A DNA stretch of 58,690 bases, filler included, from Sluysia triapertura (Eukaryota): assembly GCA_046118255.1 (NCBI GenBank). It is 4 parts of 4 records of this genome, joined end to end, with 100 filler letters (N's around TTAATTAATTAA, not from the genome) between each part and the next. Parts side by side here need not be neighbours in the genome. Positions count along the whole stretch, not along the records: positions 26,899 to 38,796 come from JBJNIA010159267.1; positions 38,897 to 58,690 come from JBJNIA010043239.1; 2 more parts are not named here. One strand, given 5' to 3'. Made by a program: the position numbers and the translations under genes. Below are positions 1 to 58,690 of the stretch, piece by piece. How positions within the stretch are numbered: position 1 is the stretch's first letter; each line of letters opens with the position of its first letter. The notes below the pieces were generated by a model, which was not told where the DNA came from, searched no databases, and worked only from the letters and a program-made list of their open reading frames with translations.

Positions 1-125
1 GTAATTTTTGGAAGCGGATTATTGTAATTTTTGGAAGCGGATTATTGTAATTTTTGGAAGCGGATTATTGTAATTTTGGACACAGATAAATTCTGGGAGT
101 AGATTAATTTTGGGAGCAGATTAAT
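1..125. repeat. 23-bp tandem repeat (GTAATTTTTGGAAGCGGATTATT), three exact copies plus degenerate copies
   Basis: Exact units at 1-23, 24-46 and 47-69, then decayed AATT(T/C)TGGGAG(T/C)AGATT units; the array runs off the window start. Confidence 0.9.
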
Positions 126-2654
126 TGTGTATTAAATAATTGGACGTCGATTTTTTAATTTGGAGAAAATCTTTGTTGTTCACGACTTATTGTGGAATAA
201 TACTGAGTAAGCTATTTATAATAAGTTTAAACAATTATTTAATTGTATTAAATTCTTACGTAAAATCTTTTATTTGTCCACTCAAGTATTAAACTTGAGT
301 TAAACTCAATTCACAATCAAAAACTACAAAGTTAGAAAAATATTCTAATATTTTAATTTTGCTATTATTATTATTATTATTAGTGCTTACCTTGTTGTAT
401 ATTTCATTTTTGTATTTATCGTTTCATATTTAAAAAATAAACTTTCATAGAACACATTTTGTGTTACGTCTGAGACTTATTTAATTGTAAAAAGGGAAAG
501 AATTTATAAGTAAACCAAGGGAAAGTCTTAATTAAAAAACACATAAAAATTCTAGTGCGCGTTGACCCTCATTATTCGTAAAAAAGAAAAAAGGATACAA
601 TTTATAAGAATTTTATTAATATTATATAAAGACCCTCCATTTTGAACTTAGGAATATTCTTTCGTAGCTTTAATTCATCAACCAATAGCCAAGTCTTCTT
701 TACGATTTAAATCTTGCGTTATTGGCGAACCCTCATAAGAGAAATAAATTTATAATTGTTAAGTAAAGAAAAAACATAACAAATAACATTAAAATCGAAA
801 AGATAATTCCAAATCACATTTGTACTAATCTCACTGTAACCATCGCTGCAACTTACATGAACGACATGTTTATTTACAAAACACCATACATATATCACTC
901 TTATTTAATAAATTTTTATTTCGGCTCTCACTTCCTCGTCTCATCGGTCACGCTTAATCAACATGTTGTAATTTCAATTTGTAGATAATTCAATCATAAA
1001 TAATAATAATAATACAGACAAAAATTCTGGAGGTTTTACAAATATTATAGTGATTAATTTATTTATTTTTCATTTAGAACGAAAAAATGAAATAGAAGCA
1101 GAAACAATAATAACAATAATAATAGTGGTACCAATAATAGCAAGAGGAACAATGATAAAACATGAGAATAAAAATATAACAGAAATCAGACGATAATAAA
1201 GATACATACAAAAAAACAAATGAAAATAATTGTAACAATAATAGTCACAACAGCAACAATCGCAAAAACAATAACAATTTAGTATTATTATGGTAATAGT
1301 TATTATAGCAACAATCAGAAAATTATTAAAATAGTAATAATAATTGTGATAATAATTATGATAATAATAATTGTAAAATTATGGTAATTATAAATTATGT
1401 GTGTTTATATTTTGAATGTATCGAATAACTTGTTTAATAATTTGTTTATGTAAGATGTGTCGATTTGTCTTGGTGTTTATTTGTGATTATTTGAAGTTCA
1501 CTACAATTAGCATAAGTCGAAACGGATTTTTATAATTTAGATTCACGATTACTACATACTATCCATTTTTTCAAAAAAATCAATTTGTTTTACGACCATT
1601 ACATAACCTCAATCACTTTTTCAATTAAAAATTATGGAAAAATCTTATTTTAAATTTTAATTTTAGTAAATAAATAAAGGCCTAAAAGGGTATAGTTTTA
1701 AATTATTTTATTTTTATTCTCTCTAATCTGATTTATCATTTAGCTACAACTTACGAAGTTGGAAAGAAATTTTATTAGATTTTAATTTAGTTGTTTTTTA
1801 ATTCGTATTTTTAACTGTTTGTAACCCAGTTGAAAACTTTACAGTTACTCTTATTAAAATCCCAAGTAAAACATATGTCAAGAATGAATAATGTACTTTT
1901 ATATTTTTAACTTTTATAACTTTTATTATTTTTTAAGCATTTTGTGACTTTTGTATATTATCATTTGAAATTTAAAATTAATATGATTTGAAGTTCAATA
2001 AAATTATTCATATTTTAAAGTTTGCAATAGAATTAATACTAAAGTTTATTTATATTAAAATTATTTGAAAATGTACAAATATTTCATTTAACATTATTGT
2101 ATTTCGTTTAAATGTTAATGTTGCTACAAAATAATTTTTGACAGGATCCGGTTACAGTAAATGTCTCAGAATGTATCGTTGGCCCCCTTGCAACTAAATA
2201 AGTTAGTAATTACCTTAAAAGTAATAATGCGACCTTACAAATTTAAAAAATGAAGGCACAATTTGCTGTATAATAAACAAAACTAAAAAATCACAATTTT
2301 ATTAAATAAAATAAAAATATTATAATTTGGATTAAAGAGTTGTAGAACAAGGAGAAAATTCAATTAAATAGAAGTTTGTTACAGTTAAAACTGATGATCT
2401 ATATTTAACTTATGATTAAATAAGATTTACCCCTCACTATAACCTTACACTTTATTGAAAATTTAGATGTTAAGTAAATTTTTCTACAATAATTTTCTTA
2501 AACAAATTAACATAAACTTAGAAAAAATAAATTACTTTTAACATGGAACTGATATAGAATTTGCAAATTGCTCGACTACACTAAAAAGTTAGAACATGCA
2601 AATAGTATCCAAATCAAAATGGCGACGAAATAATGATGATTTTCATTATACTGA

Positions 2655-2760
2655 TGCTAGTTTATATAGTAGTCAACAGCCAATGAAAATCGATGATATA
2701 TTCTAAAACATTCCAGAAGCTTCTATTCTATTTTTAGAAAAATAAATTCTTTTGGAAAAT
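2655..2760 (-). promoter_or_regulatory. HSE-CCAAT-TATA promoter block, repeat copy 1
   Basis: Phased TTC(2701)-TTC(2711)-GAA(2716)-TTC(2721), CCAAT 2680-2684 and minus-strand TATATAAA 2661-2668. Reverse complement aligns with 44100-44200. Confidence 0.6.
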
Positions 2761-3298
2761 AATTATCTTTTAAGTGATTTTAAAGATTTATAAATCATTT
2801 TAATTGATTTTTAAATAATTTTAAAGCATTTTATGTAATTTTTGAGGTTTGTTATGACAACCTAAAAATTTTTAAGGTCAAATTAAAAGTAACGTTGAAA
2901 AGTAAAGTTGAAAACTTCTAAAAAGCGCAAGAGATTTTAACAAGTGATTTTAAATATTGCCTACATTTTGGATTATGATTTCTAAGAAGAATTCTTTAAC
3001 TGATCCGCTGGATTAGCAAGTGCAATTTTTTTTACATCAAATCATAATCGTTAGTTTATTTTCATATAAGTTTGCCACTAATTTAAAATTGTGCAAATAA
3101 ATTCAAACTCAGAATCATTTTGTTAAATCCTTTGTATAACTATTTAAATCAGTTTTTGTAAACTTTAACTTAAAATTTCACATAAGGATTATTACTTTTT
3201 AGATAATAATCGTGATAAAATTATTAATGTTATTACTGAGCTTCAAATTTAATAAATTAGTTTTGTTTAATATTATTATCATTATTGATCATTTAGAA

Positions 3299-3369
3299 CA
3301 GTGGTGTCAAACCTTTTTGCTTTACGGGCCGCATGATTTGCCTCGCGGGCCGCCACTTTGACACCACTG
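3299..3369. mobile_element. 71-bp hAT (Buster/Charlie-type) MITE
   Basis: Perfect 13-bp TIRs CAGTGGTGTCAAA/TTTGACACCACTG, perfect 8-bp TSD ATTTAGAA (3291-3298, 3370-3377; nnnTAnnn pattern), two internal CGGGCCGC repeats. Confidence 0.93.
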
Positions 3370-3880
3370 ATTTAGAAAGTGTTATCCATTTTTAATTTTC
3401 TTATAATATTTGTATTCGATTGTTATAATATAGCTTAATATATCACTAAATTAATTTACCTTTTTTTGATCGTTTTAACTCGGATCGAAAATAGAATCAT
3501 TTTTTGCAATCGATCCCTTTAAACTGGATCAATGATAAAATATACTAATTTATGTAGTTGTAAACTATCATTAGAATTTTATTTTTTATATTATTATTAG
3601 AGTTTTTACAATCTTTTTGTTACGGGTTCTGTTTAAATAGAACATCAGTAAAATCAGTCTATCATCTAATCTCGCCTTCGAGCGGAAACTGAATACTTTA
3701 ATCTATAAGGTCTCAATTCTATTAACCTAGCAGACTGATAATCGAATTTAAATAACGTATATTTGAATAACTCAACTTTGAAAATAAGTTTTAAGATTAA
3801 AATTTAAATTAGATTCAATTTAACCTCTAAATATATTAGATCTCCATTACTTATTTAACTATTTATAACTTTTCTTGAAA

Positions 3881-3930
3881 ACCTGCAGACTAGCCGTAAT
3901 TCGTAAGTCTAGGTTCACAGGCGAATTCAT
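3881..3930 (-). repeat. Diverged inverted copy of the ~50-bp dispersed repeat at 18830 and 57820
   Basis: ACTAGCCGTAATTCGTAAGTCTAGGTTC resembles the reverse complement of GATCCTAGTCTTACACACTTAAGCGCTAGT. Confidence 0.45.
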
Positions 3931-6900
3931 TCATTAAACTTATTTATTGGTTAAGCGTAAGTCTAAACAAACCAAAAAATACCACATATAATTGTCTTAA
4001 AATCCTTCATTTGAGAGTTACGCATTAAGGGTAACTAAATTAATTTTTTGGGGATTGATTATATTGCTTGATTAGAGTTCTACATTTACGAATAAAATAA
4101 ATATAATTAATCTAAATTGTTTAAAATAAACTTCACGTTAAGATTGATCAATTTTAGTTACAGTAAATTTTACTGTAGCTGGACACTGATAAAATTTTAA
4201 ACCACAGCAAGTATTTAAAATTTTGAATTTATAAATTAACGACCTAAGAGTTTTAATTTTAAAATCTTTATACTTTTTACATCATATAATATTTTCATCT
4301 TGTTTATATCAATCCTTAATTATAGTTGTGGATTCTATTAAATTTGTTTTGTTTAATATTCTTAACAAGAATGTTAAATTGCTGTTTTTGTGAATCGATT
4401 GGAGTAAGTTAATTGCGAATTAGTAAAGAACCATAAACTTAAAGTTACAATATTTAAAAATTACAAATTCTATCCGTAAAACATATACCACAAATATAGT
4501 ATTTCATGAACTAAGTAAAACACAATAGTTGTAAAAATTTAAGAACACTAAAGAATTTCGACATGAATTGTTAAAGCCTATACATAGCGATAACAGAACC
4601 CTGAAAAAATTATTTTCCGAAGGTTGAAAATAATAAAAACTACTGCATATTCTTAAGTCAAATTCAAAAACATTTTCCCAATGAAGATTTGTATAAAATA
4701 TTGTGATGTATGTAACAAGTACTAAAATCAGAAAAGGAAAATTTTATATTAATTTAACTATTTAAAACCCAATAGTATAATCAAATTTGTAACAATTCTC
4801 AACTGGCACAAATAGCGATTTACAAAGTTATAATATTACATCAATTTAAATTTAAATACAAACTTTATTTAGTAAATTAATTTTTCAATTTTTGATGTTA
4901 AACTACACATTATACATTTAAAATTGCTTTTAATACATTTTTTTCGATGTAAATGATTATAAATGTATCCTTCATTCAATTCGAAACTGGTTAAAATTAA
5001 CTATTTATATAGTTAAATATTAACTATTTTATGTCCTCATAATTATGTTCCATTTTCTCTTAATTATCAAGCTAATTTCTCAAATTCAAATATCGTTTAC
5101 AATCAGTGTTACAATAATTTTAATTAAAAAATGTACTTCTAAATTATTTCAAATATTAAACGCAATTTAACTATCACATAAATGAATAAGTTTTCGCATA
5201 ACATGTTTTAGTTTTTATTATTTCATTTGCTGTGAAATAATAAAAAGATCTTGTTTATAATTCATTGCAACTTAATAACTATTGTTAAGCTACCTTAGCA
5301 GCATTCATTCATTATTCTAAGTAAAAATTAAACACAAAATATTTATTTCGTCTACTTATACAACATTCTTAAATAATTTCATTAACATTTTCATTGCAGA
5401 AAAACAAAATAAAGACTGAAAACTGCTTTAGAAATCGCATAATAATAATACTAATAATAATAATAATGAAATAATAATGATAATGATAATAACAGCATTT
5501 AACATAAATTCAATATTAAACTTGTGAAAATCAATCAAATATAACTTTGAGCAATTGTTCAAAGCGTCTTAAAATTCATAAGTGTGAGATCACAGAATAT
5601 CAATAATTATAGATAAAAATAATAGCTAAAATTGATTTAATAAAGTAAACAATTAATAATTACCTTACTTTCAAGTTTAAAAGTATAAAAATCATATTTT
5701 CGATAATGCAACTTATCAAAAGTATGATGTAAACAAATTAACTAAGATTGCTATCATTAATTACTTATTATGCTTTAATTACATTTTTAGATTTCAGTAA
5801 TGTAAAACAATTGTTTCAATTCACATAATGCAAAAATTATTAAAGTAACATTTCAAACTTCAAAACATGGATTTCACATCAAAACACAAGCTTTTTTATA
5901 ACTCAAAATATTCTTTTATATTTCAAAGTGTTTTTACAAATCTCGATACATATATTAATACTAGATAAATATAAATTTCCATTCTTCAAGGCAGCAGTTT
6001 TTAATTTTTACTCATTAATTTTTATGATCTAATATAATCTGTTTAATGTGGAAATTATTTTAATTCGAACGCAATTTAATTGAAAATATATAAAATATAA
6101 TTGGTTATTAATTTTCTATTGTCGATTATTTGAGTGGCAAACACTTTAAACTACCGAATTTTTGTTGTATATAATATGGAATTTTTACTCAATTTTTACA
6201 CAAATATAATCCAATGTAACAATAATTACAATTTATTGGTCACTATCTTTCTGAAATAGTTTAAGCGTATCCAAAGGAAGTCATTTATCCTCATTACAAT
6301 AAATGATCATATCCTTTCATTAATAGAGTCCTCTTTTAGAGTGTCTTCGCGTTCTATCAATGGCGTTTGAAACTGAAATTTTCTTAAGATCTTACAATGA
6401 TTCTGTTATAGTATTCTTTCTATCATTGCACAATTTACGAGAACATAGTATGTTTAAGAGAAATCAATGCCTATATACATGGCAACTAAAGTTTTTTCAT
6501 GACTTAGAAATAAAGATGCATACCATAGATACGGGATTTTAAAAAAATAACTACTTAATTTTGAATTTTAACATATTTAAAAATAATCGCCAGCTTAAGA
6601 CACTAAATTTTTACACAGCAATACTTGATTAAATTTTAATATTTTTCCATTGAATGTGTATTAAATTTATTAAATTTCCATCTTCAATGAATTCATTAAA
6701 ATATTAAATACTGTTCTTTCAATTATGTATCAAATTAATGTATTAGTTTAATGTTAATAAGAGATAACACATTTTAATCAAAAATGCTTCATTATACTAT
6801 ATTTATAAAACATATAAGGCATAAGACGTATTTCGATGTGATCCGTACACAATGTGTTAAAACCCATAAATGTTTTAATTATATAATAATTATTATTATA

Positions 6901-7434
6901 ATAATAAAAATAATATACATTAAAGATTATTTACATTATAGTACAATAAATTGAAATAAATACTATTGTTTTTTTACATTCGTTCTAAAAATCACTTCTA
7001 AACTGGTCAAAGTAAACAGCATTATAAATCTATACAAAATAGATGCAGAGACAGTAGAAAAAAGATATGATTGAAAATTATTTATTCCTTAGGAACAATA
7101 AAATATAATGGAATATGTAATAATTAATGGAATAAAAGCAATTCAAATAGAGATCCATAAAATCCTAAATAACCGTTATTTAATATTTTTTGAACTCATA
7201 AGTGTACTTTTTTGTTAAACAATATTACATATTACATATAAATAAGATGGATAGGTTTAATTCTGTAGAAGAAATAATTATCAATGCAAGCAAATAAACT
7301 AAGATCCGTGTATAAATAGTTCAAAAACTTCCTTAAAAATAATTAACACAATCAAAGATAAAAGAAATTTTGTTTATTTATGAAAAGAGGCACTTGGATT
7401 ATTTAAATTAGGAAGGAGTGTGTTTACATTTGAG

Positions 7435-9813
7435 TTATGTGAAGGAATCTGTTGGCACGGTAGTGTTGGTAGTAGTAACATTAGTATTTGAATCAATTTC
7501 ATTATAATTCTCTATACCACTTATATCACCTTCCTCCTCATCCTCTTCATTATTATCATTATTATTAATATTATCATTATTAATATTATCATTACGTCGA
7601 TGAATTATTTGATTAGGATAACTGTTTAGACGATTTTGATGTTTGTGTTTATAATCTTTCTTTTTAATTACATCTTTTGATGTTCGTTTATACACTTTAC
7701 CATGAGTGGACATAGATCGTTGAATGTATTCGTTTATTTTCGATTTAACATTAGCATTTAATTCCAAATCTTCAAGACTAGCGACCAGCTTAATTTCTTT
7801 GGCAATAATAGAATCTGTAAACTGAATTGAACAATTAATTAATTGACTTATCTAATGATTATAATAAAATCAAGCATAATTATTGTCGAACCTCTTGAAA
7901 ACAAAAATGGGATTATTTTGTCTTTTAATAATAGTTCAATAATATTGTGTAAAACTAATGTTTAATAAATGTCTTCATTTTCATTCCTAATATCCTTTTT
8001 GGATAAAATTTATTTTTATTTTAAATAAAAAATTAATTTTGTTTAAATATTAAAATAATTTTTATCTCACTAAATAGTGAACAAAAAAGCCGAAACAATT
8101 TGAGAAATAGAAATCATAGTACTTAGAAGAGGGAAATTATTAAATTCGCAGAAAATAGAAACCATTAAAAAGAAATATTGCTAAAAGCTTTAAACTTTTT
8201 TCGTTATATGTTCGAAATAAATTTAAATTGACTTCCGAGACGTTTTCTTGCTGTTAAATATGTTAATACTTTTCCATTTTACAAATAATTAATGGTACAA
8301 CACTTTTTCATTTTCCTGTCGATCGCATGACATATGGTCTTCTGTGGAAATCACTTGCTTTTGGCAAATTGATAGATGGTTTCAATTTTTAAATATACTA
8401 TGCATGACTAAAACATAGTCTTGCAACTTTGCGAGATTAGATGTTCTTCAAAAAGATAACTTATTCTATCAACCATCTACCACTTCCTTTTGAATAAATA
8501 TTATTTCAATCACCTAAAAATAATTCTCTATCAGAAATAAATATTATAGCAACTTTCATTAAACTTCTGGCAGTATAATCTCTTCTAATTCATTCAGTAA
8601 TGTCTTTCTGTCACTTTTAATTATTTTCATGGTTTCTCTGTTCTTATAACAATTACTAAACATTAAAGGACAGTATTCACAATTAACGCTTTAATTGAAA
8701 TGCTTTGCAGCTTTGTAACAACTATTGCCATTTTCAATATAAGTAATTTTTTTAATTCAGTTGTAAATAATTGTCTTTTCATAATATTGTTTATCTAAAA
8801 TTAATATGCTAAATTATTACTTTACTCGGACATTTTGTTCTGTACGCTCTATCTTTTTAAGTGTTATTGAAGCATCATAATAGACCTTTTACAGAAACAA
8901 AATTTTAATTGGATTAATTATATTGAATGGTGCAAATTTAAAATAAAAAATAAGTGATATCATTTATTCATATAACAATTTATTTTTTGTTAAATTTTTG
9001 CAATAAAACCTTCAACTTCTGTTACATCCGAAACAGATAACTTTTTTCTATTAATAGAATATCTGAAGTCTTTGGAGTATTGCATGAAAGGGAATTCAAT
9101 TATCAACCCTACAAAATTCAACATTACCAAAAGCTTTATGACGAAGATTTCCAAAATCGTCAACATCATGAAGCCATTTTGCTGCGTTAAGAGAAATGTA
9201 TGATTTCTTCAATAAATTGATAAAATATGTTGAATGCACGTACTTCGTTATGACTGCAAGCCTTCCCATGAATTCTACCTTTGAGATTACATTAAAATTA
9301 AATAATTACATGGACCAATAATAAACAAATGAATTCCTCAGATAAAAATAGCTGTAAAAATTATCTGGCTTTAATATTTTAATTTAGCATTTGTAAATTA
9401 TTTAAAGCATATTAATCATAAATTTCCAACAAATACAGTGTCAGATTATGGGAATTTCTTCTAATATTAAGTTAAGTTAATTTATTTAAGTTTATTCAAT
9501 TTAATTTAATTCAAAATACACATAACCAAACCTTTGTACAGAGAAATTTTAAATCTTCTTTCGTTTTAACTCTTCCTATTTTACATTTGGAACTAAAATA
9601 AGGTTTCATAACACATTTTACTGCTCTAAACACCTAAAAATAAAATAATTAATTAGTAAAAATAATAATTAGTCATACTTCTAAACTAAATTTAGCTTTA
9701 TTTTTTTCTCCATCGGACATATTCATTTTTCTTAATCTTGATCTTTCGAGACGTTTTTGTCTTCGTTCTTCAGCTCGAATTTCTAAAAATCTCAAACGAT
9801 TTTGTTCTTCCAT
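7435..9813 (-). CDS. SRI (Set2-Rpb1-interacting) domain protein, SETD2 C-terminus-like; 3 exons, 207 aa
   Basis: Exons 9813-9679, 9633-9532 and 7821-7435, GT-AG, all phase 0. Translation AVKCVMKPYFSSKCKIGRVKTKEDLKFLCTK-FTDSIIAKEIKLVASLEDLELNANVKSKINEYIQRSMSTHGKVYK matches the SETD2 SRI pattern (LNPYRKPDCKVGRITTTEDFKHLARKLTHGVMNKE...EDLECNENVKHKTKEYI...GAVYK). Confidence 0.85.
8230..8782 (-). mobile_element. Decayed pogo/Tigger-like transposase remnant inside the SRI-gene intron
   Basis: Frameshifted fragments MKRQLFTTELKK..IENGNSCYKAAKHFN (HTH-like), KGSGRWL and MRSTG; many stops. Confidence 0.4.
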
Positions 9814-10742
9814 CTATAATATAATAATTTATGTTTCACATACAAATTACCTTAATTGTAAAAATATTACAGATATTTTATTTTATGTTTTATTATGTTT
9901 ATGAGTTGGTTTTATAAAGCTAGTTTGTTTTAAAATCCTTGATGCGACCTTAAATCGGAATCTGAATCTATTAGTCCGTTTGAAAGAAAGAGTAATATGA
10001 TCTTAAAAACGTAAATTCAATCTAAGTTTTGATTCTCTGTATACAGACAATCCCCGGTAAATCAAATAATTTGTAAACTAAAGTTTCTTTCTAAGTATTA
10101 AAAAATTGGTAAAAAAATAATACTGTAAGAGTTACCATATGTAATTGCTTTAAACTAAAAAATTATTAATTTACATTTTAAAATTGTAATAATAAATCAA
10201 TAATAAAAAATCAATTATAAATTCCAGATTTTATAACATATTTATTCGAATTTGTAAGTTTTAAGTCCTGCCGATTGAAGAATCAAAGTATATCAAGTGT
10301 CTATACAATTAACGAGTTATCCTGTATCAAATGTCGAATATTGAAATAACTAATAACAAATAGAATGTCTACATAATTGCCAATTACATGATTGTCAATC
10401 TTTTTAAATAAGTTGTATAATGATTTATTTTATGTAAAAAATACAAGATAATTTTAAAAATTATGCAATCTTATTTAATTTTTTATCATATTCCGATGAT
10501 TCAAGATATCAACATAAATATAAACTTATCAAACTTTGGATAAGTTATTCTTACGGTAGTGAAAGTTCTACTACATTTTCTATATTTTCAATTCTTTTAA
10601 TTTTCCAAATTTTACTGATAATTTTGAATTTTTAATATTTCGAAATTAATATTTTTCGATTCGTATTTGCATCTTAATACCATCAACATTCGCTTTTATT
10701 TGCCTTTTCATTACGTGATAAATTTATCATGAGAAGGTATCC

Positions 10743-10745
<3 letters not shown>

Positions 10746-10811
<66 letters not shown>
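10746..10811. repeat. (AAT)n microsatellite
   Basis: About 22 perfect AAT units next to the gap. Confidence 0.95.
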
Positions 10812-10821
10812 TTATATTGCG

Positions 10822-10921
10822 NNNNNNNNNNNNNNNNNNNNNNNNNNNNNNNNNNNNNNNNNNNNTTAATTAATTAANNNNNNNNNNNNNNNNNNNNNNN
10901 NNNNNNNNNNNNNNNNNNNNN
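10822..10921. other. Assembly linker (N44-TTAATTAATTAA-N44)
   Basis: 100-nt N run carrying an all-frame stop 12-mer; same linker at 26799-26898 and 38797-38896. Confidence 0.97.
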
Positions 10922-11058
10922 ATAACTTTTATAATAACTGTTATATTAGTAAACATAATAATTACATAATTGTTATCATTATTATAATTATTTTTTTTCT
11001 ATCCTTATTATTATTATTTCTTTTATTCTTTTGTCAACTTCTCTCTGTTTATTTTAAG

Positions 11059-11290
11059 TTTTTTTATCAAATTTTCCGAAGCCGTATCATACTAGTTGTT
11101 TAGGATTAAAATCAAAACCTAATGGTTCATGTTACTATCCATGGCATTTTTATAACATTTGTAGTATGCCAAGTAAATACTTGTGCGGTATATGTCCGAG
11201 TAGTTGTTGTGAAGAGCATTTTTGATAAAGAAGCTCAGCTGAATGATTATAATAACATCTTTAGATAAGCATTTGTAATAAGATAATGGA
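11059..11290 (+). pseudogene. NSD-family PHD5-C5HCH zinc-finger exon, degenerate
   Basis: After an AG acceptor: FPKPYHTSCLGLKSKPNGSCYYPWHFYNICSMPSKYLCGICPSSCCEEH, compared with the NSD pattern CPKAYHLSCLGL..RP.GKWECPWHHCDVCGKPS..FC.LCPNSFCKEH. Several Cys/Trp are lost and a frameshift/stop follows. Confidence 0.8.
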
Positions 11291-14200
11291 TTTAATTGCT
11301 AATCGCAAAGATATCAAAAAAAACATGAGAATAAAATATACCTCAAAGATGAAAGATGAGGAATTAGAATACCTATAATAAAATTCCAGCTACAGTTTCA
11401 AGTTTATCCTCATTACTTTACTGAAATGTGAAATCAAAGATCAAGTTAATAAAGGAGAAACAAATTAGTTATTTCAACTTCTCCAACATCCAATGTTAAC
11501 ACGAAGCCATTATATTCAAATAGTCCGAATCCGTACTCAAATTCAAATTATGAGACAAGTAATGTTAATTCAAACACTGCCAATTACAAACATTCCTACC
11601 CACAACTAGTAAATCATAATTCAGTTTCTAAATTTAGACTTAATGCAAATACGAATAACAATATCAAAATCAAATCAAATAATCACAGTACAGAATTGTA
11701 ACAAAATAGCGTATATATTTGATTATTTAATTATCTCGCTAAACAAATTAATGTTTCTTTTTGTCGATAGGGCCCAACTACAATTCGATTTGAGAGTTTG
11801 AAGTATATTATGTCTAAAATTATGAATAAGCTTTTCGAAAATAAAATTGTGAATCAGTTGACTGGTAAAAAATCGTGTACAATAAGGTATTAAATTAATA
11901 TATTTCACAAATTAAATTGTTTTTATTTCTCATTGTTATTACTTTAATTTATTGAGCATTTCATTAATGAAAATGTTATAAAAGGTTGGACATTTTACAT
12001 TTTCAGATTATCTGTTCATACATTCATTAATAAATTAATCTTCTGGTGTTGTAAACAATATAATGAATAAATGAAATATTTCTGTGATAATAATTAAAAG
12101 ATGTGATACAGAATTGATCTAATATTACTTATTATTATATCAAATGGTATTTAATTTTTGAATGATATTTTTAGTTTCTCAGTGTTATTTAAAAGGAAAT
12201 ATTGATTTGTTACATTTAATTAAGTTGAAGAGCTCAGTGTCTCTAGTTAAACATGGTGTTAGTGCAATTGTTGTAATTTTGAGAACATGGTGTAATAAAA
12301 GGAATTTATTTTTGTGAAATGAATATAATGCTTATAAAGAGTTTATGAAAATTCTTTTTGATTATTCAAAGTGATTTGATGTTCATGACTAATTTTTATA
12401 TGTACACAATTATAAAAATAAGATAATGATTTTATTTTTATTATAAATCTGGTTTCATTTGTTAGTACATTCCAAAGATGAAAACAAATTTCATATCTAA
12501 ATCATTTTTAAAATGAGATTTTATTTGATAGTCTTTATGTATTTAGTTTTTTATCTACCTTTTAGTATTAAAATTAAAATATTTGAGTCGTATTAACTCT
12601 AAGAGCAGATGCTTTTTCATTTTACGTTTTGAAATTAAAGCTTCATTCATCATCCAGAAAGTGAACTAGATTTAAAATATATGAAAGAAAGAAAATTTTT
12701 AAATTAAGAATGGTGAGCTGACATTGTATCTCACCAAGTATTTTACAATGTTTCAAAACTTAAGTATTGCATTATTTGTATCTATTATCAGTAAAAATCT
12801 AAGAATGGAGTTTATAAACTTTAAAGCACATTCATAATATTTCAAAACTTAAAATACTAAAAATTTGTATTTTTTACTTATTTTTTGAACATAAAATTAA
12901 TGGCCCTTAATTATAAATGTAATGCATACTAAAATAATCTGTTATTTTACTAAACTTTTATAAAATACTAATAATCAAGAAAATTTTTATTGCTTTAACT
13001 TCTTTAGTTGCAGGTAAAAAGAATTTATATTTGTAAAAAGGTGAATAAATCTTTCATTTCGTTTTTTCTGGTCATTTTTGTGCATAAAAATAATTATTGA
13101 AATGAATTAATTAAACTTACCGACTTTGCAAATATGTGATCGATTAATGCAACTATCCATAAAACATACATCAAAATCATTCCACTATACCGTAACTTAT
13201 TGTGGAAAACAACATATATTTACAGCTAAATTCTGTCTTTTGTTCTTGAGATAATTCTATAAATTTATTTTTAATGTTTCGGTTTTACAGTTCGGAAGTA
13301 TTTAAATAAATGATTTCTTGTTTTTATTACAGGATGTATAATCATAGTGATACTAAAATGTTAAGTTGATTTTATTTTATATATGAAAACCTATTTTCCT
13401 ATTATTCTTAAACACTGATGATAAATGATTTAATTGTGAAAATGAATTGTGGAAGTTTTTCAAATAATTATAACTAAATTTTTTTAAATTAACTTTTCAA
13501 ACGATCTGTGAAGCTATTAATCATCGTTTAAGTTTTAAGGTAATCAAATTTTAAATATATTAACTATTTCAAACAATATTTAATTAAAATATTAATTTTT
13601 AATAATTCAAATAATGGTTTCGACATAAAATCTGTTAAATTATTTATATTATAAATTCTTATTATATATGCTTTTGTAGTTTCTGTGATAAAATATTGTT
13701 TACAATCAAATATTAAAATATTACTTGCACGGATGTTTCAAATTTTGTGAAATTATCTATAAATGAAATATGCATTTGATTATTATTTGAGAAAACAAAA
13801 TATTAACATAAATCATACGAAATATGTATTCGTACATAACTAATATTTACTTTCGGAAATCATTCAATGTAATTATTTTTTTTATTCATTCCAAACTATA
13901 TAATATTTAATTGAGTTTTTGTGTACATATCTGTCGCATATATTTTTATTTTTGTCATTAAATTTTCTCTGAACAATTCATTTTTTTTAATTTGAATTAC
14001 TCAAATCTTTTTAGAAGGCGCATAAAATATTTTAAAACAAGATTCATATTTAATTTATTGTGAATGTAATATTTTGTAATTTTTGATTTATCAATTTAAT
14101 TAATTTTTGCTAAATCAAATGTACAAAAATGTATTTTAACGGAGTTATTAAATTATCTAGAGGCACATATTCGAATCAAAGAAATATAATCGTAATCAAG

Positions 14201-14590
14201 ATAAAAAGATATTATTTCAGGGGAATTACTTAAAACATTAGAAAATTTTATAATAATTTAAGCTTTAGTTAATTTTGATTATATGAAATATTTTAATTTA
14301 ATCCTAGAGTAACATGAAAATTTTTATGAAGAATATGTATGAACAGAATCGTCCACAATAAACACGTGCATTTAGAAATGTGTTCTTTACTTTACTAACT
14401 ATTATCATAAAAAGATGAATTACCATCAATTTTTTTCAGTGTTAAATGAAAATGTAATTATTTACGAATCTTGATTTATAATATCGTTTTACATCTTTTT
14501 TAAAGTAATAGTTATAAAATTGAAGAATAAATATAAGATTTTATTAGGGCAAGTAGTATTTATACAATTAAAAGTATATTTGTCCTAAGT

Positions 14591-14903
14591 CAGTGATGGC
14601 GAACCAATGACCCACGGGTCAGACACTGACCCACGCAACGATTTCAAGTGATCCACAAGTTGTTTTATTCTTTTCCAACAAATTCCAAATTTTTTTAAAA
14701 TGTTTTTTCAAACAAATAGAATTAACTGTCAAATGCGTCAACTAATAAATACGAAATATGAACCTGATATTAAAAAATTATATCAAAATAGACAACAGAT
14801 TTCTCATTAAATAATGTATATTTAAACACTTAGTGACCCACGAGCTAGTCTAAAAATTAGTAAAAAAATTTGACCCACTTCTCAGAAAGGTTCGCCATCG
14901 CTG
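14591..14903 (+). mobile_element. 313-bp non-autonomous hAT (Charlie/Buster group) deletion derivative
   Basis: TIRs CAGTGATGGCGAACC / GGTTCGCCATCGCTG (14/15 match), repeated subterminal TGACCCAC, and the retained transposase C-terminus NTKYEPDIKKLYQNRQQISH*. Both flanks fit nnnTAnnn but are not identical. Confidence 0.88.
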
Positions 14904-15120
14904 ATCTATATAATTAACTTTTAGTTGAAAATTTGAAATTTGGAGTTAGTGAGTAAGTCCATTAGAAGTCATTAATTTTAAATTAGTCGATGTGATTTAG
15001 TTTCAAAAAATTATGCATAATGGATGTCTGATTCTTTACATTTCTGAGTTATATTTTGAAGTCACATATTTCAAAAATTAAGCTCATTATTTTTTTATTT
15101 CTTAATTTTTATTATTTAAA

Positions 15121-18100
15121 ATGAATATTATAAATGAAACCGGAAAACTGCCAAGATATTTATTAAAGGTAAGTTAAATTTAAGCATTTGTTTGTATCGT
15201 TGTATTTTTGTAAAAATAAAATTTAATTAGATTATATAATGCTGCTATAATGTCGATTTCATGTATTTTTTTATAAAAGTAATATTTCTATTAGTAAATT
15301 TTATTTTTACAATTAATAATAATCCATATAGTATCAGAATATAATGACAAATTTAATTTCACAAAATTTAAAATTAATACAGAATAAAATTGATGCTGTT
15401 TATAAATTGGTAAGTTTATAAAGCTGATCATTGTCTTTATTGTGAAACATAAAATTAGTTAATATTCACATTTAGACTAATAAATGCTTAAAATATCCAA
15501 AAGTTATTGCAGTTAGCAAAACGAAACCAATCGAAGATATAATTGAAGCTTATAATTGTGGTATTCGGGAATTTGGAGAAAATTATGTGCAAGAATTATT
15601 AGTAAAAGCAAATAATGATCGTGTTATTACAGAATGTCCTGAAATAAAATGGCACTATATCGGGGCAATGCAAAAGAATAAATTATCCAAATTTGTGAGT
15701 AAGTTTAACTTCAATATTAATTGTTTATTTTAAGAGGTGCGGAATTTAGAATCTATTCAAACATTAAGTGATAAAAACATGGCATTTTTGCTTAATGAAA
15801 GATGGAGCAAAGCTAATATGCAGCCGCTTAAAATTATGGTACAAGTTAATACAAGTGAAGAACAAGGTTTGGGTTATTTTAAGTTCTAAAATTTGATTTA
15901 ATTAATTACATTTTTGCAAAAAGTATTTTATAAATTTTTGCATTTCACATAATTTAAGATTAATTAAAAATATAGTTATTAAGAACTTCAATTTTGGGAT
16001 GACTTATTTTCGGGAAAGCACGATAAAATGTCAATAAATCAAATAAAATAATTAAATTTCAGGCTTGAACTAACTGAATAACTTTGATGTTAACATTTTG
16101 AAGTTATAAATTTAGCTATTCTTATCTACACATTCAAGTCTGCATATTAAAATCGATTGAAAACTTTGCATCATCGTTTTGTTTCAACTTGAATCATAGA
16201 TTTTTAGTATTTATTTATTTGTTCCTATTTGCAAATCACCTAAAATGCACGCAGTAAACAAAGATAAAGGCGTTTAATAAATAACAAAGTTGACGTTGGG
16301 TATTAATGGGTTAATGCGAATTACCCTATTTTATTTTTCCTTGTTTAATACAATATCTTCAATTATTGGATTATATTAGAGTCCTGCAGTAACAATAACG
16401 ACTTAATTCGTTATTAATGATTTTTCCGTGCTTGTACTTAAGGCAAACTAAATAATATAAACAATTTTTCTTTGGTGGCTCTAAGACATACATTTTTATG
16501 CTATGTATTATTACAATTTTATTCTAAATCGCACGATTTAAATAGAACACAAATTAAACATACCATACTTTTTTCAACGTTTCTTACACATTTGTCGTAC
16601 CTTCGATACATTTAATATCTTTCGTATGATGTCCTCAAATGCGTTTAATACAAGTTCAATCATTATAATATTTCTAAGTTTGAAATAACCTTATCTTTAC
16701 TTTAAAATTGTCAATCTTGAAATTCTTTGAGATAAAGTGTTATTAAATATCTTTTTACTTAAATATTAACCATTACTTATCGAACTTAACCATTTTTTAA
16801 ATAACCTCATTATCAGTGTCAGCATTCTCAACAAAACTGCTCAAAACTATACTTGGCGATGCTATTGGTTGCTACGTCAATACCAACAAATTTAGTGACA
16901 TCGATATACCAAAAAGTAAAATTAACCAATCCTGAATGTGTCAAGACATACATCATGAAAATATGACCTCTTTAGTAAACCCTGAATGAGAAAACTTCAC
17001 CAATTTAGAATGAAATGAAGAAATTTTGGTTATAAAAATGTAATTAAATTAAATTACTACTTATCTTAATGTGAGTCCTCTATGATATTGGGCTTATTCA
17101 CTTAAGGACAAGCACATAGTTTTTTGCAGCTTTAACAAAAGATAAATATTTGAGGTTCTTTGTTATAATCTTTACTAACTTTGTAATTAACTAGATCTTT
17201 CTTAACACGTAGCTTATTATAATTTAGTAAATAGGTGTAATGTAACTATTACAAAATATTAATTTGGCTATTTCGATTTTATATAAGGGAATGCACTTTT
17301 AAAGATTATCTTGAATTACTAATAAATACCGAATATTATATTAAAAATTATAAGAAAATGATACAAAAGGTTAGTTGATTACAAACTAAATCAATGAATG
17401 TCAGAATATTATATTTAAATGAAAACTATAAAATAAATAACACAGAATGTAAACTAATTCAATAAGTATCAGAAAAATATATAATAAACACTGTATATAT
17501 AAAAAGAAAAATTTATTTCTTAGAAAAATTATTAATTTATTTAACTCCACTTTAATTTATTTGTGAATTGTGGGATACAGATTTATTAAGTGTTAGTTTT
17601 TAGTATAACACGTCAGATATCCGATTTTAATAGTGTTATTTAAGTTATAAAATCAGTTATAAATATTAATTTTATTAATTAATATTTAGTTGTTTTGATA
17701 TTTTAAAATGATTTTATTTGGTAATAGAAAAAACAAAATAACTCGATTTTAATATTACCTCTATTTTATATAATTTTAAAAAAAATTCTCTTAAAAATAA
17801 TTAAACTAACGATTAGCTTAATAGAATCACTTCAAATCAATAATTGTTTATCAATATTCAAACTGTTTCAATTTAATTTCCAACATAATTTGTTTCTAAT
17901 CTTCAAACTATAATCTTCACTATTCTAAAAATTTATCTAAAAAATTCTTAAGTAAAATTCATAACATATTTTCTATATATATATTTCTTTGTTTATAGTT
18001 GTTACGCCAACACTTTATTTGTTTTAATACTAATAAAATTTTTATGATAATAATTTTGAAATAATAAATTTTTTTAATATTTAATATTTATAAAAGTATT

Positions 18101-21100
18101 TTCTATTTAAATATTTTATAAATTTAAATTTTACCTATTTATATATTTAATAATTTCATAATACTACTTTATTATGTAATAATATTATTTTATTATCAAA
18201 TTTTACATTACAGTTTTACATTAACATATTAAATTCTAGTCATAAAATTAATAACTTATGCTAGGCGTACGCAAACTTTTTAAGTTGCGCCCAAATTTCA
18301 ACGTATTTATTTTTGGTGCCTCCAACTTAATAAAAAATCAACGCCACTATACAAAAAACTTCATAAATAAAATAAACACCTTTTTAACACATTATGAGCG
18401 GGTATTAGTACCCGTATTGTATTTTTCTGTTTCTTATAAATTAAATAAATTAAATATTTTGAAAACAACAGTTCTAATTCTTTAGCAAAAATAAAGAAAA
18501 GTTAACAAAATTAAATTTTTATTCTTTATATCAAAAATGTAATATTATGTCTGTTAATATATTTCACTTCTGTGAAATATTAATATTTTTTCAACACGTC
18601 GCTGTTATTTAATAGCTTCTAATTTTAGATCGAATTTTGAATTTCAACCGTACTAAGACTCATTTTCCTAAGTAACGTTTATAAATTAAGAATTTCATTA
18701 TCCCTTTGTTTAAACTACTAGATATTCGTCGCTATTTTGATGTTAATGTTATAGTTTTACTATAAATTCGATTTGGCATTATTTCGAAATGAAAAAGCTT
18801 TTAGTTTTTGTTTATAATAATGTGAAACGTGAGTCCCCCACGATCCTAGTCTTACACACTTAAGCGCTAGTTCGTAGGTATTAGCAAAAATAAATTATTA
18901 GTGGAGGTTTAATCTAGTTGACTTGGTGCTTCGTTAAGTTTGTTTTTCTAAATTTGTACTGATTTTAATTGTAATAATAATAATTAAATACGGTTAATTT
19001 TTCGGTTTAATCATTTAATAATGATTGATAGTCAAGTCTGATTTGGCACTGTTTACCGTGTGCGTTATTCAAATTAAAATATTCGTAACAATTCTAACAA
19101 ATTAAAATGTATTAATAGCAAAAAAAACAATTAAAAATGTACAATAGTTAAAGCTTTATAAATAGAAATATAAATTGTAGTTTGATACGTAATTAAAGAA
19201 TAAGATACATAATATACATATTGATTAATAATTTAAAAGGTCCTCTAAAAATTATAAATGAAATATTAAGTCAAATTTTTCTACCAATAAACAAGGTATA
19301 AACTAACGACCGAATTAATCAAATTGAATTCGAAAAAAGAACATGTATTCGGCAACGGTGAAATTTGCTAAAAATTTATCCCGAGATAATAAGTTTGTAA
19401 ATGAAAATAAATGGTTGTGCATATTTTTATATAGTTTTCAACAATTCATTCAAACAAATTAAAACAATCTAAAAGACTTGGTATAATATTAGTTTAATAT
19501 TCAATTCCACATTTATAAATTCATATATTTAGTACAAGCATTGTTTTAATACAATTATTTTAAACTATTATAAACAATTGTATTGATTTTATTTAGCATA
19601 TTAACTGTTCATACTTGTATATTAACTACTTACCTGTCCGCATACTGACATTCTATGTAATGTAAAAAGTTGTTTCCCAAAATTAAATTTAACGGTATTA
19701 TTGCAGTTTCCCTCGTATTAATGTGCAGCTTTAATAGATTGCCGTCATCAATAACAAAATAGATAGTTGTTACCACATAAATGATAATTTATATTTAGAC
19801 GTGCATGCGTAATGAATTGATCAATACATTTATGAAACTTATTTAGGTAAACAGGGCCTTCAAGTAGAAGAAGTTGTAGAGTTTGTTAAATATTTGCTGG
19901 AAAATTGTCACTACTTGAAATTTATTGGCCTGATGACGATTGGTCAATTGGCAAGGTCATACTCAGAAGATACCAACAAAGATTTTCTGGTTATAATACA
20001 ATATTTCTATGTATTCGATGTTAAAAAATGTTAAATTTTATTTTAAACTTGACAGTCGAATTCGATGCGGTTTTATAAAGGATATCCTAAATCAGTGCTT
20101 CTTAAGCTCGATTCTTACGACTTTTGGCACGAAAAGGTTTTAGACGACTTTGTTTTTTCCAAAAAATGGAATCTATGAAATGAAGATTTTGTTTAAAGTT
20201 CTTTATTTAAGAAAATTTTAAAAACAAAAAAGATAACATTGAATGCTACGTTAATTTTGCATGGCTTGCTCGACTGGCCAAAATGAATTTCTCGCTATGT
20301 GTTGCATATTTTGATGGAATATTATTTTACAACAGAACAGTTAATTTTTGTAAGCATTTAAATTCACTGAGGTCAAACCACGGCGCTGAAAGGCACTGTT
20401 ATTTTATTTTATTCTGGTTGAGTGCATCAAACAATTATAACAACCGAAGTTGTTTATTACCACATTCAGATCCTGTTATTTTATTTATTCTGGTTGAGTG
20501 CATCAAACAATTATAACAACCGAAGTTGTTTATTACCACATTCAGATCCTGTTATTTTACCGAATATATATTAATTTTTGCATTTCCCATCCTGTTTTAA
20601 TTACTTAGTCAGCCCTAAAATTAATTTGATGCGACAAGTAAAGATGATGCCTCGAATAATTCGATTTATTTTCATCAGATTACTCTAACGACGCCGAGTA
20701 TTATCAGAAATATGGAGCAAGTTCTTCAAACAATGACCAGATGACCATATGACAGGATTCTTGCCTCGTAGAAATCGAATTGAATCAGACAATGAAGATG
20801 AGCATTAAATATTTAATCGAGTTATGTGTTTCTAATAATTTTGGCTTCGCCGGTCACCGGTGAACCCCGTGGCATTCAGCGTGTTAAAAATGAAAAAGCG
20901 AAAAAGTAAAATATGTTGAAAATGTCATTAGATACAAATTCTTTTAGTATTTCTAAATAAAATTATCATGTAGCATTTTTAATATTTTGAACATTTATCT
21001 ACAAGAAAATGTACAAAGACCAGGAATAACGTAATTGGATAGTTTAATAGAATATATCTGTAGTTTAATCTAATTTTTCTTCTAAGTCGATTTTTAGTCT

Positions 21101-24100
21101 GAGTTTAAAACGGAGCATAAGATTAGCAAACTTTCAGATGAATTTTAGGTTGCTTCTCTTCATATTTAAATATTTCAAACTCGAAGTCCGTAAGGGTGCC
21201 GGCCTCCACTTTCATTTAACGCAACAATAACAAAAGATGAAGAACTACAATTCATAAATTTGTTGATTGTTCTTTCGGAATATCGAATTTTATCGTTGTG
21301 CTTGATGAATGTTGTTGAATATCCTCTTCAGTTCGCCAATATATGCGGACAATTTATGTATGTTAAGAATTAGATGCAGCACTGGCTACTCATTTTTAAA
21401 AATTATAAATAATAATTTATGCAGCTTTTCAAGCCATGCAAATGTCAATAATTTGTAGTGATAAACAAAGAAAGCTGCTCAGAAATTTTCAAACTTTGAT
21501 TGTATAAACATTCGGTAATAATAAATTTTTCTCAATACTGATCTGTTTTACAAATTCATTTTATGCCAGTATGTTCTTTTATCTGAATTAACAATAAATA
21601 ATTTAATTGTGATTTTGTTTTGATTACTAATTGTTATCTTCAAATGGTCATTTAAAATTGAGTGAAATAAGAACAAATTGTATTTAAAGTCTGTTTTCAC
21701 ATTCATATTTTTATCACGAAAATTTCGAACAACTGCTCTAAATTCATATGTTATTCGATTAGAAGAGGATAGATTACAATTTCGTTCGATTCAATCATTG
21801 CAATTCATGTAATATTTTAAAATCAAATCGAAATATCCAGTGAAACGTCACTCGTTAACATTGAATGTGGTGCCACTATTCTGTCTGATTTCGAAATTTG
21901 TGTCTTTTACATAGAATATTAAAATAAAATAATTTAGTATAAATTTGTTAAATTTTAATTTTACTTTATCTCTCAAGCATCTTTATTTGTTCGGATACAT
22001 TTACAGTTGCATTTGATTTTTCAAATGTACACAAAGCTTTTGCATAAAAATGCGGTTGCCACATTGAATCTGAGAAGGCACTTTCGGATTGACATATCTT
22101 AAGTATTGTAGAAGTTAAGGATTAGTAAATGAATCAGCATCATAAAATGTCTATGAGCTTTCAATAGTTAAATAATTCGTCGGAGTTATGTAGCATGATG
22201 AAACCTAATCGACATTATTATAAAAATTTGCACAAATGAAATAGAATTTTGTTTTCCTTTTAAGATGTTTTGTGGGTGAATATAGATTAAGAAAGTTATA
22301 TAATATGTAATAGTAGGAGTTCGGTATGTTTTAATGTATGTTTACGATGTGATGAATGTGTTTTATTGTGTGTTTTGCAGTTTAAATTTTTCTATATCAT
22401 TTTAAAAAGAAGTCAGGTAAACAATCAAAATTTTTGAGAGAGCAAACAAAGTGCTCGGTTTCTGATTTCCTGTAACTCTAAAACTTACCTAGCGGCAAAA
22501 TAAATTAATATCTAGAGTTCGCTTACAGTATGCGATTTACCAATGGCGTAATCTGCAAGTAACGTGAAAATATGCCTAGGAATAACGGTGAAGATATCCG
22601 TGCAATAACGTGCTTCTCTAATGTCTTTAAAATTCAATTATTTATTAAATATTACTATAACGGAGTCTAATTCACGAATCAATTTAAGATTATTTTAGTT
22701 CACGCAGTGAATGATGGCAACCAACGTGTCTTTAATGCTAAAATAATGTAACTTCAAGTCTTAATGTTGCCTACAGATTTGTATTGTAACTTTTACGCGA
22801 AACTTTAGTAAATCACAACGTTAAAATTAGAGAAAGTGTATTCGTTAAAAAGAAAATATAATATATAAATTCAAATTTATCAAGACAACAATATAAGCAA
22901 TAATAATAATAATAACAATAAATGATTTTAAATAAGTTGGCCTAACCGAAGGACTCGGTCAAATGGATTTATATTTTATAATTGGCCTTGCGGACCAACT
23001 GAAAATCAAGTTTTTTAAGTAAATATTTTAACTCTTACGAGTGTGCAATCTATTTAAAATAAAGTTACTTCTTAATATTGCTTTATAACAGAAATTGGAA
23101 TTGATTAAATAAAAAATTTGATTTGATTTTCGGATAACTAAATTTCTCGTTGTAGAAATAAATATGATATGTAGAATAAATATGATATTTTAAACACTTA
23201 GTTTGTATGGTTGGAGCCTTGTATCATAAATTATTTTTGTGAAAAATCGATTGTATAACTTATTTATGTGTTTCCTATTGTCTAACCTCTTTGTACAGCA
23301 ATATTGTGCTTTATTTGTTTGATCTAAGATGGCGATTCTTGTGTTGTTAACTTGTGTATCACTTGTGATTTTTACTATTTCTTACATTATATACTGTACA
23401 GAAACCATATTAAAAATTTAGTTAATTAAAACAACCTGTTCTAGGATGTTCTGTTTTCTTTGTAATTTAAATTTTATTTTTAATAATATTTAATTTTAAT
23501 ATTTATAATTTTTTAATAAATACACGAAACGTAAAATAAAAATGCATAAAATATAAAATAAATAATAAAATATAAATTTTAAACAAAAATGTTAATTTAC
23601 AACCTTACAAAAGCAAATCAATGAAATTTCAATTGATCTGGCCAAGGTCAGCGATATTGGTACTTTTATTCTATAAAATGAAAGAAAGAATTCGATTTTG
23701 AATATCAAGTGTTATATCTTCCAAATAGGAAACTATATCTAATGAACCGAATAATATAGATTACCGTTGAAATGTCGTATTTCATTATCTGTCTGTTGTA
23801 ACTATTACTGCTATTGCAACTAACTTTTATATCACTTTTATTATCCGATTCGATAAAATATTGAAGATGTATGCTTCTCAGTTCAAGACTCCACCAAGAA
23901 TTAGATAGATGTGCCAACTTGTGGGCCTCATTTTGGGCCACACTGAAAATGTTAAATCCCCCTCCGCAATTTTAAATAATCGAGTTAATAAAAGAGACCT
24001 TAAGCCAATTTATTAATCGATACAAATGTGACAGATAATATTAATGTTTTCCTCGATTGAATTCTATCAAGCCGTATATTTATCGAAAGATCTTACTGAA

Positions 24101-24983
24101 GCAAACGCATTCAAACGTCGTTATTTAGAAAACGTATTTTTCCTTAATTAAGTTAAATTGAGGATCTGGGATTTCTTCTTCTACCTTTCCGTGCTCAACA
24201 TTATCAATAGTGATATTATTTCACAAATATTTTAAGATGTTAATCACTTTGCAAAGTTACCGAATGGCCTTGACGATTCTTAAAAGTTTGCAAAATCTCA
24301 CTTTGTGTCAAAGTTGATAAATACAAGGGCACTTTTAAGACAGTCTCGAGTTCCTTCAAGGATCATCTCCCAATATTACAAAGATCTTCGGAATTTCTAA
24401 GGTGCTCTTTGGCGAGTAACACGATTACAGATACTTTAATCTTCAACTATTCGAGCTACTTTACTCATTCCCACAAACAGTGGAGTAAATAATTATTAAT
24501 TATTCAGTTAATAATTTACTAAAAATACTCCGCATAAAATATAAATATTAAATTTTATTAATCCATTAACTTCTTCGAATTTTTGACCGGAAATGTTATT
24601 TATGTGCACAAAAAGTGGTATAACACTATAATTACATTTGAAGTAAGTATAAATGACATCTGCTCCACAACGTCCAAACGGGGATCTTGGTAGTTAATGG
24701 AATGAAAATAACTTCAGGTGCAAAATTGATTTATTGGTGTCTCAACATCCTATAAATATTTTCACAATGACGACTTAATTAAATTTGTTTTTTGCATTTT
24801 TATTATTTATGGATTACATTATATTATTATTACCATCACCATTATTATCATTTTATTATTATTATTGTCAATATTATTATTCAGAGTTTGATTGAATGTC
24901 GTGAAAAAGTTTCTGAACAACTGAAAATCCCTCTTGAAGATATTGATTTGAGCATGGGAATGAGCAGTGACTACGAACATGCT
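15121..24983 (+). CDS. PLPBP: Pyridoxal-phosphate homeostasis protein (PROSC/YggS family); final exon not found
   Basis: Exons 15121-15168 (tentative), 15332-15409 (alternative ATG 15344), 15476-15698, 15735-15866, 19847-19989 and 24885-24983, with consistent phases. Motifs IAVSKTKP, FGENYVQE, WHYIG, VQVNTSEE-GKQG, GLMTIG, LSMGMSSDYEHA. Confidence 0.95.
18261..18720 (-). mobile_element. hAT-like element end, homologous to 57138-57650
   Basis: 18340-18610 closely matches the reverse complement of 57465-57645 (shared AAACTTCATAAATAAAATAAACACCTTTTT, TTCTTTAGCAAAAATAAAGAAAA, TTTTTCAACACGTCGCT); TIR-like AGGCGTACGCAAACT at about 18263. Confidence 0.65.
18830..18892 (+). repeat. Short dispersed repeat, also at 57820-57872
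   Basis: GATCCTAGTCTTACACACTTAAGCGCTAGTTCGTAGG vs GATCCTAGACTTAAACACTTAAGAGCTAATCCGTAGG. Confidence 0.75.
20396..20559. repeat. ~76-bp tandem duplication (2.1 copies)
   Basis: Units start at 20396, 20473 and 20549 and are identical except for one T indel. Confidence 0.92.
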
Positions 24984-25329
24984 GTTAGTTTTATTAGTGC
25001 TTTTAAAAGGATCCTTTTATTCGTTTGTTTAATAATAATTATTTAACAGTGCAATATTAGTAATAGTAATAATAATAATAATAATAATAAAATAATAATG
25101 TTTCTTTCCAGTATATTGATGAGTTGATTGTCTTCTTTATACTATTAAGATTGAAAGTGGCCTTTAATATATTTCAACGAATCAGATAATCAATAATCAG
25201 ATAATTGTTTTTCTTCACTTGCTATGGGACTTGTACTTGGCAACTGAATTTGTAATGAAGTTACAAAACGTAACTATAGCAACAGTTAACAATGGATATC
25301 GATTATCCTGTTAAATGCGCGACTTGTCT

Positions 25330-25885
25330 TTATCGAATATTTAATATATCGTTTGACATAAATCGAGGATCTCGTATAAACCTAAATGTTTAATCTAACA
25401 CTTTATGCCGTGTTGTCAGAGATGACATTTGTAGAACGATAATTTACAAATATAAAGAATTGTTTTATACTTACTAAAGTGCGCACGCATGTTGTCAGTG
25501 AATTTCTGGAAGGCCAGTTTTACAGTATTGTCGGAATTAAATTATTTTCCTAATTAAAAATTGTCCAAATTGCGGAAGTCACTGAGAACTGTGTCTCTGT
25601 TCTGTCATTTGCGCAGTGTTGTCTAGATAGAAGTCGATCTGTTGACCAATCTAGGCTGTTTTATCTAACTTTGTGCATCATTTCGTCTGCTTGGTTGCCG
25701 ATGGGTTTCATGAAATCATAATGGATCGCACTATGATAGACTACCAAACACCTGCTCTCAGCTTCATTTGATCATTCTTGTCCCACCACTGTTCGTAATA
25801 TTGGATCCATTTCTCGTCACAAGTGATTAGATTGATGACAAGACAACAACATCAACCAAGCTTCCAAACTCTTGCTTTCAATTCG
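25330..25885 (-). mobile_element. Mariner transposase remnant
   Basis: Fragments LITCDEKWIQY, QWWDKND, GVW*S, QPRLVNR and FNSDNTVKLAFQKF, with stops and deletions. Confidence 0.75.
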
Positions 25886-25895
25886 TATATATGTT

Positions 25896-26149
25896 CAGTG
25901 GTGGCCAAATTATTAGACTAAAACAGGAGAAATGTTTTTCTTTGGTCGTCCATCAAATAGTGGTCGTTTGGGAAAATGTGGCAGAAAGAAGGAAACATCA
26001 GTGAAAATGATAGATATTTGTAAGGAGTTTCACTCTGATTGTGTCATAGAAACTGTGAAACATCGAACTTTTGATTAATAGTTTCATAGATATCCTTGAA
26101 ATTTGTTGAATTTTACCACAAAAATGGTCTAATTATTTGGCCACCAATA
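25896..26149. mobile_element. Tc1-like MITE (~254 bp)
   Basis: Left end CAGTGGTGGCCAAATTATTAGAC, right end GTCTAATTATTTGGCCACCA (19/20 inverted match); the right terminal bases are decayed. Confidence 0.75.
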
Positions 26150-26399
26150 AAAACTTTAAAGATTGCTAAATCGAGTTTACATCCTCTATTTTTGTTGTAT
26201 ATACAAACACAATTTATATTATAACAAATTAGCAATATTATTTAATAAATAAAACACTAATAAACTATTACTTATTTATAGTTTCTAATTTTAGTACACT
26301 TTTAATTACACTATATTGCATTTGGTTAAATAAATTTCGTTTCAGAAGTATAATAGGACACATTATATAAACTTTTTATTTAAGATTCTATACAAAATT

Positions 26400-26798
26400 A
26401 GTATTTTATTGATGATCCCGAGTTTTTAAATACTTCTGCACACACCTTTTGTCATCGAATTAATCAATGTATTTACACTTTTTATTTCAATCTTTTCCCA
26501 AGATCCAATATTGCTTTTTTAACTCATATACATTGTTAAACTATTTTCATTGACTGTATATCTTAAAGGATAATTGAGACCATAAATTTTCTATTGGATT
26601 GAGATCAAGGGATCTTGCTGGCCACTCTAACACTTTTAATCCATCTTCACTGAACTTATTAAGTGTAGTTTTAGATCGATGACATTGATATTTTCTGGAA
26701 GTTTGACATACGGAACTACTACTTTTATCAAATCATAGTACTTATCACCATTAAGAGTTGATGGAACCACACGTAAAGCTAGCTTTTTATCATAAATT
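26400..26798 (-). mobile_element. Tc1-family transposase 3' part, decayed, cut by the gap
   Basis: KVLEWPARSLDLNPIENLWSQL (WPxxSPDLNPIENLW motif) followed by frameshifted C-terminal fragments (WEKI..., LINSMTK..., GSSIKY*). Confidence 0.88.
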
Positions 26799-26898
26799 NN
26801 NNNNNNNNNNNNNNNNNNNNNNNNNNNNNNNNNNNNNNNNNNTTAATTAATTAANNNNNNNNNNNNNNNNNNNNNNNNNNNNNNNNNNNNNNNNNNNN
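26799..26898. other. Assembly linker
   Basis: N44-TTAATTAATTAA-N44. Confidence 0.97.
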
Positions 26899-29707
26899 GG
26901 ATTAGGGTAAAATTAAACTTAATATACTAACTATTGAAATTATTAAGATTTAAACTGAACAAGATATTAATAGTGAGCTTAATATTTAGCAAGCATCAAA
27001 GGCGCAACAATTCCGTTATAATAAAACATGAAATTCCACTAATAGAAGATAAAGTAATTAGAAAGAAACCTTATAGAATTCCATTATGCAATCTACAGGA
27101 AATGAAAGATCAAATATACGCAATGAAAAAATCTGGAGTAATTAGACCAAGCTTTTCTCCATTCTCATCACCAGTATTATTACTTAAGAAAAAAGATGGA
27201 ACTATGAGATTTTATATTAATTTTAGAGAACTATATAAGATAACAAAAAAAGATGTGTTTCCTCTACCGAGAAGTGATGAGATATTGGATAAATTAGGCA
27301 ACGCTAAATATTTTACTACATTAGATCTGCAGAGTGGTTATTGGCAAATAGAAATTGCAGAAAAAGATAAACATAAAACAGCATTCTCATGTGGCGATGA
27401 ATTATATGAGTATGAAAAGATGCCATTTGCATTAACAGGTGCACCGGCAACATTCCAAAGATGTATAAATTTCGTGCTATCTGGTTATAAAATGTTATAA
27501 TAATGATATTTTCAAAAGATTTTAACGCACATGTAGTTGACATAGATAACACGTTAAAAAGATTAGAAGTAGCAAGACTAAAAATTAAGCCAACTACAAG
27601 TTCAATTTTTAGGTCATATAGTTTCACTTAAAGGTATAAAACCAAATCCTAAAAACATAAAAAAGTTGTGAAGTTTCCACCACCAGGTAATGTTAAGAAA
27701 GTTCAAAGTTTTCTAGGATTGGCAAATTATTATAGAATATTCGTAAAAGATTTTGCAAAATTAGCTCGACCTTTAAGAATGCTAACACAAAAGAATGCAA
27801 CATTTAAATGGACTGAAGAACAAACAAAGGCATTCATTGAATAAAAGAAAAGATTAACAAACGCACCAATACTAATGTTCCCAGATATGAGTAAACCGTT
27901 TATACTAACAACCGATGCTAGTAATATTGGAATAGGAACAATCCTGGGACAAAAAATAAAGAAAATGTAGAAGGTGTTATAGATTATGCAAGCAGGAGAT
28001 TAAATAAAGCTGAATTAAGTTATTCAACCATTGAAAAAGAATGTCTAGCAATTATATTGCATGTAAACTGTTTCGAAATTATCTATTAGGACAAAAAGTA
28101 CTTTTATACACGATCATAAACCATTAACATATCTGTATAACCATAGGGACGATGTAAGTAGATTAAATAGGTGGTTCACGAAGTTAGCTGAATTTGATTT
28201 ACAAATAATATATCAACCAGGATCAATAAACAACGGTGCTGATTGTATGTCTCCATTAACAAATACAGATGAACATGGAAATGTAAATTTTATACAAATA
28301 ATGTCAATTTCTGGTAAGGTTGAAGAACAAAAAGAAATAATCAAACATCAAAGAGAAGATGAGGAAATGTCATAGGCATTCGAAGCTATAGCAAAAGGGT
28401 TGTTAAATGAAGATCACGCTAAAAAATTATCAGTAACAGACGGTATATTACGTTTTAGAGATTCAAAAGATGAATGGAAAACGAATGTACCAAAATCTTT
28501 AAAAACACCACTATTAATTCAATATCATAACAGACAATTAGGCGGGCACTTATCAACAAGAAAAACATTATCAAGAATTAAAAATAAATATTATTGGGAT
28601 AGTATGGAAGAAGATATTAAAATTGTGTAAGAATTGTGCTATTTGTTGTAGAAGAAAAAGTAGTGGAATAAAAACAAAAGTACCACTAAAACCTAAGCCA
28701 ATACCACTTCCTCCAATGGAATTCACTGCAATGGATATAATGGGACCATTGCCCTAAACAATAAATGGAAATAAATATATAATAGTATTTGATGATTATA
28801 TAACAAAATGGCCAGAAGCTTATCCGATACCAAATCAGAAAGCTGAAACAGTGGCACAAATATTATTAGAAAAAATAATATACAGATATGGAACTCCGAG
28901 AAAATTGTTGACTGATCAAGGAACCAATTTTATAAGTGATGTGATAAAATCTGTTGCAAAGATATTTAATATTTTAAAAATATATACATTATCATACAAT
29001 CCACAGACAGATGGGTTAGTAGAAAGATTCAACCGAACATTAATAAATATGTTACAATCATATGTAAATGAAAGAGAGAAAGATTGGGATTTATATATAT
29101 CACCATGCTTATTTGCCTACAGAAGTTCAGTACACCCTGCTACCAATTTCACACCATTTTATCTTATGTACGGTAGACATTCAAACATGCCAGTAGACTT
29201 AGATTGGGTACCACCTTCATCTCAATCTTTGGAAACTCCTGAATGTGTTACTATTATGAGAGAAAATTTACAAGATGCATGGAAACGTGCTGGATTACAA
29301 ATACGTTATACACAAGAAACTTATGAAGATAACTATGACAAAAAAGCAAATGATCATAATTTTAAAGTAGGATATAAGGTATTGGTAGATTATCCAATAG
29401 CAAAACCAGGAAACTCTCCAAAATTGCACAAACCGTTTAAAGGACTTTATGAGGTAATGAAAACAACTTCTACTAATCTATATATAAAGAAATCTAATGA
29501 TATGAATGCTGAAACTTTTGTTGTAAATCGAGTAAATTAGCACCTAATGACGAATATAATTTAAGAGATAGAAACGTTACGAAAAGTATTTTGAAAGTTA
29601 AACTGAGAATTAAGGGTAGAGACAAACCATCTAGATCATTAAGCACACCATCTAAACCAGTGAGTACAGATACAACAAATAATAAATCAATAAGTACAAT
29701 AATATGA
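26899..29707 (+). mobile_element. Ty3/Gypsy pol (RT-RNase H-integrase), disrupted
   Basis: RT: KPYRIP, SPFSSPVLL.KKKDGTMRF, TLDLQSGYWQI; the YxDD segment is deleted near 27500. RNase H: TTDASNIGIG, YSTIEKECLAI, DHKPL. Integrase: HHCC region, MDIMGPLP, TDQGTNF, PQTDGLVERFNRTL, GPY/F-like KPFKGLYEV and YNLR tail. Multiple frameshifts and stops. Confidence 0.96.
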
Positions 29708-30187
29708 TAACTTCTTCTTTTAATATACAATCATTCAATCAAAGATGAGTGCGAGCAGTTATAGATACCTGTTCGAATAACACTATTATTAATTATAATG
29801 TACTAAATGCTTTAGAAATTAATGTTACAACAAGCTGGTATACGACTATTTGCAGTGGATGGCTCACATATTCTATTTAATGGTATATTACAATGTCAAT
29901 TAACAATCCTAGATGTGGATTTATTTGTAACAATATTAGCTTGGAAAAGATGCCCGTATGATATTATATTAGGAATGGAAGTATTAATCAAATTAGAAAA
30001 TGTAGTAATACATGGAAGACTAGGATTTCTCAAAATACGTTTAGGTACTTATGTAGTATTACCACAATTAGTTTTACCTCCAATGCCAAGAGCAGTACAA
30101 CCAATACAACAGCAAAATTATCAAATTGCTCCATTAAATTCAAGAATACCACCATCACCAACTCCAAATTGGGAAAATCTTAATTGA
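29704..30187 (+). pseudogene. Retropepsin-like aspartic protease ORF downstream of integrase
   Basis: MITSSFNIQSFNQR*VRAVIDTCSNNTIINYNVL, then a frameshift into IRLFAVDGSHILFNG...CPYDIILGMEVL (DT(G>C)S, flap and ILG motifs), followed by a Pro/Gln-rich tail. Confidence 0.75.
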
Positions 30188-31189
30188 TGGGATACCACAG
30201 TCTCTTCAACTTCAGGTATAAGAACAGACAACAATAATAACAATAATACTACTGATAATAATAGTAGTATTAGCAATAGTGATAGTAGTATAATGTTTAT
30301 AGATTTCTTCATATAATAACTTTCATATTATTTCTATTTCAATTAATAACTATGATAACTCATTATCCGGTAAATTTAACAAGTTATACTAATACTAAAC
30401 AAGACATCTTCCTATCAAATACCTTCTATAGATTTTGGACAGCTGAAATTGATAATAGAAACGAAATTCCCGATTATAATTTGATATATACTGCATATAT
30501 TTTGAACCACTAATAATAAAAAAGCTTTTGACAATAGATAACATTTTCAAATGTGAGCATTCAATTCAATATACCACAATAATAGCTTTCACACTTTACA
30601 ATAAGACAGTAACAATAGATTTTATGGATATTTTTAAGAAGAATGATATAAATATAACAATAAGTACACCAATACCTACTACTATGGACAAAGTACTGAA
30701 TATTACTACCCAATTAAGTAAGAATATAAGTAAGACAAATAGAATGGAAATACAAAATGTTTTATAGTTGCACTCTTAATCTTTACCATAATCTATATGA
30801 TATTTACTATTGATTACACAGTCACCTGTAATAGGGTTATAAGAGTTAATAATAGAATACCGAGTGTGATGTTACTTACCTTAGTAACATTAATATCAAT
30901 TACTGATGCGTCACAGAGAATTTACAAATCAAGATATTTGGATTTTTATAACTTTGATACAGAAATACAAATTAATAGAAATGCAGAATTAACAAATTAA
31001 TACAGAAATTACAAATTTCAAAATAATGAATCAAAATATTAATATTAATAATAACAATTATAATAATAATATATTAATAATAGTCTTATTATTATAAATC
31101 ATAAAAAACATTTCATAATTTAAAGTATATTCACTAACAAACAATTTATATATTTAAATCAGAATTAAAATTAAATTTCGTAAAACGAA

Positions 31190-33423
31190 TTAACTTAACA
31201 AAAATGTAATTCATTCATATGATTCAGGTTTTTAAAAATAGGTCCATAAAGTCCACCATTGCAGTTATTATTGGCACATATGGGCTTGATTTCAAGATTC
31301 TGTTTAATATACGATGTATCCGATGACGAGTTATAATCATTACATTTAAGTGAGCAGGAATTGATTGCAGTCGAATGTCCGGCGATATTAGGACTACTGA
31401 ATCTGCGACCAAATTCTTTTGTACTCGACCTAAATCTTAATGATCAATTTAATTTAAACTCACTCTTTGTTGAACAATTGTTTACTAATTAAATTTGGAT
31501 GATTAACAAATAAAATAGTCGACATATTTATGGGAATTGTTTATTAACTGCCACAAAATTTGGCTCTAGATGTGCGTCGTTTCAAGCGTAATACAGTATC
31601 GTTAAAAGCGTTTAGTGTTTCAAAATTAGCAGTTTCTTTTAAGCGTAAGTTTAAACAATATAAACAATTTTGCATTAACTATCTGAATAAAAAAATTAAT
31701 GAAACAATAAATAGAAATACTTACAAAGATGTTTATGAAATTCGTAGTTTGAATAATTAAATGCTCTAATTTAATATGTTATATATTTGATTTTAAATGA
31801 GAACGTTTTGACCTTCGATATTTTCATTTCATTCTTAATTTCAGTCATTTGGAATTTGTTTATTTTATTAAATAAGTAAGGTATTGTTATTCAAGATTAT
31901 ACAATCAAGTATGCTATTATTCAGCGCTTATGTATTTTAATAATTTTAACGGTATCATGAATTATATTAGTGATTTAATGAACTCTAACCGCATACATTA
32001 ATGCTAATTGACGTCAAACTTTGATTTTTAAAAATTAAATTTTCATAGCGCTTTATTTTAATGCTTGAAGTTATTTTATACTTTCATAGATAATATAATA
32101 TAGACAAGTTATATTTTTTAACAATCACAAAGTACACTATACTGAGTGTGCAACTTAGTAATGGGGATAATCTACAATCATATTAATAAACTGTAATTAT
32201 CGTTAAATTGCAATATAAACTAAAATAGGCAATAATTAACTTTTTAATGTACATGTTTAACACTAAACGTACCGAGCGAGTTCAAATGAACCCTTTCATT
32301 GTAGTTTAAAATTTACCTTAAAATCGTGCATTCAATGATATTTCTTTCGCTCATTTCACTTTCACTTATGTCATCTGGTTTTTCAGTTTCTCGCATCCTT
32401 TTTTTTCTTAGCGTATCTTTTACGTATTGCGAGGAGTCATTTGACCCCATACGAAGTTTACGTATTTTCCGGCAAGTCTCCAACTGGAACCTTAATTTGA
32501 AACTCAGATATCTCATATGTGTGTTTGGTTTGAGAATGCTGTGGTTTTCTTAATGCTAAACCTAAGGCAAATAAAAAGGCAGGGTTCAGTTAAATACTTC
32601 AATTATCAGCTTTAATTTTGGACCCTTTGCCTGATTTACCTTCAGAAATTTTTGTTGCACTTCATCGATCTGCTTGAATCTTTTTTTGACTAAATAAAAA
32701 TTACAAATATATATAAAATTAAGACTCACAAAATGGCTCTTGAAGCTACGTGTGTTGTTTCTCTCTAAATTTGTAGTCGCTTCTTCATTGAGTGGATTCG
32801 CAGCATAATCATTGTATGATAAGTATACATTAGATGAATCTGGATTATGGTCTCTTATCTCGTGATTGTGGTCGTTACTTGTAGAAAAACTTTGATCTTC
32901 GAATTCAATGTATAGTGTCGCTAAATTTTCGGTATTACTCTCATCTTGTATAAAATTTTTAACTTTTTCATTTCTTAGAATTAATTTTTCAAAATCTCGT
33001 TGAAACTCATCGTAATCACTTTCTGATAACTCTTCAAGTTCATAAGATATTTCGTCAATAGAAATAGTATATCTTTTATTTGTTCTAGATGGATCTTCTT
33101 TAATATCAAATGTATCACTAAGATAATACTGGAAAAACTTGGGTTATTCCAACTTTTTTGAAGACTGAACGATTATTTTAATTCTTCTTCTGCAAAGGAT
33201 ATGTTATTTATATCATCTTCATTAAGGTTTTCGTTAGTATCAGCTGAAAAATTAAAATTACGTGAAAATTCACTCTTATCTAGAATTAATAGTATATATC
33301 GTTATTCGTTACAACTGGAAGTTTCGATGCATACGTCATATCAGGATATTCCATATCAAACATTGATTTGTTTCGAAAATTGATCAATTTAAATTTTAAT
33401 TTTGATAATGTTAATGAGCTCAT
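31190..33423 (-). pseudogene. Spliced gene or pseudogene of unknown function, acidic protein
   Basis: About 135 open codons from ~33140 to 32730 (YLSDTFDIKEDPSRTNKRY...RSFKSHF) ending at a GTGAGT donor with a ~39-nt intron. Further exon-like open segments lie at ~31680-31545 and ~31440-31190. The exon chain is not resolved. Confidence 0.4.
32257..32468. mobile_element. Degenerate piggyBac-like MITE
   Basis: TTAA-CACTAAACGTACCG...GTTCAAATGAACCC, with an imperfect inverted counterpart GGAGTCATTTGACCCC...GAAGTTTACGTATT. Confidence 0.4.
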
Positions 33424-33699
33424 TTGAATTTGTATTTCTTTTTCAACTCGATATCTATTGCCAAAGTAGCGTTTTTTTGTACATGAATAATTTAATTGTG
33501 ACAATTTTTGGTAATGTGTGTAGTATTCTAAACTGCCCAATATTGAGAATTATATGCACTTCGATTGGGCAATAACAAAAAATTAATTTTCGACAATCGG
33601 TGGTGTCATTCTAATGACAATTTTAAACAGCGTAAATAGCACTGATGACGGCAGCAACTAATTTAATACGATTTATTAAAAATAATTTGAATGTTTAAT

Positions 33700-33700
33700 T

Positions 33701-33746
<46 letters not shown>

Positions 33747-34579
33747 TAATAACAACAATAACATTGTTATTATTATTAATTAAAGATCGCATAAAATCTT
33801 GTTTAGAACTTCTACACGATCTTTTATGTTATGTTCTTTAACGTTCTAACATATAAATAAAAAGCAATAAAAATGATAACATGTGGTGAAAGAACAACGA
33901 TAATGAGGTATACTACGTATGGGTTATCGCTGTTGCTTCATATTTAAAATAATGAACTCTTTAAGGCTTTATTAAGTTTGTTTATAAATGTAAAAGAAAT
34001 GACTCGAGTTATACTTAAGACGAATTACTAAATTTTGTTAGGGTATGATTCTTGAATATGATAGTTTGAGATGGTTATTGAAAGGTTGTAGTTTGTTTAG
34101 TTTTAAACGACGATTACAAAATAAATCTTTGCGTATTTATATTGTTATTAAAAATAGATGTTGATGCTAAATATGTATAGCTGAAGTGGATTTAGCTTGG
34201 TGTAGTTGATTAAGGATTTTAATGTAAATGATTTATGTTTCTGAGGTAATTGTTAACGTTGTTGAATGGTGTTATTGTGTTTATGAATTGTGTATGATAT
34301 GCTGTGATTGTGACTTGTTTGTTAGAATATCTTAAAAGTGAGTGTTGTGAATTATTCGAGATTATTGTGCTGTGGAAAGTTAAAAGTGTTAGTCGAATTG
34401 TTAATGTGTGTGAATTAATGAGATGTTGTAAATATCGAGTATTGTTTATGGTGATTGTGTTGGTGTAATTCGATAGTGAAAAGTGATTGTTTTGAAAATT
34501 GAATTTTGGTGAAATATAACTTGTGAATATTAAATATGGTGTTTTGATAAATTCTGAGTTATGAGTGCTTGCCACTACA
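33700..34579 (-). repeat. Skewed cassette repeat, copy C
   Basis: Starts TGTAGTGGCAAG (34579), A/C-rich body, AAAAGATCGTGTA (33825-33813), then an (ATT/GTT)n tail. Confidence 0.65.
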
Positions 34580-34622
34580 CTGTTTGTGCAAAATGCATGT
34601 GGTACGACTTGAGCAACCTTAC

Positions 34623-35171
34623 CTATTGCTTGCAATAAGGAACGCAAGTCAGCTGCATGGTATATGGTCTATTTAAGAAATCAAAAGCGTAAGAGTGGAC
34701 AGTAAAAACTAAATGATCTTCTTCGTTAGCGGCAAAGGGTGGAACATGCGTGAAAGAAACATCGCTGTTCCAACGCTCCAAATTAACTGCGTTATCCTTA
34801 TAAAGATTTGGGATAAAAGACTGGTAATGGAATAATGAGGCAACACAAGTAGGCAATTCTGCAGCTTCGATTACAATGTAACTATTCCTATGAAGACTGG
34901 ATACATAGGATGAAGAGAAACTATGTATCCTCGTCAAATAAGGAGCCACAACTACATACAAAGACTTGATATAATCTGGAATATTTGTTAGACCATTTAA
35001 TAATATGTGAGATTTTTCAGGTGCGAAGGCGAAAATATGTGTGGCGAGGTTAAGATCCAATTCAGATTTCACGTTGTTATGAAAGAAAGCAGAAGTGATG
35101 TTCTCGTGACAAAACTTTCGATGTATACGTAGAAATTCTTTTGTTAGTTGAGGATCTTCGCTTCCATTATA
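34623..35171 (-). CDS. Unknown ~180-codon exon
   Basis: Open from an AG acceptor (35173-35172) to TAG at 34623, followed by a 43-nt GTAAGG...ACAG intron leading into the cassette repeat; higher GC than the flanks. Confidence 0.45.
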   Translation of the reverse strand, partial: YNGSEDPQLTKEFLRIHRKFCHENITSAFFHNNVKSELDLNLATHIFAFAPEKSHILLNGLTNIPDYIKSLYVVVAPYLTRIHSFSSSYVSSLHRNSYIVIEAAELPTCVASLFHYQSFIPNLYKDNAVNLERWNSDVSFTHVPPFAANEEDHLVFTVHSYAFDFLNRPYTMQLTCVPYCKQ

Positions 35172-35543
35172 CTAAAGTAGTAGGTGAATCATAAAATAAA
35201 ATTGTACAAAGCAAAACAAAACCGAACAAAACACACAAAAAAATAAGTAAGTTAATAATTTTTCTAATTACAAAACTTGTTTATATATTTGTATTATACG
35301 ATTTTACGAAAAGCTTATCGTCTTTTCTTTAAGAATGGGTTAGTCGGCTAGTAGTACCATTTTTGCTAACGTCTTGTATTTTATAATAAGTGTTTGAGTT
35401 GGCGTCTACGTCTGTTTCTTTTTTGAGATTTTGTCAAGTTCCGAATTATGATTGGAGGCGGCCTAACCAAGCCATTCTTACTAAGATTCTTATATCTGTA
35501 ACAAATTGATAAATATCAATACCTGGTTCCCCAGAAGAATCCG

Positions 35544-35730
35544 TTATGTATTTGACTGGAAAAGTGCGTTTTCGAAAAAAGATTTTCGAAATGTGCGTTT
35601 ATAATAGGTATCGCACTCAACAATAGTAGTCCTACATAATGGACAAGAAGGTAAAGGTGACAAAGAGGTGTTGTCTTGGCAAATATTTTCGAATTGACAT
35701 GAGGCAAATGGCACATGTTGAGTAAGACAT
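35544..35730 (-). pseudogene. RING-finger remnant with internal deletion
   Basis: ATG 35730 gives MSYSTCAICLMSI; another frame gives SLSPLPSCPLCRTTIV. The two RING ends are present and the central CxH...CxxC is missing. Confidence 0.6.
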
Positions 35731-35789
35731 GGTTTTTACTAAAAAAATAAAATATAATAAGATAATAATTAAGTAATACTAGTAATTTT

Positions 35790-36360
35790 AAAATTCATTT
35801 AAAACATTTTAACTCATAATTTCATAACATTATAATCATAATTACATTAGTTAACATTGTATAATTACCTTTTCAGAATGTATCAAAACCTTTTTCATAT
35901 TTTATTTCTTTCAAATCCACTGAAAAAACCATTTTCATACCTCAAAACATTTTAAAGTTACAATCTGTCAACATCCAAACTTTACTTTTATTCAAAACCA
36001 TCAATCTACATTTAAAAGTCATTCAAAACATTTTAATCCACAATTTCATAACATCAGAATTACAATTTACATATTAAACTATCTTAAAATCAATCCAAAA
36101 CATTTCAATTTCATTAACTTCGATGAAAAACATTAAATTAAATCAACTTTACATCACTAGCAAAACGGAATTTCTTTAACATCTTTAAGAAGACTTTTAC
36201 TTATATTTGAAAGAAGAATTTATTTAAGAAATGTTTATTCAAAAGAAATCTATTTTAAAATTTTAAAAAAGAGAAAGTTATAAAAGCAAAGATTTATGTG
36301 TTTATTTTGTTTTATTTATTATTATTTAATGGTATTATTTTTATTATCATCATCATTAAC
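35790..36360 (+). repeat. Skewed cassette repeat, copy D
   Basis: ATTCAAAACATTTTAA.CCACAATTTCATAACATCAGAATTACAATTTACA...AATCCAAAACATTTCAA...GAAAAACATTAAA shared with 48085-48235; internal duplication at ~35793 and ~36020; ATT-rich tail. Confidence 0.75.
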
Positions 36361-36998
36361 AAAATCAAGATTTTATTACTTCATGGCAACTACTTTAACA
36401 TAATTAAAATATATTCTCCTGTCACCATTTTTAATGCTTATTAACTAATTGTACAAGCATTCATTATAAAGCATCATGCATGCAGACACTAAATCAAATT
36501 TTTTTCTTGTAACTCGATTGGACACCCAATTAATTCTAACTTTATACATTTTGTCTTTTATGGTTTTAGACGTCCAATCACACACGAGTAATAACATACT
36601 TACAATTTCACAAATTAAAAAATTACAAAAATTGTGTTTTTAAAAATTTTATTGTAATGCAATCAAAAAACAAATTTTTCATGCTTATGTTAATTAAATC
36701 GGTTGTTTACAATATTATGATTATTGTATTCGAATAATAAATATAAAAGAAAGATTTGGTTTTCCATTGTATATAGTATTCAAATATGTTGATAGAAATA
36801 TAGTACTATAGAAATATAGAAATATAGATAATTTAAAAATTGGTTATATTGTTTATTCTGCTAACTCCAAGAAAAAAGAGATGGTAAATGCGAAGATAGA
36901 TGTGATGTAGTTCAATATTTTAAAGACCAGAATAATTATTTATTAAATATAAAATTTGTTAAGTCAAAGTTAACTACAAATGAAAATTTAGTTTTAGT

Positions 36999-37445
36999 AT
37001 GATTCATGAATTACTTAAGGTACAACCGAAAGTTATAAACTTTTTAAATTATGAAATTAATGAAATCTATGTTAGATTAATGCCAGTACAAAATATTAGT
37101 ACAAGAAGTTTGACTGAACGATTTCATATACCTCATTCTAAAGAATTTATTATAATTTGTAAAAGTAACACAAAAGCCATGTTATCAGGTTTTAATCATG
37201 TTTGTATTCATAGATTAATTATAACAAGTGATGATCAAGTTATAGAAATTTCTATTAATATATTTCTAGGGTTACACAAATTAGTTATTACAAATATAGA
37301 TGTTGATTCATTTGTCATGACAAATAAAATAGCATCATTAAAGACATACTTGTCGAATGATAGATCAAAAACTGGCTGTTTGAAGTTTTTCTACAATAAT
37401 GAAAATTACTATTATAAAAACAACCCAAACTGGGGAATGTTCTAG
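36999..37445 (+). CDS. Hypothetical 148-aa ORF, possibly part of a decayed gene extending to ~37700
   Basis: ORF track; protein-like reading continues past the stop; no family recognised. Confidence 0.3.
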   Translation: MIHELLKVQPKVINFLNYEINEIYVRLMPVQNISTRSLTERFHIPHSKEFIIICKSNTKAMLSGFNHVCIHRLIITSDDQVIEISINIFLGLHKLVITNIDVDSFVMTNKIASLKTYLSNDRSKTGCLKFFYNNENYYYKNNPNWGMF

Positions 37446-38274
37446 ATATAGGATGAACTGTCGATATTGCCACATATTCATGGTTACCCAACAAATTTTA
37501 ACGACCACTACGATAGAATCAAATCTTGTTTATCAACCTTGGCAAACATACCTGACCTGATATAGAGAACTCGTCTATTTGTGCTGTCAGCATTACTAAT
37601 TATGACTGCGTTAACGTGCCATCTGATTCTCTGACACAAGATGAGATTGAAGTATATACTAATTCAACTGAAATTTTATACTTGTACTTTTTAGTGATGT
37701 TTACAAATACATGGAATGGCATATTCAGAAATTGTCAAAACAATTTAATAGGAAATTTATGTAATAAAAATAAATAGATTTAGTTGTTGCTTTCACATTT
37801 TATTAGATTTTCGGAAATTCAAATTAAATTCGGTAATAAAACTTTTAATCAAAAGTAATTTCAATTGTAATTTTCATTTTCCTATAACATTTTTAACGAA
37901 AGTGTATTAATTTTATATTCAAAGACTTTTAATAAGCAAATTATTTTAATAAAAAATAAACTAAATAAATTCTTACCACAAAAATGGTGTCAGGAATTCA
38001 AAGAAACCCTGTTATTTTCTGAATATGACACGAAACCATGTTTTACAAAATTTACATAAATCTTTTAAATTATAAACATAATTTTCAACATAATATCGTA
38101 GAAAAATATGCAAACAATCATAATTATCTTTATAACAACAATTCTAATAATAGTAATATGCATGTTTTTCTCGATAAGTATACAAATAGAAATAAATTAT
38201 ACATATAAATATATGTAGAAATACTATTAAAACTATATTGTACTATTAAGACTATTTTGTACATAATAAACTTC

Positions 38275-38320
38275 TTAACCCCTTCCCAGTTTATGCCGTA
38301 TATATGCGGCACCAAAACAA
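38275..38320. mobile_element. piggyBac-like terminus
   Basis: TTAA-CCCCTTCCCAG followed by the near-palindrome TGCCGTATATATGCGGCA; no partner end found. Confidence 0.4.
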
Positions 38321-38479
38321 TCAAACGAAAAATAAGTTTAATCTTCGTAATATTTATAAAAAGACGTCGGAAATATCTTTATACACTCCAGTATCATAGG
38401 GAGCTCGCCTATGACAATATAAAACAAAAATAAATTCACAATAAGAGCAAGGTCATCCCTGTGAGGTTGTATGATAAAT

Positions 38480-38796
38480 ATTTATATCGCAAAGAATGAA
38501 TAGGTGGTTTATCTTGATCATTTTGTTTTAATTTAACTTTTAATCGTGATTTTTGTACTTTTCTATTCCTTAAACTATATTTTTCTTTTGGAGCAATTGA
38601 CATACACTACAAAAGTTTCAGAGTTAATTTTATTAGGATCCCTAACGAATATATTTATGTCGGTAATTTTAATCACTAAATACGAACCTTTAAATGGCTT
38701 ATGTAGTTTAGGTGAATGACCTGGTTTGGAAAGCGGATAATTTATAAGTATTTCGTCATCTACTTTAAAAGTATGTTCTTTGGCTGATTTGTCATA
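38480..38796 (-). mobile_element. Second Gypsy integrase C-terminus, related to the element at 26899-29707
   Basis: YDKSAKEHTFKVDDEILINYPLSKPGHSPKLHKPFKGSYLV..ETFVV..YSLRNR..LKVKL..DKP, collinear with YDKKANDHNFKVGYKVLVDYPIAKPGNSPKLHKPFKGLYEV..ETFVV..YNLRDR..LKVKL..DKP. Confidence 0.9.
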
Positions 38797-38896
38797 NNNN
38801 NNNNNNNNNNNNNNNNNNNNNNNNNNNNNNNNNNNNNNNNTTAATTAATTAANNNNNNNNNNNNNNNNNNNNNNNNNNNNNNNNNNNNNNNNNNNN
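38797..38896. other. Assembly linker
   Basis: N44-TTAATTAATTAA-N44. Confidence 0.97.
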
Positions 38897-39063
38897 TTTG
38901 AGTTGTTGAAATGAATGTAAGAGTTTATTGAGTTGGGAATGTTAAGATATGGATTAATTTATTGTTGGGTGTAATTTGGTGAGATGTAAAGATTGTAGTT
39001 GTGAGTATTGTTATTTTATGTGATGATTTTTACTTATTTTAAGTTAAGGGGTTGGCCACTACA
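38897..39063 (-). repeat. Skewed cassette repeat, copy E (5' part, cut by the gap)
   Basis: TGTAGTGGCCAACCCCTTAACTTAAAAT followed by an A/C-rich body. Confidence 0.6.
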
Positions 39064-39942
39064 TTCGTAATCTAACAATAAAAATAATAAAAATAAACAT
39101 AGTTAAATTATTATAAAAAATTTTTAAAATCAATATTGTTCATTATTGTTGAAATATATTTATGTGTATATATTTTATAGGATTTTGTCAAATTGAAGGA
39201 ATGATATGATGATAAATTTGTATCAAGCATCAAGTCTGAGAATGAGTTATTCAGAGATACTATTAAAAAAATCTTCTTTTTCTTTCAAATTTTTACAAAT
39301 TGAAAGTAGTCAACATTATGTTACAAGATTTATGGTACAATTGACAACCGTAGGTGAAATAGTATCACATCATCGTTTATTGAAATTGTTGAAAATTTTG
39401 GAAGATGTTTTAGTGTATACATAAAAACATGTAATTTTATTATTAACTATTTACTTGTTTTATTGTTTCTTAATTTTTATAAATAATAAAAAGACAAATT
39501 TTGTTATAGTTTTAAATTTGTTATTTGTTACAGGCCTTACGCCTATTTTGTTATACATAATTGAATTAACGTTTAGACGTTTTTGTTTTATTAATGTTGT
39601 AAATAATCTTCAAAAAAAAGTAAAATTAAATTACAAAAATAATAAATTTCGTAAATTCAAGTATACATTACCCTTCACACACCAACAAACCGTAAAAATT
39701 TGGCATAAATCACCATTATAATGATTTAACCAAGCTTATAATGTACCTAAACTAGCCAATTTTTATATTGGTTGTAAGTTCTCATACAAAAACACCTAAG
39801 CAATTTTAGCCAATTTAATCCATATACGTTCCTTAAAATTAAAACCAAATTAAGTATTCACAAATTTATTTGTATAAATACAGATATTTATATGATGAAA
39901 AACACGTTAAAATAAATTGTATGACAAATATGACTTTTTTAA

Positions 39943-40896
39943 TTAAGTAGAATCTGTTGATTTTTCATTCGAAATAACTCTCAATACTTTTTTATGGTGC
40001 TCTTTACTCTTATAGTGCATTCTCATACAAAATAACAATGATTCAGTAATTATTAATACAAAATTTATTGTAGAACAAATAAATCCTGTTAACATAAATC
40101 CAAATATTATTTTAAAATAAATGTTAATATGGAGTGATTGTTTCAATAATTTTAAAATCCTTGAATAACAACTCGGATGACATTTGTATGGTTTATAAGT
40201 TTCATTTTTATTTCCTGTATAGACACAGCAAATATTTGGTATTTTGTATTTTATAGTCATTTCTGTCCAACTTTTTTTACCACAGCAATTTAATCCTAAT
40301 GATAATGCAGCAATACTATCGGAAATTGTATTGTTACTGAAAATTTTATTAATACCACATATGTAACATTCATATGCTGTAAAATTGTAATACAAGGCAT
40401 CAACTATCCGCACAGAACTATAATTTGGTACATCAGTAAATACGATTACTGTAAAAATGAAATAAAACGACAAATATATTGAAAAAATAAATAAAAGAAG
40501 AAACAGAATTATTTGAAATTTACCTATAACCATTGTAATCATTAAAATGTTAAATATTAATAAACAAGCAATAATTCCAATAGTAATGTAAATTTCATAT
40601 CTTGTTTTCAAGTCCACTTTTGAAATTATTTGATGCATTGTTGTTATAATATTCGATAAATGTTCATTATCAATAAACTTAGAAAAAGTAAAACCAGTAG
40701 TGTTTAAATTAAATCTATTAAAGCCAACCTCTGAAACCAATGTATCATGTATATTATAAGATAAAAATAGCAAAATCGCAATTGCAGATATTTCAGATAA
40801 CATTATTATTATTAAAATTAAAAAAATAATTGTATTAATCCATCTACGCTGATATGGAAGTAAGTGTTTTTTTTGCTTCCAAGCTAAAATCGGCAT
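39943..40896 (-). CDS. Divergent tetraspanin, intronless, 317 aa
   Basis: Four hydrophobic segments; the large loop has LNCCG..SW, IPNICC and a Cys before TM4. Confidence 0.8.
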   Translation of the reverse strand: MPILAWKQKKHLLPYQRRWINTIIFLILIIIMLSEISAIAILLFLSYNIHDTLVSEVGFNRFNLNTTGFTFSKFIDNEHLSNIITTMHQIISKVDLKTRYEIYITIGIIACLLIFNILMITMVIGKFQIILFLLLFIFSIYLSFYFIFTVIVFTDVPNYSSVRIVDALYYNFTAYECYICGINKIFSNNTISDSIAALSLGLNCCGKKSWTEMTIKYKIPNICCVYTGNKNETYKPYKCHPSCYSRILKLLKQSLHINIYFKIIFGFMLTGFICSTINFVLIITESLLFCMRMHYKSKEHHKKVLRVISNEKSTDST

Positions 40897-41765
40897 ATAC
40901 TTACTTTTGTAAACAATTATTATTATTGACTTATTATTTTAATAAATTAATATTACACGTTCATTATATTAAAATTTATCATTTGAAAATTTTGTATGTA
41001 GTTATTGTGGATCTTAACGAGAATATTATTCCTTAGTAATGCTACTAACCTTGTTTAATTTAAGACAATTTTGAGCTTGGAAAGTAAGTTGTTTTAAATT
41101 TAAATTTGTTTTCATTAATGCAAATAAAAGAATACAATATTGAATATTTTAATAAGTTTGGAACCAGAGAAATGTATGAAAGTCTTAACATTAATAAGTG
41201 AAGAAGATTAATAGAAGTCTAGAATTCTTAGCCAATTAATAAACCTTTCTTTCCTTGATTTGCGATATTTATTGAAGTTAATTGAGCAACGGCATAATTT
41301 GATTTAAGTCTTTCGAGTTTGTTGTAAATGTAGCAATTTTATTTTCTTTTAAGAATATCGATAAAACGTGTATTGATATTTGACGATCAATTTTGTTGAA
41401 TTTAGATCAAAACAACTAAATATTTGCTTTCATATATTAAAATTTTCAAGCATTTATTAATGTTTCGACAATGTTTAAATGCGTTTTTGAGCAAACCTAT
41501 TTACAGAGGAAGTTCATTTTTAATCGTAGTAATGCCGGATTTCAACTTTCAATTTGTAATTACATAATTAATCATTTAATAACGTCAACCTCTATTTTTG
41601 CATACATATATTATAAAAAGCAACAATATAGAAAATAACTAGAACGTTATTAATAAATATAAGTCCTTGTTCACAATAAAAATACCCAATAATTTGTTGG
41701 TGCAAATTTAGAACACAAAAATTTGTTTTATTGATTGCATTAAGGTCGAACAATCAGATAATCAA

Positions 41766-42842
41766 TTACACTAGCATAAATACATTGCTTTTATCATCAT
41801 CTAAATTTACAGTTTTATTTGTTTTTGAAACACTTTGTGGAGTATTTTTATTTTTATAATCAATTCCTTTTATTTTACTAAACCATGATTGTACAATTAC
41901 TCGAAAAGTTGATCTAAATTGTTCAGACATTATATAATAAACAATAATATTGGATGGGTACGATATGATAACTAGTAAATCACAAATCGGAATCAAATAT
42001 TCATAAAAAATCGGTTCCGTATCTGGAAAAAGCGATTTTGTTATTATGTAAGATACAATTGTGGCACCACTAGGTATTTCAACTATTAAAAATATAATTA
42101 AAATAATTGTTAACATTTTTGAAATGGAATTTGATTGAACTTCAGCCTTTTTGTTTGATTGAGTTGGAGTAGGATTTAGCAGACGTTGTCTGTTTCTATT
42201 AGTTTTTCCTAATGCTTTTATTAATAATATCGTTAAAATTGATAATACTGTACATGGTATTACATTTAAAAATATGACTCTAGATGTATAGTAAATTCCT
42301 GTGATTTGAAAGTTAAAGAAACTACAACGAATAACTGATGTATTAGATGAGTTAGTTTTTTCGTAGTGGAATGTATAAAATGTAAATGAATGCGATATAG
42401 CACTGAAGACATAGACTAGATATATGCATTTATTAGAAGTGTCGTTTGTCCAAATATGAGGTATTTTTATTGGAGAAGTTATATAAAGATATCTTTGTAA
42501 TGCTAATATGACAGTTAAATAGATGGCGGCTGTATGAAAAATTGTAGGACAAACAATTGTGAGATAGTGAACTGCGTAGGCTTTGATAACTGAATTTGGT
42601 TTACGAAATTCCGAACTTAATTTAGCTAAATATATTGGTAAAGGAATTGCACCATTTAATAGATTAGTTACGGCTAATCCTAGTAGAACTATATTAGTTG
42701 GAGATATCATATGACGTTTCGAAAGTACTAGGCAGATAAGGATATTAGTAAACATAGTTGTTATTATAGCAATGGGTGATAATTTACTTTGAATTGTATA
42801 TTCGATATCGGTTTGAGTAAAGTTATTCGATAAGCAAGTCAT
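41766..42842 (-). CDS. Class A peptide GPCR, sex-peptide/MIP-receptor-like, intronless, 358 aa
   Basis: Seven TM segments; VLSKRHMISPTNIVL, PTIFHTAAIYLTVILALQRYLYI, FLIVEIP and YPSNIIVYYIMSEQFRSTF parallel SPR-family motifs. Confidence 0.9.
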   Translation of the reverse strand: MTCLSNNFTQTDIEYTIQSKLSPIAIITTMFTNILICLVLSKRHMISPTNIVLLGLAVTNLLNGAIPLPIYLAKLSSEFRKPNSVIKAYAVHYLTIVCPTIFHTAAIYLTVILALQRYLYITSPIKIPHIWTNDTSNKCIYLVYVFSAISHSFTFYTFHYEKTNSSNTSVIRCSFFNFQITGIYYTSRVIFLNVIPCTVLSILTILLIKALGKTNRNRQRLLNPTPTQSNKKAEVQSNSISKMLTIILIIFLIVEIPSGATIVSYIITKSLFPDTEPIFYEYLIPICDLLVIISYPSNIIVYYIMSEQFRSTFRVIVQSWFSKIKGIDYKNKNTPQSVSKTNKTVNLDDDKSNVFMLV

Positions 42843-43199
42843 TCTACAAAATAAATGGAGTAATAATAGAAATGATTGTTTTAAAAATAATTTCTTTTAA
42901 ACAAATATATCATTAAAACATTTGAAAACATTAAAGTTGGAAAATTTTTATGTAATAATATATAAAATCTAATAAATTTTCGGAAAAAAAGAAATAAGAT
43001 ATAAAACAAACAAATTTTGAAAATTATTTATTATAGTAACTCTCGTTGCTTTTAGCAAAATTTCACCAGACTTGTTCTAACTCCATAAATTCATTTATGG
43101 AAAAGAATTTTTAATAATTAAATCAATATTTTAATAAGCTAACTCTTCAATTTTTATTTGAATTTACACTTCTTTTATAATCAATAAATTAATTTTTGG

Positions 43200-43330
43200 G
43201 CAACTGTCTTTAGTTTAGAGAGCCTGGTTCCACATTTTTCGTTGATAGCGTGCTTACTTCAGTTAATATATAAATTATCTGCTTTGCAGCTCTTTCTACA
43301 TAATGATAAGTTAGAGTTCTGCGTTACATG
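43200..43330 (-). mobile_element. Possible Merlin/IS1016-like transposase remnant
   Basis: Frameshifted YVERA... and INENVEPGS..DS fragments only. Confidence 0.3.
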
Positions 43331-43411
43331 TTAAAAATAATAACTCGATAATTATTCATATTAAATATAGAATTTATTGATTTTACTATTTTATTTTAGA
43401 CCTCATAAAAT

Positions 43412-43480
43412 TGATGGCCGGGATTCGAAACTATTATCTCTGGTTGTGCAGTTCGATGCTTCAAACATTAACCCAACTCA
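43412..43480 (-). pseudogene. tRNA-derived pseudogene or SINE head (tRNA-Cys-like)
   Basis: A-box-like TGGGTTAATGTTTGAAGC, CTGCACA loop and B-box-like TTCGAATCCCGGC; the stems pair poorly. Confidence 0.4.
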
Positions 43481-44099
43481 ATTTATTTTCATTGTAGTTA
43501 ATTGTACAATTTTTTAATTGGCACTTTTTATATATAGAAGTAAATATTTATATTTAAAATTAAACTATTAATACACCAAGCTGCACTTAACAACAAGAAA
43601 AAAAGCAAATTATAAATAAATACAAATATACTCATAGGAACAATACGTAATAACTAATTTAAATCTACTTTAATTTAAATTATAATACAGTTATCGTGCA
43701 TACTATGCACAAATTGATAAATTTCCAATATAGAAGAATCACGATAATTAAATCAAAATAGATTGTTCTTTTACATTTGTCTGCAACAAATGTACTTTAC
43801 ACAGTATTTTTCAATAATATTATAATAATAAGAATTTTATGAATTCTTCTGAATTAATTAATTTAATTAATTTCTCTATATAAGTAAATTCTATTATATG
43901 GCTAATATTTTTTATAGTTAAAATTCTATAATGGATTTTGACGTTTATTATCGTGATAATATGACCAATTTTGCCTATACACAATTTTCTTTTCTTCTCT
44001 ATTACAATTTATAATTTAATGGTTATTTAAGTAATGTCATTATTTAATGGTTATGTGTTGTTAAATTGCCATCACAATCCTTTAAAATCTAAAATTTGC

Positions 44100-44212
44100 A
44101 AAAAAGAAAATTATTTCTAAAATAGAAAATTCTCAAATATTCTGGAATTTTCGAGAGCCTTCTTTAATTGTGATTGGCTGATGACTACTGTATATACTAT
44201 ATACTATATATA
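44100..44212 (+). promoter_or_regulatory. HSE-CCAAT-TATA promoter block, repeat copy 2
   Basis: 5-bp phased GAA44125, TTC44130, TTC44140, GAA44145, TTC44150, GAG44155, TTC44160; ATTGG 44173-44177; TATATA from 44191. Confidence 0.65.
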
Positions 44213-45055
44213 CCGCCTTTTCCTTCTCTTTTCACTACATCCCAACAGTTATACATCCAACTATTACATACTCTTTAAACATCAAATTATATTCACAATT
44301 CCACAACATCTAAATCACAACTATATTTAACATTACCAATTTACATTAACCAATTCATCAGAAACACTACTTGACATTCATAATAACCCCTTATTTTATA
44401 CTGCACTTTAACAATTAATACCTAATAATTAATAATATTCATTCAATAGTTTATTTGCTCAAACCAAATCATAAGCACAAACTTGCAACATATAAACCAT
44501 AATTACATTTAGTACCATTTCATACCACCTTAAATATACAAAGAGTTGTATTGCAATTGTTCTTAGACTTATTAATTCACAATTTTCTCAGTAAACTCTT
44601 TTATCCACGAATTTCAATACCTAAACCCTATTTTTAATTTTAAACTTCAATTAATACTTAAGAACTTATTCTAACATCCTTTATTTCATTTTCGATTCAA
44701 TTCATTTACCATATCTTTAAAAGTTAAATATATTTATCTGATCCTTTAAAACAATTCTTACTCAGTAATTTAGCTTCAAATACATTTTCAACATGATAAA
44801 AACTTTCAAGAATTCAAGTTAAATCGAATATGGTTTTAAAAATTCAATCTTATGAAGTTAAACAACAACTCCAGCATTATACACCATCAAATTATTTAAT
44901 CTTTTTCGTCTCTTCATATGTAAGAATAATATACTAAAGAATGAAAGAAAAGATCATGTATTAATCTTCTAAAAAGGAAAGTTTATGCATATTTTATTCT
45001 TTGTTTTGATAATAATAATAACAATATTATTGTCGTTGTTATTATTATCAATACC
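44213..45055 (+). repeat. Skewed cassette repeat, copy G
   Basis: G-poor, A/C/T-rich body, AAAAGATCATGTA 44948-44960, then an AAT/ATT/GTT tail. Confidence 0.65.
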
Positions 45056-45399
45056 TAAATTAACAAATATTAAAATTTAGTAATCTATATCTGTTGTCAC
45101 CACCATCACCAGTGTTGACGTTTTTAATCATGAATGTCAGTGTCTCGCCTACATCTAATTTTACACTTCACCTTTTCATTGTGATTTCAACTAGCTACCC
45201 AATCAGAGCAAATATAATTCCTCATTTTTGCTAGAAAGCTCTGATTGGATTACCAACAGAACTATAGATAAAAAATTATTACAAAAAAAGATAAGTAATA
45301 AAAATTAGGTACACGCTAAAATAATCGGATAAGTTTTATTGCAATATACAGAATTAATCTATTACTTTAAAGAATTGTAATTGTTTCTTTTACTTTATT

Positions 45400-46817
45400 A
45401 TGAATAATGATCCTGAATCATCGGATGTAGACGAATTAATGGAACAACAAGAGAGAACAAATCCAAACATAAAATATGCTCTGATATTTATGCTAATGAA
45501 AATTACAATCAAAATAAATTAGAATTTTCTGCTTTACCGAATAAACGAATTTACAGTAAAACAAGTAATTCATCGTTTTCTCAACAGTGCGAAAATAAAT
45601 TGACAAATAATTAAAAGTATCTTAGATCCTTAAAAACATATAGTTCTCCAAATTTCGAATACCATGAAGCTTTGGAAACATTTAACGAGTCTACGAGTAA
45701 AGTGTCAGACTATTGTTATGCGATGTAGATTAAAGTCTATTAATCGAAATCCTAATTCAAATCACTGTTACGCGATGTGTTTTAGATTGGAATCTGTTCC
45801 ATGTGGATTAGTTAAGATGCATGATTACAAGTCATCTAATAATTATAAAACACATGATGTAGAACCTATTGTTACGAAGTCCCAATGGAAAATAAGTGCG
45901 ATGAAATAAGAAATGTGAGGCAATTACCAAAATGAATACAAAATTCCATGAATCTTATCAACAGTTCTATGTGATTGGTTGTATTTTGGATCCAATTTAC
46001 AGTTATCATATCAATCACATGATAGGGCTTTTTAATTTACGTAAATGTATTGAACATACGACTCGTTTACATCAGCCGAATGATGACGAAAATAATGCTA
46101 CCGACCAAAAGGTCTATTTAACCATGAAATTAACAAGATTTTTAGTAATAAATAGCGTAACACAACAACCTTTGAATTGTACGTTTAAAACTGATAGGAC
46201 TTTGCAGCAAACAACGGAAGAATTCAATGTTACTGAAGGTGAATTTATTAGGAATCAGTTTAATTCGATGAAGAAGCTTTTACAAAACAGTTACACATTA
46301 AAATTTCATTATATTTACTTTGAATATCACTTTTATCTTATATTTTCTTTAGAATATTTTTTCAGTACGTGTTCCAGCGACGAACTTACGGATGCGGTGC
46401 CAAAACTACTACGCACAAACATCATCCAAAACATAACTTTAGAATTTAATGTTGAAAATAAAATCTGTGTATTACCATTTGTATTCTTCAATAAAATAAG
46501 CTTTAATTTATTAATAATTTACAAACGTGTATTTATTAAACCTTTTAATAAGCAATCGAGAATAATCGTTAACGATATAAAAATTAAGTCAAACATACAA
46601 ATTTTATATGATTTCCAACTTATTATTATTCGATATTATAAGTCTCTTATTAAGTCTCTTATTAATAATTACATTCGGGTGCAATTATTATAGTAAAAAT
46701 TTTGAATATTCACCCTTAGATAAATTTAAGGACAACATAAATAAGCATTTGGCATTCAGAGATGTCAAAACTTCAACTTGGCGTAAACAATATCACCAAA
46801 TTAAAACTCCAAAATAA
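45400..46817 (+). pseudogene. Decayed coding region of unknown family, including the 253-aa ORF at 45932-46693
   Basis: ATG at 45400 (MNNDPESSDVDELMEQQ) and several consecutive plus-strand ORFs broken by stops and frameshifts. Confidence 0.35.
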
Positions 46818-47894
46818 ATTTACTTGTTTGTTAATATGAGTTTACAATTTAAATTAATTTTAAAAGTATGTAATTTATTTGTTTGCCTATGTAAGGGTTA
46901 TGTGAATTTGTTAGGTTAAAAAAGGCGACTATTAAAAATTAAGAAATCGATTTTAATTGGTTTTATGTTTCTTTAGAAAAGCTTTACCAAAATGATTTAA
47001 TTAAAATTTGCATAACAATGAATTACAATAAGGTTATAAAAATTAACATGAAACACTTTAAAGTAAGATATTCAGTGTAATAATTAATAATATTAAATAT
47101 TCAATTAATTACGATGATAAAAAATAATAAAATGTGATAATTCAAATAATAATGTTAATAATATTATTATTAGGATAATAATTTTTGCCTCAATAATTAA
47201 TTTCGTAATAAAATTTTACTAAAAATATATGAGCTCAAATTTTTATAAATTAAATTTTTAAAATTAAATCTAACTATTACATTTTGAATATCGAAGAATA
47301 AAAATGTATCGTTTTTCAGGATTATCGCTTGCCGATTAAATTGTAATATATTATAAAAATAACTTCAAGAATTAACTTTTAGTTTCAGATTATAACTTTT
47401 GGTTAATGATTAATGAAGTGACTATCAATGTGTGATTGTACAAAATAACTTGTAAATTTTATATGATAACCATGTACAATGTTTTATGGTAACGCTATTT
47501 ATATACCCTTTATCAAAATTAAGGTCATTTGACCTTATGACCAACTATATGTAGTAAGCTGATGAATTAGTTAATTAATTAGTCATAATAATAGTACATT
47601 GAAGCTAAAATAAAGTGATGATTAATAATACTCTTGAAAAATGTGATAATAATAATAATAAAATAGCTATAATATAATAATGTTAATCAAAATAGTAAAA
47701 ATACTTTAATATTATAATTTCTAATAATAATAATATTAATAATAATAATTATTATTATTATTTAAAAATAAATTATATTAAAATATTGAATTATTTATAT
47801 TTTACATGAATTACAAAAATTACAACAGTAAATTGCACTATTACAGCATGATTACACTGTTATAGCATGATTTTACACTATTTACAGACTTCAT

Positions 47895-48481
47895 TGTGGT
47901 GGTCAATCTTTAACTTAAAATTCAAAATAATTATTTCATTTGTAATATCACATTTACTAACATTTTATATTTTACTTTCTCAGATTAATTAAAACCTTCT
48001 TACATTTCAAAACAGTTAAATTCATAACCTTATAACATCAAAATTATACTTACATTCAAATCATTAATGTACATTTCAAATTTCATTCAAAACATTTTTA
48101 ACTCATAATTTCATAACATTAGAATCACAATTTACAACTTAAACTATCAAATATAAATTTAAAACTAATCCAAAACATTTCAAGTTCACAATCCTTCAAC
48201 ACTCAATCTTATGTATCATCGAAAAACATTAAAATCACATTCCAAAACCAGTTTAAAAGAGTTTAATCAAAAAGAACTTCATTTAAATTAATTTTGAGTA
48301 AAGAATTTTAAAAGAATTATATTTATGTAATTTAAGATATTTTTATATTTTATAAAAAAGATCATGTAAAGATTTAAAAGAATAAAATTGATGTATTTTA
48401 TATATTATTATTATTATTATTAATATTATTATTATTATTATTAACATTATTATTATTAACATTATTACCATTATTATAATT
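47895..48481 (+). repeat. Skewed cassette repeat, copy F
   Basis: Starts TGTGGTGGTCAATCTTTAACTTAAAAT, body homologous to copy D, AAAAGATCATGTA 48356-48368, (ATT)n tail. Confidence 0.75.
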
Positions 48482-48834
48482 ACGGATTACATAAAACCTT
48501 GATACAGTAAACTGCTTATATATAAACTGCTTGAATTTTTCTTCTAAGTTTTATTAAATCATTATTTAGATTATTAATTTAACATAAGTTATATAATTAA
48601 TTTAACATAAGTTATATAATTATTTCATTTGTAATGATATATAATTTCTTTTTGAAAGATTATATTAACCTTTAAATTATATTTTGCCAGTCCTATTTTA
48701 AATGAGGGCTTAAAATAACCGATAAATAAATTACAAATATTAATAATTGCAGCAAACGAATAGCTAATAGATTAGCATAAGTGATATAAATTGATTAAAC
48801 AACATCTTTGACTTTTGTATTCAAAATCCTATAG

Positions 48835-49371
48835 ACAAACCCTTGTACTACAGGCGAACTCATTGAATTTCTAAAATCAATTTATGTAGGTTCTAGTAGG
48901 AAGCACAACACATCAAAAGTCGAACTTTGTAAACATCTTCGATGCTTTTTTCTTAATGATCATAATTGTTTTCTTGAGGATCAGCCGAACTGTATTGAGA
49001 AGTGTAAGAGAAACAAAAGTCGGACAATTTTAAATTTATTGAAATGGAGAATTGTGTCGTTTGCCGAGATGCTATGTTACGAACTTTTAATTACGTCATG
49101 AAGAATTATTGAAAACTTCTACAAGGCTAACATAGCTACCTCTGAATTTGACAATAAACAAGTGATAAGATTTCAATATCATACTTGTGACGAATACATT
49201 TTATGCTTATTGTGTGGCAGAAGATATTTGCGAAACTGCACTAAACACTTGCATCATGTGTTTATAGGAACATGCGACAGTAAACTGCATAAAAGATCCA
49301 ACAACTTACCTTGTAACAATCATACTATACTAACCTATAACAGTTGTTGTATGCGAAAACTTCCCTTATAA
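48835..49371 (+). pseudogene. Cys/His-rich degenerate coding segment
   Basis: Near-continuous frame (TNPCTTGELIEFL...CKHLRCFF...; HTCDEYILCLLCGRRYLRNCTKHLHH) with one stop, and CVVC in an alternate frame. Confidence 0.35.
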
Positions 49372-50128
49372 CAACTAGTCAACACTTTTGTATAAAACAA
49401 TTTAAATTTCTTAATACAATAATTTGGAATTAAATTTTAAAATATAAAATATTGATTACTTAAATTATAATAAAACTATAACAGAGAAATATTTAACCTT
49501 TCAAAAATTCCACGACATTAATTTCAAATTTATAACGTGAAAATGAAAAAATAATTAGGAATGGTTACCAGCAGGAAAAAAATATTGTTGAAAAACTGTA
49601 TCTTACTTATACAAGAAATAAAATTCATAATTATCATTAGTAATTCCTTCAATTACAACATATTTTCATAACTAGGCTTATTAAATGGTTATCAAACTAA
49701 GATATGTGTCGACAAATTCGTTAGTATTGTCAGTAGTACTAGCAACAGTGTTATTAGGTACTGTTATTTGTTCTTATTATTTAAAAATTAATTATATTAC
49801 CTATTATTTAATTTATTTCATTCCTGTTTTAACGACTTAGTTTCAACTTTAGTTGCGGTATCATAATCCTTATTAAGCACAATTCTTAAATTTATCATTT
49901 TATATAAATTTAAAACAAGCACCTAACTATCAATGATAAAACATTACAAACTCATTTAATCTGTATAACAATTTTTAAACAACTCATAATAAATCAATTA
50001 AGTAAAATCAATAATTTTAGTTTTACCTTAAATATTAACAGTAATCATTAAAAATCATTAACAGTATTCATTCTTATTAAAAATGTAAAAATTGAGCACA
50101 AAATGAAAAGCAAGTGAAATGAACTCAC

Positions 50129-50326
50129 TTCTAAAACCGAATATTCCGGGTCAAGCCCATAATCTTTGATAGGCCGTTCTTCTTGAAGAAACTTACCAGC
50201 TTTACCTGCTGTGGCAGGTTGGAAAAGACCAAAATTATTAACATCATGCAAACGACCACATAAGCTATCGATTATAGTTCGTTTAATAAATGCAACTGAT
50301 TCAGAATTTGGAATACAAATCAATTT
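50129..50326 (-). CDS. SHANK: SHANK-family N-terminal (SPN, ubiquitin-like) domain exon
   Basis: AG/GTGAGT-bounded 198-nt phase-0 exon; LHDVNNFGLFQPATAGKAGKFLQEERPIKDY vs SHANK LQDALNYGLFQPPSRGRAGKFLDEERLLQEY. Other exons were not located. Confidence 0.85.
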
Positions 50327-53300
50327 CTAAAATATGCAAAATAATTTGATATAATTATCATATTAAATTATTTTTTGATCGTAAATAAAATAAATTTTTT
50401 ATAATATGTACAATTAATCCTTACATAACTGAATTAAGAATTATTATTGGCGTCAAAAAATACACAAACAACACTTATAACAAATATGTCAACAGACTCA
50501 TTTAAATTAAAGAAATAAAGAAAAATATTATTGATTTCGCATCATGTGTTACTTACAGTCCATAAAATAACAATTCAATATAGCATCAAAATGTAGCCAA
50601 TGGTTAAAATTGATTTCAATTGCATTATTCAAAACATAAATGCTAATATTATATTTCGTATTAAGCGCAAATACTTTACACTAAATATGCAACGAAATCC
50701 ATTTTGTCTCTAAATATTTCAAGTCATTGTTAACTTAACAGAATTAACTTTCTGATTACCCAAAAAAGTATGTATGCATTGCATACCATGCAAGTCCATT
50801 GGACCCATAAAATAAAAAAGTTAATTTTTTCATTTAAATAAGATTTATTTAATACATCAATACAATTTTCATGAAACATATTACTAAAAGATAACTAGTA
50901 AACGGAAAGTTAATAATGCTGTTTCATTTAATGAAAACTTTTATTACTTAATAATTTCTTATTTTTGATCAGTCAACTAATAAAAATAATAAAATTAACA
51001 ATTTAACATAATAAAAATTAACTTTTAGGAAAAAATTAATTAATAATTGAAATGTTGTAATTTAATTATTAACTAACGATTACTATTATTGTTAGAATTG
51101 AAATAAAAATAAAATTGTATAAAATTTTGTAAATATTATTTGTTATAAAATGAAATTTTAAAATTTTGTAAAAAATTAAATATTTCTAGAAATTTTAAAA
51201 TAAAAAAATTGTAAATAAAATATTAATTAATTAATAAAAATTAATTCAATTTATTTAATAGATTTTTTGATAATGAATTTTCCATTTGACTAATAAGGTT
51301 TGTAAAATCTTTCCATTTATGTAATGGATTCTAAAATAAAAAATAATTTATTTCTTAAAATGACTAAAAGATTCCAATGGATTTATTAGTATAAATAACA
51401 CAAACGAAAAGTATATAAAAACTGGAAAAACGTATTTGGTTCAATTAATTTGGGAAATCTTTTTAGTAGCTGGTCTAGAGATTGTATACATTTTTGGAAA
51501 TTCATTGATATTCAATTTTTGGACAGATTATTTAGACATTCGTTGCTGATTTGGAAATTCTATATTTTTTATTTTACGACATATGTTAAAAACCCATACG
51601 TTTTTGTTAAATAAGTTCACCTTACTTATTTAAGGAGAAACTGAACTTAAAATTTTTGGCTTTGGTTTAAGCCAGTTATAAATCATTATAAAAAGGCTTT
51701 AGAAATTCATTAGAATTAAAATTTTATATATTTATATTTTCTCTGATATATTGTTTATTATTATTAATTTATTTACCTTGGTTCATATATGTTGATTTAT
51801 TTTATATATGTTCTATAATACATAAAATAAAACGTACATATTTGTTCATAGGGTATAAATCTCCCAAACAATTAAAAGATATAATTTTCTTAGATATTTT
51901 GTTATAATAAACATTTATTTTAAGAATAGGTTATTCATTAGTGTAAATAATTGAATTAAAAGCAACGAAATGAATCAAATAAGTAGATGTCTATTTAAGA
52001 TATCTTTACTGTTAAGGAAATCATAAACAAGGATTAACCTAATTGTAAACACTGAAGAAAGTTTAAAATGTAGTTCATATTTATTTATTTATGCAGAAAA
52101 TTTATGGGTACGTTTTTTTACTAAAAATCATAAATCGTATACTATAGACGAATGCGTACAAAATAATTCTGCGTACAGGTACTTTAATCACAAGATAAAA
52201 GTAATGATAAAATATAAACGCAAAATTATTATTAACAATAATAATTATATTGTAACATAATATATCATTTTATGTTGTACTAATATCTACTAAAAGTGCT
52301 TTGCAAATTAAATCATTCATTTTAATATTTCTAAAATGGAAAGAACTTTGTCTTCATAATCTTCCAGTGATTTCTGACGGCTCGTTGATTTTTAAAAGTG
52401 GTATATAACCAATTACTTATTATTACTGTTTAAATTTTTATATCTTAAAAACATTCATTTGGTTTCTGTATCTTTTAACATTTCCACGAGATACTGATGA
52501 CTTCCACAAAGTACGCATTTATAGATTACAGTCGCTATTTTGAATTCTTCTCTAGCTTTTATTGATAACCAGTCACTTGTTTACTTGAATTTTTATATTT
52601 TCTGATTAGTTCAATGCTGCTTGAAATTATTACAATCGATATTATTAGTTATTGTTATCAATTAATAAATCCACGTTAATGAATTTCTAATATCGATATT
52701 CTCTAAATGGTATTTACACTTTTTGAATTCTATTCTAAATATTCTATATTCCCTATTTTTATTTCACATCTATCATTTTACCAACTACAACTTTGTTTCA
52801 TTTATTTAATATCGTAGCCGCTTTATTGCCGACATTTCATTGATTTTCGAATATGTATTTTCAAACCATTTTATTAATTCAATTATTCGTTAATATTTCT
52901 CTACTATTTATTTAAAATTCAGTTATATTGATAGATTTATAACAATATGACAAGGATACAAGTTAATAATATTACTGACTTTAATAGCTCACTATGTGAC
53001 ATTGGCTTAATATTTTAACGCTATGCTTTTTGTTAGAAAGTTACAAATCTCACCTATTTAAAGAAATTATTGTGTAACATAATCATAATAATAATAAAAC
53101 GTTTATAAATAACCATATTATAATAACTTTCTAATATATTTTATTTAAATCAATTAAATTAAATAATAATTATTTACAAATTGTATTTTTAAAATTTAAT
53201 TATTTATTATCAAAATGGCGTTTTACATTTCTATTGTTTAATCAACAAAAATTTTATCTACATTAAAATATTTAATAAATTATTCATTACTTATAAAATT

Positions 53301-53955
53301 AAACGAAAAATATTGCTTACAATATAATTGTTCTGATTATTGGTGTAGTTAATAGTATTGTCAATATTTGTATAATTAATAGTATTGGTTATAATTGAAA
53401 TTATATGTAAATTTTTGTTTATATTGATGGAATTTTTATTCTGACTGATATTAACTATTTTGATTATTAAATTTTGATTCACATTGATTGTTATTATATA
53501 TGGAATTAATTAACTGTTGATTATAAATACGGTGTAACAAGTGGGTAATAGGCAATCGAAAGTGAAGAGAAATTAGAATATTTGATCATAAAGAAGAGAA
53601 GATACATCCAATGAAAATATATTAATACATTGTGATGGCCGAGGTATGTTTGAATTGGTATTAAAATAAATTTTTATATCTTTAAAATTAAGAATTAAAA
53701 TTATTATATTAAGAAAATTGGACTTAAGGTCCTTGTAACTAAAGCAATTATACACTTTAAATTGATTAGAGAAATTAACGTCGTTATTAAACTTTATTTT
53801 ACGTATTAACAATTTAGAATTATTAAAGAAACAATAATGTAAACAAATATATTTAACTTGAGTCATAATTTTATAAAAATAACACAAATGAGTATTTTTT
53901 TTCTACAACAAAGTATTTATAGTCGTCACAGGTCTCAAATAAATTAATCAGTTCA

Positions 53956-54819
53956 TTAAAATTGCTTATCTAACATTCTCATTTCTTTAAAAACACGATT
54001 GTTGTTTATTTCGTTGCATCTGCTGGCTACCACCTTCCACGGTCCTGGCGTTATTTTGTTCATCTTACCATATACAACGTTTGGACCATCAATAATAACT
54101 GCTCGACACTTCCACGGGATCGACGATGGTTTTGATACAAGTGGTTTGAAAAACTGTTCATCAGAATTATTTAAAATTATATTTGATGTTTCAGAAATTT
54201 GAATTTCGTCTGGCATAAAACTTACTACGTCTGATGATTCGTAAAATTTAGTGTGATTAGATCTTAATAAATTGTTCGTTTCATGTCTAACATATTCTAT
54301 CTGAATACTATTTGTATCAGGCACATTAGATAACCATTCATGATCAATTTCATTAAAATAATCACTCATTTCATTCAATAGAAAAAATAAAAATATCTTA
54401 GATTTACCAGTTAATTTTAAATCACAAATAGTTTCTTCACTTTTCACTGCTTTAAATAATGACAATTCTATCAGTGTAATTTGACCCGCAATTATATAAG
54501 GAACAACTTTATTTAAATTCAATGAAATTCGTTCATGAATGCGGCCTTCTGAATCACATTCAGCTTCAAATGATACTAGTGAAATTCGTTTTAAATTTCC
54601 TGAATAAATTTTAAAATTACGATTATTTATGAGTTTATCATGCTGTGAAATTTCAAGTAACGGTATAGTGCCTGTTTCTTCAACAGAACCTGTATTTGTT
54701 GAATTTCCCTTGTCTATAAACATAGACAAGTCAGCACGAGTGCCTAGGCCTGACACGTCAAATTGTGTTAATCTTAGAGTAGGTGCTGAATCACAAATTA
54801 TAAGTAATCTTTGACTCAA
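53956..54819 (-). CDS. Stop-free 287-codon ORF derived from Gypsy pol fragments (RNase H, integrase pieces, GPY/F)
   Basis: In retroelement order: SAPTL..QFDVSGLGTRADLS, NRNFKIYSGN, DSEGRIHERISL..YIIAGQ, WLSNVP..H, KPLVSKPSSIPWKCRAVIIDGP, NKITPGPWKVV. The listed start is TTG, not ATG. Confidence 0.55.
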   Translation of the reverse strand: MSQRLLIICDSAPTLRLTQFDVSGLGTRADLSMFIDKGNSTNTGSVEETGTIPLLEISQHDKLINNRNFKIYSGNLKRISLVSFEAECDSEGRIHERISLNLNKVVPYIIAGQITLIELSLFKAVKSEETICDLKLTGKSKIFLFFLLNEMSDYFNEIDHEWLSNVPDTNSIQIEYVRHETNNLLRSNHTKFYESSDVVSFMPDEIQISETSNIILNNSDEQFFKPLVSKPSSIPWKCRAVIIDGPNVVYGKMNKITPGPWKVVASRCNEINNNRVFKEMRMLDKQF

Positions 54820-55127
54820 TCCGATGAATTTGTAGAAATATACTTCAGAGCTGTTTCAACGTCATTAAAAACTACACTCTCATTATTACAACTTATATCT
54901 TCCGGTAAAGTTCTTGAAATAACAACATTAAGACGATCTTTTAACTGTGGACATGTATTACATTTATTGCTACACACTAATACGACATTTTTTCGATTTG
55001 TATCTGTTACTGTCTTTGTTATCCTTACCAAATGTAGCATTTCCTTTTTTAAGTTCCACGACAATTTTCCTTTATATCCAATACCATCATTTTCGCAAAC
55101 AGCAACGATCAGTTTTAATTTCGACAT
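54816..55127 (-). pseudogene. DHFR: Dihydrofolate reductase N-terminal fragment, degenerate and truncated
   Basis: LKLIVAVCENDGIGYKGKLSW.LKKEM...KNVV...LKDRLNVVISR; MGRKTW is replaced by VCSNKC and the stop comes before the IGG motif. Confidence 0.85.
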
Positions 55128-55215
55128 AAATCACAAATTATTTTTTTGAAATGTCGTCTTTGTTTTTTTGAATTTTTATTCGATAAAATTAATGGATCAC
55201 ATTAAACTTTAATGA

Positions 55216-56422
55216 TTATTTATTAAAAATAGTAATGAAAAGTGGTATCCAACATTGCACATCAGTATTACTCAGTTCATCCAATAAACTCAATTTATCC
55301 ATATTGGTCCATTTTTGAAATTGATTTAATAGTGTACAATTTATGATATCTTCTGTCAATGTACGGATAATTAAAGCAATATCCATAGATTTTTCACAAA
55401 CAAATTTTCTGCCTGTATTAAAGTTAGCTTGTAATGACTGTAAAATAGTTTTGATAGAATTACAAATTGAATTGCAATTATTATTAAGAGAAGTTTTTGT
55501 TCTTTGTATAATTTGATTATCATGTTGTGCAGTTCCATTCACTAATGGTTGATTAGTGACTAATTTAAGAGATTGCTGATTAAACTCGATGTCTTGATTT
55601 ACTTTTTCTAATATACGAATTGCTTCATTACAATTATAAGAATTTGTATCCATTAAAAGTTTTATTAATTGATCAATCTAAATATAAATCTAGATTTATT
55701 ACTTATTATTAGAAGTAAAACAAAATAAATAAAAATTAAAATTTGAAATGTTTTTGTAATAATTTCAATATCAAATTGAAAGCAATTAAGATGTATATTT
55801 AATTATATTCAATATTCCCGAATTCCACCGGTCATAAAACACGAACTTAGTACAATAAATTCCGTAAATAATTTTATAAATAATATTGTTATCTTAAAAT
55901 TGAAGATTATAAAGAAGATGAACAATTACTCGACTATGAAGTTCACGAGCTTTAAGAATCAGTTGTGCTCTAGTTGCTGCTATAGCAGGATCAAGATTCG
56001 AAGTGGATTTGATCAATTGTTTAGACTGTTCTCCCACATTATGGACGCTATCATTAACTTGACTAAATCGATTTGCATCTGGAATCTGTTTACCGGCAGA
56101 TTTCCAAGCTTCAGTTAATTGTCGATATTGATCAGTAAGTTCTACAGCCAATGGTGATATGGCAGCACGACTGTCTTGTTGTGATGATGTATCTTTGATA
56201 TCATTGGTCAAGTGTAACATCTTGTGGCACAATTCCAACATTTCATGAATTCTATTTAAATCTACTTTTGAATAAGGTGTTATTTCAGTTTGGACATTCT
56301 GTAAAAATAAAAATTAACATTTTTACTTACTATTATTTAAAAGTAGATAAAATATGTTTAAAATAGTTCAATTGCTCATTTCCAACCTTTAAATTTAATT
56401 CCTTGTAAAAATATAAATAATG

Positions 56423-56481
<59 letters not shown>

Positions 56482-56966
56482 CTTAGCCTTTGATTGGGTA
56501 ACAGTTTCTAGAACAACACTAGTTGTGTTTTCAGTTGTTGAAATTTTATCCAATGCTCTTAAAAGATCTTCACAACTGTCTTTGACACACTGTGCCATTT
56601 CATCGATTTGATTGTGCGCTGAAGTTGCCTAAAATATGAAATAATATAATACACAAAATAAATTTTCATCCAATCATATTAATTAAAATTAAATCCAATC
56701 ACCTTTGGATTTCCACCGGATGTTTTAATGGCTTTTATAAATTGAACATTGGCTTCCAAGATTGTACATAAGTGTTCCAGATAAATATTAGAATTTTGAA
56801 CTAACTCTGTGTACTTGGATGCTTCCAGACAACCATTACTTATTGACTCAAGCAACTGACAATATCGTGGAGTTAAATTGTGTCCGATATGTTCGGGCTC
56901 TTGTTTACCGGATCGACCAATCGTATATACAGAAGTTGGCATTTGACGAAGGGCACTTTCGAGAAC
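55216..56966 (-). CDS. TLN: Talin rod region (R9-R11-like), 4 exons; upstream exons not seen in the window
   Basis: Exons 56966-56703, 56628-56482, 56298-55930 and 55677-55216, all phase 0 GT-AG. EPEHIGH, AIKTSGGNPK, ISPLAVELTDQYRQL, VHNVG and QLILKAREL match talin EASQLGH, AKEAGGNPK, LGPLANQLTSDYGRL, VQELG and ELIECARRV. Confidence 0.88.
56418..56480. repeat. (AAT)n microsatellite in a talin intron
   Basis: About 20 units directly adjacent to the splice donor at 56481. Confidence 0.95.
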
Positions 56967-57137
56967 CTGTGTAATTAAACTACATGGTCAAATCAAGTTC
57001 GGATAAATTTAATTGATTTATGATGTCCTAGAATAATCTAACCAATAAAATTTAAGCAAATTCATTCTTCATACCGAAAATAAGACTGGGCTTATATTAC
57101 TTTTTCATCTATCGAAAAACAAAATTACAAAGTAGAG

Positions 57138-57650
57138 CAAAGGTGCACAAACTAGGGGATGAGCCCTCGGAGGAGGCGCTAAAAATTTTAAAATTGTTAG
57201 ATTTTACAAACAAAGTTTTGTTTTTTATTTGAATATTTTTTGTTGTTTCTTACCAATTCAAGTAATTACATCATCTAATTCCATAATTTACGTTCTTCAT
57301 GTAGAACAATCATCAAGAATAAAATTTCAAATCAAATATACTTACAAATTCATAAAGCAATTATACATGTGCACACTAGAGATGTTTTGTTATTTGGTAT
57401 TCTGCTTATTTTTTAGCTTTTAATTAAAAATAACGTTAGCAGACTTATGTCACAATCTTGAAATAAGAGCGACGTGTTGAAAAAATATAAATATTTCACA
57501 AAAGTGAATATTGCATTTTAATTTTGTTAATTTTTCTTTATTTTTGCTAAAGAATTAATCTATTTAATTAATTAAGATACAGAAAAATACATTTTGTTAT
57601 AAAAAAAGGTGTTTATTTTATTTATGAAGTTTTTTTATAGTGGGAGCGCC
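57138..57650 (+). mobile_element. hAT-like non-autonomous element, sibling of 18261-18720
   Basis: TIR-like CAAAGGTGCACAAACT with a GC-rich subterminus; its 3' part is an inverted match to 18340-18610. Confidence 0.6.
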
Positions 57651-57819
57651 ATAAATCATTTTATTATTATTATATTGATGTATTTTCTCTTTTAATTTAT
57701 TATTACTCAAATCATTAAAAGTCTGAATTAATTTAAATGGTACATTTTCAAAATTTGTGATAAGAAATATTTTCATATTTAAATAGCAAATATCTCTTAT
57801 AGTGGAAGATATATTAAAC

Positions 57820-57872
57820 TGAGTTTGACTATGATCCTAGACTTAAACACTTAAGAGCTAATCCGTAGGATT
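57820..57872 (+). repeat. Short dispersed repeat, copy of 18830-18892
   Basis: GATCCTAGACTTAAACACTTAAGAGCTAATCCGTAGG. Confidence 0.75.
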
Positions 57873-58486
57873 TTTTAAAAGGTTTGAACTTAAATGATGT
57901 CGAATAAATATAATTCTCTTATTTGTTAATAAATATTGATGAGAATAAACAACGATAACTCTCTTAAACTATACAATTAGGTTGTATTATTTCTATGGTT
58001 GACTTGACTGGGATTAATTTACCATTATATTTAAGGATTAAATTTCCGCTATTAAGTGAGGTTATGAATGATGATTTTATATTTGATCCCATATAAATAG
58101 GATCTACAAAATAGGTATTTTTCTACCGAGTCGATGTGATTTTGTTTAGAAACAAGATCTTTAAATATGTTACATGGATTTAATTCAAAAAACTTATTAA
58201 CGTTTTAACACAAATATTTATTTATCAAAAGTTCAAATTCCATTATTAATCCAATTTACAAAGATATTATGATAATATAACGAATATCACATTTATACAA
58301 AATATTATAATAGACGATCTATAATAATTTGTTCTACATAATTATACGGCTCGATTACTCAAAAAGGTTCACTGGAATTTTTCTTGATATGTTAAGAATG
58401 AAACATTCAATTTTGAAGAGGCGACAGATTTATTTGTTTCTTCTTACATATTGATATTATACGTTAATTGATGAATTTTGATTTAG

Positions 58487-58690
58487 TATCTTGAAGCTCC
58501 TTCGCGAGTTAATCAAGTGGATGTTATTACCTCAGCCAAAGAATGTTCATATTTGATACAAAAATTGGCTAATTGTGTTGAACTTTTGAAAGGTATTTAT
58601 GATTATTATTATCATTATTAATTATATTCAAGTATCAGAAGGCCCAAAATTAGTCATGTATTTTAGACCTAGCAGTCCTGAATGTAAGAA
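58487..58690 (+). CDS. Partial exons of an unidentified plus-strand gene
   Basis: AG|YLEAPSRVNQVDVITSAKECSYLIQKLANCVELLK|GT (58487-58592), a 40-nt intron, then VSEGPKLVMYFRPSSPECK to the window end. Confidence 0.4.

Follow-up and report, generated by a model that had tools for sequence, protein, structure and literature searches.

The repeated copies C, D, E, G, and F in our Sluysia triapertura window –the whole stretch of DNA analysed, 58,690 nt including filler, from GCA_046118255.1– are almost certainly LTRs (2-3 kb) of a single high-copy Ty3/gypsy family. The first ORF of this element lies open in the LTR's 3' half, crosses the PBS and likely enters a ubiquitin-like domain (Ubl), a Gly-Gly, and the capsid, with a cut that host deubiquitinases would probably make. 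All five copies are real and lie on two contigs, at the places where the earlier note had put them. That note saw nothing that would assign them to a known class; TSDs, LTR ends, PBS, PPT, and pol have all been found at other loci of the genome, the PBS behind copy D of the window as well.

Copy C (32590..34579, minus strand) has an intact 5' end and an internal deletion near 33539, and lacks the 3' end: it breaks off at ~32590, a position where other copies extend further. Copy D (35780..37980, plus strand) is a 5'-truncated 5' LTR terminating in TTACCACA, and copy E (38897..39063, minus strand) keeps the first 167 nt of the LTR, with the rest lost at the contig end. Copy G (44211..46813, plus strand) is a solo LTR that misses its first ~50 nt and terminates in CTCCAAA; copy F (47895..48481, plus strand) is a 5' part, truncated past the ATT tract. 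Several described features were located: the start TGTRGTGG of C, E, and F at 34579(-), 39063(-), and 47895(+), the AAAAGATCRTGTA common to C, F, and G at 33825(-), 44948, and 48356, and the skewed body, which is poor in G (across the 5' halves of eight bracketed LTRs, GC skew ranges from -0.29 to -0.38). An inverted pair of CCAATCAG motifs in copy G (45199..45248, plus strand) is likely a promoter; an RNA hairpin is the alternative. The RING finger seen upstream of some copies is present, and it belongs to a separate multicopy repeat (34624..35790, minus strand) that abuts C and D, not to the cassette. An NSD-type zinc finger remnant was searched for and none was found, and of the two proposed extra copies, the one at ~1000-2850 is a different repeat (2865-2127) and the one at ~11400-12400 gave no match over 11470-12400.

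Similarity between the copies was uneven when set against shuffles, the comparison on which the earlier note had staked its claim. D and F do have body blocks in common (69% over a shared 505-nt block, z 28), C and G resemble each other weakly (z 4.7), and the remaining 8 of the 10 pairs were no better than shuffles. Judged from the sequence, all five are one family by virtue of their common ends and common internal region. C-type LTRs come after the family PPT and integrase end (L004: 83% over 902 nt), E-like starts sit behind the PPT in L281 and L287 (matches of 58-67 nt), F-type LTRs are positioned behind it in L223, and LTRs of the C, D, F, G, and E types were all found behind an integrase end like that of L279. 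Copies C, F, and G had 45-68 matches each (among 40 scored out of 2850-5002 candidates).

The 5' start of the repeat is sharp, with flanks unrelated between copies, and the LTR ends are TG...CA or TG...AA, the latter in many copies; read by eye, 17 of the 23 D-type loci that reach the LTR end close in CCACA or CCAAA. The TSDs and LTR ends that were to be looked for are thus there: an exact 5-bp TSD brackets 5/43 copies, all D-type, and is absent in the other 38 (permuted mean 0.25, maximum 3). The PPT-plus-start pattern gave 90 matches (overlaps counted) and the LTR end-plus-PBS pattern 82, with 0 in either control. The PBS TGGTGTCAGGAG is complementary to the T-arm, acceptor, and CCA of a tRNA, presumably tRNA-Leu; neither ARAGORN nor Rfam detected a tRNA gene in the scanned loci. 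Directly behind the LTR of copy D stand the PBS TGGTGTCAGGA and ~300 nt of internal region (37985..38275, plus strand).

Pfam recognised RT, RNase H, and integrase, and the integrase end of L279 recurs at 24/31 PPT junctions. Both L279 and L297 have the order gag-PR-RT-RH-IN, with the protease motif read by eye, and the internal region of L279 is ~6 kb and gave no env match. L279 is the sole element seen with both LTRs, the contigs being short; since these are ~70% alike, recombination or a chimeric assembly may have produced it. Solo LTRs measure 2.1-2.7 kb, within a family range of 2.1-3.4 kb. A Ginger/TIR transposon, a lead from the TGT start, was dropped after PBS, PPT, and RT were found.

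The ORFs following C, D, and G all lie inside the LTR. The supposed cassette was said to end at the ATT tract; the repeat extends 1.2-2 kb beyond it and takes in these ORFs. An ORF had been claimed after every tailed copy, which is right for C, D, and G and wrong for F: the one at 48835 falls outside F, has no Pfam match, and has no genome match past 48910 (40 scored candidates). The earlier note had also allowed that the repeat might be simply an LTR with flanking ORFs unrelated to its boundaries; the LTR identity held, and the ORFs are tied to those boundaries. In C the reading frame is a remnant (32589..33549, minus strand), with the ATG at 33423 internal to it; in D it is broken (36984..37980, plus strand), with its final 38 codons in frame with the primer site; in G (45400..46813, plus strand) it runs from the ATG to the LTR end in overlapping pieces, and the ATG at 45400 is common to other copies. 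The LTR ORFs are common to many copies within each subfamily.

Several observations carry this frame beyond the LTR. It is open to the LTR end in 21/22 D ends and 13/15 G ends, and the PBS TGGTGTCAGGA reads W-C-Q-E in it. Among the frames upstream of the PBS, WCQE is longest in 24/37 cases (in 13 it is not), and among those downstream in 22/41 (in 19 it is not). Four frame switches interrupt L297 or L257, and each is bridged by an open frame in the other of these two copies. A single continuous ORF from the LTR through the PBS to Ubl-Gag is therefore very probable.

This frame likely continues unbroken into a ubiquitin-like domain that ends in Gly-Gly, just before the capsid. In the relatives L308 and L302, whose ORF begins inside the LTR, Pfam recognised ubiquitin (E 6.6e-24 and 1.6e-21), and metagenome relatives with short LTRs have the same layout intact, with one ORF from the LTR to the CHCC fingers. 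Searched with the relatives' profile, L280, L297, and L257 show the domain as well (E about 1e-4). Alignment by hhalign gave 94%, and the predicted model (pLDDT 86) matched ubiquitin folds at a TM of about 0.8; since the aligned rows had been selected for their GG, and the alignment behind the fold prediction contained true ubiquitin-like rows, the two are not independent support. In one pair, codon bias was 8/7/24 in the Ubl vs 17/13/19 in the linker. The Ubl of Sluysia triapertura terminates in LLGG or LPGG, not LRGG, and has no Pfam match by itself: a Gly-Gly-ending ubiquitin fold directly before the mature protein is clear in relatives and degenerate here. The Gag of L297 has two CHCC motifs (CX2HX9CX3C), read from the translation and also present in relatives; the Gag ORF found no homologue among longer proteins and none in the PDB. 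By analogy, host deubiquitinases would cut after the Gly-Gly and free Gag, which we regard as fairly likely.

The LTR ORF could instead be a separate accessory gene, with its own promoter and poly(A) signal in the LTR and with Gag starting from its own ATG near the Ubl. Many LTRs carry an AATAAA in their final 80 nt (10/23 and 8/23 in the two terminal bins, 0-5 elsewhere), so that a short LTR-only mRNA is allowed; a Met stands shortly before the Ubl in L297, and the whole ORF is intact in no copy of the Sluysia triapertura genome, its continuity being assembled from decayed copies. However, the LTR end has no stop in common and the frame enters the PBS and goes beyond; the stretch from PBS to Gag is tiled by open pieces whose breaks are private to single copies; and the relatives have their one ORF, from LTR to fingers. 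We consider this explanation unlikely. Accessory-gene and fusion readings are compatible via alternative polyadenylation.

Formin-, small GTPase-, Ufd2-, and Unkempt-like pieces lie in the LTR frame, in several copies each; one of them is an Unkempt-like CCCH remnant within the D frame (37417-37480, plus strand). The formin match (29.3 against a Pfam cut-off of 30.1) and the Unkempt match (25.1 against 31.1) are both below threshold, and phmmer found no homologue of the formin-like piece among longer proteins, nor was there one in the PDB. All these fragments are incomplete, degenerate, and internally deleted, and 99/107 LTR ORF pieces have no Pfam match. LysRS-like (L219) and NAP-like (L220) pieces occur at one site each and were left out of the tally. 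The cargo was probably derived from host mRNA, and the suggestion of a gene-capturing mobile element family is borne out by several independent copies that carry host-like fragments within the repeat.

The LTR frame is selected against stops, not against amino-acid change. Shared codon variants, which are not independent events, include 0/643 stops in frame vs 119/1306 (9%) out of frame; by type, the C frame has 0/230 and the G frame 0/336, and private variants include 36/888. Third-position bias is present in integrase (11/3/44, 23/13/69) and absent in the LTR ORFs (66/58/76, 41/47/50, 16/13/13), and no protein-level constraint on these ORFs rose above the U3 controls. This bears on whether the leader is itself a working product, a set of host-like decoys against host defence that diversify by positive selection. 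Several cargo types do belong to signalling or ubiquitin pathways, the frame is strictly maintained, and the available part of the Burro study proposes that its apoptosis- and ubiquitin-related extras interfere with the host (PMC6431247). Yet the fragments are partial, degenerate, and internally deleted, the cargo is mostly unrecognisable, and amino-acid constraint does not exceed that of non-coding controls, which leaves decoys improbable.

It is still less probable that these are plain solo LTRs whose ORFs arose by chance or from neighbouring genes. Pfam matches none of the C, D, and G ORFs of the window, that of G found just two matches, both repeat-like, among 1.8 billion proteins, and third-position bias is lacking. 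However, long frames are confined to the sense strand: across 44 regions, the median longest frame is 180 aa in sense, 64 in antisense, and 56 in Markov sequence, and frames of at least 150 aa occur in 32/44 in sense, 1 in antisense, and 0% in Markov sequence. With the zero shared stops, this has already largely refuted a chance origin, and in L208 the LTR ORF is bracketed by TSDs. A non-LTR cassette or a common terminal exon (or 3'UTR) spliced to unrelated genes, to which the tail-like ATT tract and the lack of any blastp link between the C, D, and G ORFs had pointed, is refuted by the TSD, PBS, and PPT results and is extremely improbable: the repeat runs past that tract to its TG...CA/AA ends, with ORFs 3' of the tract, inside the repeat, and common to many subfamily copies, and the supposed AG acceptor is not enriched (29/81 starts vs a control rate of 0.38).

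Among known elements, a close likeness is to the CsRn1 clade (CsRn1, PwRn1, AgCR), which, in the part of its description available, has CX2HX9CX3C Gag fingers, PR-RT-RH-IN, TG-start LTRs, and no env seen (PMC2582038). The Sluysia family differs in its two CHCC fingers, a PBS that is not of the clade's tRNA-Trp type, a TSD of 5 instead of 4 bp, LTRs of 2.1-3.4 kb where PwRn1 has 381 bp, and, as far as that part goes, an open reading frame within the LTR and, ahead of the capsid, a ubiquitin-like domain (PMC2582038). The nearest proteins were 24 unnamed ones at 45-56% identity, in a comparison that included no named CsRn1 reference.

In yeast Ty1, just a short GAG stretch precedes the PBS, and we know of no ubiquitin unit or cargo ahead of it. 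The resemblance is a PBS inside the GAG reading frame, in an element of the Copia superfamily and not Ty3/gypsy (PMC4974528, in the section available). Burro/GYPSM1, a giant planarian gypsy element, is likewise high-copy in an animal rich in AT; it too has long LTRs, additional domains that resemble host ones, and an Ubi/SUMO-like domain in ORF1. According to the accessible text, its internal region reaches 25 kb (~6 kb here), its N-terminal Gag is of the CCHC type, and its extras and its env (in ORF1) stand downstream of Gag, whereas our extras stand upstream of Gag, inside the LTR, where the fingers are CHCC and no env was found (PMC6431247). A Burro LTR is ruled out by the length of the internal region, the kind of Gag finger, and the order of the domains. 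Cytopathic pestiviruses offer a model for a ubiquitin unit in a polyprotein, where a cut by a host hydrolase gives an exact downstream N-terminus; in the excerpt consulted, these are RNA viruses with sporadic insertions and demonstrated cleavage, whereas here the unit is known from sequence and is fixed and conserved in a retrotransposon clade (PMC8310069). Among the papers listed by our literature search, none describes a ubiquitin-Gag fusion translated from inside an LTR with captured cargo.

In the mechanism that we propose, the first reading frame lies open in the LTR's 3' half, passes the PBS, and likely reaches the ubiquitin-like domain, with the capsid next in line; a cut at the Gly-Gly, probably by host deubiquitinases, would liberate Gag from the leader. 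With everything ahead of the Gly-Gly removed, the leader would need only to remain in frame. Template switching onto host mRNAs may insert in-frame pieces within the LTR, which would expand from ~0.4 kb (relative L308) to 2.1-3.4 kb, with different cargo in each subfamily. Recombination between LTRs would later reduce many insertions to solo LTRs, each resembling a promoter cassette plus an orphan ORF.

LTR elements are known to capture host pieces in their internal region, often replacing their own genes, as the consulted portions of work on LTR-mediated retroposition (Tan et al., PMC5131818) and on plant additional ORFs (PMC7264820) describe. Those cases resemble ours in that pieces of host mRNA are acquired, probably by template switching; as far as those portions go, they differ from the Sluysia family, where the cargo lies within the LTR, is in frame with Gag, and spreads by solo LTRs. 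With the LTR itself as the capture site and pol kept, each insertion carries two copies of the cargo, and solo LTRs preserve it. The family is a natural example of a frame that selection keeps open while the protein sequence itself is not selected. It also suggests a testable route of Gag maturation via ubiquitin, and one explanation for the many 'promoter plus orphan ORF' units that complicate annotating the Sluysia triapertura genome. The balance of evidence leans slightly towards a broader view, in which the LTR has turned into a gene-capture slot, the Ubl cut makes in-frame capture cheap, and thousands of solo LTRs seed chimeric proto-genes; if true, every leftover solo LTR would be a promoter-plus-ORF unit.

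The repeat that the earlier note had described as a multi-copy cassette is the long terminal repeat (LTR) of a high-copy Ty3/gypsy family. Copies C (34579-33700, -) and D (35790-36360, +) on one contig and E (39063-38897, -), G (44213-45055, +) and F (47895-48481, +) on another were confirmed with their motifs; the assembly of this AT-rich animal comprises 619 Mb in 263,945 contigs, of which the window packs four stretches. Among the five, similarity exceeded shuffles for D-F (z 28) and weakly for C-G (z 4.7), and was no better than shuffles in the remaining 8 of 10 pairs. C, F and G each had dozens of genome matches at about 70-87%, counts that come from 40 scored candidates of 2850-5002 and do not equal copy numbers. 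The 5' boundary is sharp at TGTRGTGRYCAAY, and flanks beyond it are unrelated between copies. The AG acceptor suggested ahead of the start showed no excess (29 of 81 starts have an AG in the 10 nt before them; control rate 0.38), and two further probable copies (~1000-2850 and ~11400-12400) proved not to be family members.

On the other side, homology continues beyond the ATT tract, across two palindromes and then for another 1.2-2 kb. D-type copies (subfamilies are named after the window copies) end in CCACA or CCAAA in 17 of the 23 reaching the end, as read by eye, and G-type copies in CCAAA; unrelated DNA follows both. Of 43 copies whose downstream sequence was long enough to judge, 5 had exact 5-bp target site duplications (TSD; permuted mean 0.25, maximum 3); all five are D-type, and one has a low-complexity TSD. 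Bracketed LTRs span 2.1-3.4 kb. A primer binding site (PBS) follows the LTR end in copy D (37985) and 82 genome matches, and a purine tract, mostly AGGGGGCTGA, lies upstream of the start in 90 overlapping genome matches, with 0 in either reversed control. Distinct purine-tract junctions number 31; 24 of them have the integrase end in common with genomic locus L279, and LTRs like C, D, F, G and E are all represented behind it.

In most subfamilies the ORF is preceded by the two palindromes, which lie at 45099-45140 and 45199-45248 in the window and recur at many loci. The second consists of two CCAATCAG motifs in inverted orientation with about 40 nt between them. The role of the palindromes could lie in the promoter or in the RNA. 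Past the LTR end of loci L290 and L271, complementarity between the PBS and tRNA extends over about 30 nt, reaching through the T-arm, rather than over 18 or fewer.

L279 holds the complete order LTR-PBS-linker-gag-PR-RT-RH-IN-PPT-LTR; its internal region measures about 6 kb. Its two LTRs (643-3470 and 9463 onward) are about 70% alike and from different subfamilies; it may be a recombinant with a swapped LTR or a misassembled chimera. Gag has a DUF7041 match and two CX2HX9CX3C motifs, the finger described as the CsRn1-clade signature (PMC2582038). However, the family departs from that clade as described in its primer type, the length of its TSD and the size of its LTRs, so we call it CsRn1-like and do not place it inside. 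Copies L280, L281 and L286 retain gag-PR and the integrase end but have neither RT nor RNase H; their junctions are similar, and they are a possible non-autonomous subfamily. A decayed gypsy pol (26931-30187, +) and a related integrase-end fragment (38501-38796, -) also lie in the window, with no DNA match to the family's loci.

Other repeats and genes were seen in the window. A second high-copy repeat of about 740 nt begins TGTTAGGTTG (2127-2865, -; 44076-44200, +), and a piece of it occupies the place where copy G would be expected to begin, with its missing 50 nt. Another repeat, multicopy and separate from the LTR family, extends over at least 2.5 kb (34624-35790, -; L389-L399). It carries a RING finger (Pfam 3.2e-9 in L397) and a basic stretch, together with another 250-aa unknown ORF and transmembrane-like ORFs upstream; it looks like part of a different retro- or virus-like element. 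A short diverged repeat (48640-48910) is followed by a Cys/His-rich ORF pair (48835-49368, +) with no Pfam match and, among 40 scored candidates, no genome match. Host genes at 39943-42896 (-), 50051-57000 (-) and 7438-7851 (-) comprise a single-exon Srw-type GPCR, a four-helix membrane ORF with no Pfam match, talin exons, amid which lies a DHFR-like fragment (54819-55130), and an SRI domain.

A scan of metagenomes returned 80 loci, and the closest relatives (13 examined) match the family in purine tract, TGTGG start, primer type and twin CX2HX9CX3C fingers. In L308, with an LTR of 396 nt, a single 496-aa frame runs from within the LTR across the PBS to the fingers. Of nine relative ORFs, five have a Pfam ubiquitin match ahead of the capsid, above the cut-off in L308 (6.6e-24) and L302 (1.6e-21) and below it in L300, L320 and L299. 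Pfam found no ubiquitin in the two own-genome pieces; a profile built from the relatives picked up the ubiquitin-like domain (Ubl) at 3 loci (E about 1e-4), and hhalign also recognised it (94%). The predicted fold is a beta-grasp (pLDDT 86; Foldseek ubiquitin, ISG15 and NEDD8, TM about 0.8), a prediction biased by ubiquitin-like rows in the alignment. The domain terminates in Gly-Gly, on which the rows were chosen, and in one pair codon-position bias was 8/7/24 for Ubl versus 17/13/19 for the linker. The assembled sequences of the relatives L308, L320, L302, L304 and L307 are permuted units in the order IN-PPT-LTR-PBS-gag. Their ORFs are intact, and the ubiquitin unit varies among them from near-canonical to barely recognisable.

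Within the LTR a reading frame is maintained, and its amino-acid sequence is free to change. For 44 regions, each comprising the 1200 nt that follow the CCAAT pair and some perhaps extending into flanking DNA, the longest sense frame had a median of 180 aa; the antisense median was 64 aa and that of Markov controls 56 aa. At least 150 aa was reached by 32 sense frames and 1 antisense frame. In eight bracketed LTRs, 85-100% of the 3' half lies in open sense frames. Codon variants common to at least three copies, which are not independent events, included no in-frame stops (0/336, 0/230, 0/77), versus 119/1306 in the other frames and 36/888 among private variants. LTR ORFs showed no third-position bias, whereas integrase is strongly biased; their pN/pS was in the range of U3 controls, and the C, D and G ORF families were unrelated to one another by blastp.

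The frame stays open to the end of the LTR in 21 of 22 D-type and 13 of 15 G-type ends. At 24 of 37 junctions, the longest upstream frame was the one reading W-C-Q-E across the PBS (median 25 versus 9/9 codons), and the same held downstream at 22 of 41 (36 versus 11/12). The interval between PBS and Gag is tiled by open pieces. Four frame switches occur in L297 or L257 within their unique part, each bridged by an open frame in the other of these two copies.

Several LTR ORFs carry host-like pieces. In a first Pfam set of 18 ORFs, 4 of the 12 from LTR regions matched; in a second, 8 of 107 did, one of them a nested integrase. At 11 distinct sites in G-type LTRs, including one in L103 between start and PBS, there is a formin GTPase-binding-like piece (E 7.6e-7, slightly under the cut-off). 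F-type copies carry a Ras-family piece (4.4e-7, three copies) and a Ufd2 core piece (2.6e-20, two copies). An Unkempt-like CCCH finger, under the cut-off, occurs in D-type copies including the TSD-flanked L208, with a remnant at 37417-37480 in the window; LysRS-like and NAP-like pieces were each sighted once. The matches are colinear and degenerate. We infer capture from host mRNA, with template switching in LTR elements as an analogy (PMC5131818).

That the LTR ORF is a separate LTR gene is unlikely. Functional decoys are less probable still: the formin, Ras-family, Ufd2 and Unkempt-like pieces recur, but they are degenerate, and the ORFs have neither third-position bias nor pN/pS distinct from U3 controls. 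Chance ORFs are very improbable given long frames confined to the sense strand and the lack of shared in-frame stops. Least credible is the shared terminal exon of the earlier note, since the repeat passes the ATT tract to LTR ends with TSD, PBS and polypurine tract.

The components are already known: gypsy LTRs, a PBS within GAG, a Ubi/SUMO-like domain and internal gene capture. Ty1 likewise has its PBS inside the GAG reading frame (PMC4974528); in Burro, as described, the Ubi/SUMO-like domain lies downstream of Gag, whereas Ubl here precedes the capsid (PMC6431247). The combination of LTR ORF, cargo and Ubl-Gag was not found in the literature searched; Grohme 2018 and Repbase, outside its scope, might describe the family.

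Readthrough from the LTR across cargo, PBS, linker and Ubl into Gag, with Gly-Gly cleavage, is the most likely working scheme. Transcription would probably start directly downstream of the inverted CCAAT pair, and translation would begin within the LTR and run through cargo, PBS and low-complexity linker into Ubl and Gag. Host deubiquitinases would cleave after Gly-Gly; such host cleavage has been demonstrated at pestivirus ubiquitin insertions (PMC8310069) and is proposed here by analogy. Recombination between LTRs would give solo LTRs such as G, and the truncated C, D and F would result from nesting and deletion. An upstream stop would mean loss of Gag, whereas the element would pay little for a changed amino acid or an insertion that keeps the frame; this matches the kept frame, the free sequence and the cargo.
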